Part shown: in pieces, positions 1 to 64,000 of the stretch
Numbering within the stretch: the stretch's first letter is position 1
How the letters are laid out: each line of letters opens with the position of its first letter
NCBI GenBank assembly: GCA_963817895.1
Contig: CAWFQB010000001.1
Coordinates: forward strand, 1,376,001-1,440,000
Direction of reading: 5' to 3'
DNA: 64,000 nucleotides
Source: an uncultured Chthonomonadaceae bacterium
Lineage (GTDB): Bacteria > Armatimonadota > Chthonomonadetes > Chthonomonadales > Chthonomonadaceae
Notes under the pieces: generated by a model
The model's input: the letters and a program-made list of their open reading frames with translations, nothing else
What the model was told of the DNA's origin: nothing
Databases searched by the model: none
Program-made: the position numbers and the translations under genes

Positions 1-168
1 GGGCTGACCTTTCTGGGCGGAGGACTGGTCACAATATGGGGCGCGTTCCTGCTGACCAGTCCGGTTACGGCGCTGCTAACGTGGCGTCGTTTCCATTACC
101 GCATAGAGGAACTGACAGCAGAAGAGGACATATACAGTAGCGCCGATGCCCTGAAATGAGACTGGAAA

Positions 169-1938
169 TCAGCGTTTGGTATAGACGGTCAGGGTTGGCA
201 GGATATACAGCAGGTCGTCGGGGATAATGGTTCGGTTGGGCGGCAGGCCGAATACGGCAGTTGAGCCGAAGATTTGGGTTTGATAGGCGGCAGGAATAGC
301 CTGTTTCCACGCGACGGCGTTGGGGTAGCGCAGGCGGTCGAGCGGGTGCAGGGTTTCGATGTTGGAAATGACAATGTAGTCCGGCGGGGGAGAGAAAACG
401 TTCGTGTCCCACTCCTGTTCGGGGATGCGCAGTTGATAGCGCGTTATCTCCTGCGCGGCTAATCTGCGGCGGGGCGCGGCCAGTTCGCCAAAGCGGGGCG
501 ACAGGGGCGGCGAGTAGTACCAGGGAACGGTGGCAAAGGCGACGGACGCCCCGTTTGGCGACTGCTCATTCAGATAGGCGGCGGCAAGGTCGCGCGGGTC
601 GGGCTGCGCCATGCGTTGCGTCAGAGCGAACGTATACGCGCCCGTAAGAACGAGAGTGAGCGCTCCTGCCACTTGTAAGATACGCCGAACCGTTTGATTC
701 GCAAGCGGTTCGCAAACCAATCGAGCCGCGAACAGGCACAAGACAGGAAACAGGGGCAGCATATAGCGGGCAAAGCGGACGGCGGAAAACCCGGTCGCGC
801 CAAAATACAGCATCCAGAACGCCAGCAGAAGTATGTCGCCCCGGCTGCGCTGACGGCAGGCGTACACCAGTCCGGCAAGCGATAACAGCAACAGGGGAAT
901 CCCCAAACCGTAGGGCAGCGACACCGCCAGATGATACCACCAACCCGGCCCCGTATTGACGAACAGCAGGCCGTGTCCCGTTCGCGAATGTTCAAACAGT
1001 TCGTACCGGACGCCCGTGCCGTAGTACGTGCCGTTCCAGAACGCGTCCCAGTTGATGAGCGGGCCGGGGCAACCAACAATAAACGCGAACCCGGCGGCTA
1101 TCAGCATCACGACAAAATGCGCTTTACGGTGCAGTTGGCAGGCGTTGGGGTTACGGGTCAAATAGTGGGCAACAAGCGGGGCGATCAGAACCAATCCCGT
1201 GTTGTATTTGGTGGCGGCGCACAGGCCGCAGGCCACTCCCGCCAGCGTATAGGCTCCCCACGCCTGCTTGACCGACATAGTCTCAACATCCAGCAGACGC
1301 GATGATGCCCATAATGCCAGCGTGACAAAGAACGTGGCAGGCACATCTACGGTCAGAAAGTGGGCGTGAACAACGGCCAGGGGCGCAACCGCGTATAGCA
1401 ACGCGCCCCCCAACCCTGTCTGGCGTCCGAACAACCGGGTTCCGAGCGCGAACAGAAGGGGAATTGTGGCCGCGCCGAGCAGCGCGGTCATGGCGCGTCC
1501 CGCCAGAAACAGGCCGGCTCGCTCCGGGGCCTGTCGCGCCATCATTTCCAGGGGTGGAAGGGGCGATTCGGCAGGCGGCGCGGACGTTGTGGGAACCAGT
1601 CCGTAGCCCCTGCCGAACGTTTGCGCGAAGTTTGCCAGATAAAAATAGAACGCGCCGTAGTTGTAGAATTGGGTATCAAGCTGCCCGTGTCCCAGATCAA
1701 CGTTTTGAGTGGCGGCAAAATTGACCAGTTCATCGGGGTGGTACGTGGCAAGGGGATGCTGCGCGTTGGGCAGACTCCAGCCCAACCCCCACAGCCGAAG
1801 TCCCAGACCAAGCAGCAGAATCAGCGTCACCCACCCGACTGTGGGCCAATCGGCTTTGCGCTTGACTTGCGGTTTGCTGTTGACGTCGCTGTTCGCGCTG
1901 CCGCCGGAAGTATCGTTTGGGTTTGCGTTGTGGTTCAC
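169..1938 (-). CDS. GT-C fold membrane glycosyltransferase (ArnT/PMT, GT39/GT83-like)
   Basis: 589-aa ORF with many hydrophobic segments, HPDE motif after the first TM, ATKYN and FARYMLP motifs typical of ArnT/PMT-like proteins. Confidence 0.8.
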   Translation of the reverse strand: MNHNANPNDTSGGSANSDVNSKPQVKRKADWPTVGWVTLILLLGLGLRLWGLGWSLPNAQHPLATYHPDELVNFAATQNVDLGHGQLDTQFYNYGAFYFYLANFAQTFGRGYGLVPTTSAPPAESPLPPLEMMARQAPERAGLFLAGRAMTALLGAATIPLLFALGTRLFGRQTGLGGALLYAVAPLAVVHAHFLTVDVPATFFVTLALWASSRLLDVETMSVKQAWGAYTLAGVACGLCAATKYNTGLVLIAPLVAHYLTRNPNACQLHRKAHFVVMLIAAGFAFIVGCPGPLINWDAFWNGTYYGTGVRYELFEHSRTGHGLLFVNTGPGWWYHLAVSLPYGLGIPLLLLSLAGLVYACRQRSRGDILLLAFWMLYFGATGFSAVRFARYMLPLFPVLCLFAARLVCEPLANQTVRRILQVAGALTLVLTGAYTFALTQRMAQPDPRDLAAAYLNEQSPNGASVAFATVPWYYSPPLSPRFGELAAPRRRLAAQEITRYQLRIPEQEWDTNVFSPPPDYIVISNIETLHPLDRLRYPNAVAWKQAIPAAYQTQIFGSTAVFGLPPNRTIIPDDLLYILPTLTVYTKR

Positions 1939-2162
1939 GGTTGTTATGGCGCAGCCTCGACCCGAACGTTGGGGGCATGGCGCGAACCGGGCGCGAACCA
2001 GGCCGCATACGCCACGCCGCCCATGAGAACAAGGACGAACAACACGCGCAAAACGTAAAGCCTCGCTGCCCGCCGCCGCTGCTGTTTAATCGGACTCGCC
2101 GCTGTTGAAGACGCCAATGCCGTTCTATCCTTTATTGCCGAGCTGCATACAACTTCATGCTA

Positions 2163-2513
2163 TTACAGGGGCCGAAAACGCGCTTGATTTTGAATGTCGT
2201 CTATACTGCCATACTCTGCAAGCAACAGAATGTCGTCAATTACTTCACCAATTGCCTGATTGCTCCTGACTTCTATAACACCCGGCATGAGTAACCCTGC
2301 GGAAACACGTTCGTAGGCGTACTTTGTAATTGTCGCAACATCATGCGTCAACAGGATACGATTTGCTTGCGCAGCCCATTTCAGAACGCTTGGATCATCC
2401 GCGCCGGATAAGCCAACATCCTGTACGCGGGCAATATCAAGTTCAGGCTGTCGCCGCATCAGGCCGCGTACAATGTTACCGTCAAAGTTTTCGTCTGCGA
2501 GAAACGCCAGCAT
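2163..2513 (-). CDS. DUF5615 PIN-like toxin (VapC45-like)
   Basis: FLADEN N-terminus, DDPSVLKWAA...RILLTHD; coupled to the DUF433 gene. Confidence 0.85.
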   Translation of the reverse strand: MLAFLADENFDGNIVRGLMRRQPELDIARVQDVGLSGADDPSVLKWAAQANRILLTHDVATITKYAYERVSAGLLMPGVIEVRSNQAIGEVIDDILLLAEYGSIDDIQNQARFRPL

Positions 2514-2854
2514 TATATCTGCCCATTCTGATTACGGCGGGCAAGCAGTCGTTCGCGTAATCCCGGCGTCAGATTGCCGACATTAGACTGGCGTACCTGC
2601 TCGGCCTGCTCCTGACGTCCGCGTAAATAACCCTCGACTTCAGAATGATGCCGCAAGTAGTAACTGATAACCGCGTGAACATCCGGCAGTGAAAGCGCAT
2701 CGTAACGCAGAACAATCTCTTCGGCGTTTGCGCCCTGCCGGTAAGCGTCAATTACTGTGTCAAGCGTGACCCGCGTTCCGCCGACTCGTACAACGCCATC
2801 TGCATCCGTGTGCAGCGGCGGCGCTTCAGCAACAAAAACTTCCAGTAACGCCAT
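2513..2854 (-). CDS. DUF433 antitoxin (VapB45-like)
   Basis: VGGTRVTLDTVI...G..AEEI...Y..LSLPDVHAVISYY signature; stop overlaps the PIN gene start. Confidence 0.85.
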   Translation of the reverse strand: MALLEVFVAEAPPLHTDADGVVRVGGTRVTLDTVIDAYRQGANAEEIVLRYDALSLPDVHAVISYYLRHHSEVEGYLRGRQEQAEQVRQSNVGNLTPGLRERLLARRNQNGQI

Positions 2855-2910
2855 AATGCCTCCTGCCTTAATTTTTGCTTCTTTCAGGTTATTCTACCTC
2901 AGTAACAGCG

Positions 2911-4290
2911 TCAGGCGCGGAAGCAAACTACTTTGAGTTCCGTCATCTCTTCCATGGCGAAGCGGACGCCTTCACGTCCTAATCCGCTCTGCTTGCGCCC
3001 GCCGTAGGGCATCAGGTCGGAACGGAAGGTGGGAATGTCGTTAATCATAACCGCGCCTGCAATCAGTTCGCGAGCGGCGGTCAGGGCTTCGCGCAGGTCG
3101 TTGGTGTAAATGCCCGCGTTCAGGCCATACGGCGTGTCGTTGGCAAGCGCAATGGCGTCGTCGAGCGTGTCATACGGCATCAGAAAAATCAATGGCGCGA
3201 ACGCTTCCTCAACCGCAAGAGAGGCGTCACGCGGTATATCCGTAAGCACGGTGGGCGCATACTGGCTCGAACTCAACCGCGTTCCGCCCGAACGGATTTT
3301 CGCGCCCGCTTTTCGCGCCGCTTCAACCGCGCCGGCAACCCGGTCACACGCTTCCCCGTTGATAAGCGTACCCACATCCGTTGCTTCCTCTGAGGGATCG
3401 CCCACGCGCAAGGCCTGTACGCGCGGCAAAATCAACGCCGCCAGTTGTTCCCGAACCGCTTCCTGCACAATCACGCGCTGCACGGAAATGCACAACTGCC
3501 CCGCAACCGCGAACCCGCCCCGCACAATGGCCTCCGCCGCGTCTTCCAGATTCGCGCTCGGCGTGATGATAACAGGGCTGTTGCCGCCCAATTCCAACGC
3601 GACTTTTTTGTAACCGGCGCGACCCGGCAGGCGCATGCCCACTTCCCGACTGCCCGTAAACGACACAAACGCCACATCGGGATGCGTGACGAGGGCGTCC
3701 CCCGCTTCCTCGCCCAATCCGGTGACAACCGCTAGAGCGCCTTCGGGCAATCCCGCTTCCCGCAGAATGTCGGCCAGTTGCAGGGCAATTAGAGGCGTTT
3801 GTTCCGCCGGTTTGTGTACGACTGTATTACCCGCGCCCAATGCAGGGGCAATTTTATGCGCGGTAAGCGCGAGCGGCACATTCCAGGGGGTGATTGCGCC
3901 GACCACGCCTATTGGTTCGCGCGTCCAGTAGCCGGTTCGTCCCTCGCCGTTTGCAAACGCATCGAACGGCAGGGTTTCCCCGTGCAGTCGCCGCGTTTCT
4001 TCAGCCGCAAGCTGGAAAATGCCCGCCGCCCGTTCTACTTCCGCCCGCGTTTCCCGAATGGTCTTGCCCGACTCGGACGTTATCAACCGCGCCAGCGATT
4101 CCGTTCGTTCCCGCAGCAATCGCGCGGTTTCGCTCAAAATCGCCGCCCGCTGATGCAGGGGCATCGCGCGCATTTGCGGGGCAACGGACTGCGCCGTTTT
4201 CACCGCGCTTGCCACATCCTGCGCCGTTCCCCGCGCCACCCGCCCGACCTCCGCGCCCGTATACGGATTCACCACCGCCAGCGTATCCAT
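2911..4290 (-). CDS. Aldehyde dehydrogenase
   Basis: ITPWN, FTGS, LELGGN, GQLCIS catalytic Cys, EEAFAP, PYGGRKQSGLGREG; start taken at MDTLAVVNP. Confidence 0.93.
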   Translation of the reverse strand: MDTLAVVNPYTGAEVGRVARGTAQDVASAVKTAQSVAPQMRAMPLHQRAAILSETARLLRERTESLARLITSESGKTIRETRAEVERAAGIFQLAAEETRRLHGETLPFDAFANGEGRTGYWTREPIGVVGAITPWNVPLALTAHKIAPALGAGNTVVHKPAEQTPLIALQLADILREAGLPEGALAVVTGLGEEAGDALVTHPDVAFVSFTGSREVGMRLPGRAGYKKVALELGGNSPVIITPSANLEDAAEAIVRGGFAVAGQLCISVQRVIVQEAVREQLAALILPRVQALRVGDPSEEATDVGTLINGEACDRVAGAVEAARKAGAKIRSGGTRLSSSQYAPTVLTDIPRDASLAVEEAFAPLIFLMPYDTLDDAIALANDTPYGLNAGIYTNDLREALTAARELIAGAVMINDIPTFRSDLMPYGGRKQSGLGREGVRFAMEEMTELKVVCFRA

Positions 4291-4295
4291 ACTGC

Positions 4296-5630
4296 TTATC
4301 TGCCCTCTTCCATGACCGCTACCAATGTCGGCACGAGTTGTTTTTTGCGGGACACGATTTCGTGCAGGTCGAACTCGTTTTCGCCCTGCCGCGCGAACGG
4401 AAATGAGGCTAATATCCAGTTTTCGCCCTGACACAGCAGATGGCTCAAGCCCTCGACAACATCTGTGACCATCAGGCAGGCGAGGGCGAGTCCCTCGCGT
4501 TCGCGCTGACGCTCCAATGCGGCGAGTATCTCTTCGCGGCGTTGCGGCAATTCCTGAAAGCCCGTCACTTCGGCCTGCGCGATGCTGACCTGCTTGCCGC
4601 CCATCTCGTACTTTTTGCGGTCGGCGTCAATGATCTCTTCCACTTCGCGGGCGGTCAGGCCGGGGGCCGCTCGCAGCAACTCGTTGCCGTAGATTTCCAC
4701 ATTGGTCTGGCTCAGGTCGGCAAGCCAGGCGGCCATTTCAATGTCGCGGTCAGTGGTGGTAGGAGAACGGAACACAAGCGTATCCGACAGAATGCCTGAC
4801 AGCATCATACCGGCCAGTCCGAGGGGCGGCTGGAAACCGTGCTGCTGACAGTGTTCCCCGACGAGGGTACAGGTGCTGCCGACAGGCTCGACGACAAAGG
4901 GAATCGGTGAAGCCGTGGAAGCGTTGCCCAGCCGGTGGTGATCCAGCACGGCCACAATATCGGCTTCATCCGCGCCCGAAACCGCCTGCGCCAGTTCGTT
5001 GTGGTCTACCAGCACCAGTCGGGCGCGCGGGGGTTCCAGAATACGCCGCCGCGTGGCAATCCCTTGAAAACAGTTGTCGCCATCCACCACAATGAAATCG
5101 TCTTCATCACTGCGCAGGAGCGAGGCGCGGTGGTCGCTCAACCGATCCTGCGCGTGAAACGTGGAAACGCTTTCCGCCACATCCCGGCACGGCTGCTTGA
5201 AGGGGTTGGTGGAATTGGACAGCGACACGGACGCGGCGCGGGCAAGGGCAAGGGGCGTGACAATGCCGCAGCAAACGTTGTTCTCATCCACAACCGGCAC
5301 GACGCGCAGGCCTGACGCCAGATGCGTAATTGCTTCCGCAAGGGGCGCGTCCGGCTTAACGGTCGCCTGCGGACGCGCCACATGCCCGAAGGTGGGCGCA
5401 ACACCGGTCATTAAGCGCGGCGGGATTTGCCCGAAACGCTCGAGCGCAAAGCGAGTTTGCTCTACGGGCTGCCCGGCCCGGATTGCGCGAACTTTCTCCA
5501 CTCCTGTCTGCTGCAAAAACCACGCATAGCCCAGTGCCGAGCCGATGGCGTCCGTGTCCGGGCGTTGATGCCCAATTACATACGTGGTTTCCGGGTCCCA
5601 CGTCTCGTAACGATCTTTGACTGTCTCCAA
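4296..5630 (-). CDS. ppaC: Family II Mn-dependent inorganic pyrophosphatase with CBS domains
   Basis: GHQRPDTDA, LVDHNE, DHH, ILSDT..F.SPTTT, C-terminal SRKKQ, CBS-like insert. Confidence 0.9.
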   Translation of the reverse strand: METVKDRYETWDPETTYVIGHQRPDTDAIGSALGYAWFLQQTGVEKVRAIRAGQPVEQTRFALERFGQIPPRLMTGVAPTFGHVARPQATVKPDAPLAEAITHLASGLRVVPVVDENNVCCGIVTPLALARAASVSLSNSTNPFKQPCRDVAESVSTFHAQDRLSDHRASLLRSDEDDFIVVDGDNCFQGIATRRRILEPPRARLVLVDHNELAQAVSGADEADIVAVLDHHRLGNASTASPIPFVVEPVGSTCTLVGEHCQQHGFQPPLGLAGMMLSGILSDTLVFRSPTTTDRDIEMAAWLADLSQTNVEIYGNELLRAAPGLTAREVEEIIDADRKKYEMGGKQVSIAQAEVTGFQELPQRREEILAALERQREREGLALACLMVTDVVEGLSHLLCQGENWILASFPFARQGENEFDLHEIVSRKKQLVPTLVAVMEEGR

Positions 5631-5759
5631 TTCGTCCTCATCTCACCATTACTGCCTGTTGACTGTTTGTTCGCGATACAAAATACTGCTTTCATTATGG
5701 CATGGAACCGCCATTCGGCACACAAAACAGTGACCGGATATGGCATGTTATCCCACGAA

Positions 5760-5808
5760 TAGCCCTCAACCCCCGTCGGGTCTCCCAAAAAGCCTGGGAG
5801 AAGGGGAG
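5760..5808. repeat. REP-like palindrome (CCCCTTCTCCC..GGGAGAAGGGG family), copy 1
   Basis: tagccctcaaccccc...tctccc aaaaagcct gggagaagggga; inverted relative to the copy at 7330-7380. Confidence 0.75.
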
Positions 5809-5865
5809 TCACTCATATTCATGCTCTGTGGCGCACGAAGCGTATGGTAACTGTGGTGAAACGCA

Positions 5866-7257
5866 TCAAACAGCCTCATGGATGCGGGCCAGCAGGCGGG
5901 CAAGATGGCGCGTTCCCCGCGTGAAGTCGTCCAGGCGAATGTTCTCATTGGGGGCATGGGCGCGCAGTCCGGGGTATTCGATACCGGGACTGGTGACGGG
6001 CAGGCCGAGGAACCCGGAAAACCACCACATCGGCCCGGACCCGCCAAGCAGGGGCGCGATGGAAGCGGGCTGGCCGTATATCTCCCGCGCGGTTTCTGCC
6101 GACAGACGCACAAGCGGATGATCCGCGTCTACGCGGGCCGGACGCTGACCGCCGAGATAGCGAATCTCAACATCGGCAAAACCGTGCGCGTCCAGATGGC
6201 TGCGCAGGCTGCGGTGTACGTCTTCGGGGTCCTGGTCGGGAACCAGACGAAAATCCATTTTGGCGCGGGCTTCGGAAGGAAGCACGGTTTTCGCGCCCAT
6301 GCCCTGCCAGCCGCTATCCAAACCGCACAGGGTCAGGGTCGGCTCGAAAACGGCGCGACGCTTGAATTCCAGGCCGGTTGTCTGCGCCCCGCCGAGTATC
6401 GTGTGTTCGGTCAGACCGAACTGTTCGCGGAACGTGGATTCGTTGGGAGGAAGGGCGTCCAGCAGTTGCAAATCGCGCAGGGTGGGCAGGCGGGCTTTGT
6501 CGTAATGGCCGGGGAGGAGAATACGTTCGTTAGCGTCCTTGAGCGTGGACAACGCCCACACCAGCCGCCAGGCTGCATTGGGAAGCAGCGAACCGCCGTT
6601 GCCGGAGTGGGCGTCGTAAGCGATGGTTTTGACATGCAGTTCAAAATACGCGATGCCGCGCATACCGCAATACAGGGCAGGGGTTCCGTTTTCGTCCTCG
6701 CCGCCCTCCTCCCAGATGCAGGCGTCGGCGGAAAGCAGGTCTCGATTGGCCTGTACCCACGCGCCGATGTGCGGACTGCCGACTTCTTCTTCGCCCTCCG
6801 CCACAAACTTGACATGAAAGGGCAATGTGCCGCCATGCGCCTGCCGTACCGCGTCCAGCGCCAGCAGACGGGAAACAATATGCCCCTTGTCGTCGCCCAC
6901 GCCCCGCGCAATGGCCTTGCCGTCACGAAAAGTCAGTTCAAACGGCGGGCTGTCCCACAGGTCGAGCGGCTCGGCGGGCTGCACGTCATAATGGTTGTAG
7001 AACAATACGGTAGGCGCGTCTGCGCGATTGCCCTGCGCGGTTCCAAAGGCGATGGGCGGGCCACCCTCAACCGGCATGATTTGCGCGTCCAAACCATGCG
7101 CCCGCATCAGGTCGGCCACCAGTTCCGCGCAGGGTTCCAGATGCTCGCCTTTTGCGGACACGCTCGGAATCGCGCATAGCCGCGCTAACTCCGCCAGCGC
7201 GTTCGCCTGCCCCGACAAAACGGCGGCATCCATTTCGGCGTTGATTGTATCGAGCAT
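5866..7257 (-). CDS. M20/M25/M40 metallopeptidase
   Basis: YNHYDVQP, ARGVGDDKG, EGEEEVGS, HAPNE motifs. Confidence 0.92.
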   Translation of the reverse strand: MLDTINAEMDAAVLSGQANALAELARLCAIPSVSAKGEHLEPCAELVADLMRAHGLDAQIMPVEGGPPIAFGTAQGNRADAPTVLFYNHYDVQPAEPLDLWDSPPFELTFRDGKAIARGVGDDKGHIVSRLLALDAVRQAHGGTLPFHVKFVAEGEEEVGSPHIGAWVQANRDLLSADACIWEEGGEDENGTPALYCGMRGIAYFELHVKTIAYDAHSGNGGSLLPNAAWRLVWALSTLKDANERILLPGHYDKARLPTLRDLQLLDALPPNESTFREQFGLTEHTILGGAQTTGLEFKRRAVFEPTLTLCGLDSGWQGMGAKTVLPSEARAKMDFRLVPDQDPEDVHRSLRSHLDAHGFADVEIRYLGGQRPARVDADHPLVRLSAETAREIYGQPASIAPLLGGSGPMWWFSGFLGLPVTSPGIEYPGLRAHAPNENIRLDDFTRGTRHLARLLARIHEAV

Positions 7258-7329
7258 GGTTTGTATCCGGCTCCCCTTGTATGCTTAACCCCGTGAATAA
7301 TGTTCGCCTGATAGCATTGAAACAAGCGA

Positions 7330-7380
7330 CTCCCCTTCTCCCAAGCTTTTTTGGGAGAAGGGGTTGGGGGTTGAGGGCTA
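7330..7380. repeat. REP-like palindrome, copy 2
   Basis: tccccttctcccaa gctttt ttgggagaagggg ttgggggttgagggcta. Confidence 0.8.
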
Positions 7381-7399
7381 TGTTTGCTTGCGCTTCTTG

Positions 7400-7810
7400 T
7401 TACGGGCGCAGGCTGCTATAAGGTAACGGGCTGCCCGAATGTTCAAATAACCGGACATTGTTGGAATCGCAAAGCACTATCAGGCCGACAATGCCCAGAA
7501 TGGTTCCCACCGGCGCAACGGTTATTTCCAGCACGGAAAGGACAATTCCGCCCGCCCGCGCCCAGGGTTGAAGGGTAATCAGTCCCCATCCGACAAGGAA
7601 ACCCGGAATTGCCAGAACCGCGGAAATTCCGAAAACGATCATTCCGAAGATCAGCATCACGGGCAGGGCGGCATGGGCTTCCTGCCCGCCTGTTACGGTC
7701 GCCAGCCCGCCAAACATTCCCATCACTATGAGGGCGACAATTCCGACGAACAGATGCAGCCCGCTCACGATGATATGCGCCCAACCCAACGTCGTCACAT
7801 TGTTTCGCAT
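7400..7810 (-). CDS. Small membrane protein (3-4 TM)
   Basis: Hydrophobic 136-aa ORF, GWGL...PWAR...P.GT.LG pattern, SD-like ggggag upstream. Confidence 0.7.
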   Translation of the reverse strand: MRNNVTTLGWAHIIVSGLHLFVGIVALIVMGMFGGLATVTGGQEAHAALPVMLIFGMIVFGISAVLAIPGFLVGWGLITLQPWARAGGIVLSVLEITVAPVGTILGIVGLIVLCDSNNVRLFEHSGSPLPYSSLRP

Positions 7811-8025
7811 TGCAATCTCCCCCGCGTCTTTTTCCTACGCGCCAAAAACACAGCCAATTTCTGATTATATCGCACATATCATCAGGGACGGACGAAAGCG
7901 GGGGCCGGCTACCAGTCGGAAATACGAAATTGGGACACAGCATTCGGGAAAAAGCAAAAGAGGGATGGAGGATGGGGTTAAGAGAAATTCATCCCTTATC
8001 CCTCATCCCACATCCCTCCGCGCGA

Positions 8026-8097
8026 AGGAGCCGACCAGAATCGAACTGGTGATGACGGTTTTGCAGACCGCTCCCTTAGCCACTTGGGCACGGCTCC
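8026..8097 (-). tRNA. tRNA-Cys(GCA)
   Basis: Reverse complement GGAGCCGTGCCCAAGTGGCTAAGGGAGCGGTCTGCAAAACCGTCATCACCAGTTCGATTCTGGTCGGCTCCT folds as a cloverleaf with anticodon GCA. Confidence 0.95.
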
Positions 8098-8237
8098 ATA
8101 ATCGGGGCGCGACAAACGCCGACAGGCACAGATTTCAAACAGCGCAAGAAGAACATAATCAATTCAGACAAACCAATGCCGGACACGAGAGTCCGGCATT
8201 GCTACGCCCTCTCAAACCGTTCCAGCAACCCTGCGCA

Positions 8238-8309
<72 letters not shown>

Positions 8310-8321
8310 AGATAAAACATA

Positions 8322-8726
8322 TCAAATCTCGAAATCTACTGCCCAACGTATATTCTTCACCTGATTGTTAGCAGGTGGATCAACACGCAGAATACCCAAC
8401 GCTTGACTAACGGCTTCCCGTGGAACTAAATAGGTCTTCTGGTTGGCGGGACAATATACTCCATAAAAATCTACTTTGTCGCCGTAGCATTTACGAGTAT
8501 GTTTAGCCGTCCCTTGCTGCGCCATCGTGTACAGGTTGAACTGTACAGTACCCTGCTTCAACCGACCAGTTTTACACTGGATACGAAAAAAACAACCATT
8601 CTCTTCCATCACAAGATCGTAATCTTGCTGATTCCCAAAAGGGATGAGAACTGTTTTTCCGGCTTTCAGCAATGCGGCGAGAATAACACCTTCTGTAGTG
8701 GTTCCAATCTGTGTAGTATTTGCCAT
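8322..8726 (-). CDS. PD-(D/E)XK endonuclease, I-Ssp6803I-like (group I intron-associated family), free-standing
   Basis: G...E...A.L...G..V.IPFG....YDLV......RIQCKT...Y...VDFYGVYCP..; 134 aa; AT-rich. Confidence 0.82.
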   Translation of the reverse strand: MANTTQIGTTTEGVILAALLKAGKTVLIPFGNQQDYDLVMEENGCFFRIQCKTGRLKQGTVQFNLYTMAQQGTAKHTRKCYGDKVDFYGVYCPANQKTYLVPREAVSQALGILRVDPPANNQVKNIRWAVDFEI

Positions 8727-8775
8727 TTGGAACCTCAGCTAAACACTTACGGAAAAACCACCTAACTTCACACAC

Positions 8776-8804
8776 ATTATAAGCCTGTATGAGGCATTTG
8801 TCAA
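8776..8804 (-). promoter_or_regulatory. Consensus sigma70 promoter for the endonuclease-tRNA transcript
   Basis: Minus strand TTGACA-aatgcctcatacaggct (17 nt)-TATAAT. Confidence 0.85.
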
Positions 8805-8835
8805 GGGCGCAATTGTAATGGGTAAAAAAACAATG

Positions 8836-9384
8836 CTACTCCGAGGCCGCAGCGAAAAATTTTCTACCCTCTTCCACTAGACGTTTCGCCTGTGCCGCAT
8901 CGCCGCGAGTGAGGGGTTTGAACGTTTTACCTGCCAGTTGATTGTAGGACACGAAGAAATGTTCGATCTCCGTTACCAGGCTGTTGGGCAAATCGCTTAA
9001 CTCATGTATATCCTTGTAATCTTGGGAACAGGTGGGAACCGCGAGAAGGCGGTCATTGCGCTCCGTTTTGCCGTCCCGTTCCGTCTGCTCGGCCTCAATC
9101 ACGCCAATTAAACGCGACGGCACAAGGTTGCCCTGAAACAGGGGCGCGTCCAGCAGGATCAGCACATCTAGCGGGTTGCCGTCCTCGCCCTGCGTGGAGG
9201 GGAGAAAACCGAAGTCGTAGGGAAACACGCTGCCAACCGGCATCACTTTTGTCAGGACGAACACGCCCTTATCCGCCTCGTAAGCGAACTTGCTGCGGCT
9301 GCCCTGCGGCGTTTCAATGATGATCTGCGCGTCGCCGGTTTCGGCGTCATACGTTTCCAGAGTCAGCAGTGAGGATTGAGACAT
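8836..9384 (-). CDS. ppa: Family I inorganic pyrophosphatase
   Basis: IETPQGSRSK, PYDFGFLPST.GEDGNPLDVL (canonical DGDPLD, one D replaced by N), IEHFF..Y. Confidence 0.87.
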   Translation of the reverse strand: MSQSSLLTLETYDAETGDAQIIIETPQGSRSKFAYEADKGVFVLTKVMPVGSVFPYDFGFLPSTQGEDGNPLDVLILLDAPLFQGNLVPSRLIGVIEAEQTERDGKTERNDRLLAVPTCSQDYKDIHELSDLPNSLVTEIEHFFVSYNQLAGKTFKPLTRGDAAQAKRLVEEGRKFFAAASE

Positions 9385-9447
9385 AAAACTACTTCCTTGC
9401 GCGTTTGTAGAATTCAGACGACGATCTTTATAATGCAATCGTGGCGG

Positions 9448-10074
9448 TCAGGCGTATTTGACCATCAGGGACTCGACAAGTCCGGCGACTTTCTCGCAAC
9501 GGTTGATGGCCTTTTCGATGCGCTCATAGACCTCTTTCCACTTGATGAGCGCGCGGGCGTCCAGCGCGGCATCGTCCAGCAGTTCGGAAAGCGCCTGCCA
9601 GAAAATTTTGTCCGACTGCTTTTCCAGCGCGTGAATACCGCCCATGACAGCGGATAATTCCGACTTCTTGAAGCCGTGCCGAAGTTGGCTGACCAAGGTT
9701 TGCGTCTCCTGCGTGATGCCCACAAGCAGCGAAGCGAGCGCGGGGAGGTCGGAACGGGGGGCAGTCAGATGGAACGCGCCGATACGCAGCGCGGCTGCTT
9801 CAATGGCGTCCGTAATACCGTCCAGACGTTCGGACAGCCTGTGCAGATCGCTTTTATCCAGGGGAGTGACGAACCGGCTGTCCACGCGGGCATTCAGCGT
9901 ATACGTGAGTTTGTCCGCCTCATGCTCGATGTCTTCCAGCCGTTTGAGGTACACGGGCATATCGGCGAAGTCGCTGACAAGAGATAAAAAGACGGTGGCG
10001 GCATCATACGCCGCCGCCGCCTGCGCTTCCAGCAGATCGTAGAAAACGGTATCTTGTTTGTTTGAGAACAGCAT
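9448..10074 (-). CDS. DUF47 (PhoU-like) phosphate transport regulator
   Basis: IEHEADK, FVTPLDKSD, LEKQSD, IKWKEVYE.IE.A..RCE, VKYA end. Confidence 0.88.
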   Translation of the reverse strand: MLFSNKQDTVFYDLLEAQAAAAYDAATVFLSLVSDFADMPVYLKRLEDIEHEADKLTYTLNARVDSRFVTPLDKSDLHRLSERLDGITDAIEAAALRIGAFHLTAPRSDLPALASLLVGITQETQTLVSQLRHGFKKSELSAVMGGIHALEKQSDKIFWQALSELLDDAALDARALIKWKEVYERIEKAINRCEKVAGLVESLMVKYA

Positions 10075-10175
10075 GAGCGAAGAAAATTCCTTCACAATCG
10101 GCATTGTTCCCACTATGATACCTTAACATTGTCTTAATAATTGCGCGACTTCTTAATATAAAGAAGCCGCTTGAT

Positions 10176-11582
10176 AAGACTTGACCGATTCTAACCCGCC
10201 GCAAGTCGTTGGTCTTCAGACCATTGCATAGGCGGGTTTCCCCTCAACCTCCCGCATTGCCGGCTTTCGCCCGATGCAAACTCCAGTGATCAGGCCGGAG
10301 GTGAGGGAGATAATTTTCCGTTCCCCATCCGCAACGGTGTATATTGACATAGATATGCGATATGATGTAAGTATGAGCATGATTTGTGTCAAATACAGGC
10401 TGTACCCTACGCCCGCGCAGGAAACCAAACTGCGGCATACCTTAGACGTGTGCCGCGATGTTTACAACAGTTTTCTCCATGGGCGGGAGTACGGCTATGA
10501 AGTGAACGGCAAGGCGTCTACGGAACGCGAGCAAGAAAAATGCTTGCCGTCTGGAAACAGGCGCATCCCGAACTCGCGACGGTTCATGCCCATCTGCTGC
10601 AAAATACCGCCATCCAGGTCGAACTTGCTTTCCAAGCGTTCTTTCGGCGCGTCAAGAACGGGGAAACTCCGGGCTACCCTCGTAAGAAGGGGCGGGGACA
10701 GTACGACAGTTTCACCTTCAAGGAGTACGGCAACGGCTGCAAGTTGAACGAGAACAGCGTCACTCTCTCCAAGATAGGAACCCTCAAGGCGGTGGCGCAT
10801 CGCGTGGTCGAAGGCGTGTACAAAACCTGTACCATTCGCAGGCAGGGCGAAAAGTGGTATGCCTGCTTTGCGGTGGAAGTCCCGCCCGAACCGCTCCCGC
10901 CGTCCGAAGAAGCCATTGGCATAGATGTCGGCTTGAACCAGTTCGCGGCGCTGTCTAACGGCGAGTTTATCCCCAACCCCCGCTTTTTCCGCAAGGACGA
11001 AAAGGCTCTAGCAAAAGCGCAACGCAAGGTGGAGAAGCACAAGAAAGGCTCTCCGCAACAACGCAAAGCCCGCAAGGTCGCTCGCCGTATCCATGAGCGT
11101 ATTGCCAATCGAAGGCACGATTTCGTTCACCAGACGGCGCGAACACTGGTCAACCGCTTTGGATACATTGCGGTCGAAAAACTCACCGTCAAGAACCTGA
11201 GCAAGCGTCCTGCGCCTGGGCAGGACGCGGAAACGGGTGAGTTCTTGCCTAATGGCGCAAGCCAAAAAGCAGGATTGAACAAGAGTATTTTAGATGCCGC
11301 ATGGTCAATGTTCCGCAGGGTGCTTGTGTCGAAGGCTGAAAGCGCCGGACGCAAGTATGTGGAAGTCAATCCGGCTTATACGAGCCAGGACTGTTCGGGT
11401 TGTGGGTATCGCGCTAAGAAGAAACTGTCGGAACGCTGGCACTACTGTCCGATGTGTTCCCTGTCTCTCGACCGCGATACCAACGCGGCCATCAATATCT
11501 TGAAAACCGCTGTGGGGCTACACAGCGTTGCGGGTATACCCGCATAGAAGCCGCCGGGATTTATCCTGCGCGGAGTAGTCAC
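10176..11582 (+). mobile_element. Non-autonomous IS200/IS605-family element (tnpB only)
   Basis: TTGAT at 10171-10175 (TAM-like) precedes a hairpin-rich left end; right end gaagccgccgggatttatcctgcgcggagtagTCAC; no tnpA. Left boundary is approximate. Confidence 0.75.
10373..11547 (+). CDS. tnpB: RNA-guided endonuclease TnpB (one frameshift near 10535-10540)
   Basis: KYRLYPT N-terminal HTH in one frame; RuvC GIDVG, IAVEKL, DRDTNAA and CxxC..CxxC zinc finger in the 10540-11547 frame; shift falls at an A-run. Confidence 0.9.
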
Positions 11583-11589
11583 GTTGATC

Positions 11590-12339
11590 CTACACCTGTG
11601 CCATGCCGCCATCCACGAAGAGTTCCGTTCCCGCCACAAAACTGCTATCGTTGGAGGCGAGGAAGAGGGCGGGAAGCGCGATTTCGTCCACATGCCCGAT
11701 ACGGCCCAGAGGAACCTGCGCGGCTATCTGGGACTTGAATCCCTCGACCTGTTCCGGGGTCAATCCGGTTTTCCCAAAGATGGGAGTATCTATCGGGCCG
11801 GGGGAAAGAACATTGACACGGATTTTGCGCGCTTTGAGATCCGCCGTCCAGGTTCGCGCGAACGAGCGAAGAGCGGCTTTGGAGGCGGAGTATGCGCTGA
11901 AAGCCTCTATGCCTTTGATGCTGGCATTCGAGCCGTTCAAGATCACCGAGCCGCCATCGGGAATCAGAGACAGCAGTTTCTGCACGGTGAAAAACGTCCC
12001 TTTGACGTTCACCGCGAAGACTCGGTCGAACTGCTCCTCCGTCACTTGATCGAAGGGGGCAAAGTCGCCAATACCCGCGTTGGCGAAAATGATGTCTACT
12101 TTGCCGTAGTTTTTGGCGAGATGGTCGCGCAGACGGTCTATATCCGCCAGATTCGCGATGTCGCCAACAAATCCTTCGACATTGGCTCCCGCGCTCTGCG
12201 CGGCCTCTTCCGTCTCCTTCTGGCGACGGCCGGTGATGATGACCTTCGCGCCTTCTGCGGCGAAAAGGCGGGCGGTGGCAAGTCCCATCCCGCTGTTGCC
12301 CCCGGTAATCAGGGCAACTTTACCTGCAAGTTTGCTCAT
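11590..12339 (-). CDS. SDR oxidoreductase
   Basis: TGGNSGMG, NAG, YSASK, VDGG. Confidence 0.93.
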   Translation of the reverse strand: MSKLAGKVALITGGNSGMGLATARLFAAEGAKVIITGRRQKETEEAAQSAGANVEGFVGDIANLADIDRLRDHLAKNYGKVDIIFANAGIGDFAPFDQVTEEQFDRVFAVNVKGTFFTVQKLLSLIPDGGSVILNGSNASIKGIEAFSAYSASKAALRSFARTWTADLKARKIRVNVLSPGPIDTPIFGKTGLTPEQVEGFKSQIAAQVPLGRIGHVDEIALPALFLASNDSSFVAGTELFVDGGMAQV

Positions 12340-12474
12340 CTCTGGTTCCTTTCATAAAGTAGCGTGGCTGATCTCACAGACAAGATCAGGGCGCTAGAAA
12401 AATGGGCAATGCAACGTGTTTCCCACAAGCGCGTCGCTTTACGCTGCGTAATGTGGTAACGACTATCTCCTTCA

Positions 12475-12566
12475 GAGCCTATCCCAATAGGCGCGAATTC
12501 GCGTCTGAAAGACGCTTGCACTTTCCTGCCGGGTATTTTCAATATCCGGCCTATTGGGATAGGCCC
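12475..12566. mobile_element. MITE-like element with ~17-bp terminal inverted repeats
   Basis: gagcctatcccaatagg ... cctattgggataggccc; internal 33 nt recur at 30807-30839. Confidence 0.7.
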
Positions 12567-13313
12567 TTAACGAATGCCGCCGGTGGCGAGAAGCTGCTCC
12601 CCCGTAAGCCAGCCTGAGTCGTCGGAGGCCAGAAAAACGGCAATGGGAGCAATGTCACTGACCTGTCCTGTGCGACCAAGCGGCGCCTGCGCAATCAGCG
12701 ATTTCTCGAAATCCGAGCCGATAAATCCTGCGCTACGGCTGCCCTCGGTTTCGACCATGCCAGGATTGATTGTGTTCACCCGTATATTCTTCGGGCCGAA
12801 TTCGCGGGACCAGACGCCGGTAATCGCATCCAGCGCGCCCTTGGTGGCGGTATAGATTGTGGAATTCGCGGGCGTCAGGCGGCTGACGCCGGAACCGATG
12901 TTGATAATGCTTCCGCCTTCGCCTATATGCTTGATCGCCGCCTGCGTAACCAGCACCGCTCCCAGCACATTGATATTGAAGATGCGATGGAACTCCGCTT
13001 CGGTCACGGCCTCCAGGGGAGCAAAATCATAGACCCCGGAGTTGTTCACCAGCACATCCAGTCGGCCATAGTTGCGGATGGCGGCGTCCACAATGCCCTG
13101 TGCGCCTGCTGTCGTCGAAACATCCCCTCCAACAGCGACGGCGGTTCCTCCCGCCTCCACAATAGCCGCGACGACCGCGTCCGCGCCGGATTTGCTGGAA
13201 GCGTAGTTCACAACGACCGAAGCGCCTTCCGCGGCCAGCCCTCTGGCGATACCGGCGCCAATGCCCTTTGAGGCGCCCGTGACAATGGCGACTTTACCCG
13301 TTAGTTTGCCCAT
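12567..13313 (-). CDS. SDR oxidoreductase (FabG/glucose dehydrogenase-like)
   Basis: TGASKGIG, NNSG, YTATK; start at MGKLTGK. Confidence 0.93.
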   Translation of the reverse strand: MGKLTGKVAIVTGASKGIGAGIARGLAAEGASVVVNYASSKSGADAVVAAIVEAGGTAVAVGGDVSTTAGAQGIVDAAIRNYGRLDVLVNNSGVYDFAPLEAVTEAEFHRIFNINVLGAVLVTQAAIKHIGEGGSIINIGSGVSRLTPANSTIYTATKGALDAITGVWSREFGPKNIRVNTINPGMVETEGSRSAGFIGSDFEKSLIAQAPLGRTGQVSDIAPIAVFLASDDSGWLTGEQLLATGGIR

Positions 13314-13617
13314 GTTCGTATCCTTTCTGTGTAGGTTTACATCCTGTTCCGCCATTCCTCGACTTCCAGAAGGAGAGAGGTTTGCCCCGGAGCAATGATT
13401 ACGCGATTCTACGCCCCGGGTCAGTTCAATAGTTCCGAATTTAAGAACTAATGAACTATTCTTTTTCCTGTGGCGGGAGGGGCTAACAACCGGCTCGTTC
13501 TTAACGTAGGGAAGCAGTGTAAGCAACCAGGACTCAAACATGCGCGAACCGGCATTAACGCGCGCTCACCTGACAAAATCCGGCAAATCTGATATAGAAA
13601 CGGTCGTAAGCGACCGT

Positions 13618-13986
13618 ATGACAACACCTATGCGACCTCTCTATCATCCGTCCGTGGAAGACATCACCGTAGAAAACATTATGTATGCGCTTGCCGATCC
13701 CGCGCGCGTGGCTATTTTTGCCGACATCGTTGGTTCGGACTGCGCGCAGACCTGTTCGCGCTTTCTGAACATGAGCGCGATAGCGATCCCGAAATCCACG
13801 CTTTCCCGGCATTTCAAAATCCTGCGGGAAGCGGGCCTCATCCGAAGCGAACGGCAGGGTGTCGAGATGCGCAATACTTCGCGCTGCGCGGAGGTCGAGA
13901 AACGTTTTCCGGGCTTGATACAGGCGATTGTGCAGGCGCACAACATCCAGTTGGCGGACAAGGCGCGGACGGACAAAGCAAGTTAG
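13618..13986 (+). CDS. ArsR/SmtB-family transcription regulator
   Basis: ALADPAR, KSTLSRHFKILREAGLI...RQG. Confidence 0.88.
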   Translation: MTTPMRPLYHPSVEDITVENIMYALADPARVAIFADIVGSDCAQTCSRFLNMSAIAIPKSTLSRHFKILREAGLIRSERQGVEMRNTSRCAEVEKRFPGLIQAIVQAHNIQLADKARTDKAS

Positions 13987-14071
13987 CGCCCCTGGCATAT
14001 TCAGAAAAACCGCGCAGCAGTAGAGGTATCAGGTAGCAGGTGATGTTCCGCTATCCGGAGAGGAGGCTCGT

Positions 14072-15131
14072 ATGGCCGAAAAGACGGCTCTTGTAGTGGG
14101 TTCGACCGGCATCGTTGGCCTGAACCTGGCGACGCATCTTGCCCAACAGAATTGGGCGGTTTACGGCCTGGCCCGGAGGCCGACTGTATCCGCAGGGATT
14201 CACGCGGTTGCTGCCGATCTCCTTGACCCGGCAACTCTTGCAGCCGCTCTTAAGGACATCAGGCCAACCCACGTTTACATTACAACCTGGATGCGTCAGC
14301 CCACTGAAGCCGAAAATATCAGGGTCAACGCCGCCATGGTCCGAAACCTCCTTGATGCGGTTTCCAAATTGAAGTTTGTGGAACATGTAGCGTTGGTCAC
14401 GGGTTTGAAGCACTATCTGGGACCGTTTGAATCCTATGGAAAAGGAAAATTGCCTGCCACTCCCTTCCGTGAGGAACAGGGCCGATTGGACATAGAAAAC
14501 TTCTATTATGCGCAGGAAGATGAGGTTTTCGCAGCGGCAGAGCGAGAGGGGTTCGGCTGGAGCGTACACCGTCCGCATACCATTATCGGCTACGCTGTCG
14601 GGAATGCGATGAACATGGGGGGCACGCTCGCCGCGTATGCCGCGATTTGCCGCGAAACGGGACGCCCGTTCCTCTTTCCAGGCTCCGCCGCGCAGTGGAA
14701 TGGACTGACAGATGTGACGGACGCAGCGGCTTCTCGCGCGCCATCTTTTATGGGCGGGTACGACGCCCATTGCCCGCAATCAAGCGTTCAACATTGTCAA
14801 TGGTGACGTCTTCCGTTGGAGTTGGATGTGGGAGCGTATCGCGAATTGGTTTGGAATAGCCGGCGCCACTTTTCCCGGTGAGGCAACCCCTTTGGAAGCG
14901 CAACTCGCCGATGCGTCCCCGATCTGGACAGAGATAGCCACAAAGTATCACCTGAGCGAACCTAACCTCCACACCCTTGTCTCTCCCTGGCATACCGATG
15001 CTGACCTGGGACGCCCAATCGAAGTTATGACGGACATGAGCAAGAGCCGGAAGATGGGCTTCCTCGATTACCAGGCTTCAGGATCGATAGCTTCTTTGAT
15101 CTTTTCAACCGTCTTCGCGACGCGCGCCTGA
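14072..15131 (+). CDS. SDR of the progesterone 5-beta-reductase (PRISE)-like type, frameshifted
   Basis: GSTGIVG, TGLKHYLGP, NFYYAQED, WSVHRP; continues in other frames after ~14725 (NGDVFRWSWMW, DMSKSR). Confidence 0.85.
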
Positions 15132-15153
15132 ATTCCATAGAGGGACACCCTCA

Positions 15154-16768
15154 CTAACTGCTATTACCCGGTTTGAGGATTTCCACCGGGGACTTGTCCT
15201 GTACCTGCGCCTGTCCCAGCGTGATGACCTGATCGCCCGGTTTCAGGCCCGACGTGACTTCAACGTCTTTAAGGTTGGCGTAGCCGACTTTCACTTTGCG
15301 CTCTTCAGCGACTTTGTTGTTGACCACGAACAAGCGTCCGGCTTTGCCGTCGTTGTCCAGAACGGCGTCGCGTGGCACAAGCACGACATTGCGATGCGTG
15401 TTCAGCGTAATCTCGCCCCGCGCGAACATCTGCGGGCGGAGTGTGCTGCCCTCATTGCGCAGGCCGATACGCACCGTGAAGTTGCGGGCGGCGGACGAGG
15501 CGACCGGGAAAATCTGCTTCACCGCGCCCTGAAACGTCCGGTTGGGAAACGCGCTCACGGTCACGGTTACAGTTTTGCCGGGAGTCACTTCGGCGTACAT
15601 AGATTTCGGGCAGTTGCGCGTCGAAATAGATGCTATCCAGCGCGACGAGCCGCATCACGCCGAATCCCGCCGCCACCTGCTGCCCCGGTTCCACCTTGCG
15701 CTCGGCCACTACGCCCTCAATCGGGGCGCGTATGGCGGCATCCGACAGAGCCTGCTGCGCAAGACGAACGGCAGCTTCGGCCTGCTGTATGCTGGCCTGC
15801 GCCTGCTGTACCCCCGCTTCCGCTGTTGTCACATCGGCGCGGCGCAAATTGACCTGACTGCGGTTCGCCTGCGCGGTAATGAGAGTTTGGCGGGACTGCT
15901 CGACTGTAGCTTCCGCCCGCGCCACATCCTCCGTGCGCGAACCCTCCTGCACCAGACTGAGATTCTCCTGCGCCGAGCGAATTCGCGCGTCCGCCGAGGA
16001 CACTTTGGCTTTGGCGGCGTTGACATGGGCAAGGCCGCTTTCCGAAACGGCCTGCGCCTGATCCAACTGCTGCGCGGGAATGGCGTTCTGCTTGAACAGC
16101 GATTGATAGCGCCGCAAATCGGATTGCGCCCGGTTGTAATCGGCCTGTGCGCTGGCAAGGTCGGCTACATTGCTTTCCCGATCCGCCTGCGCCTGCGACA
16201 CAGCCTGCTGCGCCTGCTGCCGCTCCTGCGTTCGCGCCCCGGTTTTCACCACTGCGGCGGATTGCTGCGCGGCGGTCAATCCTGCCTTTGCCTGACTGAC
16301 CGCGCTTGCCGTCTGCTGATCGGTCAGTTTTACGGTTGTTTGCGCATTGGAAAGCGTTTCGCGGGCCTGCGCCAAACGGGTTTGCGCCTGCCGTAGATTG
16401 GCGCGCTGCTGATCCAACTGCGCCGAAAAATCAGACACATCTTGCTGCACCACGACCGCGCCCCGATGCACCGTATCCCCCTCGCGGTAGTAGACAAAAC
16501 TGATTTTGCCCGCCAGTTTGGAGCCGACTGTCACATCGTTTTGCGCGCTCAACGCGCCCGTCACCTGCTGCGTTTGGGTAATCACGCCGGTTCGGGCGGA
16601 CATAACGCCTACCTGCGTGGCTGTGGGCGCGGCGGGTTTCGCCCCTGCGCCCTTCGCATCGGTTTTAGCCGCGTCGCCGCCCGGTTTACGGCATCCCGTC
16701 AGGCCAATCACGCCCGTTACGGCTACAATTCCAGCGAGGGCGCGAACCCGATTATGTGAATGTTTCAT
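15154..16768 (-). CDS. RND efflux periplasmic adaptor lipoprotein (frameshift near 15600)
   Basis: LTGC lipobox, long coiled coil, IRAPIEGVV, LRPQMFARG, VPRDAV, SGLKPGD. Confidence 0.88.
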
Positions 16769-16809
16769 TGGTAAGTTTCTGAATAGGTTTCTGGAAAGGG
16801 TTGATTTCA

Positions 16810-18867
16810 TTAGCGGCGTCCTCCCGTGGGCGTACTGCCTGTCACGCGGGGCGGGGGCGGAGCGGCAAATCCCGGCCCATTGTTCAGATACGCATAGCGG
16901 CCTGCCGCTTTGTCCAGCGTGGCACGCGCGTTGTTATAATCGTACAGGGCGTTGACCTGATTGTTTTCCGCAAGCGTGAGCGCGTTCTGCGCGTCGCTCA
17001 CCTCTACCAGCGTGGAAACGCCGTTGGTATAGCGGACGCGCGCCAGCCGGTAGCTTTCAATCGCCTGTCCGAGCGAAGCGTTGGCGACGGCAACCCGGTC
17101 ACGCGCCTGCAATAAATTAAGATACGACGTCCGAACATCCAGATGCACCGTATCTACGGCGGTTCGGCGGTTGGTTTCCGCAGTGGCGACATCCGCCCGC
17201 GCCTGCGTCACCCGCCCGCTGGAAAGCCCGCCGTCGTACAGCGGAAACGACAGCGCGACAACAAACGACTCGGTATCTGTCTGAGGTGAAAACCCGGCAG
17301 TATTAGGCGAGTATTGGGCGTTCGCGCTGAGATTGAGAACCGGCAGTTGACTGCGCCGCGCCAGCCGAATCCCTTTGCGGGCGGCGGCGATTTGCGCGTC
17401 CGATTCTAAAATTTCCGGGCGATTGACAAGGGCTTCCTGAACCACCGCCTGATACTCCGGCCCCAATACCTGCGACGCGGACACAATCACGGGCTGCCGC
17501 GTGGAACCGGTTCCCCCGGACGGCGGCAGTGTGGGATTTTGGGGAACTTCGGGCGGCGCGACGGGATTGGCGGGCAGAATGGCGTTTGGGTTCGCTCCCG
17601 TTGCGGGCGGCTGGCCGTTCGGGTTGATGTTTGCATCGGGCGGCAACACGCCGGGCGGGTCCAGTACGGCGTTGACGCTGGTGATGGACAGGGCCGTATC
17701 AATGTTCAGGCCCATATTGTTGTTCAATTGGCCCAGCGCGTTGTCCACATTGGCCTGTGACGCGATCACCTGCTGGCGGGCGTTGTTGGCATCCGTTTGC
17801 GCCCGGATCACATCGAACTGCGCCACCGTACCCGCCGCGAATTTAATTTGCGCGTCCCGCAGCCGATCTTCCGAATTGCGCAGGGTTTCCTGCGCCACCG
17901 TAAGAAGCCCCTGCTGGCGCAGCACGGCGTAAAACGCGGTCTTGGTGTCCAAAACGATCTGGTTGCGGGTTCGGTTGATGTCTATGCGCTGCGCCACTTC
18001 GAGGAACTGCGCCTGCCGCACGGCTTCGCGCAACAATCCCGCAATGTCAATGGGCAGCGACACGGACGCATTGAACACGGGCTGGTCGGCGTTGACAAAT
18101 GTAATCACGTTGCTTCCGCTACCCGTTGTTGTGGTTGTGCCGCCGGTTGTGGTTGTAGTTCCTCCGGTTGTAGTTCCTCCGGTAGTGGTACCCCCGGTGG
18201 TGGTTCCGCCTGTGGTTGTTCCGCCCGTTGTGCCGCCTGTTCCGGTAGTGCCGCCGGTTGTAGTTCCTCCGGTCGTGGTTCCTCCGGTTCCTGTGCTGCC
18301 GCCGTCGCCGGTAGTTCCTCCCGTTGTGGTTCCCCCGGTTGTGGTCGTTCCCCCCGTCGTTGTCGTTGTGCCGCTACTGCCGCCGCCGATGGCCGCGCTC
18401 TGGCTTCGGCTCAGGCGCGTGTAGGTAAATCCGCTGCTGACAGTGGGGTTGAACGCGGCGCGGGTTTCGGAAAGCCGCCCCTGCGCGCGCAGCAGGGCGG
18501 CGGTGGAAAGCGCCAGTTGGCGGTTGTTGGCAAGCGCGATGGCAACCGCGTCGTCAATGCTCAATGGCTGCGGCGGCACGCGCCCCGTCAATTGGTTCAA
18601 TCGGGGCGACGCCAGCAGCGGTTTATCCGGCTTTGGCAGGGGACTTGTCGGCGCGGGCAGGGGCGCTTGCAGTCCCGTTGGCGGCGGCGTGTTCGGAATC
18701 GTCGGGCCTGTTGTCGGTGTTTGTCCGCCCGGTATCGTGTTGGGTTGCGTCTGTGGAACGGGCGCGGCGGTCTGCGCCCCGGTTGCGGGCGCAAGTATCG
18801 GGATCGCCGCCAGACTCAGCATCCACGCGGCAGGCGCGAGTTGCGCAATTCTCATTTCAGTCCTCAT
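16810..18867 (-). CDS. TolC-family outer-membrane efflux protein with Gly/Thr-rich insertion
   Basis: LSIDDAVAIALANN, NRPEI, PLYDGG, RYTNGVST..EV.DAQ. Confidence 0.88.
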   Translation of the reverse strand: MRTEMRIAQLAPAAWMLSLAAIPILAPATGAQTAAPVPQTQPNTIPGGQTPTTGPTIPNTPPPTGLQAPLPAPTSPLPKPDKPLLASPRLNQLTGRVPPQPLSIDDAVAIALANNRQLALSTAALLRAQGRLSETRAAFNPTVSSGFTYTRLSRSQSAAIGGGSSGTTTTTGGTTTTGGTTTGGTTGDGGSTGTGGTTTGGTTTGGTTGTGGTTGGTTTGGTTTGGTTTGGTTTGGTTTTTGGTTTTTGSGSNVITFVNADQPVFNASVSLPIDIAGLLREAVRQAQFLEVAQRIDINRTRNQIVLDTKTAFYAVLRQQGLLTVAQETLRNSEDRLRDAQIKFAAGTVAQFDVIRAQTDANNARQQVIASQANVDNALGQLNNNMGLNIDTALSITSVNAVLDPPGVLPPDANINPNGQPPATGANPNAILPANPVAPPEVPQNPTLPPSGGTGSTRQPVIVSASQVLGPEYQAVVQEALVNRPEILESDAQIAAARKGIRLARRSQLPVLNLSANAQYSPNTAGFSPQTDTESFVVALSFPLYDGGLSSGRVTQARADVATAETNRRTAVDTVHLDVRTSYLNLLQARDRVAVANASLGQAIESYRLARVRYTNGVSTLVEVSDAQNALTLAENNQVNALYDYNNARATLDKAAGRYAYLNNGPGFAAPPPPRVTGSTPTGGRR
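18115..18390 (-). repeat. Coding low-complexity (GGTTT)n peptide repeat in TolC
   Basis: About 85 residues almost entirely Gly/Thr; degenerate 15-nt units. Confidence 0.9.
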
Positions 18868-19147
18868 GGGGCGCGTCCTCCGGCAGGACGCGCCCGGTTT
18901 CTTTGTCGTCGCGCTCCGCGTGTTCCAGCGTGGCGAGCATCTGCGTCATAAACTCGCGCACGGAAGCGAGGGGCAACAGCACAATGCCTTTGCCGGAGGG
19001 ATGGGTCATAATCATCAGTTTGTCGCCGGGCTGAATCGCCAGGTCTTTGCGCAGGTCGGCGGGTATGACAATCTGGCCCCGTTCGCCAACGGTCGCCGTG
19101 CCATAAAAACACTCGTCCACTTTTCCTGTTCGGGTTTTTTCCGCCAT
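18857..19147 (-). CDS. AbrB/MazE/SpoVT-family DNA-binding protein
   Basis: GTATVGERGQIVIPADLRKDLAIQPGDKL. Confidence 0.9.
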   Translation of the reverse strand: MAEKTRTGKVDECFYGTATVGERGQIVIPADLRKDLAIQPGDKLMIMTHPSGKGIVLLPLASVREFMTQMLATLEHAERDDKETGRVLPEDAPHED

Positions 19148-19183
19148 AACTGCTCTTCCCTGCTTCGCAATTTTCCGTGTCTC

Positions 19184-19215
19184 AAAGTATGACATTTCAT
19201 ACTTTTCATACTTTT
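19184..19215. promoter_or_regulatory. Operator-like inverted repeat plus extra half-site upstream of abrB-tolC-adaptor
   Basis: aaagtatga-catt-tcatacttt followed by another tcatacttt. Confidence 0.6.
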
Positions 19216-19383
19216 GTTCCTGTGTCATGGTTATTTACGCTTCGTCAACCTGTGAAGTTGCAAAATAAGTTAAGCCGGGTGAACGCGGCAAATTTTAGAT
19301 ACGCCGGCCCTGTCCCTCATCCCTGCTTGACACACGCGAACCTGTCTGCCATAATAACGCGACAGAACTTTACCTGAAACACC

Positions 19384-20691
19384 ATGACAAATCACGAATT
19401 TTCAACCGAATTTCCCGGCGGCGAAGACTGGCGCAATGCTGCCATCAATTACGCCATCAAAATGGAAGCCGCCGATGGCGAAGGCATGGACGCGCTGCTG
19501 TACGCTATCCGGCTACAGCGTCCGGGCGGCGCGACCCTGCTGCTGTGGCACGACCGCCTGCGCTTGAAGCAGTTCCTCGAAACCTCCGCGCAGCAGTTCG
19601 AGTCATTGCTTCCCGGCGACGACGGGCATATCGAGCGCGCGGAAACCTGTCCCTATGTGGCGTGGTACGCCGTGACGTGGGAAGAGGAGCGCATTGAAAT
19701 CGCCCTTCCGCCCGGAACCTACATCAGCACGGGTTCGGTCTTGATGGGCCATGACCCGCGCTTATTGCGCCGGTTCGCCGATGCTTTGGAAGCGTTCGCG
19801 CTGCGTCCCGCCGGTCGCAGTCTGCGCTACTCGCAGGGTTGGGAAAGCGCGCCCGATCTGGACGCCGAAATGGGTAAAGTGACGTGGGACGATGTGATTC
19901 TGGCTCCGAAGATTATGAGCGGCGTGCGTGAAGCCGTCGAGGGATTTTTCCAGCATCAGGACGCTTTCGAGGCGTTGGGCTTCCCGTGGCGGCGCGGACT
20001 GCTGCTCGTCGGCCCGCCCGGAACCGGCAAAACCATGATCTGCAAAGCCGCCGCCACCGCAATGGACAAGCTGCCGTTTCTCTATGTGCGCGATTTCAGT
20101 TCCGGCAACCACGCGGACGCCGTAGAAGTTATCTTTGAACGCGCCCGCAAACTGTCGCCGTGCCTGCTTGCCTTCGAGGACATTGATGGACTGGTTACGC
20201 AGGGCAACCGCACCGTGTTTTTGAACGAACTGGACGGCTTCCAGAACAACAACGGCCTGCTCATCATCGCCAGTTCCAACCATCCGGGCAAAATAGACGA
20301 GGCGCTGCTCAAACGCCCGTCGCGCTTTGACCGCGTGTTTCACATCGGAATGCCCGCCCTTGCCGAACGCCGCGCGTATTGCGAACGCCTGCTGTCGCGT
20401 TCCACGCTTGCCGAACGCCTGTCCCCCGATCTGGATATTGGCAACCTGTCGCAGGTGGTTGCCGAATGGACGGACGGCTTCACGCCCGCGTATCTAAAAG
20501 AGGTCTTCATTTCCGCCGCCCTGCGTCGGGCGCAGGCAGGCGCGACCACGCTGGACGAGGATTTCCACAACACGGTCATAGATCAGGTCGAGGAACTGCG
20601 CAAGCACCTGCGCCGCGTCCAAAAGCCCGACGAAATGGGCGAGTTCACCAACCCCGAAAGCGAACGAATGGGCCTACGCGGTAAAGATTAA
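19384..20691 (+). CDS. AAA+ ATPase
   Basis: Walker A GPPGTGKT, Walker B AFEDID, SRH IDEALLKRPSRFDR. Confidence 0.9.
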   Translation: MTNHEFSTEFPGGEDWRNAAINYAIKMEAADGEGMDALLYAIRLQRPGGATLLLWHDRLRLKQFLETSAQQFESLLPGDDGHIERAETCPYVAWYAVTWEEERIEIALPPGTYISTGSVLMGHDPRLLRRFADALEAFALRPAGRSLRYSQGWESAPDLDAEMGKVTWDDVILAPKIMSGVREAVEGFFQHQDAFEALGFPWRRGLLLVGPPGTGKTMICKAAATAMDKLPFLYVRDFSSGNHADAVEVIFERARKLSPCLLAFEDIDGLVTQGNRTVFLNELDGFQNNNGLLIIASSNHPGKIDEALLKRPSRFDRVFHIGMPALAERRAYCERLLSRSTLAERLSPDLDIGNLSQVVAEWTDGFTPAYLKEVFISAALRRAQAGATTLDEDFHNTVIDQVEELRKHLRRVQKPDEMGEFTNPESERMGLRGKD

Positions 20692-20749
20692 CTCGCCTGC
20701 CTGCGGTAAAGTTTTGTTACAGTAATCCATCAGGTCAGAGGAGAAAACG

Positions 20750-21541
20750 TTGAATCTGACGGAATTTATAAGCAGTTTATCCCCGGCTGACAGTCAGGCG
20801 CTTCAAGAGCGTCTTGATGTTTTGTCGCGTCACAATTTAGGCCGTCAGTTTGTCATTAACCTGAAAGCGGAGGCGCGGTTTACCATTGCTATTTGGCAGA
20901 CACTCCATCAAACTTTCCTTAACGCCTCACCCGACCCTGACAGTCTGCGAACAGCATTTATAGACGCCTTTCGTCCGTACATATTAAATGGCGGTTCAAT
21001 TCCCACACCTTGGCCCACTCACTATGGACGCGCCACGCCGGAGAACATTTTTGCTGACCTACTCGTAAAACAGGGCAAGGCGACTTCACGCACAGCGGCA
21101 AAACGCTTCCTCAGGAATCTAATGTCAAAGTCCCTACCAATAGTCCAGCAAAGATTAGCGCACAAAGAAATCGGCCAGTATATGATATGGGCGACGTTCA
21201 ACGAAGACAACCCAAATGGCGACCCTTTTGAAAAATTGCCGGATGATGCGGAAGGCATCCGGGCCGGCCTCGGCTTGGACCCCAATTACACCGGCGACAT
21301 GATTTTACTGACCTACTACTTGCCTGTTGGAGTGGAACCTTTGTATCCAACCGTTGCCGATGGTTACTCTAGTGGCTGGAACTACTATTATCGTCCTTCC
21401 TATACGGATGAGCGGTATGGCAGAACTTTATGCTGGCTTGGACGCGCCGATGTGTCCCCTTGCCCGGAAGTGGTTCATAAGCCTGTGACCGGCGATTGTT
21501 TGCTCGCTCCCATAGCAAAGGCGAAAGAGAAACGAATATGA
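20750..21541 (+). CDS. Hypothetical protein, possible ART-fold toxin/effector
   Basis: 263-aa ORF with SD; spaced YGRATP / IWATF / GRT...CPEVVH motifs. The ORF is well supported, the fold is inference. Confidence 0.6.
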   Translation: MNLTEFISSLSPADSQALQERLDVLSRHNLGRQFVINLKAEARFTIAIWQTLHQTFLNASPDPDSLRTAFIDAFRPYILNGGSIPTPWPTHYGRATPENIFADLLVKQGKATSRTAAKRFLRNLMSKSLPIVQQRLAHKEIGQYMIWATFNEDNPNGDPFEKLPDDAEGIRAGLGLDPNYTGDMILLTYYLPVGVEPLYPTVADGYSSGWNYYYRPSYTDERYGRTLCWLGRADVSPCPEVVHKPVTGDCLLAPIAKAKEKRI

Positions 21542-22371
21542 GTCCACTTACAGATGAAAACGGCAAACTGGATTTGGCAGCCGTTGAAAATTTAAGTGAA
21601 TCTGAACTACGCGATTGGATATTTGCGCGTCTGCATAGTCAGGATATGCTTGTTCCCGGCGGTTTTGGTCGAGCCGAACTGCCACATTTTTTGCTGACGC
21701 AAATCTATCCACAACTCAGCCGTCCTGCGCGTCAGGATATGGAAAATATCGTTGAGGACTTTGTACGTAAAATGGCGCGTCACAATGAAAGCGAATGGCA
21801 GGGTGACGCAGCGGATGAATTGCTGTTACTGGCGCAGACGGTTTGCGGCGGCACAACCATCAATCAAGCCGTAATTGGCTACATTGAGGAAATGGCGCAA
21901 TCGTTAAACTTCTTCAATGCCGATAATGACGGGCAGATAGACTTGCATTACCGTCTGCTGCAAAGTCTGGTTGCGCTCGGTTGGCGTGGAAGGCCGGAGT
22001 TTTGGCGTGAACAGGTACGCCGTGCCTCGAAACGATATACAGGTGTTGCTTTTAGTGGCCTTGCGCTGATAAGCCCTAAAGAAGCGGTCGCGCTGCTAAC
22101 GGAGATCGAATGGTCGGACGCGGTTGAGGATCAGATTTTCACCAATCTGCCGGACTTTTTAGAGGAGTACCAGATTTCCTGCGTCCTGCCCCTGTTTCAG
22201 CGTTATCTTCCCGCCATGCGAGAACGGACACGAGCCGCTATTTGCGGCTACATGGCTGAAGAGGGAATTCCGCTGGCATTGACAACTGTGACAAGTACAA
22301 AGTATGAACCACATAGAGACTTTTTTCGCAAGCGTGATTTGCCAATCACGCTAGAGCATGCGGCTACCTGA
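21538..22371 (+). CDS. Hypothetical, probably alpha-helical protein
   Basis: ATGA overlap with the upstream gene and TGATG overlap with the downstream gene. Confidence 0.7.
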   Translation: MSPLTDENGKLDLAAVENLSESELRDWIFARLHSQDMLVPGGFGRAELPHFLLTQIYPQLSRPARQDMENIVEDFVRKMARHNESEWQGDAADELLLLAQTVCGGTTINQAVIGYIEEMAQSLNFFNADNDGQIDLHYRLLQSLVALGWRGRPEFWREQVRRASKRYTGVAFSGLALISPKEAVALLTEIEWSDAVEDQIFTNLPDFLEEYQISCVLPLFQRYLPAMRERTRAAICGYMAEEGIPLALTTVTSTKYEPHRDFFRKRDLPITLEHAAT

Positions 22372-24521
22372 TGCTAACCACGAACTTCCGTCCCAAACGC
22401 AAAACCGTATTTTACACCTTTTACTCGTTCAAGGGAGGCGTGGGCCGTACCATGTCTCTGATTAACGTGGCCTGCATCCTCGCGGCGCGTGGGCGGCGCG
22501 TCCTGATGATTGACTTCGATCTGGAAGCGCCCGGTTTGACGAATCTTGCCCTCCGAGATATTGCCGTCGAAGCCGACAAACAGCGCGACGGCCTTGTAGA
22601 ACTGATTCAAGATTTTGTAGATGCTCCTGAAAATTCTCCCTTAGCCGATGAAACCAATCGCGCACCCTTCTTCGACAAGTATGTTCGCCAACTTCAAATA
22701 CCCGACACGCTCGAACCCTTGGAGGGCGGCAGCCTGCACCTATTGCCCTGTGGACGCATAGACGCCACGTATACGGAACGCCTGTACGCCATTGACTTCA
22801 AGCAACTTTATGCGGAGGGAGTTGGGCAGCCGCTGTTCAAGTATCTGAAAACCTATATTCGTGACGCGGAACGCTATGATTACGTCCTCATAGACTCCCG
22901 CACGGGCTTTTCGGACGAGGGCGGCATTTGCACCCGCGACCTTGCCGACCACATTTTCATTATTACCGGCCTGAACCGCCAGAACATTGACGGCACGGTT
23001 CAGTTCCTGCGCCAACTGGAAGCAAGCGGCTGGCAGGAGGGTCAACTCGTCTTCGTCGCCTCCCCCGTTCCCACCGGCCTTGAAGAACTGCGCGATCAGC
23101 GCATCAAAGCAGCAAAAGCAGCGATTGAACAAACCCGCTTCAAAGCCGATTTCAAACTGCGTATTCCCTACCATCCCCGTCTTGCCCTTGACGAAGAGCC
23201 ATTCGTTTATCGCTGGTCGGATACTGACTTATTCCCCTCATACCAGAGCATCGCGCGTGTTCTAAGAGAAATAGTTGATGACACGCCTTTAGTATTGAGT
23301 CAGGAAATCACTGAGGCAATGAATCAGCAAAAGTATGATGAAGCACTATCCATACTTCATCAGTTAATTGCAGAGGAACATGAGGTCGGATTAAGTGTAC
23401 TAACCTCCGTAACTGCTGCAATGGCAGATTCCCCTCACATTCTGCTGGATAAAGCCATACCTTTCTTTGAGATGTTAATTCAGCAACGCAATGTGGCAGA
23501 GCCACACAGACTTTATGCAAACTATCTTAGAAATATTAACAAGTTGCCGGAAGCGCTTGAACAGCTAAATGTCGCGCGAGAAATGTTCGTCAATCGAAAA
23601 GAGGTATCTCAAACCGCTTATGTTTTAATGGATGTTGGGATTATCAATAGCAGACTCGGCGAACCTAATGTAGCGTTAGAGAACTACAGGAGTGCTGACG
23701 AACTATTTACGAGAACCAATAATGATTTAGGATCAGCAACGGTTCGCCTACTTCAAGGTATAAACTATGCCGAAGGCGGGAATTTACAACAAGGATTGTC
23801 ATTAGCTGCAACTGCCGTGGAAATGCTGCGAGGTGTCGGTAATAAATTGGCGTTATCTAATGGTTTAGTACATTACGGTTTCATACTGTTATTAAAAGGT
23901 GAATATTCTTCTGCGTTCGCAGTGTCTAATGAGGCATTGCTTATCAGCCGCGAAATTAGATTGCCCCCGCATACTGCACAGACTTGTGAGTTGAAAGCTA
24001 AAATTCTTCTTGAACAAAAAGAGTATGATGCGGCTATACCTTTATATGATGAAGCCCTACAAGGATATACTGCTATAAACAATTCCATAGGATTAGCTTC
24101 TATCCGTACTGATAGGGGCTATATTGATGTTCAACAAGGAGACGAAAGAGGGCTGGAACAGATAGAAGACTCGGTTCAGTTTTACCATAATACAGGCGAA
24201 TACGGTAGAAGTTCAGGGGCGCGTACTACGTTTGCCGAGGCTTTATTCAGTATCAGCGTACACAGGTGTAATGAGTACATAACTAATCAATGGGAGTACA
24301 TACAACATCATGCAGTCTGTTACACGCGTTATAGACTATACGTTCTTCGCGCCAAAGTAAAGGCCGTGCTTGGCGATAGGCAAGGCGCAGCCGAAGATGC
24401 TCAGATTGCGGTTGACTTTTACCGTGAGCAGGGCGTTCATACACTTTTGGCGCAGGAAGCGGAAAAACTGGCAAAGTTAAACGTTGCGCAAGATGCTGAC
24501 GTAAAAATAAACGCCTCGTGA
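22371..24521 (+). CDS. KGGVGR-motif ParA/MinD-like ATPase fused to TPRs
   Basis: TFYSFKGGVGRT, IDFDLEAPG, YDYVLIDSRTG; C-terminal TPR-like helices. Confidence 0.85.
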   Translation: MLTTNFRPKRKTVFYTFYSFKGGVGRTMSLINVACILAARGRRVLMIDFDLEAPGLTNLALRDIAVEADKQRDGLVELIQDFVDAPENSPLADETNRAPFFDKYVRQLQIPDTLEPLEGGSLHLLPCGRIDATYTERLYAIDFKQLYAEGVGQPLFKYLKTYIRDAERYDYVLIDSRTGFSDEGGICTRDLADHIFIITGLNRQNIDGTVQFLRQLEASGWQEGQLVFVASPVPTGLEELRDQRIKAAKAAIEQTRFKADFKLRIPYHPRLALDEEPFVYRWSDTDLFPSYQSIARVLREIVDDTPLVLSQEITEAMNQQKYDEALSILHQLIAEEHEVGLSVLTSVTAAMADSPHILLDKAIPFFEMLIQQRNVAEPHRLYANYLRNINKLPEALEQLNVAREMFVNRKEVSQTAYVLMDVGIINSRLGEPNVALENYRSADELFTRTNNDLGSATVRLLQGINYAEGGNLQQGLSLAATAVEMLRGVGNKLALSNGLVHYGFILLLKGEYSSAFAVSNEALLISREIRLPPHTAQTCELKAKILLEQKEYDAAIPLYDEALQGYTAINNSIGLASIRTDRGYIDVQQGDERGLEQIEDSVQFYHNTGEYGRSSGARTTFAEALFSISVHRCNEYITNQWEYIQHHAVCYTRYRLYVLRAKVKAVLGDRQGAAEDAQIAVDFYREQGVHTLLAQEAEKLAKLNVAQDADVKINAS

Positions 24522-24557
24522 AATGTGGTGACGAGCGAAGATTGACGGGAATAGCCA

Positions 24558-25340
24558 ATGCGTTTTGTGAGACAAAATTTGTTAGCGTGTATTCTGCTCT
24601 GCGTTTGCTGTGACGCGGCCCTTGCCGCGCCGCCGAACCTGAAGCCTGCGCGTTCTGCGCCCATCGCGCCTTCCGCTTCCGCCAACATCAGCCTTGCCGC
24701 CCTGTTGCCGCCGGGACGGTTTCGCGCCGATGTGATGCAGCCGGAACCCTCGCCGCGTCTCGCCCAACTGAGCCGCAAGATGCAGGAGGGCATCCGCAAA
24801 AATCCCCAGTGGTTTATGGCGGAAATCCAGAAAGTGAAACCGGGCGAGAATATTCCCTACGATGCGCGATTGAACCTGACGCGGGAAGAGTACAATCTGT
24901 TGAACCATCCGGCTCCGCAGATGCAATTGCGCAGGGTGGGTGGTGGTCTGATTACGATTTGGAGTGTGGGAACCCGGCGCGTGTTGACCGGCGTGGGAAC
25001 GCTGTTCGGATTGAACGGCATTGAGATTGATCTACAGCGGCAAAGCGTGAAAACCCTGCTTGGCGTTTTGAACGCCCCAACGCCAGTGAAAGCCAATACC
25101 AGCCAGTCCGCAGACGCCACATGGAACGGTTTCGCGTGGAAACTGGATACGATGGCGCATAAAGAGACGCCCTCGCAGATGACAGGCACAATCGCTGAAT
25201 TCACGTTGGGCAAACTGGTAAAATCCGGGCGTATCCAACTCACCTACAAAGCGCAACAGATGAACGGCGGTAAGCCTCAAAGCAATTTCGCCTACCTGCT
25301 GCACTACACTGCGCCTCCGCAATTCCCACGCAGACATTAA
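24558..25340 (+). CDS. Secreted hypothetical protein
   Basis: Signal peptide-like N-terminus ending ALA; 260 aa. Confidence 0.6.
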   Translation: MRFVRQNLLACILLCVCCDAALAAPPNLKPARSAPIAPSASANISLAALLPPGRFRADVMQPEPSPRLAQLSRKMQEGIRKNPQWFMAEIQKVKPGENIPYDARLNLTREEYNLLNHPAPQMQLRRVGGGLITIWSVGTRRVLTGVGTLFGLNGIEIDLQRQSVKTLLGVLNAPTPVKANTSQSADATWNGFAWKLDTMAHKETPSQMTGTIAEFTLGKLVKSGRIQLTYKAQQMNGGKPQSNFAYLLHYTAPPQFPRRH

Positions 25341-25476
25341 CCCATTTTCATTGCGCATCCGGTTGTTCGCGGCATGGAACTTTGCCCGCTTCTGCCGCAT
25401 ACAAATATTGTAGGTAGGGCGGGGGCTTGTCCCCCGCCGATAATGTGATGGCGCACAGAAGCGGGAGTAAAAAAGG

Positions 25477-26433
25477 ATGAAGGTTTTTGTGGCGGGGGCG
25501 ACGGGCGTGTTGGGGCGGGCGCTGCTGCCGTCTCTTGTGGCGTTGGGGCATGAGGTGTATGGCATGGGGCGGACGCCCGAAAAAGTTCTGGCCGTCGCGC
25601 AAATGGGCGCAACGCCCGTTCGCGCCGATGTTCTGGATGCCGCCCGCATTGCCCGCGCGGTTGGCGACGTTCAGCCCGATGCCATTGTCAATCTTGCCAC
25701 GTCCATACCGCTGAAACTGCGCGTCAATCTCGACCACTGGAAAGAGAATGACCGGGTGCGTCTGGAGGGTTCGCGCAATCTGCTTGCGGCTGCCAGAAAC
25801 GCCAACCTGCGCCTGTTCGCGCAGGCAAGCGCGGATCAGGTGTGCGAAACGCAGGGCGACGGCTGGATAACCGAAACTTCGCCGCGCAGTTCCCACGCTT
25901 TTCTCCACGCCACGCAGGAGATGGAAGACCGGGTACGCGCGTCCGGCCTGCCCGCCACCCTGCTGCGCTTTTCCGTCCTGATGGCCGCTGATTCATGGCA
26001 CACGCAGCAAAGCGTCACGGCCCTGAAACGCGGCTTATTGCCTGTCATTGGCGACGGCAGCGCGTTTGTCAGCATGGTTCATGTCGCGGACGCGGTTCAG
26101 GCCATTCTCCTCGCCCTGCAACAGCCGGAACTCGCAGCCGGACAAACCTTCAACGTCGCGGACAACGAACCCGCCCGGATGCGCGACATTCTCCCCTACG
26201 CCGCCCAACTCCTCCACGCGCAGCCGCCCCGAACCGTGCCGCCCCTGATGGCGAAAATGGTAGTCGGCGCGCTGACTATTGACGTGCTGACCCAATCCCA
26301 CCGCATGAGCAATGAGAAAATCCGCCAGACCCTCGGCTTCGCCCCGCAATACCCCACCTACCGCGAATCATGGTCACAAATCGTCCGCGAAATCGGCGCA
26401 AGCGACTTTGCCGCCTCCGATGATTTGAAATAA
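25477..26433 (+). CDS. NAD-dependent epimerase/dehydratase
   Basis: VFVAGATGVLG, VHVADA, FNVADNEP. Confidence 0.9.
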   Translation: MKVFVAGATGVLGRALLPSLVALGHEVYGMGRTPEKVLAVAQMGATPVRADVLDAARIARAVGDVQPDAIVNLATSIPLKLRVNLDHWKENDRVRLEGSRNLLAAARNANLRLFAQASADQVCETQGDGWITETSPRSSHAFLHATQEMEDRVRASGLPATLLRFSVLMAADSWHTQQSVTALKRGLLPVIGDGSAFVSMVHVADAVQAILLALQQPELAAGQTFNVADNEPARMRDILPYAAQLLHAQPPRTVPPLMAKMVVGALTIDVLTQSHRMSNEKIRQTLGFAPQYPTYRESWSQIVREIGASDFAASDDLK

Positions 26434-26620
26434 TAGCGAAGCGCGCTTCCTGTTCTGCGCGCGGCGCGAAAAAATGAAAACCTTTCCATTTAGAAGTGTT
26501 GGTCCTGTATAGCGAAGGTTTTGGAGGCATAAAGGAGAACGCTGTGTTGACGGCGTACTATGCCTTGTCGTGTGAGGATGGAAACACCTCTTTGCAGAAG
26601 AAATACACACCTGCGGAAAG

Positions 26621-26656
26621 TTGCACCCGGCAGAAATGTCGGGTGAGGATGGAAAC
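26621..26656 (+). repeat. Direct repeat, left copy (GAAA-loop hairpin)
   Basis: ttgcacccggcagaaatgtcgggtgaggatggaaac. Confidence 0.85.
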
Positions 26657-26876
26657 CTGTGCGGCGCGGTCGTATCTGTCCGATGGGCGGCGCAAACCTT
26701 ATCCGGTCTGGCGATGCAGGGCTGATCAGCAGCAGCACGACAAAGACGGGCTTTTGCCATACTGTCAAATTGGTGCAGTCGCCTGGCAGCGGTGTCTGGA
26801 AGTGCGCGGCAGGCAACGAGCGTGATGCCGGCGCGACTTCGGATCGAGACCTCTCTTCAATGGTCGTCATTCGACC

Positions 26877-28009
26877 TTACAAAGATTGAACACCTGAACA
26901 GCTGAACCAAGCCCCTCCTTGCAGAGTTTCGCAGGAAGGGGCTTTTTGTTGTTTGCGATAAGTTGGGTGGCACTTGAGTAAATGACAATTATAACATTGT
27001 ATCAGTAAGTGCTGTTCTACAGTCATACCAAGATGGCGGCAAATAGGGCTCAGCTCCTTATCGGTCAAAGGCCATCTGGCTTTGGCCTCAACCCTATTCG
27101 AGGAGACATAAAAGTATACATACAGTACCGCAGCCAGGCGCATAACATAATTTTCGTCGTAGTCTTTACAAATATCATTGTAAAGAGCTGGGCGCCTAAC
27201 GAAAAACTGCTTTACTTGCTCCACATCCAAATGTTCAGGATCAGCGCCCAACTCCTTTAACAACCACACGCTAGTCTTCGTATCCTGAATGGGTTCTTTA
27301 TGAACTCCCTCAGAATATAGGATATTAAGCTGTTCAATTGTGTGGCTTACGTTTCTGTGCATTCGATTTACAATGTCTGCTGACCTCTGAAACACATCTT
27401 CAGTAGCTTCAAGCAGTGCCATACTTCTTGCCAACGCTCGCCGAATAGGGGATCTCCTACGGCGGATGGTTTATAAACCGTATCGTGTGACATCTCACTG
27501 TACGCATGCTGCATTAAGGTTCGAACTTGGATTTCGCATGGGGTACCGGCTGGAATTGATACTTCCTCATACACATGAGGGGCCTGCAGCCTCACAATGT
27601 AATGATCTGATTGATAATCAAAGACTGTGGGATAACGTTCCCTGTCCTCAGCGAATTCTCGTGATTGTTCCCACGACCAAATCGAGGAATTTTTTATGGC
27701 GTTACCTACTATCTTTGTATCTTCGAGCAGTAAAACAACAAAGCGAACACCCACTTTGTCAAGAACGTCCTTGTACGGATCGGCAAAGTTCATGCCTCGA
27801 AAAAAGGCCTTCGCAACAAAGGAATTTGGATCCTTGACGCGGGGCGATGGAGGTATCCGCAAGAAAGCATTGATAGGTTGAAGTGAAGGTAGTTCACCAC
27901 GGAGTTGATCGGATACCTCTTTGACAACCAAGTGGCCCAGGGCATTAAAGATACCCCATTCTGCTGCAAAACGTTCCTTAGCTTCTTCCGGCGTCATGAC
28001 TTGATCCAT
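26877..28009 (-). CDS. RelA/SpoT-domain (small alarmone synthetase-like) nucleotidyltransferase, frameshift near 27450
   Basis: RVKD..S...K, DKVGVR, YQSDHYIV, EIQVRTLMQHAYSE..HD..YK; continues in the 26877-27434 frame (ARSMALLE). True 3' end uncertain. Confidence 0.85.
26909..26947. terminator. Intrinsic terminator-like hairpin
   Basis: aagcccctccttgc..gcaggaaggggcttttt. Confidence 0.55.
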
Positions 28010-29108
28010 TCACGGGCCTAGTGGTATCGCCCTTCTCAGTCAGGAAACCCCGGATTTTGATGAGTGTGTAGCCCTCATCGTTGGAGATGACTTCTAATAG
28101 GTCCTCAAAGCCTGTTGACGGGGCTGTAATTACTACCTTTGAATTGAAGTTAAGGAAGCGTTTGCTCAGTTTCCCAGCCACGACGTTTCTATCAATTACT
28201 ATGTCGATGTCTGGGAATTCCTTCTCCCCCATTTCATTGACGTATTGGCCCCGAAAGTTTTCGGGAAGATAGGCAGCAAAATCTGCCACATTGATTCTAC
28301 TACGAACAGGGTCCTGTAAATAGGAATACAAGAGTGTACTAATTTCTACTTTTTCTCTGTCCGAGATGGACAAGTTGAGTATGTGAGATTGGGTAAGATT
28401 ATAAAAATCTCCTGTCAATTTTCTCGAAATTTTTGCTACCGTGCATCCCATAAAGGATTTATAGAAATATTGGGCCATCCCATCTGTGGAAGTACGGGTT
28501 ATATGATGGTCATATATAATCGCTCTGAAATCGTCGGTGAAACGAAGCTCGCCCTCTGGCCCATCAGGTCTTGTTTCTTCTACAAATATTCCTATTTTGT
28601 AGAGCTTTTGAGTCGGTGTGAGAAACATTTGCTTTATATGCTGCATTTGCTCTACCAGAGCTGAACCATCACTTAGTTGCGCAGATGTCGAAAAGCCTTC
28701 ATGCAGCTCGCTCTTCATCACACAAATAAAACGCTTGTCTTCATCACCAGTTGTACCGGATAGTACCAGAACATATCCATCAGGAATTTTGCCTGATGTT
28801 TGCACACTCTCCAATCTTTGGACAAGTTCACGATTGAGCCTGATAAACTCGATGTCATTACAGGCAATCATCTTTGCGCACATCTGGAAAGTAGATCCTT
28901 CGCCATCATTCTCGATATCCATTTCAACGCAATGGGAATTTGATCGAAGGTATTCCGTAAGCCGCTGTGTGACGGTTCGCAGCAGCTCTCTATTTAGCAT
29001 AGAGGGTGCATCTGCGCATAGTCTATAGTATCCCTGACCACCATCTTGACGTTTTGCTAAGAGACTTTCTGTGATGCGGTGGATTTGTAGATTGCTGAAA
29101 AGACTCAT
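27978..29108 (-). CDS. NA37/YejK-like nucleoid-associated domain protein
   Basis: 376 aa; MKSELHEGF, FLTPTQKLYKIG, AQYFYKSFMGC resemble the 37-kDa nucleoid-associated family; overlaps the RelA/SpoT gene. Confidence 0.68.
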   Translation of the reverse strand: MSLFSNLQIHRITESLLAKRQDGGQGYYRLCADAPSMLNRELLRTVTQRLTEYLRSNSHCVEMDIENDGEGSTFQMCAKMIACNDIEFIRLNRELVQRLESVQTSGKIPDGYVLVLSGTTGDEDKRFICVMKSELHEGFSTSAQLSDGSALVEQMQHIKQMFLTPTQKLYKIGIFVEETRPDGPEGELRFTDDFRAIIYDHHITRTSTDGMAQYFYKSFMGCTVAKISRKLTGDFYNLTQSHILNLSISDREKVEISTLLYSYLQDPVRSRINVADFAAYLPENFRGQYVNEMGEKEFPDIDIVIDRNVVAGKLSKRFLNFNSKVVITAPSTGFEDLLEVISNDEGYTLIKIRGFLTEKGDTTRPVNGSSHDAGRS

Positions 29109-29135
29109 GGTGTCATCCTATTGGCAGCTTGATTG

Positions 29136-29726
29136 CTAGTTGTTGTCCGTAGCTTCTATTGCGTTTTGATCAGTTTTGTCCGGCTTCAAAGGTGAGTAGC
29201 CAGAAGCTTTAGCAATAGTGCTTGAAAATAAACGATTAGATACTACTGGTGATTCTTTGGCTAAGGCGTCCATTTGCTTTTGAATGCCGTCAAGGTAAGC
29301 TTTAGGTTTGCCGCGACTGACAGGAAGCAAAGCCGCTGTTTTTTCCAAATCCCTTCGTATCGCTGCGTAATGCGCTGCAGACGCTCGATGCTTTTCGGCG
29401 CGTTCTGATAGCTTAAGAAAAGTTTGGAGACTTGAGAGAAAGGCTGAGGTAAGAGTGAGAAAGGCCATAACATAAATTCCTCTATCACCCCAACTTTTAA
29501 TGATATTAGTCACAGCGCCAACGCCGGCGAAACTAGAAAAGATAATTGCGATTATTCCTAGCCCCTTGTGCCATTTGTCATTTGATTCGGCAGCAGCATA
29601 GTGTGTAAGTTGTTGATCCCGTACGCGCCTGTGCCAATTTGTTATTACATGATCAACTGCTGCCCATTCACTCTCAAGGGAAGTATCTGAAGGTTTCGCT
29701 AAATCTTCGGACAACGTTTTACTCAT
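29136..29726 (-). CDS. SLATT-domain two-TM protein
   Basis: W......Q..HY.AA....K.H..LG, two TM helices, LQTFLKLSERAEKHR..A..Y..IRR.LE. Confidence 0.82.
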   Translation of the reverse strand: MSKTLSEDLAKPSDTSLESEWAAVDHVITNWHRRVRDQQLTHYAAAESNDKWHKGLGIIAIIFSSFAGVGAVTNIIKSWGDRGIYVMAFLTLTSAFLSSLQTFLKLSERAEKHRASAAHYAAIRRDLEKTAALLPVSRGKPKAYLDGIQKQMDALAKESPVVSNRLFSSTIAKASGYSPLKPDKTDQNAIEATDNN

Positions 29727-29794
29727 CTTGCTTTTACCTCATCAACCTATTCCAAGTCGTTTCCACATTCGCCAACACAGCAGCCAAGACTTTC

Positions 29795-29998
29795 CTACCC
29801 GCTGGAAGCAATCGCTGCTTTCTTGCCTCTCCCGCCCTTCAGCTTATCGCGCTTACGGAACTTTTCGATATCCTCACTGTTCAGGCACACGTAAGGAACG
29901 CCCTCGACCGGCTTCAGTCAGCCCTGGCGAATGGCCGCGTAGATGCGTTCACGCGACACGCCCACTTCTTCTGCCGCTTGTGAAACTCTCAATAACAT
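29795..29998 (-). pseudogene. Excisionase-like HTH protein with internal TGA
   Basis: Manual translation MLLRVSQAAEEVGVSRERIYAAIRQG*LKPVEG...; SD gaggtg; not in the ORF track. Confidence 0.65.
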
Positions 29999-30164
29999 TG
30001 TCTTCACCTCGTTTGAATAATGTACCCTAAACCTGTTCACAATCGCAAACAATTTGTTGCAGTGTGTCTGATTACAAGCCGCATAGTCGCTCCTGCCCCT
30101 CCCTCAAACAAGCCGTGTGAACCCCTGTGTAAGACTTCTCTACTGTAACTACATCCAGAGACAT

Positions 30165-30538
30165 CATTCAGATGATTTTCTTTTCGGCTTTGCGTTGGAA
30201 GCAGGTGACTGCTACAGCACCTTGCGAGCGGATTGGCGGCAGTATGATCGGCGCGCACTTGGTCGGGGGCGGCGTGAAGATAGCCCATTGTGGTTTCGAG
30301 CCGGCTGTGTCCTAAAATACGGGCGGCGCTAACGACGTTGGTTTTGGCGATCTCCGTTGCCGTGAAATGGCGCAGGGAGTGGCGGGTGTAGTAAGGCAGG
30401 CCGGCAAACTCCAGGTAGAGATTCATGCGCTTCTTGGCGCTGTCTTTGTCTAAGGGCAGGCCGCCTTCGGACAGCAAGAGGGGGGCGTTTTTGAGTTGCG
30501 GACGGATTTTCAGTCATTTCTTGACGGCGAGTACCCAC
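30165..30538 (-). pseudogene. Tyrosine recombinase C-terminal remnant
   Basis: HSLRHFTAT...LGHSRLETTMGY catalytic motifs; N-terminal part absent; limits approximate. Confidence 0.8.
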
Positions 30539-30577
30539 ATTTGTGGCTGGTGTTGGATGCTAACGAGGTTATGAAAT

Positions 30578-30634
30578 ACGCCTGGTTGGATTCGAGCCAA
30601 CGGCCTCTTGCTCCGGAGGCAAGCACTCTATCCA
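30578..30634 (-). pseudogene. 5'-truncated tRNA-Arg(CCG) fragment (att-like)
   Basis: Reverse complement TGGATAGAGTGCTTGCCTCCGGAGCAAGAGGCCGTTGGCTCGAATCCAACCAGGCGT: anticodon arm CCG, degenerate T-loop, ~15 nt of the 5' end missing. Confidence 0.75.
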
Positions 30635-30636
30635 CA

Positions 30637-30672
30637 TTGCACCCGACAGAAATGTCGGGTGAGGGTAGAAAC
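30637..30672 (+). repeat. Direct repeat, right copy
   Basis: ttgcacccgacagaaatgtcgggtgagggtagaaac; 33/36 identical to the left copy. Confidence 0.85.
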
Positions 30673-30806
30673 ATAAAGGGCGTCAGGCTGTCCACAAACT
30701 TATTAACGCTTATTGTGAAATAAGCGTAGCATGGTCGCCAGGGATTGAAACTCCCTGCCTGCACAAAGCAAGCGTCCCTCAAACGCGGGAATCTTGATTG
30801 AGAATT

Positions 30807-30885
30807 GCGTCTGAAAGACGCTTGTACTTTCCTGCCGGGGAAAGAGATTTAATCTGAAATCCCCGGCCCTTTAGGATAGGCGCAC
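30807..30885. repeat. Degenerate relative of the 12475 MITE
   Basis: gcgtctgaaagacgcttgtactttcctgccggg...taggataggc. Confidence 0.6.
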
Positions 30886-30893
30886 AACCTGCA

Positions 30894-31310
30894 CTACGGA
30901 GCCGCCAGCGGACAGCCGATCTCCCACAGATGACCGAACGGATCCACCACACGCCCCATGCGCCACCCATGCGCTTCCGCCACTGCGAAAGACTCCCGCG
31001 CCCCTGCCCCAAGCGCCCTCGCAAACATCGCATCCGGGTCCGGCACCGTTAAAAGCATCCGAACGGAACTGCTCCCCAGCGTTTCCGGGCTGGAGTGACC
31101 ATATTTCGGAGATTCATCGCTCAGCCAGAATTCCCCGCCCTCCACCGTCAGGCGAGCCACAATTGCGCCGTCAGGAGCCTCGACACGGTAGACCTCAACC
31201 GCGCCAAAGGCCGCTTTGTAGAACTCCACCGCTCGCGCCCCGTTACGAACCGACAGTATCGCCGATACCGAACAGGCAACGCCCCGCTCTGTCTCAATGT
31301 CATCACGCAT
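30894..31310 (-). CDS. VOC/glyoxalase (PhnB-like) protein
   Basis: AVEFYKAAFGA, DPFGHLW. Confidence 0.88.
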   Translation of the reverse strand: MRDDIETERGVACSVSAILSVRNGARAVEFYKAAFGAVEVYRVEAPDGAIVARLTVEGGEFWLSDESPKYGHSSPETLGSSSVRMLLTVPDPDAMFARALGAGARESFAVAEAHGWRMGRVVDPFGHLWEIGCPLAAP

Positions 31311-31452
31311 CCCAATGCCCTCCCGCTTCTATGGATGAAAAGCGCAGTGTTCGCCTTTCGCTTCTATACTGTAAGACAGGGGAAGCAGGCGGAAAGCGAT
31401 GCAGAGGCTAATCCTGTTCCCACTCCGGTCGCCTGGGTGCTTTGTTGCGCGT

Positions 31453-31812
31453 TCAGCGGTCATCCGACTTCTGAACCACACAAAAGAGATTATCATCGGG
31501 GTCCCGCAGCACGACAAAATCATCCCCCGGCTTATACCGCCACGGGTATCGCGTCGCCCCGAGCCTCACCAGTCTCTCGACTTCGGCCTCCTGATCATCC
31601 GTATAAAGGTCCAGATGCAGCCGGCTTCTCCTGCCTGTGCGTCTCTCAGGAACCTTATCCAGCGACACATTCGGGCCGCTTCCCTGCGGATCACGCAATA
31701 CCACCCAGCCATCCCGCGCAGGCTCTCTGGGGACATAACCGAGCGCCTCCTGCCAGAAGGCGAACATGCGGTCGAATTCGTAGCATCGGATAACGACCGA
31801 ACCGATTTTCAT
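31453..31812 (-). CDS. VOC/glyoxalase protein
   Basis: FWQEALGY, RLHLDL, LRDPDDNLFCV. Confidence 0.88.
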   Translation of the reverse strand: MKIGSVVIRCYEFDRMFAFWQEALGYVPREPARDGWVVLRDPQGSGPNVSLDKVPERRTGRRSRLHLDLYTDDQEAEVERLVRLGATRYPWRYKPGDDFVVLRDPDDNLFCVVQKSDDR

Positions 31813-32343
31813 TCTTTCGCTCCAATGAGGAACAAAACTTCCCCGGTCTCACCAGGACAAACCCCCCGGTAAAAAATTTAGAAAAAAGTGACAAACAGCG
31901 CAAAAAACCGAAACCTGCGCCAGAAACATCTGTCTACATAAAAAGAACGTCTATTAAACAGCCAGGTGGCGGGACGCGGAGAGTTTAAAATTCCTCTCCA
32001 CAATCTTACCTGGAAGGGAGGTGCCAAAAAGATGCCTGTACATACACGGTCGCCGTGACCATAATGAGGTCACGACGCCTCCTTAGAAAAAATTTGACAC
32101 AACGAGACACTGGGCTGGAAGCGCTGCATTGCCAATATTTCGACGCTGTCTCTGCATACTCTTTTTCTTTTTCCGTTTAGAGACGCCGACCCTGCCAGAT
32201 AATTTTCCAGCGCATAAATCGCGGATACAGTAAACTACAGCGCAACAAAGTCAAATTACCCATCTCTAACCAGAATATAGCCTCGTAATAAGACTTAAAT
32301 CAGGGTTGCTCTTCTTCACTATTACCGTCAGAGGAAAGTTTAC

Positions 32344-35018
32344 ATGATTCAGGGCAGATCACTCACAGCCCCGCGCTCAAATTTCCGTAAGAAAGCAGGG
32401 GGGACATGGCGACGCTCGCTTGCCTTACTCCTTTCCGGCAGTGGGATGCTGCTGGTGTTTGCCGCATCTGTCGGGCATAGCAGTCCTCCCGTTCCTGCGC
32501 GGGCGCAAACCACTCTGGCAATGCCGCCCGCCGCGCAGAGTTTTTTGCGTCAAAACTGCCTGGCCTGCCACAGCAAAACGAACACAAGCGGCGGGTTGGA
32601 CCTGAAAATCGCCTTTCATCCCGAAGTTGCGGCCAATTTCAGCCTTTGGGTCAAGGCGCATGACCGCGTTGCCGCCGGAGAAATGCCCCCGAAAACGTCT
32701 CCGCAACCCGCTCCCGCCGCGCGTAAGAGTTTCCTGGCCGCCCTCAGTCAGCCCCTGATTGCCGCGGATACGGCGCGAACCCGGCGCGAAGGGCGTTCCA
32801 CATGGCGGCGCATGAACCGCTATGAGTACGAGAATACCCTCCGTGACCTGCTGGACGCGCCCTGGCTGCAAATCAAAGACATGCTGCCCGAAGATGGCCT
32901 TTCCGCCCGCTTTAACAAGGTGGGGGACGCGCTGGATGTATCCCACGTACAGATGAGCCGTTATCTCGCCGCCGCCGGTTACGCCCTGCGGGAAGCCCTG
33001 CCCAAACAGGCCGCGCGACCCGAAACCACGACCACGCGATTTTACGCGCGCGAACAGCGCTCCTTTGTCGGCCCCGCGAAATTCACCGTATTCAATACCG
33101 CGTCGGAACGGGCAACATTTCCCATTCTCGGCGATGCGGCGGATATTCCCGCGCTGATGGAAACCGCGCCCATGACCGTAGGCGCGGCAGACCCGGCGAA
33201 GCGCGAACTGGAAGCGATGGGCGTAGCTGCCGGCGCGTATGAGCCGCTTAGCCCCGTTTCGACCGGTTCCGCGCCCCTGTTTCCGGGCGTTACAAACTCC
33301 GGCTGCGCGCCCATTCGTTCTGGGCCGCGCCCGACAACCCCAAACAATGGTGGCATCCCAGCCGCAAGGACCTTTCCGCAGGCCGGACACAGGAACCGAT
33401 AAGCCTGTACGCCTCCTCCCCGCCGCAGCAATTACGCAAACTGGGCAGCGTGGATGTCGGCCCGCAGTCCACAATCGGCGAAATCGAAGCCGACCTGATC
33501 AAGGGGGAAACCATTCTGCCCGACGCCGCCCGTCTGTTCCGTTCGCGTCCCCCCAACTGGCACAACCCTCTGGCGGAAAAGGACGGACAGCCGGGAGTCG
33601 CTTACCAGTGGCTGGAAGTGGAAGGTCCGCTGTACGAGGCGTGGCCGACGCCGGGACAGCGCCTGCTGTGCGGCGATTTGCCTCTGAAAGAGACAGGGAC
33701 AAAAGGCAGCAAACAAATCGAGATTGTTTCCAGTGATCCCGATGGGGACGCATCCCGGCTCATTCATGGTTTCATGAAACGCGCCCTGCGTCGTCCGATT
33801 GGCGCGTCCGATGTTGAGCCGTTCGTGAAACTCTTCCACACGGCGCGGCAATCGGGCGCGGATTTTACGGAATCGCTGCTCACCGCGTATACCGGCGTAC
33901 TCTGTTCGCCCGCCTTTGTCACCCTCGAAGAACGACCGGGACTGCTCAACGACTACGCTCTTGCGACGCGGCTGTCGTACTTTTTGTGGAACTCGGAACC
34001 CGACGACGTGTTGCGCTCACTGGCCGCTCAGGGCGCATTACATACTCCGAAAACGCTGGTCGCGCAAACCAACCGGATGCTGGATGACCCACGCTCACAA
34101 CGGTTCGTGTCCGCGTTTCTCGACTACTGGCTCGACCTGCGCAAGACCGGCAACACCTCGCCCGATGAGACGCTGTATCCCGACTACTATCTGGACGACT
34201 ACCTTACCGAATCGTCCATAGAGGAACCCCGCGCCTTTTTCGCCGAACTGATACGCGGCAACCTGCCTGCCCACAATCTCGTCGCCTCGGATTTTGTCAT
34301 GGTCAATCAGCGCCTTGCCACGCTGTACGGCCTGCCCGATATTGCGGGTTCCCACCTTCGGCGCGTGGCCCTGCCGCAAGATTCGGTGCGCGGCGGATTG
34401 CTCACGCAGGCAAGCGTGTTGAAAGTCACCGCGAACGGCACGACCACTTCACCCGTCTTGCGCGGAGCGTGGATTACGGAGCGGATTTTAGGGCAGCCCG
34501 TTCCGCCCCCGCCGCCTTCCGTCCCCGCTGTGGAACCCGACATACGCGGCGCGACCACCATCCGCGAACAACTGGCGAAACATCGCACGCAGGCGACCTG
34601 CCAATCCTGCCACGCCCGCATTGACCCGCCCGGTTTCGCGCTGGAAAGTTTCGACGTTTTTGGCGGCTGGCGCGACCACTACCGCGCATTGGGCGACGGC
34701 CCGAAGACTGCGGGCTTCGGGAAGAACGGTCAGGCGTTTGTGTTCCATGCCGCGCAACCCGTAGACCCGTCCGGTTCCCTGCCCGATGGCCGCAAGTTCA
34801 GCGATGTTCGGGATATGAAACGCCTGCTGTTGCAGGATGAGCGGCAAATTGCCCGTAACCTTGTCCGGCAATTGGTGACATACTCTACGGGAGCAACCGT
34901 AGGATTCGGCGACCGACCGCAAGTGGAAGCCATCTTAAATCGCGCTCAATCCGGGGGATACGGGGTAAAATCCATCCTTCACGAAATCATTGCCAGCGAC
35001 CTCTTCAGGAACAAGTAG
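32344..35018 (+). CDS. Planctomycete-type cytochrome c / DUF1592-DUF1588-DUF1585 protein (frameshift near 33250)
   Basis: CLACH and CQSCH heme motifs, [25 protein letters not shown]. Confidence 0.87.
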
Positions 35019-35031
35019 GAAAAGTGAACCT

Positions 35032-36354
35032 ATGAAAACCGTCCATGTCTGCACACCGCAACCCCTGTCCCGGCGTCATTTTCTGCGAGGAACCGGCGTT
35101 CTGTTGAGCCTGCCGCTTCTGGATGCCATGCTGCCCGCCTTTGCCCGTGCCGATTCCAAGAGCCTCGCGCCGCGCCGTTTTCTCGGCATCTGCAACAATC
35201 TGGGTGTGCTGCCGGACAAGTTTTTTCCGGGCGCGGATCAGACAGGGCGCGATTATGCGCTATCGCCCTATCTGGAACACCTGCGCGACTTCCGTTCTGA
35301 TTTCACCGTAATGAGCGGCGTCACGCATCCCGACGTGGACGGCGGGCATCCCGCCGACATCTGCTTTCTGACCGCCGCGCCCCATCCTTCGAGCGGCGGA
35401 TTTCGCAACACCATATCTCTCGATCAGTTTGTAGCCGAGCGCATCGGGCATCTGACCCGCTTCCCCTCCCTGACATTGGGCGTCAACGTGAATGGCGCGC
35501 GCAGTCTGTCCAGCACAGCAGGCGGCGTCCTGATTCCCTGCGATGATAAGCCTTCCGCAGTGTTCCAAAAACTGTTTTTGGGAGGTTCGCCCGAAGAGGT
35601 GAAGGCGCAGACGCGCAGTTTGGCGTTGGGACAAAGCATCATGGACACCATTGCCGGTCAGACGCAACAACTGAAGCGCAATGTCGGTTCAAAGGACAGG
35701 GAGCGGCTTGACCAGTATTTTACGGGCGTCCGCGAACTGGAACAGCGCCTTGTGCAGTCGGCGGAGTGGGAAAAGAGGCCGCGTCCGGTTGTCAGCGTCG
35801 CCCCGCCCCTCGACCCAAAAGACCCAAAAGAGTACATGGAGAAAGTACGGCTGATGTACGACATGGCGCAAATGGCCTTTGCGACCGATTCCACCCGTAA
35901 CATCACCCTGATGCTCGATAGCGTCAACTCGCCCGCCATTACGGTAGAAGGCAAGGCGGTATCGGACGGCTACCACAACCTTTCGCATCATGGCCGCAGC
36001 GCGGAAAAATTGGCGCAACTGGAACAGATTGACCGCGAACACATGAAACTGCTGAACGGCCTGTTTACCAATCTGAAGTCACACAAAGAGGGCGCGGAAA
36101 CCCTGCTGGATCGGACAATGACGCTTTACGGCAGCAATTTAGGCAACGCCAACACCCACGTCACGACCAATCTCCCGGTACTCTTCGCGGGCGGCGGCTT
36201 CCGGCACGGCCAGCATCTCGCCTTCGACCGCGACCGCAACTATCCCCTGCCCAATCTGTTCGTGAACATTCTCCAACGTTTCGGCATCGAAGCCGACCGT
36301 TTCGCGTCCAGCACCGGCACAATGCGCGGCCTCGAAATGCTCAAAACGTCGTAA
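35032..36354 (+). CDS. DUF1552 protein (Tat signal)
   Basis: [35 protein letters not shown]; usual partner of DUF1592. Confidence 0.88.
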
Positions 36355-36404
36355 CTCAACAAGTTCGGGCAGGCAAATCACTCAGCCTCTAGCGGAATAC
36401 TTCT

Positions 36405-36689
36405 CTATGCTACAGCTTCTACCGGTTCGCCCGGAAACAGGATAATGTCTAATCCCTGTTCGTCTTGAAGAACCCCTTCCACTTCGGCCAACGCCTCATA
36501 AAGCGCGTACATGCGCCGAGGCCACGGACGCGGAAGGACAGGAACCCGCCACCACGTTCTGTTCCCGCTGACTGTGCTGTAGATACCACTTTCATCTACG
36601 TCAAGCGTCATACTGTCGAATGGCGGCGCGGCGGCTAAAGCTTGCCGCACAAAATCAGCAATTTCATGTTTTTGTTTTAATTCAGTCAT
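36405..36689 (-). CDS. Small hypothetical protein coupled to HEPN (putative antitoxin)
   Basis: Overlaps the HEPN stop; acidic C-terminus. Confidence 0.55.
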   Translation of the reverse strand: MTELKQKHEIADFVRQALAAAPPFDSMTLDVDESGIYSTVSGNRTWWRVPVLPRPWPRRMYALYEALAEVEGVLQDEQGLDIILFPGEPVEAVA

Positions 36690-37077
36690 TTTCAACTCGC
36701 AGCAGTCGTCTTACGACCAATACATCTCGCAGGCTGTTGAAAGCCGTTTGTTTATCTACGGTTCGCCCCGGTCTATAATCTGCATCTTCCCGCGCAGTAC
36801 GCAAGGAACGAAGCAAGCGCACAACCGTTCTTCGCTCTTGTCGCGTGAAGCCACCGTTGTTCAATATCAACTCCGGCAACTGCTCATGTGATGGATTGTT
36901 CCATCCCGTCGGAAAGTTTGTACTGTCACCATGCGCCACGCAGATTGAAGTAGCGGCTTGATAGGCCGCATAGTACGCGCGACTCGCGCAGTCACGGTAG
37001 CGGCCTTCATCAAAAAGCAACTGCGCCGCCTGCAACGATTGCGCGGCTTGATTTCGCCATTGTTCTGATGAGTACAT
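36682..37077 (-). CDS. HEPN-domain protein
   Basis: A..L...G.Y....SRAYYAAYQA, R..ADY motif. Confidence 0.85.
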   Translation of the reverse strand: MYSSEQWRNQAAQSLQAAQLLFDEGRYRDCASRAYYAAYQAATSICVAHGDSTNFPTGWNNPSHEQLPELILNNGGFTRQERRTVVRLLRSLRTAREDADYRPGRTVDKQTAFNSLRDVLVVRRLLRVEND

Positions 37078-37165
37078 GGTGGTAGGACTATTATACGGGC
37101 AATCCTCCTCAATGTACAGTGATGACGCTGCAAAAATCGCGAACTCGTGACGCGCAAAAAGATTA

Positions 37166-37693
37166 TCAGCGGGCGAAGGTAATTAAATCACAGCTGATGG
37201 CAATTACCAAACTGCGTCCCGTTTCAGAAAAGCCATATGCGCGTAATTCACAAGCGCCTTCATCGCCAATGACAACGGATTCTCCATTCATAATGCGACC
37301 ATCTTCATGCTTGACGGTTGGAGGCGTCAACAGAATACTGCGCGTCGGCCCGGCGGGGGCTTCCTCTTCCAAAAACCATTCATCTTTGGTTGTCAGTGGC
37401 AAGCCGCCCCCGAACAGTCCTGCCATACGGATGCTCTTGCCTTCCAGCGGGCCAAACCCCTGCGCGAGTAAGCGAATAGGGTCAAAGAAGTCGTGAGCCT
37501 CAACGTAGTCACGAGCCAGTTTCTCACCTGTCAAACAATCAAAAATGCCTCGGCCTTGAGAGGACAGCACCAGTAGTAAATCGCTGTTTTCGGCATAGCC
37601 AACCTGGAACAGGCCACCTACAGGCCAGGTGGCGCAATGCTTCCAGGGGGCAGGAGGCTTCTGTATAGCAGATCGAATTTTGGTAGTCATCAC
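37166..37693 (-). CDS. Hypothetical protein
   Basis: 175-aa ORF; VGGL..VGY, SSQGRGIFDC.TGEKLARD, GLFGGGLP look like a conserved family. Confidence 0.6.
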   Translation of the reverse strand: MMTTKIRSAIQKPPAPWKHCATWPVGGLFQVGYAENSDLLLVLSSQGRGIFDCLTGEKLARDYVEAHDFFDPIRLLAQGFGPLEGKSIRMAGLFGGGLPLTTKDEWFLEEEAPAGPTRSILLTPPTVKHEDGRIMNGESVVIGDEGACELRAYGFSETGRSLVIAISCDLITFAR

Positions 37694-37796
37694 CAGAAAA
37701 CCTTTACTGAAACCATTTAACCTCTTTCATAAGTCTACTCGATGAGATAGGCTTCGCATCGTTCACGAGGACTTATGAAAGAGGTCTATTATAATA

Positions 37797-37840
37797 ACCC
37801 TTCTCCCAATGTTGGGAGAAGGGTTAGGGTTGTGGGCTAC
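37797..37840. repeat. REP-like palindrome, copy 3
   Basis: acccttctcccaa tg ttgggagaagggt tagggttgtgggcta. Confidence 0.75.
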
Positions 37841-40829
37841 TCTCCCATTTCAGATGCCGCCTGCCGCCGTTTTGCTGGTTTCGGGTTCCTGTAGGTCGGG
37901 GTTGCCCTGCGGTGTGGCGGCCTGAGTGGACGACTTCGGCGATGAGTTGGCGCAGGACGTAGGGCAGGATGCCACCGTGCAGGAAGTAGTCCACTTCAAT
38001 CGGCGTATCAATGCGCAGGGTGAGCGGCACTTCGGTTGTTTCCACGCCGTCTTCCTTTGTCCGCTTGATAACAAGGGTGGCGTCCATGCGCGGGGATAGT
38101 CCGCCTTCCAGTCCGATTAGATCGAACGTTTCCGTGCCGTCCAGACCGAGCGACTGCGCGTTGACGCCCTCCTTGAATTGCAGCGGGAGAACGCCCATGC
38201 CGACAAGATTGCTACGGTGGATGCGCTCGAACGACTGCGCGATAACCGCCTTCACGCCCAGCAGGTTCGTGCCTTTGGCGGCCCAGTCGCGGCTCGACCC
38301 CGTGCCGTATTCCTGTCCGGCAAGAATTATCAGCGGAATATTGGACGCCTGATACTTGATGCTGGCGTCATAAATGCTGGTCTCTTCGCCATCCGGCTGA
38401 TGCCGCGTGACGCCGCCCTCCACGCCCGGAACCATCAGGTTCTTGATACGGACATTGGCGAACGTGCCGCGCATCATAATGCGGTCGTTGCCCCGCCGCG
38501 AACCGTAGCTGTTGAAGTCCTGCGGAACCACGCCCTTTTCCTGCAAATACAACCCGGCGGGACTGCTCGCTTTGATTGCGCCTGCCGGACTGATGTGATC
38601 CGTCGTCACGCTGTCGCCGAAAATGGCGAGCGCGCGGGCGTTCTTGATGTCTTTGGCGACACCCGCTTCCATGCCGAACTTGTCGAAATAGGGCGGCTCC
38701 TGAATGTACGTGGAACTCTCGTCCCAGTTGTACACGTTGCCCACGCTGCTCGGAATTTCGGCCCACAGCGGGTTCTGATCGGCAAAGTCTTTGTACAGGG
38801 CGCGGTACGTTTCCGGGTCATTGGCGGCCTGTAGCACCGCGCCAATTTCCGCCATTGTCGGCCAAATGTCGCGCAGATACACTTCATCCCCGTGCCGGTC
38901 TTCTCCCAACGGCTCGTTCGCCATGTCAATGTCCACACGCCCCGCAAGCGCGAACGCCACGACAAGCGGCGGCGACATCAGGAAATTGGCCTTCACGTTC
39001 TGGTGAACCCGCGCCTCGAAGTTGCGGTTGCCCGAAAGGACACTGGCGACAACCAGATCGTTTTTAACAATCGTCTCTTCCAGATGCGGTTCCAGCGGCC
39101 CGCTGTTGCCGATGCAGGTTGTGCAGCCGTAGCCGACGGTATGGAAGCCGATCAGATTCAGATAGGTTTGCAGTCCGGCTTTGTTCAGGTACTCCGTAAC
39201 CACGCGGCTGCCCGGCGCAAGGCTTGTTTTCACGGCAGAGCGTACCGTCAGCCCCCGTTCCACCGCTTTTTTCGCCACCAATCCCGCCGCCAGCATCACG
39301 CTCGGATTAGAGGTATTGGTGCAGGACGTAATTGCCGCAATCACCACGTCGCCGTGATGCAGGTCTACCATCTCGTGGGAGAATTCCCCGGCGGGCATAT
39401 CCTCCACGCGGTCAGGCGTAGGCCGGTTCTGCATCATTTCGATTTCGGTAATCACGCTGGTATCTTTCGCGCTTTCCAGCGCGTCCGTGCCGTCGGGAAC
39501 CGTGTCCGAATCCTGTTCGCCGCCGCCCGTCAGAGTGGCTTCCGAAACCGTTTCACCCTTGCGCAATCCGGTACGCACAAAAAAGTGTTTATTCGCCTCA
39601 TCGAATGGCTTGTTGTAGCCGCTTTCGCTTACGGGCTTGTGCAGCAGGTCATTGAACTTGGTTTTCACCTCATCCAGACTGATGCGGTCCTGCGGGCGGC
39701 GCGGACCGGCAACGCTGGGTGTTACGCTTTGCAAATCCAGTTCCAGCAGTTGGCTGTACTCTATTTCGCCCTGCTTTGGCATCCCGAACAATCCCTGCGC
39801 CTTGAAATACTGGCGGAAAGCGTCTACCTGCTCAGTTGTGCGCCCGGTTGCGGTCAGATAGCGGCAGGTTTCCTCGTCAACCGGGAAGAAGCCCATTGTC
39901 GCGCCGTATTCGGGGGCCATATTCGCGATCGTCGCCCGGTCGGTCAGGCTCAAACTGGCCGCGCCTTCGCCGTGAAACTCGACGAATTTGCCGACAACTT
40001 TGGCCTTGCGCAGCATTTCGGTAATGGTCAGCACCAGATCGGTAGCGGTCACGCCCTCCTTCAACGCGCCCGTCAGGTGAACGCCTACGACATCCGGCGT
40101 CAGAATATAAACCGGCTGGCCCAACATGCCCGCCTCGGCCTCAATTCCGCCCACGCCCCAGCCCACAATGCCAAGCCCGTTAATCATCGTCGTGTGCGAG
40201 TCGGTTCCCACAAGCGTATCGGGATAGGTTACGCCGTCTTTGTGCAGGACGCCTTTCGCCAGATACTCCAGATTGACCTGATGCACGATGCCGATGCCGG
40301 GAGGAACCACGCTGAAGCCGTTGAACGCCTGCATCCCCCACTTCAAAAACTGGTAGCGGGCGCGGTTACGCTTGAACTCGATCTCCATATTCTTTTGCAG
40401 CGCGTCGGGTATCTCGGCGTAGTCCACCTGTACGGAGTGGTCTACCACAAGGTCAACCGGCACAAGCGGCTCGATGATACCGGGGTCTTTGCCCAACCGC
40501 GCAACAGTTGAGCGCATCGCCGCCAAATCCACAAGGAGCGGAACGCCCGTGAAATCCTGCAAAATGATGCGGGCAACGATGAACGGAATCTCTTCCGTCC
40601 GTTCCGCGTTCGGTTTCCAGTTGGCGAGTGTTTGCACATCGTCCTGCGTAACCCGCTTGCCGTCCACGTTGCGCAACACGGATTCAAGCACGATGCGTAT
40701 GCTGACAGGCAGTTTGGAAACCGGGCCGACGCCTTCGGTTTCCAGTTGCGGCAGGGAGTAGAACTGCCCGGTTTTGCCATCGTCATACTGAAAGTTCTGG
40801 AGGCTGTTAAAGAGGTTGTGGGATGCCAT
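37824..40829 (-). CDS. acnA: Aconitate hydratase A
   Basis: [50 protein letters not shown]; extreme C-terminus possibly frameshifted (alternative stop at 37850). Confidence 0.96.
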
Positions 40830-41060
40830 AATGTGTCCTTGCGCGCGGTATGGCCTTTGCTTCCGGCACAGTTGCGCAACGTCCCCATTGGAGCGGGCAG
40901 CGAAACGCGCGAAAGCAGAGCAGGCCGTAAAATGTTGTTGAAGACGCTTGTATTTTACCGCCCGCCGCATCTATAATGCAAATGTCATATTTTCATGCTT
41001 TCCATGCGCATCGCGCATAGCAAAGAGCAGCAATGCGCCCCTTGCCGACTAGAACCCTAA

Positions 41061-41140
41061 CAACCTGACAACTTAACAACCTGACAACTTAACAACCTGA
41101 CAACTTAACAACCTGACAACTTAACAACCTGACAACCTAA
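41061..41140 (+). repeat. Tandem repeat 5 x 16 bp (caacctgacaacttaa)
   Basis: Four exact units plus one with a single mismatch, ending 4 nt before the LysR ATG. Confidence 0.95.
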
Positions 41141-41144
41141 TCTC

Positions 41145-42038
41145 ATGGAACTGTATCAACTGGAAACCTTTGAAGCGATTGTGGCGCATGGCAGTTTTAC
41201 CCGCGCGGCAGAGTTTTTGTGCCTGAGTCAGCCTGCGGTGACGCGGCAAATCGCCGGATTGGAAGCGGAATTAAAAATGCCGCTGTTTGATCGGTTGGGC
41301 CGGACGGTGCAAATGACTTCGGCAGGGGAGGCGCTGCATCGCTACGCGGAAACAATAGTGCGTTTGTCGCAGGAAGCGCGGCAGGCGGTGGCGGATGTGG
41401 GAACCGGCAACGCGGGGCGCGTGAGCGTGGGCGCGAGCAACACGCTGGCAACGTATGTCCTCCCGCCCCTGTTGCGGCAGTTCCGGCAAACGCGCCCGCG
41501 CGTAGAGATTGCCATACAAACCGGGGCTTCAGCGCAAATTCTGGAATTGGTACGTTCGGGAGAAGCCGATATTGGATTGGTAACGGGCGAGAACCATGAT
41601 CCGCTTCTGCTGACAACGTTTCTCGCGGAGTATGAGACTCGCGTCGTCGTTCCTGTCGGGCATCCGCTTGCCCGATTGACAACAGTTCGCGCATCGCAGT
41701 TGGAGGGCAGTCCCCTGATTTTAATGGAATCGGGAACCAACCTGCGCGCGTATGTGGATAAATTGCTGAACGAGGCAGGCGTGGAAGAGCAGGTTGCGCT
41801 GGAACTCGATAACGTGGAAGCCATCAAGCGGATGATTGAAGCGGAGTTGGGCATCTCCCTCCTGCCGGAAGTGGCCGTGCGCCGGGAAGTGACAACAGGG
41901 CGGCTTGTAGCCCTGAAACTGACGGATGTGCCTCGCGCCAGGCGTCAAATCGCCCTCGTGCATCGCCGCGACAAATACCTCTCCGTCGCCCTGAAAGCGT
42001 TTATGGAACTGCTGGAAAAAGTGAAGAGTGGAGAGTGA
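41145..42038 (+). CDS. LysR-family regulator
   Basis: GSFTRAAE.L.LSQPAVTRQI..LE..L...LFDR; divergent from acnA. Confidence 0.95.
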   Translation: MELYQLETFEAIVAHGSFTRAAEFLCLSQPAVTRQIAGLEAELKMPLFDRLGRTVQMTSAGEALHRYAETIVRLSQEARQAVADVGTGNAGRVSVGASNTLATYVLPPLLRQFRQTRPRVEIAIQTGASAQILELVRSGEADIGLVTGENHDPLLLTTFLAEYETRVVVPVGHPLARLTTVRASQLEGSPLILMESGTNLRAYVDKLLNEAGVEEQVALELDNVEAIKRMIEAELGISLLPEVAVRREVTTGRLVALKLTDVPRARRQIALVHRRDKYLSVALKAFMELLEKVKSGE

Positions 42039-42299
42039 GAGGCGTGGCTGGTGGTTGGTGGTTGGGCTGCTGCAAAGCGAACGCGGTCAGGCGCTTCCCG
42101 CGCGGCAAGCGTTGGAAGAATTCGGGCGGCGGCATGGCCTACTTCGTTGACATGGCGCAGGTAGCGCTAAAAACACGCAGGGTACTCTTGCCCGAATAAA
42201 ACAATCTACTGCGCATTCTTGCGAATTTTTGCTACTTCTTCGCCTGACATTTTCTCATGTTTGTGCGCCCCGCTTCCCGCGCCGCTGAATCCGATGGTT

Positions 42300-42579
42300 T
42301 CTGTATACACAGCGCCGTCTTCAATGCGGCCTTTGTCTGCGCTGCCCATGTATTTGAAAGTAATCTCGCTGCCTTGAACGTCGTACTGACCGCTTACGCC
42401 TGTGCCGCGCTCTTGCCGTACACGAAAGTTCCGTCCGCATTTAGTTCAAGAATACAGTAGTTGACGCTGTTGGGAACGTGCCAGACGTATTTACCCGGCA
42501 GGCCGTTTGCATGACTACAGCCGTAGAGCAACGCGCATAACACAAACGCATTCAAGCAAGCAATCTAATATTGTTTCAT
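42300..42579 (-). pseudogene. Degraded lipoprotein gene fragment
   Basis: MKQY*IACLNAFVLCALLYGCSHANGLPGKYVW...ELNADGTFVY: lipobox-like, with stops; 3' end undefined. Confidence 0.35.
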
Positions 42580-42898
42580 GTTCTTCTCCGTTCGTTTGCG
42601 ATATATTCCGCCTGACAGCCCTTTCCGTGTTTGCCAGCAACTCTCCTGCTGAAAATGCAAATCAGCAGGAAATTTGCTTATCAGCCACGAATATAAACCC
42701 ATATGTCCTTCTTGAGCGTTGCTCACTCCTACCCCTGTAGAGGAAACACGATGAAAACTGTCATTCATGCCCTTGTCGCCATGTTCGCGCTCCTGACCTT
42801 TTCCTGCAATGCCACGCCTCAAACGAAGACAAATCTTGGTCGCATCAATCTCAATCAGTATACCCTTACCAAAATTGAATACCCCAGTTCGTTATTTA

Positions 42899-44040
42899 CT
42901 CACCTTACGCAGGCGAGCAGTTTGTAGTCACAGATTTGCTGTTGTTGACGGTAGAATAGTGTCATGGACAAACAACTTCTGGACCTTTACTCAGACTATC
43001 TCCTTTGTTCGTTCGGCCTGACTACCGCGACGGGCCTTTCCACCCTGCTCGACGGCGCGATTAGCCACGACAAGATCACGCGGTTCTTGTCAGGACGTGA
43101 CTTCACTTCTTCGGACCTGTGGCATCTGGTCAAACCCTTGGTACGGCAGGTACAATGTGAAGACGCAGTTCTGGTCTTCGATGACAGCATCGAAGAAAAA
43201 CTCTATACGGATGAAAGCGAACTCATTTGCTGGCATTGGGATCATTGCTTCAACCGCAACGTGAAGGGCATCAACATTCTGACCTGTTTGTATCGCGCGC
43301 CCACTGCCGCTCTGCCCGTTGCCTTCGAGTTGATCCAAAAGTCGGCTTGGGAAACGCATAAGAAGACGGGCAAACCCAAGCGAGTGTGTCCCAAGACCAA
43401 GAACGAATACCTGCGCGAGATGGTGGCGCAATGTCAGAAGAACCAATTGCCTTTTCGCTATGTCCTGGCCGACGCTTGGTTCAGCGCGGCAGAAACGATG
43501 ATGCACCTCAAAAACGAAGGCAAAACCGACTTTATCTTCCCGATTAAGGCCAACCGCAAGGTGGCTTTGTCCCAGGAAGACAAGTTGGCAGGCCGCTATA
43601 TGCCCGTATCCTCGCTTTGCTGCGAAGCGGACGCCATATTGAACATCTGGCTGGAGGGGGTAAACTTCCCCCTTCTGCTGTGTAAGCAGGTCTTTACAAA
43701 CAAGGACGGCAGCCAGGGCGTTCTCTATCTCGTGACGAGTGACACGACGTTAAGCGGTTGCGACATCCAGACGATCTACCAAAAACGGTGGAAAGTGGAA
43801 GAGTATCACAAATCGGTCAAGAGCAATGCGAGTTTCGCCAAGTCGCCGACCAAAACTATTCGGACCCAGAGCAACCATATCTTCGCCTGTTTATGGGCGT
43901 ATGTGAAGTTGGAAAGTCTGCGTTTGCAGACGCGCTTGAACCATTTTGCGATGAAAGGCAGGCTCTACAAAGCGGCCCTTGCCAGCGCCTACCGCGAACT
44001 ACAACTGCTCAAAGGCATGAGTGCGCCTGCGTAAGGTGAG
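42899..44040 (+). mobile_element. IS701-like insertion sequence
   Basis: 17-bp TIR ctcaccttacgcaggcg / cgcctgcgtaaggtgag; flanking duplication ttattta (or tattt with 18-bp TIR). Confidence 0.9.
42964..44034 (+). CDS. DDE transposase (IS701-like)
   Basis: VFDDSIEEK, LADAWF, YQKRWKVEEYHK; stop lies inside the right TIR. Confidence 0.9.
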   Translation: MDKQLLDLYSDYLLCSFGLTTATGLSTLLDGAISHDKITRFLSGRDFTSSDLWHLVKPLVRQVQCEDAVLVFDDSIEEKLYTDESELICWHWDHCFNRNVKGINILTCLYRAPTAALPVAFELIQKSAWETHKKTGKPKRVCPKTKNEYLREMVAQCQKNQLPFRYVLADAWFSAAETMMHLKNEGKTDFIFPIKANRKVALSQEDKLAGRYMPVSSLCCEADAILNIWLEGVNFPLLLCKQVFTNKDGSQGVLYLVTSDTTLSGCDIQTIYQKRWKVEEYHKSVKSNASFAKSPTKTIRTQSNHIFACLWAYVKLESLRLQTRLNHFAMKGRLYKAALASAYRELQLLKGMSAPA

Positions 44041-44985
44041 TTATTTATACATCCCACAGCTATGAACAACAAGGGGCAGGTAGTAGGCTGGTTCAGATCA
44101 TCAACAGGCTTGGATCATGCATTTTTATGGAGTAACAACAAAATGACTGATTTCGGCGGTCAGGATGATACTGAAAGCAGAGCCTATGCTATTAACGACA
44201 AGGGACAAGTAGTTGGACAACTTACCTGTAAAAAGACCGATCATAGCGGAGTGCGGAGGCAGGCCGTGTTGTGGGCTGATGATAAGATAAATATTCTTAA
44301 TGGTTTTGACGCAAAATATAATACCGCCCGAGGCATCGACAATAAAGGGTAGATTGTTGGTTTTTCGGGTGTAATGGGCGGTCAAGCTTTTCTTTACAAG
44401 GATGGCAAGATTGTTGACTTGGGTGTTTCCGTGGGACAAGATAAACTTTGTATTAATGATGCAGGTCAGGTTGCAGGAACAATGTTTACCTCAATTAAGT
44501 ACATGATTGAAGGCCGCAATTCTAGCAATCGGGAACATGCCTTTTTGTGGAGCAATGGCAAATTCATCGATTTAGGAACTCTTCATAATACGGACAGCAA
44601 AGCGATTGCTATCAACAACAAAGGGGAAGTGTTGGGCGAATCAGAAACCTTTCCATTTATCTGGCGAAATGGGAAAATGATTGACATTGGATTACAAGTA
44701 GATGGGCCTAAATCGAACTTGTGCAATGCGACAGCCATGAACGACCGTGGTGACATTGTTGGCAGAATTATTACAGGTTATCTTATCAAAGATGGGAAGC
44801 GTTTCGCCCTTGAAAAATATGGTGAATACTTCGTCCGTGAAGTATTCACCATAAACAATTCTGGTCAGATGGCAGTAGAGTTTTCTCGGTTGGTATATAA
44901 ATCAGGTCAGGAGGACCGTGAATTCATGGTCTGTCTTCTCACGCCAAAGTAGACCTGTAAAATGAGAAAAGATAGGAGTTAAGCA

Positions 44986-45255
44986 ATGGTAGTTGTCAGT
45001 GAACCTCGTTTCAGTATCGAACAACTTGTGGCACAGGCAAAAGCTACGAGTGAGCCAGTCGTGCTTACGACAAACGGCAAGGCGGAACTCGTCTTGCTCA
45101 CGCCCGAAGCATACGAGGCGTTGCTCGACCGTATAGACGTGTTGGACAGCGTAATCGGCATGTACAAAGCGGAACGCGAATTCGACAGAGGCGAAGGACG
45201 CGATGCGCGTGAAGCGTTGGAAGAATTGAGGCTCAAACTTGGCGTACCACGTTGA
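44986..45255 (+). CDS. Phd/YefM-like antitoxin 1
   Basis: EPVVLTTNGKAELVLL..EAYE. Confidence 0.8.
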   Translation: MVVVSEPRFSIEQLVAQAKATSEPVVLTTNGKAELVLLTPEAYEALLDRIDVLDSVIGMYKAEREFDRGEGRDAREALEELRLKLGVPR

Positions 45256-45595
45256 AATTGCGCCAACGGCGCTTCTGGACGCGCAAGATGCTTTTGATTG
45301 GATGGAACAGCGTTCGCCAACTCATGTAAATGAATGGTTTAATGGTTTGATGGATGCCGTCTTTTCTCTGGATGAGATGCCGCGCCGCTGTTCCTTTGCG
45401 CCGGAAAATGATTTTTATGACAAAGAGACACGGCATTTGCTTTATACAAAGCGGCGCGTGACTTATCGTATCATCTTCGTCATTTTGCAGTTGCAAACGG
45501 AGGAAGATGATGGTGTTTTGCGCGTATACCGTATCCGGCATGGGGCGCAACGTCCTCTAACCGCAGGTGAGTTTAAGCAGGGTGAGAGGGATTGA
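45239..45595 (+). CDS. RelE/ParE toxin 1
   Basis: V.IAPTA..D, SL.EMP.R, YRIIF, RIRHGAQ. Confidence 0.83.
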   Translation: MAYHVEIAPTALLDAQDAFDWMEQRSPTHVNEWFNGLMDAVFSLDEMPRRCSFAPENDFYDKETRHLLYTKRRVTYRIIFVILQLQTEEDDGVLRVYRIRHGAQRPLTAGEFKQGERD

Positions 45596-45608
45596 GAAGG
45601 AGTTAGAA

Positions 45609-45896
45609 ATGGTTGTTATCAGCAAAACGCCGACAACGGCAGAGTTCAAGCGCGATCCTGAATTGTATATCGAACAGGTAAAAAGGGGCGACGCGCCACT
45701 CTTACTGACGGCAAACAACGAGCCTGATGTTGTGCTGCTCACGCCCGAAGCGTATGAAGCGTTGCTTGAACGCATAGACCTGTTGGACAGTGTGATTGGC
45801 TTGTACAAAGCCGAACTTCAGTTTGAACGTGGCGAATCACGTCCGGCTCGTGAAGCACTGGAGGAATTGGGGCGCAAACATGGCATATTACCTTGA
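45609..45896 (+). CDS. Phd/YefM-like antitoxin 2
   Basis: Paralogue of antitoxin 1 (LLTPEAYEALL.RID.LDSVIG.YKAE). Confidence 0.8.
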   Translation: MVVISKTPTTAEFKRDPELYIEQVKRGDAPLLLTANNEPDVVLLTPEAYEALLERIDLLDSVIGLYKAELQFERGESRPAREALEELGRKHGILP

Positions 45897-46236
45897 TTTC
45901 TCTGATGATGCCTTGCAAGACGCGCAAGAAGCCTTAGAGTGGATGGAGCAACATTCTCCGAAGTACGCCGCGGATTGGTACATCGGTCTGATGGACGCCA
46001 TTTTCTCGCTTGAAGAAATGCCGCGTCGTTGTTCGTTCGCGCCCGAAAACGACCTCTACAATCGGGAAGTTCGTCATCTGCTTTATACAAAGCGTAGCGT
46101 TACCTACCGAGTCATTTTCGTTATAGTGAAGGAAGCAAAAGACGAGGAACCCGGCGAAATTCGCGTATACCGTATCCGGCATGGAGCGCAACGTCCTCTG
46201 ACGGCAGGTGAGTTTAAGCGAGGCGAGAGAGATTGA
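45880..46236 (+). CDS. RelE/ParE toxin 2
   Basis: Close paralogue of toxin 1. Confidence 0.83.
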   Translation: MAYYLDFSDDALQDAQEALEWMEQHSPKYAADWYIGLMDAIFSLEEMPRRCSFAPENDLYNREVRHLLYTKRSVTYRVIFVIVKEAKDEEPGEIRVYRIRHGAQRPLTAGEFKRGERD

Positions 46237-46263
46237 AAGGAGAGATTGAAAGGAGGGCCAGAA

Positions 46264-46554
46264 ATGACTGCTATCAGTAGAACGCCGACAACGGCAGAAT
46301 TCAAGCGCGATCCTGAGTTGTACTTAGAGCAGGTCAAAACCGAGAGTGAACCGCTTGTGCTGACTGCTGATAACAAGCCTGATATGGTGTTGCTGACGCT
46401 CGAAGCGTATCAGGCATTGCTGGCTCAGGTTGAACATTGGCAAAGCGTTGCTACTATACGTCAATCTCAGCTTCAGTTTGCGCGTGGCGAAGGGCGCGAC
46501 GCGCGTGAGGCATTTGAGGAACAGAGGCAGAAAATTGGCATTACCCGCCACTGA
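46264..46554 (+). CDS. Phd/YefM-like antitoxin 3 (orphan)
   Basis: TPTTAEFKRDPELY shared with antitoxin 2. Confidence 0.78.
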   Translation: MTAISRTPTTAEFKRDPELYLEQVKTESEPLVLTADNKPDMVLLTLEAYQALLAQVEHWQSVATIRQSQLQFARGEGRDAREAFEEQRQKIGITRH

Positions 46555-46708
46555 CGGCAGGCGAGTTAAAGCAAAGCATGGAAGACTGAAAACGTTTTGT
46601 TGTATAATGTATTGGCTGCTGCGGGGTATTTCGCGCGCCGAGTGAGGAAGTGACAGACGCTGCACATTCGCAGGAACTATTGAAAACACGTTTTGAGGGA
46701 AGTATCTT

Positions 46709-47278
46709 ATGCCGCCGAGTTCGGATTTTGACGCGCAGTTTAAGCCGCCTGTGGAACTGGAACTAGCCTGGACGCGCCACCCTGCCATTGTGAAATTGGG
46801 CGAAAACCCCGTTTTGCGCCAGGTCGCCAAGCCCATCACCCGCTACACGCAGGAAACGCGCCAGCTTATTGAGCGCATGACGGAAGTGATGCGGGACGCG
46901 CATGGGTTGGGATTGGCCGCGCCGCAAATCGGCGTTTCCAGCCGCATTATCGTGTACGACGCGGGGGATGGCGTCCGTGTTCTGGTCAATCCTGTAATCC
47001 TGAAAAAGTCCGGTGAACAGGACGACCCGCCCGAAGGCTGCCTGTCCATTCCCGGTTTGCAGGGCGTGGTGAAGCGCGCGCAGGAATTGCAGGTGCAGGG
47101 CTTCGATGAGCGGGGCCGTCCCGTCAAGCGCCGCGCCAAAGAACTGGAAGCCCGCGTGATTCAGCACGAAGTGGACCATCTCGACGGCATTCTGTTCATT
47201 GACCGCGCCGACCCAGATACCCTTATGTGGATGCTGGGCGAGGATGACGAGGATGGTAATGGAGCGCCGAGGGAGTAA
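46709..47278 (+). CDS. def: Peptide deformylase
   Basis: GLGLAAPQIG, EGCLS, QHEVDHLDG. Confidence 0.97.
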   Translation: MPPSSDFDAQFKPPVELELAWTRHPAIVKLGENPVLRQVAKPITRYTQETRQLIERMTEVMRDAHGLGLAAPQIGVSSRIIVYDAGDGVRVLVNPVILKKSGEQDDPPEGCLSIPGLQGVVKRAQELQVQGFDERGRPVKRRAKELEARVIQHEVDHLDGILFIDRADPDTLMWMLGEDDEDGNGAPRE

Positions 47279-47287
47279 GAAGAACCT

Positions 47288-48292
47288 ATGCGTCTGATTT
47301 TTTTCGGGACGGCGGAGTTCGCCGTCCCTTCGCTTGACGCGGTACTGGCGGCGGGGCATGACGTATTATGCGTGGTCACGCAGCCGGACAAGCCGCAGGG
47401 CCGGGGGCATCAGCTTGTCGCGTCACCGGTCAAAATCGCCGCGCTGAAATATGGCCTGACCGTGTTGCAGCCGCGCCGGGTTCGGGCCGAGCCGTTTCTG
47501 GAAAAGATGCGCGTTTTACAGCCGGACGCCCTTGCGCTTGCCGCGTTCGGACAGATCATTCCGCAGGCATTGCTCGACCTGCCGCCGTTCGGCCCGATTA
47601 ACGTGCATGGTTCCCTTCTGCCCCACTACCGGGGCGCGGCCCCCATTCAGCGCGCGATTATGGCGGGCGAAACCACGACCGGGGTAACTACCATGTGGAT
47701 GGATGCCACGCTGGACACGGGCGACATGCTGCTGGACCGCGCCCTGCCGATTGCCCCGGACGATACGGCGGGAACCCTGACGCCGAAAATGGCCGAATTG
47801 GGCGCGCGTCTGCTCGTAGAAACCCTGTCCGGCTTGCAGGCTGGCACACTTCCCCGCCGCAAACAGGACGACAGCAAAGCCACATTCGCGCCAGCTATCA
47901 CGCCGGAAGATTGCGTTATCCACTGGGAAGAACCCGGCACGATTATCTGCAATCGCATACGCGGCGTCAGCCCCAAACCCGGCGCGTATTCGGAAATCAG
48001 GGGCAAGCGCGTAAAAATCTGGGCCGCGCAGCCCTATCTTCTTCCTGTCGACTCTCCCCTGCGCAACGCTAATCCTGAAAACGATAACCCTGAAAACTAT
48101 TTTCTTCCCACTCCCGGCACGGTTCTCGCCATCCACAAATCGCCGCCCGGATTGCTTGTAACGGCAGGCGAAGGCACAACCGTACTCCTTACCGAAGCGC
48201 AGCCCGAAAACGGCAAGCGCATGTCCGCCGCAGATTGGGCGCGGGGACAGCGGCTTGTAGCGGGAGAGCGGTTTGCAAAGGATGAAGGATGA
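47288..48292 (+). CDS. fmt: Methionyl-tRNA formyltransferase
   Basis: FFGTAEFA, VVTQPDKPQGRG, NVHGSLLP.YRGAAPIQ, LDTGD. Confidence 0.97.
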   Translation: MRLIFFGTAEFAVPSLDAVLAAGHDVLCVVTQPDKPQGRGHQLVASPVKIAALKYGLTVLQPRRVRAEPFLEKMRVLQPDALALAAFGQIIPQALLDLPPFGPINVHGSLLPHYRGAAPIQRAIMAGETTTGVTTMWMDATLDTGDMLLDRALPIAPDDTAGTLTPKMAELGARLLVETLSGLQAGTLPRRKQDDSKATFAPAITPEDCVIHWEEPGTIICNRIRGVSPKPGAYSEIRGKRVKIWAAQPYLLPVDSPLRNANPENDNPENYFLPTPGTVLAIHKSPPGLLVTAGEGTTVLLTEAQPENGKRMSAADWARGQRLVAGERFAKDEG

Positions 48293-48312
48293 AGGATGAA
48301 GGATGAATAGGA
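48278..48312 (+). repeat. Heptamer tandem repeat (aaggatg)n
   Basis: Four to five units overlapping the fmt stop. Confidence 0.8.
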
Positions 48313-48368
48313 TGCGGTCTTCTACTCAGCGCTCAATATTCTCCTCATCTTTCAACCTTCAACCCATA

Positions 48369-49970
48369 TCAAAACCTTCCTATCTGCCACAGCGTCACGT
48401 TCTCATCATCCGACCCACTGGCGAGGGTCTTGCTGTCCGGCGAGAAGGCAATGGTTGTGCGGGAACGTCCCATTTGCGCAAAGGTTTGCAGGCGCGCGCC
48501 TGTTTGCCAATCGAACACCTGTGTCTCGTTACCGGACTCATTCCAGTAGTAAACGGCCAGCAGCGCGCCGTCGGGCGAAAACGTCACCTGCTGCGCGGCC
48601 CGCTGCGGCTGTTCTCCCAACGTTCGGACAAGAGCGCCATCGGATACGCGCCACAATTGCGCCTGACTCTGTATCAATTCTCCCTCTTCATCACTTGCGC
48701 CGGAGTTCCATTCCAACTGCGTACACGCGGCAGCCAGAACTTGCCCATCCGGTGAGAAGTCAACAGACTTGACCATGAAATCGGGAACCGCCAGCGTCCG
48801 CAACGGCGCGCCTGTTTGCGCATCCCACAGCGTTACCTGACCGCCCCAAAAGTCTTGCGGTTCGTGTCCCTCTCTGCTCAACGAATCGCCCGTCGCCAGC
48901 ATTGTGCCGTCGGGAGAGAAGGCGATGTGAAAAATCATGCCTTTCTGGTTGCCGCTTTCCGGTGGAACCATTTCCGGCGGGGCGCACAGAAAGCGCGTAT
49001 CGAGTTCGCGCGTTATGTTGCCTGTTTGGACATCTCGCAGCGCGGCGCGACTGCAAACCACGCGGTACTGACTGTCGAGAACGTAACTCGTATGCGCCAG
49101 TACAGAGCCGTCCGGCGAAAAGGTGATCGAAGCGGGGCGGCCTCCATCCGTCACCATCACGCGCCGAACGCCGCTTTGCGCATCCCACAGGCAAATAGTT
49201 CTGTCGCGGCTTGCGCTGACGAGCGTAGCGCTGTCGGGAGAAAACGCCAGTTCGTCTACAGCGCGGGCGTGTCCCGCCCATGTCCGCGCCACGGTTCCGG
49301 TTCGCGCGTCCCACAGTGTTATCGCGCCATCCAGACGGCCCGACGCCAGCCACTTGCCATCCGGTGAAAAGGCGACGCTGCGCGCGACGCCGCTGTTGAG
49401 TTTCCGCATCACCTGCCAGACAAAATCCCTGTTCATCGGCAGGGGCGTTAAGGTTTGTTCCACCATGTCCCAATGCTCCTTTCGGATACGCGCCCGCGCA
49501 TTGCGCAGGCGGCTCTTTACGGTTGTAACGGGTACGTTGAGGAACGTGGCAATTTCTTGCAGGGAGTAACTGCGCAGGTAAAACAGGGTCAGCGTCAGAC
49601 GGCTCGACGGGGATAAACACGCGAGAGTCTGCTGAACCAGCAGCCGGTTTTCGGCCTGCCGTATGGGGAACTCACAGCCATGTAGCGCATGGTCATTTAT
49701 CAGAAGCGAATTTGTCTGCCGCCGCCACATTTGGCACTGGCTCACCGCTATCTGTCGCAGCCACGCGCCGAAGGCAGAGGGATTGCGCAGTTGCTCCAGA
49801 TGCTGATAACCGTACAGAAAGGCAATTTGCGCGACATCCTGCGCGTCGTCGCTATTTTGCAGATGGTGGTAGGCAAGCCCGTAAATCGCCTGCCGATACC
49901 GCTCCACCAGTCGGCTGTACGCTTCCCGATTTCCTGCGCGCGCTTGCGCGACAATTTCTGCGTCCGTCAC
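48369..49970 (-). CDS. ECF sigma factor fused to WD40 repeats
   Basis: DAQDVAQ, WLRQIA, TVKSRL.AR; repeated AFSPDG..LA.G..D..I.LWD. Confidence 0.9.
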   Translation of the reverse strand: MTDAEIVAQARAGNREAYSRLVERYRQAIYGLAYHHLQNSDDAQDVAQIAFLYGYQHLEQLRNPSAFGAWLRQIAVSQCQMWRRQTNSLLINDHALHGCEFPIRQAENRLLVQQTLACLSPSSRLTLTLFYLRSYSLQEIATFLNVPVTTVKSRLRNARARIRKEHWDMVEQTLTPLPMNRDFVWQVMRKLNSGVARSVAFSPDGKWLASGRLDGAITLWDARTGTVARTWAGHARAVDELAFSPDSATLVSASRDRTICLWDAQSGVRRVMVTDGGRPASITFSPDGSVLAHTSYVLDSQYRVVCSRAALRDVQTGNITRELDTRFLCAPPEMVPPESGNQKGMIFHIAFSPDGTMLATGDSLSREGHEPQDFWGGQVTLWDAQTGAPLRTLAVPDFMVKSVDFSPDGQVLAAACTQLEWNSGASDEEGELIQSQAQLWRVSDGALVRTLGEQPQRAAQQVTFSPDGALLAVYYWNESGNETQVFDWQTGARLQTFAQMGRSRTTIAFSPDSKTLASGSDDENVTLWQIGRF

Positions 49971-50116
49971 AACTCCTCCCGCCGCGTCACTCCCTGCGTT
50001 TTCTATGCCACATTCAAAGCAAAGATGCGTTCAGCCGTTGAAAAGTGCCATTCGACAGGATGTATAAAGTGTTACAGTTGCGGCAAAGGCGAACGAGGAG
50101 TTGGGCGGCAAAACGA

Positions 50117-50787
50117 TTACAACCCTTTGTCTTCCTCAAAATTCGGGGCAAGCGGCTGCTCTGCTGCGGGAGTTAGTTCCGCATGGAGTTCGAGGAACAT
50201 GGCCTGTACATAAGGATCGAGCCGTTCTGCGAAAGCCGTTTCCAGATGCAGTATGCGAATGAGTTCCTGAACGTCGGCCAGGTCTTTGCGCCGTCCGGCT
50301 CCGGTCATTCCCGACGCCAGTTTAAGTTCGACAAGTTTTTCCAGCGTAATCGTTTTCACGCCGCCAATCTCTATCGAATTCTCAGCGGGGTCGGGAAACA
50401 CAACCGATTTGGGTTTGCCGTCGCCCGGATACTCTCCCGTTGTGATAATCTCTATGGGAACGTTTTCCGCAGTGGCGCGAAACGTTTTAGTCGCTCCCTG
50501 AAAGGCCGGACGATAGCCACGCCCAATCAAAGTCTCGGTAAACTTTTGCAGTCCCTCCCTGGTCATCAACACATCAATATCATGCGTGAAGCGCTGATAG
50601 CCATGCTGGTTAAGCGCAACGGCTTCAATGACGCTGTAGGCAATCTGCCGGTCATCTAAATCTTTAGCAAGCTGTTTGAGCGTCGCGTTCATCAGTCCCA
50701 CTCCCCAAAAAAGCGCAGCCCCTCCTCATAAGCGAGTGTCGGCTGCGCAAGTATCTGTTGAAAATCCAGAAGCGCTGTGTCAGACAT
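50117..50787 (-). CDS. Nucleotidyltransferase-fold protein (AbiEii-like), 5' part frameshifted near 50705
   Basis: YSVIEAVAL..HG..RFT.DIDVL, LVELKL.SG....R.KD..DV; upstream frame MSDTALLDFQQ...GLRFF. Confidence 0.6.
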
Positions 50788-50850
50788 AAAATCAATTTCC
50801 TATCTGCTTCGTATTGGAGTCACATGAGAAAAATAGAGAGGGAACATTCG

Positions 50851-51321
50851 ATGGCTGAACATCTGCATATCTCCGGCGTATGTTAGCGCGACCTTGACTT
50901 ACTGTTGGTGGAAGAATTTATGGCTTCACCCGATTTTCGCGCATGGTTTCTGTCACAAGTTGAATGCAATGCGCTCTCTTATCCCAGGTTGACAAGCGTG
51001 AAAAAGTCAGTGACCGAGCTTACAGGTGAGTCAGATGTTGAGGCGCGATTGAAAGACGAACAGGGCGCGGCATTGGTTTTGCTTATTGTGAACAAAATCA
51101 ATGCAGGCTTCCAGCCACAGCAGGCCGAGCGGTATCAGATACGCGGCAAGACTTATTCTCAGCGCGGCGAAAATGTTACCTTTAAGACGGTACTGGTTGC
51201 GCCGGAACGGTATTTCGGTGACGCAGAAGCCTTGAAAGGATTTAACGCGCGCGTAGCAGAAGATATTCTTGCATCAAAACGCCTGTTCGCATGGGCTAAA
51301 GACTGCTTGCAGCAGACATGA
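50851..51321 (+). pseudogene. PD-(D/E)XK-like nuclease fragment with premature TAG
   Basis: GVC*RDLDLLLVEEF...GESDV...LI(V)NKI.A.FQP.QAERY; catalytic E appears replaced. Confidence 0.55.
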
Positions 51322-51404
51322 TGACCACTTCTCAATATAGAGCATACGGCCTCCTTAATAATGTGGCAGGACGCGCATGTTGTTAAAGAGGTCAGGAGGC
51401 GTTG

Positions 51405-51809
51405 ATGATTGAGCCGGGAATGGTGCGCAGCATTTCGGAATTGGCGCTATGGGTGCAGGATTTGGAACGCGCTGTCGCCTTTTATGTAGACAATTTGGGC
51501 TTTACGGTAGAGTCGCAGGATATAGGACGCAACGCCTTTTTGAAAAGCGGCGACTTTCTGCTCGTCCTCTTCGTGCCGGACGATCCGGGTACGCCCCTTG
51601 CCCGCGAATATCTGGCGCGGGTCGGCGAACCGCACGGCCATGTGTATCATGTCGCGTTTCGCGTCACGCCGGAAGCATTGGACGCCGCCGGCAAGTCCCT
51701 GCGCATTAAAGGATTAGACGTTTCCGGCCCCGTCGAGTTCGGAACCGGCAGACGCTCGTACTTTCTGGAAGACCCCGATCAGCACTACATCGAACTGACC
51801 GACAGATAG
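51405..51809 (+). CDS. VOC/glyoxalase protein
   Basis: V.DLERAVAFY...LGF, HVAF, DPDQHYIEL. Confidence 0.88.
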   Translation: MIEPGMVRSISELALWVQDLERAVAFYVDNLGFTVESQDIGRNAFLKSGDFLLVLFVPDDPGTPLAREYLARVGEPHGHVYHVAFRVTPEALDAAGKSLRIKGLDVSGPVEFGTGRRSYFLEDPDQHYIELTDR

Positions 51810-51882
51810 GAAGAAGAGGAGAAAAGGAGAGGGGGAGCTAAGAAACTGCGAATTCGTTTTTCTCCTTTTCTCCTCTTCTTCC

Positions 51883-52641
51883 TCAAAGCGGCGCGACCCA
51901 GACGTTGCGGAACTGAACGGGATCGTGGTCGCCCTGCAGCACAAGGGGGCCGGTTTTGGTCATTTCCTTGTACACTTCGTAGTTGATGCCCGTCATGCCG
52001 GTGAATTCCTCGTTGTTCTGCACCAGAACGCCGTTGAGAAACACGGTCGCGCGGGGTTTTTTCGTCACCTTGTTGTCGCTGTCGAAGCGGGGAGCGCGGA
52101 AAATGATGTCATAAGCGTTCCATTCGCCCGCCGGTTTGCAGCTATACGCGAGGGGCGCTTTCTGCCCGTACAACGCGCCGCATCCGTGCGCCTCCGGCTT
52201 TTGTCCGTAGGAGTTGAATATCTGTATCTCGTAGCGGCCCTGCAAACCCACCCCGCTGTTGCCGCCGCCCATCGGCTTGCCATTGGCGTCCAACATGATG
52301 CGGAACTCGGCGTGAACGTAACTGTCCCCGAACTCCTGCCGGCTCGTAATATCCACTTTCTGCGGCGTCGCCACGCCCTTATCATCTACCGTCCACGTCG
52401 CCGGGTCGGTGGAACGCCGCTTGTACCAGTTCGCTGTCATATCGTCGGACTTGCTCCCAAGCAGCACAACGGCTCCTTTGGGCGGACGCGCCGATAGCGC
52501 AAACATGGTCATTGCGGGCGTGGCTGTACCCGGTTCTTGCCTGCCGAGCGCAATGGCGCACAGGCGCGGAGTTATCATTGTCGCCGCGCTCCCACAAATC
52601 AAGGCCAGCGCTGCCGCGCGCTTTCCGTTTATCCTCTGCAT
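51883..52641 (-). CDS. DUF1080 (3-keto-disaccharide hydrolase-like) secreted protein
   Basis: GNSGV..QGRYEIQI, PAGEWNAYDI, LQGDH..VQFRNVW. Confidence 0.88.
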   Translation of the reverse strand: MQRINGKRAAALALICGSAATMITPRLCAIALGRQEPGTATPAMTMFALSARPPKGAVVLLGSKSDDMTANWYKRRSTDPATWTVDDKGVATPQKVDITSRQEFGDSYVHAEFRIMLDANGKPMGGGNSGVGLQGRYEIQIFNSYGQKPEAHGCGALYGQKAPLAYSCKPAGEWNAYDIIFRAPRFDSDNKVTKKPRATVFLNGVLVQNNEEFTGMTGINYEVYKEMTKTGPLVLQGDHDPVQFRNVWVAPL

Positions 52642-52683
52642 TTCGTTCTTCCTTTCTTCACTGCCGCCCATTTTAGCAGTGTT

Positions 52684-53910
52684 TCAGTGTTCGGAGGTTT
52701 GCTGTACAAGCGTTTCCGGCGCGAGTGGCTCATAGACGCGCATGAATTCGCCGTTTGTTTCTGCCTCGAACGTTTGCGGTTCCTGTAATTGCGGTTCCGA
52801 TTGTTGTGAATTCAGAATCGCCGGGGAAATCTGGGCAAGATTGGGGCGCAGAAGTTCCGTGGGGTCGGTTTGGTGGGCGGGAGTGGTGGCGCGAAGCAGG
52901 GTTTCCTGTCCCTCCATATTCGGGGCCGCGCCGCGCAGGAGGGTATTGGCCGCGCTTGCCTGCCGCTTACGATCTTGCAACAGGGGCAGAACATCGTTCG
53001 CTGCTGTTCGAACGGAATGAACTGTCGCCTGTAGCGAAACCCGTTCCACAATCTCTGCCGCCCGTCCATCCCCGACCTTGCCCAGCGTGGACAGTATCCG
53101 CAGCGCCACGCTTTCCGATTGTTGCGCCTCGAAACGGGAGGTTGTCGCCAGTATGTCCAAAACCTTGCAGAGATTAGGGATTCCGGCAGCCAGTCGCGCG
53201 TAATCGTACTCCGTCACGCAGGGCAAAATCTCCTCCATCGCCGTAAGCGCGGCTCCGCGCATATTTCGCAGGCTTCGCGCGCGGGCGAACGCCCTGCTTT
53301 TCGGCCCATGCAGGCAGGCGCGGGCAAGCGCGGGCAAGGCTTCCACGGAATGAAGGCGTCCGAGCGAAGCCGCCGCCGCCACGCGAATGTTTGTCATCAT
53401 GCCGCTTTCCACAACAGTCAGAACGGGCAGCACACACATCGCGAACAGGCCACTCAGCAACGCGATTCCCAATAGCATGAAAAAAATTACAAATCGCGAA
53501 GTAGCGTGTCCCACACTAAACATGCTTGTGATTACAAACAGGGCGAAAAGCAGCCAGCTCCATCCCACCGCCCGCAACAGGCGATACGCTACATTTTGTA
53601 TCCCCCATATATCCACCATTTTAATCAAGTGTTTTTCCACCGCTTCAGCATCTTCGCTCGTGTCTTGTGGATAGCCCAGCATCCATGCCGCAACGGTCTG
53701 CCTGCGCCAATGGTAGGGGCGAGGAGTTTTCAGGGATTGCAGCAGCCGTTTCGTCGTCAGGGGGTAAACCGTTTCGCCTTCCAGAAACGTTTCCGCCACT
53801 CGCCGGACAGGATGCCTGCGCCCGATGCGTTTGAGCAGACGCCGGATGGCTTCCGCTTCCTGCGGGGGTATCGGCTCCTGTTTTGAAGGTTGTTCGCCAT
53901 GTAAATCCAT
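52684..53910 (-). CDS. Membrane protein with HEAT-like repeats
   Basis: Two TM segments; RVAAAASLGRL..ALPAL, LGKVGD; LLR C-terminal repeats. Confidence 0.6.
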   Translation of the reverse strand: MDLHGEQPSKQEPIPPQEAEAIRRLLKRIGRRHPVRRVAETFLEGETVYPLTTKRLLQSLKTPRPYHWRRQTVAAWMLGYPQDTSEDAEAVEKHLIKMVDIWGIQNVAYRLLRAVGWSWLLFALFVITSMFSVGHATSRFVIFFMLLGIALLSGLFAMCVLPVLTVVESGMMTNIRVAAAASLGRLHSVEALPALARACLHGPKSRAFARARSLRNMRGAALTAMEEILPCVTEYDYARLAAGIPNLCKVLDILATTSRFEAQQSESVALRILSTLGKVGDGRAAEIVERVSLQATVHSVRTAANDVLPLLQDRKRQASAANTLLRGAAPNMEGQETLLRATTPAHQTDPTELLRPNLAQISPAILNSQQSEPQLQEPQTFEAETNGEFMRVYEPLAPETLVQQTSEH

Positions 53911-53940
53911 CGCGCTCTCTTTCCTGTCGGCTCGTAGTCC

Positions 53941-56900
53941 TTACTGCTTCATTTGCTCAATCGCTTCCAGTACGGAACGGCGATACATTTGGTACTCGCT
54001 GCGCGGCCATTTGGCGTCGTGGTCACGGTCGCCCAGATGGAAGGCCGCCAGTTTTGTATTCAGGAGGCGGCGTGCATCGGCGGCATGGGCATGGTTTGGA
54101 TGGGCGCGAAGCAGGCGGGAAAGCGTCAGCATCGCCCGGTAATCGTCTATGCCGCCCCGAATGTCGCGCTCGAAATGAATGGCGGGAAGCAGTTCGCGCC
54201 GCGCGTTGGTCGTAACCCAGGCGTAATCGTCCTCACGCGAATCCAGCGCGTAATAAGGGTCGCCCGCCGCCGCGTTCCAGTGCCACGACAGCCGAAATTT
54301 CATGCCGTACTCCTGCGCGCATTTGAACATGTAGGTTCCGAACGTCCACCGGCTGCCGTCGTTGTAAAACGCCCACGCGCCGCCCGCATCCTTGATGGCT
54401 TTCAGCGCGGCCTCGTCGTGCAGGTTCAGGTTGGCGATTTTCAGGGCGCGGGCAAGCGCGAGATGCGGGTCATTGGAAGGGGCCGAGGGTTGTACGCTGG
54501 TCGCGCCCGTTGTCAGTATACCTTCGGGGGCGGCTTCGCGCCACGCCCGCGCATTCTCCGCCGCCCGAACCGCGTCGTCGCCAATGGGTTCGTCGCATAA
54601 ATTAAACGCGACGGGCAGCCAGCGGGCGCTACGGGCGTGGCTGTCAACAACGGTGAGAACCGCGCGCAGAAAGTCGGGATAACGGTCGAAGCCCGCCGCC
54701 TTCATCGCCGCCTCATCTATGCCGTAATTGTTGAAACCGCCAATCCCGCCGTTGTAATTGACCACGATGCTGTGAAAGCCGAGATCGCGCGCGTCCGCCA
54801 TTTCCCGGTCGGCCTGCGTAAAGTCAATGTCGGGTACGCGATTATTCCAGCCCTTAATGTTCAGGGTCGGGATACCGGAAAAGGTCGTGCAGCCGTATTC
54901 GCGCATTTTGGCGAGGCTTTTGCGGAACATTTCGCGGTTGTAATCACCGGTTTCCCCGCCCTGCCAGGGCAGATTCAGCGTGCTGCCCCAGGGACCGGCG
55001 GGAACATCCAACTCGTCGAGCAGCGTGGCGAACAGACGGGCATGTACCGGCAGCATATCGGTTCGCCCGTCCGCGAAGCGCAGCGTTATTTGTCCCTGAT
55101 AGTCGCCCGCCATGACCTTTTGCGGAACTCGCAGCGTGAGCCAGAAGGTGGTGGTGTCGCCCTTGCGGATGTCGCCCACATTGCGCGGCAGAATAAAGCG
55201 GGGCGCAATGGTATACACAGTTCCCTCTCCCGTCACGCGGGTCAGGCGGTGGGACACGATGCCCATTCGTACCGCGCTTGCGGGAACCACGCCCTGCTTT
55301 GACTTCAAATCCGAAATGGAAACTGTTACCGCGCCATTCTCGCGCAGGCTGTGCAGGGAAAAGACGAGCGGTTCCTGCTGTCCGGCAGCCGCGCAAACGT
55401 CAAGGGGTTTGCGAACCTCTTCCCGGCGCGGAACCCCATTGATGGGTACATCCTCCATCGGGTCGCGGGCAAACAGCGCGTATCCCTGCTTCTGCTCCTG
55501 TGGCGTGGGCGCGAAAGCGGGAATGAAGCCCCTGCTGTCCCGGCGCGGATTGGGCAAAACGCGCTTGAAATAGTTGTCAAAGTAGAAGCGGCGGCGTTCA
55601 CGCAGATTGGCAAGGTACTGTTTGCCCAATTTGGCCTGCGACGCGGGATAAATGACGAGCGCGGAAACGGTGTTGGCATACGCTTCTCCCTCGAAATCCA
55701 GCGTCAGTTGCCCGTTCTTCACATCCGCGTCGAACTCTTTCTCCTGAAAATACGTCTTCTGGTACTTGTCGAACGTGTTGTCTTGCGGCCTGTCTTCCAC
55801 ATCGGCGTAGCGGAAATACTTTTGCAGAAAGCGGGGCAAATCCATCGTGTCCTGTACGACGGGAACGCCATTCGCTTTCACAGTTCGCTTGCGGTACGTC
55901 TGGTACTCGCCCCAAAACCCGGAGGGGCTGTCCAGATTGAGAAATACGTGGTACTTGCCATCCGGCAAGTCAACCGCAAACCCGCCGCTTTCAATGCACA
56001 TAATTCTTTGATACAGCGGGTCGGGCTGCTTCACATCGAAGGCATGCCATACGCGGGCGTTTTTCAGGCCGTAGCCGCGTCCCGGCGTGTACAGGGTTGC
56101 GGGCGACACGGGAATAAAGCCGCGCAGCGTGGTTCCGGTTTCCGGGCCGAACGAGAACGCCTGTAGGCCGGGAACGCGAACGCTGTCCGACAGGTCGCGT
56201 TCAAGGCGCAGGTTGTCGAAGAAAACGGGCGTTTTCGCGCCGTCTACATTCAATACGAGGCGGGTAATATGCGCCTTATCAAGCGCGCGTCCGGGGCGGC
56301 TCTTTTCCCCGACGTACAAATCCGTTGGCAAAATCAGGGTTGACGCGCCCGGTGGCACAACCGTATTGTAGTTTACCCGCGTCCAGTAGTCCGTCGTACC
56401 CTGATCGCGCAATTCGACAGTCAGCGTCGCGGATTCGTCGCCGGGATTGTAGACGTCCGCTTTGAAAAAGTCGTAACCCGTCCAGTCCTGCGCCCCGTCC
56501 CAAATCGCGTAGCCTTTCTGGATGCGCAGAGCAGAGGCTCCTTTGTTCTGCGCGTTGGGCGGCGCGGCGACATCAATGCCGTCACCGGGCGTGAACGGCG
56601 CGACCTTGCCGTTTTCAAAATCGGCGAGAATGCGGACGGGCGGCGTGGAGGGCGTAACAGAATGGGCGTTCAAATCCGCGCCACAGGCGTAGCACTGCCC
56701 CCACATCGGCAGGTTGCGATACCCGCAGTCGGGGCAGTGAACGGCGGTTCTGGCGTCCAGTGGGGCGGGCGGCGCAATCGGCTTCTCTTCCCTGCCCCAT
56801 ATTGGCCCGTTCGTCAGGGCAACATCGGCGGAAACCCGCTCTAATTTCGCGTCATCCACCCACAAACGCCCGCTTCCCCACAGCCCGATACGAAAGAAGA

Positions 56901-57360
56901 TTTCCTGCGTTTTCGGCACATCCTTGACGATTTCCAGCTGCGTCCAGCCGAACGTTCCCGATTTTTTTAACGGAACATAGGCATCGTCGGCAAAGTTCAC
57001 GTCCTCGCTGAAACCGTAAATACCGCTTCCCACATCCAGCCCGCGCGCGTAGCAGGCAAAGCGATACCGCCCCGGCATCACGGTCACAGCCGGACTCGAA
57101 AGCCGCATTTTCACGCCGGGTGAACCGTCCATTTCCGCGCTTGTTTTGCCCTCATGCGCCACTTTGCCGATCCGAAACGCGCCCGCGCCCTCAAACAGCC
57201 ACCCGCTCCACTTCCGATAGGGAACGCCGAACTGATTAGGCGACTGCGTCTCTTCAATGGACGCATCCGGCAGTAAGTTTTGCTGCGCCCCAACCCTGCT
57301 CTGCGCTAAAATTAATGCCATCATCAGCGACAGCAGTTTGCCAAAACCACATTGTTTCAT
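53941..57360 (-). CDS. Large secreted carbohydrate-binding / glycoside hydrolase-like protein
   Basis: Signal peptide, CBM-like beta modules, CPDC..CYAC ribbon, C-terminal DEP and R.GIDDY motifs. Confidence 0.6.
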   Translation of the reverse strand: MKQCGFGKLLSLMMALILAQSRVGAQQNLLPDASIEETQSPNQFGVPYRKWSGWLFEGAGAFRIGKVAHEGKTSAEMDGSPGVKMRLSSPAVTVMPGRYRFACYARGLDVGSGIYGFSEDVNFADDAYVPLKKSGTFGWTQLEIVKDVPKTQEIFFRIGLWGSGRLWVDDAKLERVSADVALTNGPIWGREEKPIAPPAPLDARTAVHCPDCGYRNLPMWGQCYACGADLNAHSVTPSTPPVRILADFENGKVAPFTPGDGIDVAAPPNAQNKGASALRIQKGYAIWDGAQDWTGYDFFKADVYNPGDESATLTVELRDQGTTDYWTRVNYNTVVPPGASTLILPTDLYVGEKSRPGRALDKAHITRLVLNVDGAKTPVFFDNLRLERDLSDSVRVPGLQAFSFGPETGTTLRGFIPVSPATLYTPGRGYGLKNARVWHAFDVKQPDPLYQRIMCIESGGFAVDLPDGKYHVFLNLDSPSGFWGEYQTYRKRTVKANGVPVVQDTMDLPRFLQKYFRYADVEDRPQDNTFDKYQKTYFQEKEFDADVKNGQLTLDFEGEAYANTVSALVIYPASQAKLGKQYLANLRERRRFYFDNYFKRVLPNPRRDSRGFIPAFAPTPQEQKQGYALFARDPMEDVPINGVPRREEVRKPLDVCAAAGQQEPLVFSLHSLRENGAVTVSISDLKSKQGVVPASAVRMGIVSHRLTRVTGEGTVYTIAPRFILPRNVGDIRKGDTTTFWLTLRVPQKVMAGDYQGQITLRFADGRTDMLPVHARLFATLLDELDVPAGPWGSTLNLPWQGGETGDYNREMFRKSLAKMREYGCTTFSGIPTLNIKGWNNRVPDIDFTQADREMADARDLGFHSIVVNYNGGIGGFNNYGIDEAAMKAAGFDRYPDFLRAVLTVVDSHARSARWLPVAFNLCDEPIGDDAVRAAENARAWREAAPEGILTTGATSVQPSAPSNDPHLALARALKIANLNLHDEAALKAIKDAGGAWAFYNDGSRWTFGTYMFKCAQEYGMKFRLSWHWNAAAGDPYYALDSREDDYAWVTTNARRELLPAIHFERDIRGGIDDYRAMLTLSRLLRAHPNHAHAADARRLLNTKLAAFHLGDRDHDAKWPRSEYQMYRRSVLEAIEQMKQ

Positions 57361-57541
57361 AAGGATTCTTTCTTGCGCTTTCTTGCTCATTTCGCAAAAT
57401 GCAGCGCTTGTTTTAACCGCAAAAATCTTCATACCGCGTTATCGCCGCGAAAAAGTATAAATGCCACTGGAGATTTTTCAGGGATGCTTATTATACAGTT
57501 AAAACAGTGTATACTAACTTCCATATAAAAGGGAGGCACTT

Positions 57542-58015
57542 ATGTCAGCGCAAGACAACACCAATCCAGCAGACGACGCAAACGCGACAACGCCGCAACA
57601 GTCCGGCGCTACGCCAACACCCGATTATGACCATATCGCGGGACAGGCGCAATCTATCATCGCAAGCCAGCTTCCCAATGTTCTGGCGTTGGCGAACAAG
57701 CTACAGACAAGTCCTGAACACCATGAGGATTTCAACCAGAACTCCGTAGATGCCGCCAAAAATCTTACCGGGTGGCAAGTGCCAAACGGCATGGATGTTG
57801 CTCATGACCCTGCAACCAACTCCGTGACTCTCAGCCACCAGATTCCGATTTCCAGTTCCAATCCGCAGCCTCATTCTGAACAGGGCGTTCCGCCTGCCCC
57901 AACGATCAATTTCAATCTGACGGTAATTAATGTCAACACTGTCAATATCGCGCTTGGCGGCGTACCGAGTCATGCCGACCTGACTACGCCTGCTGCCCCG
58001 GACGAAATGGCATAG
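57542..58015 (+). CDS. Hypothetical protein (NHLP-leader-like middle, Asn/aliphatic C-terminal stretch)
   Basis: Strong SD gggagg; 157 aa. Confidence 0.6.
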   Translation: MSAQDNTNPADDANATTPQQSGATPTPDYDHIAGQAQSIIASQLPNVLALANKLQTSPEHHEDFNQNSVDAAKNLTGWQVPNGMDVAHDPATNSVTLSHQIPISSSNPQPHSEQGVPPAPTINFNLTVINVNTVNIALGGVPSHADLTTPAAPDEMA

Positions 58016-58031
58016 AGCCTATCCCGATAGG

Positions 58032-58077
58032 TTCCCCTTCTCCCAACTTTGGGAGAAGAGGCCAGGGGTTGAGGGCC
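58032..58077. repeat. REP-like palindrome, copy 4, preceded by a solo MITE end (gagcctatcccgatagg, 58015-58031)
   Basis: ccccttctcccaa ct ttgggagaagagg ccaggggttgagggc. Confidence 0.75.
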
Positions 58078-58099
58078 AGTTGGGAGAGATTTTTAGTGG

Positions 58100-60736
58100 T
58101 TAGCGAGTAGCATACTCATGCGCCTGTTGTAGATTCATGGCAAGGCCTCGCGCATAGGATCGCTCGAAAATCTCTTTTCCTGAAACCTGTTGCAATTCCT
58201 CCAGAGTATGCGCCATTTCTTCCCGCTCCCTGACGGGAAGGGGCGCGCCAATGGTTTCGCGGAGCGCGGACGCTGCGCCATAAAGCTGCGCGGCGCGTTC
58301 GGCTTGATTTTGCATCCGGGCAAGCGCGGCAAACCCCTCCAGAGCGTAAGTGGTGACAAACTTTTCTTCCAGACTGCGGCAGACTGTAAGACACTCGCCA
58401 AGACAGGTATAAGCGTACTCGCCGTCGCCCTGCTGTAGCGCTGTCAGTCCAAGGTTGCACAGCGCAATTGCCGTGCCATGCGTGTCGTTCAACTCGCGGC
58501 GCAGCAGGAGACTCTCCTCGTGGAGTTCGCGGGAACGCGCGCTGTCGTTTGCCTCCTGCGCCAGCAGTCCCAAATTCCCCAGCGCGCGGGCGATTCCCTG
58601 CCGGTCGTCCATGTCTCGATACAGGGCAAGACTCTCCTGCTGCAAATCCATTGCGCGTTCAGGATCGCCCTGCTCCTGCGCCAGCAATCCCAGGTTGCAT
58701 AAGGCCGCGGCAAGCCCCTTCCTGTCGCCCAGGATGCGTTGTATCTCCAGACTCTCCTCATGGAATACGCGCGCCTGCTCCATTTCACCCTGTAACTGCG
58801 CCAGATTGCCGGCTCCGTTGAGCGCGTCGGCTCGCGCCCGCGTCGGAGTCCGCGCTTCGGGACGGTTGAGCAGAACGCTTAAATAGGCGCGTTCCTCCGC
58901 CAGATACCCCCGCGTCAAAAACACTCTCCACAGGGCCGCCGCCATTCGCAAGCCATACTCCGCGCTGTCGGCGTCTTCACAGCAGAAGTTGAGGGCCGCG
59001 CGCAGGTTGTCCAGCTCGGTTTCCAGCAGGGACAGGGTTGCGGCCTGTGACGCGCCACGCAGTTTGGGCCGCGCTTCTTCGGCCAGCATCAGAAAATAGT
59101 CGCGATGCCGCTTACATACAGCCTCCTGCTGCCCGCTTGCCGCCAGTTTTTCACGGGCGTACTGGCGAATCGTTTCCAGCAGATGATAGCGCGTTTCGCC
59201 CCGGACTTCCTCACAAACCACGAGGGACTTGTCTGCCAGAGCCGACAGCAAATCCAGCGTATCCCACGCTTCCGCGCCGTCTTCGGCGGCAACCTGTTCG
59301 CAGGCTTCCAGTGTCCAGCCGCCAACGAAAACAGACAGGCGGCACAGCAGGGCTTGTTCATGCTCGTTTAGCAAGTCGTAGCTCCAGTCAATAAGGGCGC
59401 GAAGGGTTTGCTGGCGCGGCAGAGCGGTACGGCTGCCGCCCGTAAGCAGGCGAAAGCAGTCGTCCAGTTTGGAAGCGATCTGTTCCACGCTCAACACCTT
59501 GACCCGAACGGCGGCCAGTTCAATGGCGAGTGGAATTCCATCCAGACGATAACATATTTGCGCCAGCGCGGGCGCGTTGTTTTCGGTAATCGCAAAATGG
59601 GGCTGCAACGCGGTCGCCCGTTCGCTGAACAGTTGAACCGATTCGCATTGGGTTATGGCGGCAATTCGGGCTTGTCCCAAAGGCAAGTGGCGGGGGTTCA
59701 GGCGAGTCAGAGGGGGTACAGGGTAGGTTGCTTCCCCCGCAATCCCCAATCCCTCCCGGCTGCTGGCAAGGATGCGCAGGCCGGGACAACTTTTAAGTAG
59801 CGTATCGGCGAGGCGCGCGCAGGACTGAATCAGATGTTCGCAGTTATCCAGAATCAGCAGCAGGTTTTTGTTCTTCAGAGACGCCGTCAGCGTGTCCAGC
59901 AGGGGAGAACCTGCCTGCTCCTGTACTTTCAGCGCGACGGCAACCGCCTGCGGCGTCAGGGTCGGGTCGGAAAGCGACGCCAGTTCCACCAGCCAGACGC
60001 CATCCGTGTACTGTTCCAGAATTTCGGCTCCCACTTGCAGCGTAATCCGGGTTTTGCCCGTCCCCCCGCTGCCGGTAAGTGTCAGCAGGCGCGTGCTGCC
60101 CATCAGTTGTTGGATCTCGCGCAGTTGTTGTTCGCGCCCTACAAAACTCGTCAGCTGCTGCGGCAGGTTGTTGGGCAGCGCGTCCAGAGATCGAAGGGGC
60201 GGAAACTCGAATGGCAGATGGGGATGCAGCAGTTGATAGGCGTGTTCGGGGCGCTGTAAATCTTTGAGGCGACACGCTCCCATAAATTTGAGGCTGATGT
60301 CGAGGGGCGGATTATCCCGCGCCATGTCGCAGGCGGCCTGCGACAACAGGATTTGCCCGCCATACGCCAGCGCCTGCAAACGCGCGGTTCGGTTTAACGT
60401 TGGGCCAAAATAGTCGTTGTCGCGCTCCTGAGCCGTCCCGGTATGGATAGCCATTCGCGCGCGCAACGCCCCCATTTCCCCCCACACATAAGAATTCAGG
60501 GCGGATTGCGCGGACACGGCGGCATTGATGGCGTCCTGCGGCGTGGCGAAAGCGGCGCAGAACGCATCCCCGACCGTCTTGAACACATAGCCGTTGTGCG
60601 CTTCAATGGCGCGGCGCATCAAAACATCATGCGCCTCCAGGGAAGCGGGCATGGCGTCCGGGTATTGTTCCCACAGCCGGGTACTGCCTTCAACGTCCGT
60701 GAAGAGAAATGTAATGGTTCCACTCGGCGGTTTCAT
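58100..60736 (-). CDS. Class III nucleotide cyclase + STAND/NB-ARC-like ATPase + TPR
   Basis: LFTDVEGST, GDAF, DYFGPTLNR.AR; GSGGTGKT, LDNCEH, LDGIPLAIELAA; TPRs. Confidence 0.92.
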   Translation of the reverse strand: MKPPSGTITFLFTDVEGSTRLWEQYPDAMPASLEAHDVLMRRAIEAHNGYVFKTVGDAFCAAFATPQDAINAAVSAQSALNSYVWGEMGALRARMAIHTGTAQERDNDYFGPTLNRTARLQALAYGGQILLSQAACDMARDNPPLDISLKFMGACRLKDLQRPEHAYQLLHPHLPFEFPPLRSLDALPNNLPQQLTSFVGREQQLREIQQLMGSTRLLTLTGSGGTGKTRITLQVGAEILEQYTDGVWLVELASLSDPTLTPQAVAVALKVQEQAGSPLLDTLTASLKNKNLLLILDNCEHLIQSCARLADTLLKSCPGLRILASSREGLGIAGEATYPVPPLTRLNPRHLPLGQARIAAITQCESVQLFSERATALQPHFAITENNAPALAQICYRLDGIPLAIELAAVRVKVLSVEQIASKLDDCFRLLTGGSRTALPRQQTLRALIDWSYDLLNEHEQALLCRLSVFVGGWTLEACEQVAAEDGAEAWDTLDLLSALADKSLVVCEEVRGETRYHLLETIRQYAREKLAASGQQEAVCKRHRDYFLMLAEEARPKLRGASQAATLSLLETELDNLRAALNFCCEDADSAEYGLRMAAALWRVFLTRGYLAEERAYLSVLLNRPEARTPTRARADALNGAGNLAQLQGEMEQARVFHEESLEIQRILGDRKGLAAALCNLGLLAQEQGDPERAMDLQQESLALYRDMDDRQGIARALGNLGLLAQEANDSARSRELHEESLLLRRELNDTHGTAIALCNLGLTALQQGDGEYAYTCLGECLTVCRSLEEKFVTTYALEGFAALARMQNQAERAAQLYGAASALRETIGAPLPVREREEMAHTLEELQQVSGKEIFERSYARGLAMNLQQAHEYATR

Positions 60737-60835
60737 TCAATTCTCCATACATCCTTGCCCCTACTTTCAGTGAAAACAAGCAAAACGCTTATCAGATAAG
60801 ACCTGATAAGCGTTATAAATCGGAGTTGGCATGTA

Positions 60836-61248
60836 TTAGAAAATGGCAAAAGGAGAAGTTCTTCCCTTAATCCATTCCGTGAACTCTTCAATGGAAAGTT
60901 GCTTTTCTTGAAAAGCAAGCGCCACTTTAACAGCATCTTCATCAAATCGCAGCCCATCATATATTTTCATGTCATAGCCATTAAGTTCAAGGAAGGACAC
61001 GCATGTATACAGGCCTGTTCTTTTGTTGGCTCCGTAGAAGACATGATTGACAATGATCCGTTCGGCTATCGTGGCGGCTTTATCAAAAATGCTGGGAAAC
61101 GATCTTCGCCAAAACGTTGTATTTATATCTCTTCAAGTATGTAATCCAGCGAAGTTCGATAAAGCAGATTGTCTGTCCCTACATACTCTTCGCCCGAAGC
61201 GATGATGAACCATCTGTTGATTTCAACGATAGCTTCAACGCTTGGCAC
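60836..61248 (-). pseudogene. Doc/Fic toxin, disrupted
   Basis: HVFYGANKRTG motif in one frame; N-terminal part in another frame with a stop. Confidence 0.7.
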
Positions 61249-61250
61249 TT

Positions 61251-61427
61251 TTAGTACTTGGCGAGTTCCATCCATGTTTTGCTGTGACGTTCCATTCGGC
61301 GCTTTGCTATGGCTAAAAATTCGGCATCAATTTCAGCTTGTGTCGGCTTAGGGACATTCTCCGACTGATCCACTAAATTCGTTTTGGGGTCAGGAGTAAT
61401 TTTGGGTTGAATCTCTATAGCAGCCAT
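61251..61427 (-). CDS. Small antitoxin upstream of doc
   Basis: C-terminal AKRRMERHSKTWMELAK resembles Doc-partner antitoxins. Confidence 0.6.
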   Translation of the reverse strand: MAAIEIQPKITPDPKTNLVDQSENVPKPTQAEIDAEFLAIAKRRMERHSKTWMELAKY

Positions 61428-61667
61428 AGCGCTACCCTCCGTCACAGACATAATTTATAGTGTGATTGTATCACATATTCTATACATTGTCAAAGAACGT
61501 GGCGGGGAAATCACCTGCAAATTTGTGATTAATTGAGCAGTAAGGTACATTGAGGTGAGAAAATTTCTCACTACTGTGTTAGTGCTTCAAACCACGAACT
61601 ATTTGAAACAGGCATCCTCTAGTTGGGCGCTCGGTTGGGCGTCAAGCCCACCGTGTCCAATGCGTTC

Positions 61668-62054
61668 CTATGCTTCTTTAAACTGTGGTTGCTCATAGCT
61701 ATTCGGCTGTAGCCAGAAGGAAACACGACCGTTTTTCTCGCTACGATGAGCTAATGACTTAACTTCTGATGGTTTGAGTATAAAAGTTGATGGGGCTTCA
61801 GACGCTACTTTGTTAATGATGACCCAGTAATCACCCATACAGTTGTCAAGTGAAGTTCCGAGAGGTACCGGATTGCGTTTGCTTAGAGCCTTAACCTGAA
61901 TGCCGATAAAGCGAGAGGCATCGCCGCTATACGCGATGATGTCTACACCACGAGCGTTTCTAGCTGTTGGCATCACGTTCCAGCCCAACCGTGAAAGTTT
62001 GTAGCAGCAGTAGTACAAGCCCACGTTACCAGTGATCTGAGGATTGAGGTTCAT
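61668..62054 (-). CDS. Small PD-(D/E)XK-fold nuclease-like protein
   Basis: G..G...V.YKLS..GW....T.RNA.GVDIIA....IQVKA; TAG may be premature (EA*ERIG). Confidence 0.65.
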   Translation of the reverse strand: MNLNPQITGNVGLYYCCYKLSRLGWNVMPTARNARGVDIIAYSGDASRFIGIQVKALSKRNPVPLGTSLDNCMGDYWVIINKVASEAPSTFILKPSEVKSLAHRSEKNGRVSFWLQPNSYEQPQFKEA

Positions 62055-62101
62055 ACGATCTTTAATGCTCAACTAGAAATTTTCCTTCGTTAAGATTCGG
62101 A

Positions 62102-63145
62102 TTACTGACGTAAGCGCGGGTCGAGGGCGTCACGGAGGGCGTCGCCGAAGAAGTTAAAGGCCATGACCGTCAGAGCGAGGAGGAGGCTAGGGTAGAGCAG
62201 CAGCATGGGATGCCCCTGCATCTGGTCCCGCGCCTCGTTGATCATGCGGCCCCAACTCGGATACGGCGGGGCCACGCCCAAGCCCAAAAACGCCAGCGTC
62301 GCTTCCGCCAGAATTACGCCCGCCATGTCCTGCGTTATCTGCACGATGAGCGGACTCAGGACGTTGGGGAAGACGTGTTTCCAGATGATGGAACTGTCGG
62401 ACGCGCCCAACGCCCGCGCCGCTTCGATATATTCTTTTTCGCGCAAGGCCAGAGTCTGCCCACGTACCAGACGCGCCACGCCCGGCCAACCGACCGCGCC
62501 AAGCGAGATAAACAGCGCAGTCAGACTGAGCGGCATGGATACCACCTGATTGGCGCCCCGTATCACGGCTGCCAGCAGAATCGCCAGCAGAATGTCGGGA
62601 AAGGCGAACACCACATCGGTTACGCGCATCAGCAGCGTGTCCAAGCGCCCGCTGTAGAACCCGGCAATCAGGCCGAGCGGAACGCCAATCAGGGCTTCCA
62701 GAACCACCACGAGCAGGGCCACGCCAAGCGAAACCCGCGCGCCGTACAGCAGCCGGGATAGCACGTCCCGGCCCAAATCGTCCGTGCCGAGCAGGTGGCG
62801 GGCGTCCGGCGGCGCGGGCAGTTGCGCGTAGTGGCTGTAGTCCTGCGACGCATACCCCCACTTCGCCAGCAGGGGCGCGAAAATCGCCGCCACAATCAGC
62901 AGTCCCATATACGCCAGACACGCCAGCGCGACCGGATTGCGCCGCAGCCGACGCCATGCTTCAAGAAGAGGAGAAGAGGAGAAGAGGAGAAGAGGAGACA
63001 GGGAGGCATCGTCTTCGGGAGTCCATGTCGACATTTCGGTACTCGTTTCCAGTCCACCCGGCGCGGCAATCAGCCCTGTCAAGTCCGTCGCCTCTTCTCT
63101 CCCCCTCTCCTCTTCTCCTCTTCTCCTCTTCTCCTCTTCTTGCAT
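62102..63145 (-). CDS. oppC: Peptide ABC transporter permease (OppC/DppC)
   Basis: HLLGTDDLGRD, EYIEAARALGA, EATLAFLGLG, GDALRDALDP. Confidence 0.92.
   Translation of the reverse strand: MQEEEKRRRGEEERGREEATDLTGLIAAPGGLETSTEMSTWTPEDDASLSPLLLFSSSPLLEAWRRLRRNPVALACLAYMGLLIVAAIFAPLLAKWGYASQDYSHYAQLPAPPDARHLLGTDDLGRDVLSRLLYGARVSLGVALLVVVLEALIGVPLGLIAGFYSGRLDTLLMRVTDVVFAFPDILLAILLAAVIRGANQVVSMPLSLTALFISLGAVGWPGVARLVRGQTLALREKEYIEAARALGASDSSIIWKHVFPNVLSPLIVQITQDMAGVILAEATLAFLGLGVAPPYPSWGRMINEARDQMQGHPMLLLYPSLLLALTVMAFNFFGDALRDALDPRLRQ
62963..63141. repeat. Oppositely oriented (gaagagga)n / (tcctcttc)n octamer arrays in the 5' end of oppC
   Basis: Purine array 62963-63000 and pyrimidine array 63090-63141; similar pair at 51808-51884. 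Confidence 0.8.
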
Positions 63146-64000
63146 TAAGCCGCTCCCTGTACGCGCACACGCGGGTCAATCAGGCCATACAGCACGTCTA
63201 CGGCCAGATTGACGAGCAGGAAAATGGCGGCGACCAGCAGCGTCATGCCCTGAATCACCGGGTAATCATGCACAATTATGGATTCATACGACGCGCGCCC
63301 GATGCCGGGTACGCGGAAAATGGTTTCCACCACAAACGAGCCGGTCAGCAGAATTCCGAAGTTCGTGCCTAAAATCGTCAGCACGGGCAGAAAAGCATTT
63401 TTCAGGGCGTGTCGACGCACGGCCTGACGCGCGCGATAAGCCTTTGGCAAGGGCGGTACGCATGTAATCCTGCCGCAGCACTTCCAGCAGCGCGCCCCGC
63501 ATGAACCGGGCCACGAGCGCCGCCGAACGCGCGCCGAGCGCGAGTGTCGGTAACAGGGTATCCGTGTAAATCGGCGTGGGAAAGCCCGCCAGAAACACCT
63601 GATTGTTGGGCTGTTTCCAGCCGCTGACCGGCAGAAAATGCAGTTTTACGGCAAAGGCCAGCACGAGCAGTGGCCCCAACACGATGCTCGGAACCGAGAC
63701 AAGCGCGACCACAACCGTCATCGCCGCCCGGTCAAACCAGCGGTTGTGATACAGCGCGGCCAGAATCCCGACCAGCAGGCCCAAACTTGTGGCGAACAGG
63801 AGGGATTGCAGCGCGAGTTGCGCCGTGACGGGAAAATCCTGCCGGATCATTTCCGATACGGGCTGCTGATTGCGATACCGGTACGCCCGCCCGAAATCGC
63901 CATGCAGGACAATCCCCGTCACATAACTGCCGAACTGTACGCCGACAGAGCGATCCAGGCCGTACTCGCGCCGCATCCGCGCTTTGGTTTCCAGCGACGC
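63145..64000 (-). CDS. oppB: Peptide ABC transporter permease (OppB/DppB), 5'-partial, frameshift near 63435
   Basis: QDYMRTALAKGL, RHALKNA, VETIF.VPGIG, DYPVIQG, DPRVR. Confidence 0.9.

Follow-up and report, generated by a model that had tools for sequence, protein, structure and literature searches.

A horizontally acquired SLATT-bearing locus with type I PANGU architecture in a Chthonomonadaceae bacterium

We analyzed a 64,000-nt stretch of DNA from an uncultured Chthonomonadaceae bacterium (assembly GCA_963817895.1, contig CAWFQB010000001.1, positions 1,376,001 to 1,440,000; hereafter the window) and found on its minus strand a horizontally acquired, SLATT-bearing locus with the architecture of a type I PANGU system. 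We estimate at roughly 0.8 the probability that this locus is of that kind and works as has been reported for homologous pairs. Type I PANGU was described in April 2026, in a preprint that is not peer reviewed, as a YejK-like nucleoid protein (Pag1A) combined with a toxSAS of the GRel type (Pag1B) (Li et al., bioRxiv 10.64898/2026.04.06.716658). The NA37-synthetase pair is already known, and the window carries the SLATT-bearing form of it; a literature search for the trio returned nothing relevant beyond this preprint. As assembled, the synthetase is severed between its catalytic and regulatory domains.

The ORF list contains three consecutive genes, all on the minus strand: a SLATT_4 gene (29726..29136, 196 aa), an NA37/YejK-family gene (29108..27978, 376 aa), and a RelA/SpoT synthetase gene, the last represented by two ORFs (28009..27368, 213 aa, and 27434..26877, 185 aa). 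The first two genes lie 27 nt apart, and the ORF table gives a 32-nt overlap between the second and the third; the nucleoid-protein gene precedes the synthetase, as in type I PANGU, where less than 40 bp separates the two. G+C content is 0.43-0.47 over positions 27001-30000, whereas the rest of the window lies mostly at 0.53-0.65. The sequence-only reading had proposed a co-oriented, tightly packed, AT-rich operon of SLATT, NA37, and RelA/SpoT genes; the layout and composition agree with that description, and Pfam, NCBIfam, PADLOC, and fold searches support all three family assignments.

The first gene is intact and encodes a SLATT_4 membrane protein, matched by Pfam PF18186 (29.4 bits, cut-off 27; E 7.8e-7), NCBIfam NF033632 (105 bits, cut-off 55; E 3.2e-30), and the PADLOC '2TM effector' model PDLC00712 (E 5.3e-15). 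Its hydrophobicity profile shows a clear stretch at approximately residues 54-77, followed by a second, weaker stretch that starts at approximately residue 86. The SLATT_4 domain (residues 28-167 of 196) stands alone: chance-level matches aside, no other Pfam or NCBIfam family that might represent a nucleotide-reading module was matched at E <= 0.1.

The second gene, also intact, encodes an NA37/YejK-family nucleoid-associated protein, the predicted Pag1A-like sensor; at 376 aa it exceeds the 300 aa expected at the least of such a protein in type I PANGU. The NA37-like nature of this middle gene, which had been singled out for checking, is established by a PF04245 match above cut-off (E 2.4e-10, 40.7 bits against 24.6) and by the fold of its AlphaFold model (pLDDT 84.7), whose sole PDB match at E <= 0.001 is E. 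coli YejK (9be2; E 6.2e-8, TM 0.48/0.52). YejK surfaced through the fold search only, a PDB search with the protein sequence having returned nothing; likewise, no NCBIfam model matched the protein, and tblastn against phage records gave no match. PADLOC 2.0 (2023) has no model for the NA37-synthetase pair and nothing for the NA37 protein, and it matched the synthetase weakly (candidate PDC-S33, E 1.9e-4).

The third gene belongs to the RelA_SpoT family (PF04607, E 2.2e-11), and we call it GRel-type, borrowing the label from the PANGU preprint rather than from a subfamily model. Its relatives are single proteins of approximately 328 aa. Aligned to one of them (P0003), the 213-aa ORF corresponds to residues 1-183 (54% identity) and the 185-aa ORF, in another frame, to residues 189-326 (43% identity). 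The N-terminal piece (27368..28009) is homologous down to approximately position 27441, its last 26 codons being out of frame, while the linker helix and acidic C-terminal domain occupy 27021..27434; the catalytic domain, helical linker, and acidic domain are all found, but over two frames that part near 27441-27440. All columns that are invariant in the N-terminal part of the family alignment are retained (R/K/S/K, D..G.R, Y.S.H, and E.Q.RT..QHA), and the motifs named in the sequence-only reading are present. Tyrosine 132 of the window protein occupies the invariant Y column, and its correspondence to Y129 of the tested protein is drawn from numbering and motif rather than from the tested sequence. 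The C-terminal domain has a net charge of -4 and a pI of 5.7 (family medians -6 and 4.9) and is the counterpart of the NAP-binding domain that the preprint names 'DMK'. In a model of an intact relative from the same clade (L006; pLDDT 91.9), a synthetase domain (residues 1-175) is followed by a long helix (183-232) and a helical domain (240-322); its best PDB matches are RelQ and RelP (E approximately 1e-9, TM 0.8 by target), and CapRel (7ztb) is matched at E 1.4e-5. On the family tree, the branch of the window synthetase is long (1.36 against a median of 0.29).

The two frames part at 27440..27441 on the minus strand, where the sequence is one base short of the family reading frame. The N-terminal frame reads ...GDPLFG and the C-terminal frame RALARSM..., and the consensus P-x3-R-x2-A-K-S-M fits only if the frames share a base. 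A break had been suspected near 27450, and the P0003 alignment over two frames places it in the assembly. The C-terminal end is also abnormal: an extension (26877..27020, minus strand) carries the ORF 49 residues past a conserved glycine, where 80 relatives have between 1 and 15 residues (median 6). We considered programmed frameshifting and rejected it, the lone match to a frameshift element (RF01834, E 0.015, far below gathering score) lying at 28640-28714, inside the NA37 gene and away from the break. Because the preprint reports that the isolated catalytic domain is inactive, we predict that the window copy lacks function, barring an assembly error at the frameshift.

That the frameshift is such an error, and the operon intact and functional in the organism, seems to us a serious contender at somewhat short of even odds. 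Two further genes of the 64-kb window show splits of this kind, one encoding an HlyD-type fusion protein (15154-15600 / 15452-16810) and the other a PSCyt/PSD protein (32344-33402 / 33450-35018), and the genome is 81% complete in 14 contigs, against 97% in 3 contigs for a same-genus genome, a pattern that fits an indel-rich assembly. Moreover, the SLATT and NA37 genes are intact and the synthetase has kept every invariant catalytic residue. Against this, the break lies outside any long homopolymer (no runs >=5), the same gene bears the abnormal 49-residue tail, the neighboring island genes have decayed by lesions beyond indel errors (an in-frame TGA and a truncated integrase), and relatives also include broken copies, with NA37 split in two loci (L004 and L038) and truncated in a third (L015). 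The suggested check of reads around position 27450 could be carried only up to the break: three soil-metagenome runs from one study were covered, and one of them (X1) yielded four short public contigs at the synthetase and NA37 genes, at 27448-27719 and 27917-28297, the nearest ending at 27448 and none spanning the break. No RNA run was present among the listed read sets matching the locus. The window locus is an ordinary, possibly dead, member of its family.

The association of the two core genes is nearly invariant among related loci. By family HMM, an NA37 gene lies directly upstream of the synthetase in 79 of 80 loci, the exception (L017) being a locus without upstream DNA; by Pfam scan, the ORF directly upstream is NA37 in 76 of 78 (75 above cut-off), and the other two are cut by contig ends. 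SLATT genes are found in 12 of the 80, in two families and two positions; 101 extra flanking ORFs of the loci lacking a SLATT call gave no match to SLATT or DUF4231. SLATT_4 lies upstream of the pair in the window, L004, and L006, and the window synthetase clusters with those of the other two (SH-aLRT 96). SLATT_1 lies upstream in nine marine gammaproteobacterial loci that form one clade, a SLATT_1-like gene lies downstream in L072, and two E. coli genomes have a DUF4231 gene upstream; the tree requires SLATT state to have changed at least three times. Among 80 metagenomic SLATT_4 loci, three have directly downstream, with no NA37 gene, a RelA_SpoT protein of approximately 450 aa with a GRel-like synthetase domain (hhalign probability 95.5) and a TPR-like domain, although these three come from only two studies and two may be near-duplicates. 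An NA37 gene lacking a synthetase was seen at none of these 80 loci.

The locus is island-borne and was acquired horizontally. Synteny with both same-genus genomes ends at 26433, past which 20-kb stretches of these genomes match nothing in the window, so that synteny sets no right border, and no homologue of the NA37-like protein was found in 30 relatives of the host genome, the two of the same genus included. The operon had been described as carried on a decayed integrative element, and the debris upstream of it fits: (i) an excisionase-type HTH_17 gene (29795..29998, minus strand; PF12728, E 5.8e-6, residues 21-66) interrupted by an in-frame TGA, the match running across the stop, read as X, at residue 46; (ii) the C-terminal fragment of a tyrosine integrase (30037..30477, minus strand; PF00589, E 1.1e-6, profile positions 102-170 of 172), with its upstream frames closed; and (iii) a tRNA-like fragment rather than a whole gene (30585..30640, minus strand; RF00005 over model positions 10-63 of 71, 24.7 bits, E 0.072), of which ARAGORN makes no call. 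Both island edges carry a CRISPR-DR9-like repeat of 37 nt on the plus strand. The left copy (26620..26656; RF01322, 40 bits, E 8.1e-7, under the gathering score of 45) is accompanied by a half copy at 26566-26585; the right copy (30636..30672; 28.9 bits, E 0.0017) matches it at 33 of 37 bases and lies 4016 nt away, and the genome holds no further copy. The idea that these repeats belong to a live CRISPR system finds no support: there are two copies only, and no Cas1 was found in this 81% complete genome; elsewhere in genome G001 a lone diverged copy of the repeat occurs without an array.

How such a locus may work is suggested by experiments on homologous two-gene operons from F. futtsuensis, E. 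coli, and P. aeruginosa (Li et al., bioRxiv 10.64898/2026.04.06.716658). As reported in that preprint, YejK-like proteins switch on GRel-type synthetases after phage-induced genome degradation: the nucleoid protein is freed when phage nucleases degrade the host chromosome, then binds the acidic C-terminal domain of the synthetase, where R258, R306, and H314 of the tested protein are contacts of the NAP dimer. The complex is 2:1, and the enzyme requires its activator, makes (pp)pGpp, and gives no tRNA labelling; pppGpp synthesis, together with NTP depletion, is the toxic output that aborts infection. Both genes are needed for defense, and the Y129A substitution abolishes it; the two-gene systems protect unaided, and none of the constructs was toxic. 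By homology with these pairs, the YejK-like protein of the window would sit on the chromosome as a dimer, be freed when a phage nuclease degrades that chromosome, and bind the acidic C-terminal domain of the Pag1B-like synthetase; binding would switch an inactive oligomer to an active complex that makes AMP and pppGpp from ATP and GTP; the resulting shutdown of the cell would constitute abortive infection. For the window locus, the sensing of DNA release, the binding step, pppGpp as product, and protection against phage are predictions from homologues. The sequence-only reading had placed the synthetase under control of the NA37 protein in abortive infection, as the experiments on homologous operons have it; it had the NA37 protein sense phage DNA or protein, where the preprint describes release upon degradation of the host chromosome instead. 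Its remark that it knew of no experimental test has been overtaken where the pair is concerned, and is seemingly still true for the SLATT-bearing trio: the accessible text of the preprint notes a SLATT gene in some Cluster 1 operons, but does not go on to test it.

Most likely, the SLATT protein joined the pair as an accessory membrane effector. The earlier proposal went further, envisaging a CBASS-like logic in which the alarmone triggers SLATT-mediated abortive infection. In such a relay the alarmone would act mainly as a second messenger that opens a SLATT pore, SLATT being the real killer in the trio. We consider this doubtful. SLATT-clan genes have been recruited to the pair repeatedly (SLATT_4, SLATT_1, or DUF4231 upstream, and a SLATT_1-like gene downstream), and PADLOC places the protein among the 2TM effectors of signalling systems; further, it is the synthetase, and not the nucleoid protein, to which SLATT appears to be tied, because three of the 80 metagenomic SLATT_4 loci have a synthetase without NA37 and none the reverse, though the three come from two studies and may be partly redundant. 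However, 68 of the 80 related loci are without a SLATT gene, and therefore an obligatory CBASS-type relay is not the general logic of the family; the two-gene systems protect without such a gene, and the window protein has no domain beyond SLATT_4 able to read a nucleotide. A narrower version, unlikely in our judgment, is that in SLATT-bearing PANGU operons the (p)ppGpp produced once the NAP has activated the synthetase serves additionally as a second messenger of immunity, opening the SLATT pore. What prompts this idea is the separate recruitment of SLATT_1, SLATT_4, and DUF4231, and the occurrence of SLATT_4 beside TPR-like-bearing, GRel-like synthetases lacking NA37. That the genes instead form a housekeeping module, an ordinary nucleoid protein and small alarmone synthetase serving the stringent response and unrelated to phages, is very improbable: housekeeping proteins do occur in both families (E. 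coli YejK in one; RelQ and RelP, the closest solved folds, in the other), but the genes here are foreign by G+C content and by their absence from relatives, they sit in an integrase-bearing island, the genome has a separate long RelA_SpoT gene (G000:C2:513558-513890, E 2.3e-40), the pair travels in other genomes with SLATT genes and near restriction-modification, toxin-antitoxin, Fic, and integrase genes, and homologous pairs protect against phage.

The favored reading, a SLATT-bearing type I PANGU locus, extends the nucleoid-sensor/alarmone defense architecture to a large, soil-type genome outside the phyla in which, according to the accessible text of the preprint, it has been tested, carried by a small integrase island laid out as in E. 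coli. The locus leaves a useful question, namely what an already lethal effector gains from a membrane protein. The 12 SLATT-bearing loci, the repeated state changes on the tree, and the SLATT-synthetase pairs without a nucleoid protein are clean census material for that question; the window copy itself, given the break in its assembled synthetase gene, would probably serve poorly as a starting point. If the second-messenger idea were true, the classic alarmone of the stringent response would be a defense signal with a dedicated membrane effector.

Among known systems, CBASS and Thoeris with 2TM/SLATT effectors resemble the window locus in that a nucleotide-making enzyme adjoins a SLATT-type membrane protein, in this case one matching PADLOC '2TM effector' models of CBASS type; they differ in that the enzyme here is a pyrophosphokinase, not a CD-NTase or TIR, and in that SLATT is optional in the window's family, its protein showing no signal-reading domain. 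CapRel, in which toxin and antitoxin are fused, is set off by phage proteins and pyrophosphorylates tRNA. With it and other toxSAS the locus shares a RelA/SpoT-type synthetase fold in abortive infection. Unlike toxSAS of the CapRel and FaRel type, it has no antitoxin gene or domain, its neighbors being NA37 and SLATT, and the partner in type I PANGU activates rather than neutralizes (Li et al. 2026). The validated E. coli anti-phage system DS-1, found with DefensePredictor (DeWeirdt et al., Science 2026, PMC13092281), shares a YejK nucleoid-associated domain with the window; in the accessible text of that article, SLATT and alarmone each occur 0 times. Type II PANGU (Pag2A with the membrane effector Pag2B) is alike in joining a YejK-like sensor to a membrane protein; Pag2B, by AlphaFold model, unites in one protein an acidic NAP-binding domain and, C-terminal to it, a transmembrane domain (Li et al. 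2026), whereas the window has a bare SLATT_4 domain alongside a synthetase.

The closest parallel in layout is found in E. coli, where records annotate 'SLATT domain-containing protein', 'nucleoid-associated protein', and 'GTP pyrophosphokinase' beside tRNA-Thr and an integrase. In the thrW island of strain SCU-102 (NZ_CP051753.1, 871361-873935), tRNA, integrase, SLATT, NA37, and synthetase follow in the same order with tight spacing. That copy is intact, unlike the window's, and its SLATT gene appears to be of the SLATT_1 rather than the SLATT_4 type, judging from 76.6% DNA identity to a SLATT_1-bearing Morganella locus (L074); protein identities between the two trios are 25% (NA37-like), 39% (synthetase domain), and 22% (C-terminal domain). 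Type I PANGU itself, to which we assign the window by families and architecture rather than by alignment to the tested Pag1A and Pag1B, is defined and tested, in the accessible portions of the preprint, as two genes from other hosts; the window differs in its third, SLATT gene, its frameshifted synthetase with a 49-residue tail, and its 7.5-Mb, soil-type host. What they share is a YejK-family gene directly upstream of and overlapping the synthetase, a synthetase that in intact relatives spans approximately 328 aa from catalytic N-terminus through helical linker to acidic C-terminal domain and in the window has these parts over two frames, a conserved G-loop tyrosine (Y132 in the window), and a setting in mobile or defense islands.

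The SLATT_4, NA37/YejK-family and RelA/SpoT synthetase genes lie on the minus strand. The SLATT_4 gene (29726..29136; 196 aa; Pfam E 7.8e-7, NCBIfam E 3.2e-30, PADLOC '2TM effector' E 5.3e-15) is followed after 27 nt by the NA37 gene (29108..27978; 376 aa; Pfam E 2.4e-10, above cut-off), which in the ORF listing overlaps by 32 nt a RelA_SpoT ORF of 213 aa (28009..27368; E 2.2e-11); a further minus-strand ORF of 185 aa (27434..26877) had no match in the family scans. A sequence-only reading had described this trio, and the family scans, together with the ORF positions, therefore confirm the observation. The G+C content at 27001-30000 is 0.43-0.47, versus 0.53-0.65 across most of the window. The locus is a SLATT-bearing, type I PANGU architecture on a decayed integrase island, where the class is set by architecture rather than by alignment to Pag1A or Pag1B, and the label GRel follows the original preprint's naming.

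PANGU type I pairs a YejK-like nucleoid-associated protein, Pag1A, with a small alarmone synthetase of the GRel subfamily, Pag1B, in which a helical linker joins an N-terminal synthetase domain to an acidic, 'DNA-mimicking' C-terminal domain (Li et al., bioRxiv 10.64898/2026.04.06.716658). According to the same preprint, defense against T4 requires both genes, Pag1B by itself is an inactive tetramer, the synthetase domain alone is inactive, and the C-terminal domain is bound by a Pag1A dimer (KD 9.4 nM; 2:1 complex, cryo-EM). During infection Pag1A departs the nucleoid, and T4 escapers carry a mutated EndoII nuclease. In the accessible text of the preprint, the SLATT form is merely noted, and the systems put to the test are bicistronic. 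These homologous pairs, as described there, bear out the earlier proposal of an abortive defense whose synthetase is under the control of the nucleoid protein; the trigger proposed with it, sensing of phage DNA or protein by NA37, finds no support in an account built on nucleoid departure and EndoII escapers. The YejK domain is also among newly validated defense domains (DeWeirdt et al., Science 2026, PMC13092281), in a paper whose accessible portion mentions neither SLATT nor alarmones. Our literature search on the trio found nothing besides these two sources.

Predicted structures are consistent with the family assignments. The model of the NA37-like protein (AlphaFold, pLDDT 84.7, from a 63-sequence alignment) had a single PDB match at E <= 0.001, E. 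coli YejK (9be2; E 6.2e-8, TM 0.48/0.52). The model of the intact synthetase of a relative, L006 (pLDDT 91.9), comprises a synthetase domain (residues 1-175), a helix (183-232), and a helical domain (240-322); its best matches were RelQ- and RelP-type small alarmone synthetases (E about 1e-9), with CapRel at E 1.4e-5. The C-terminal domain is acidic family-wide (median net charge -6, pI 4.9; 81 rows), and its 135 homologous residues in the window have a net charge of -4 and a pI of 5.7.

The association of the synthetase with NA37 is nearly invariant. Scanning a single genome for each species yielded 144 confirmed relatives, and among the best 80 loci the NA37 family HMM matched 79, the sole exception having no upstream DNA. 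The ORF immediately upstream of the synthetase, typically with a 4-nt overlap, was NA37 in 76 of the 78 scanned (75 above cut-off), the other two being cut off by contig ends. A SLATT gene was present in 12 of these 80 loci: two Capsulimonadaceae genomes have SLATT_4 upstream, nine marine gammaproteobacteria have SLATT_1 upstream, and one Pseudomonas lundensis locus has a SLATT_1-like gene downstream. Another 101 flanking ORFs, from the loci without SLATT, gave zero SLATT-clan matches. On an 81-row synthetase tree made by quick search, the window synthetase clusters with the two SLATT_4 loci (SH-aLRT 96), the nine SLATT_1 loci fall together in a single clade (SH-aLRT 98-99), and the SLATT state requires at least three changes. 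The NA37 tree agrees on the SLATT_1 grouping (support 100) and, weakly, on the SLATT_4 grouping (support 61). What the optional SLATT gene contributes to the NA37-synthetase pair is the point of wider interest.

The window's own synthetase gene is broken in the assembly. Homologs of the 213-aa ORF, matched by 361 of 515 candidate proteins at E <= 0.001 (best non-self 49-54% identical), are about 328 aa long and uninterrupted, and a synthetase-family profile run against 1.84 billion cluster representatives matched 400 of them at E <= 1e-30, almost all 320-340 aa in length. One such homolog, P0003, aligns to the 213-aa ORF over residues 1-183 and to the 185-aa ORF over residues 189-326. A scripted comparison of the DNA with the family consensus places the frame change at 27441-27440, one base short of the family's frame, where the long helix joining the catalytic and C-terminal domains begins. 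All invariant catalytic columns are retained. Going by the inactivity of the isolated synthetase domain in the preprint, the broken product should be inert.

The frame break may reflect real decay of the gene. There is no homopolymer at the break, the 185-aa ORF extends an abnormal 49 residues beyond the conserved C-terminal glycine (median 6, range 1-15, in 80 relatives), and the tree branch of the window synthetase is long (1.36 vs a median of 0.29). Moreover, other island genes bear lesions of a kind not produced by indel errors: the integrase is cut to its C-terminal 146 aa, and an excisionase-type HTH_17 gene carries an in-frame TGA. Conversely, indel errors in the assembly are hinted at, because two further window genes are split likewise by a frame change, one for an HlyD-type membrane-fusion protein (148 + 452 aa in overlapping ORFs, 15154-16810) and one for a PSCyt1/PSD3 + PSD5/PSD4/PSCyt3/PSD2 protein (352 + 522 aa, 32344-35018), and the genome is estimated to be 81% complete in 14 contigs, versus 97% in 3 contigs for a same-genus genome. 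Contigs from public runs (one run with matches) span 27448-27719 and 27917-28297 and end before the break site. Broken copies of the NA37-synthetase system recur: the NA37 gene is split in a Capsulimonadaceae locus (L004:4930-6008) and a Pseudomonas locus (L038:4901-6004), and is down to a 75-aa end piece in Bradyrhizobium (L015:5774-6001).

A homolog of the NA37-like protein was absent from all 30 relatives searched, of which 2 share its genus, 16 its family, and 12 its order. Both same-genus genomes are syntenic with the window over 19369-20751 and 24678-26433, and the synteny stops at 26433. From 30672 down on the minus strand, the island consists of a repeat, a tRNA-like fragment, the integrase fragment, the nonsense-mutated HTH_17 gene, the operon, and a second repeat. 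The two 37-nt repeats (26620-26656 and 30636-30672; 4016 nt apart) bracket this 4-kb island and each match CRISPR-DR9 along the whole repeat, below the gathering score (Rfam E 8.1e-7 and 1.7e-3). The left repeat is preceded, 71 nt upstream, by a half copy in a region from 26566, at a CRISPR-like period; no further copies were found elsewhere in the genome, nor was Cas1 found in this 81% complete assembly. The repeats may be an orphan array split by the insertion.

The window abounds in mobile and conflict genes. At 20750-24521, two genes of unknown family accompany an AAA ATPase of 716 aa with a KGGVGR motif and TPR repeats (NCBIfam NF047398, E 8.9e-44; PADLOC candidate PDC-M28B, E 1.7e-23); both same-genus genomes lack these genes at the syntenic position, so that they form a second insertion, lying 2 kb from the PANGU island, and are possibly another defense candidate. 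Elsewhere are a DUF5615/DUF433 pair (2163-2854), a TnpB/Cas12f-like OrfB_IS605 protein (10540-11547), a HEPN protein and its neighbor of no assigned family (36682-37693), ParE/Phd modules (45239-46236), and an 878-aa adenylate-cyclase-STAND-TPR protein (58100-60736). A dispersed repeat family is represented by a stretch of about 200-290 nt immediately upstream of the PSCyt gene (31902-32197), with about 40 matching places in one same-genus genome (G002; 74-84% identity) and several in the other (G001).

The SLATT_4 subfamily of the window is uncommon, with 21 relatives reaching E <= 1e-5 (top identity 56%). In a scan of metagenomes 201 relatives were confirmed, and in the 80 best loci no NA37 gene was found; three of them, from two studies, carry a RelA_SpoT protein of roughly 450 aa immediately downstream of SLATT_4 (contigs L102:4992-6205, L104:2999-5040, and L115:4599-6890). 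Its likeness to GRel is limited to the synthetase domain (hhalign probability 95.5, residues 13-175), and its C-terminal part is TPR-like according to Atlas, with scores below 0.9, a lead only. Judged from sequence, these loci could be a sister architecture with a fused sensor in the nucleoid protein's stead. No NA37-SLATT_4 pair without a synthetase was seen among these 80 loci. SLATT_4 occurs beside GRel-like synthetases without NA37, and we therefore tentatively tie SLATT to the synthetase module. The same three loci lend slight weight to the relay of the sequence-only reading, in which the alarmone triggers SLATT-mediated abortive infection, but this is a minority reading and an obligatory relay is unsupported, as most loci lack a SLATT gene and family scans found no domain able to read a nucleotide in the SLATT protein.

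A blastn search of 5,426 complete E. coli genomes with the Morganella trio gave four matching genomes. Two are annotated as SLATT, nucleoid-associated protein, and GTP pyrophosphokinase, right after tRNA-Thr and an integrase; the other two have a DUF4231 gene in SLATT's place. In E. coli BEC1-S17-ESBL-07 (NZ_AP022295.1 3620694-3623244), DUF4231 is followed by the nucleoid-associated protein and GTP pyrophosphokinase genes, on an island at tRNA-Thr with a relaxase gene and an integrase pseudogene. The order tRNA, integrase, SLATT, NA37, synthetase is common to the window and the E. coli island.
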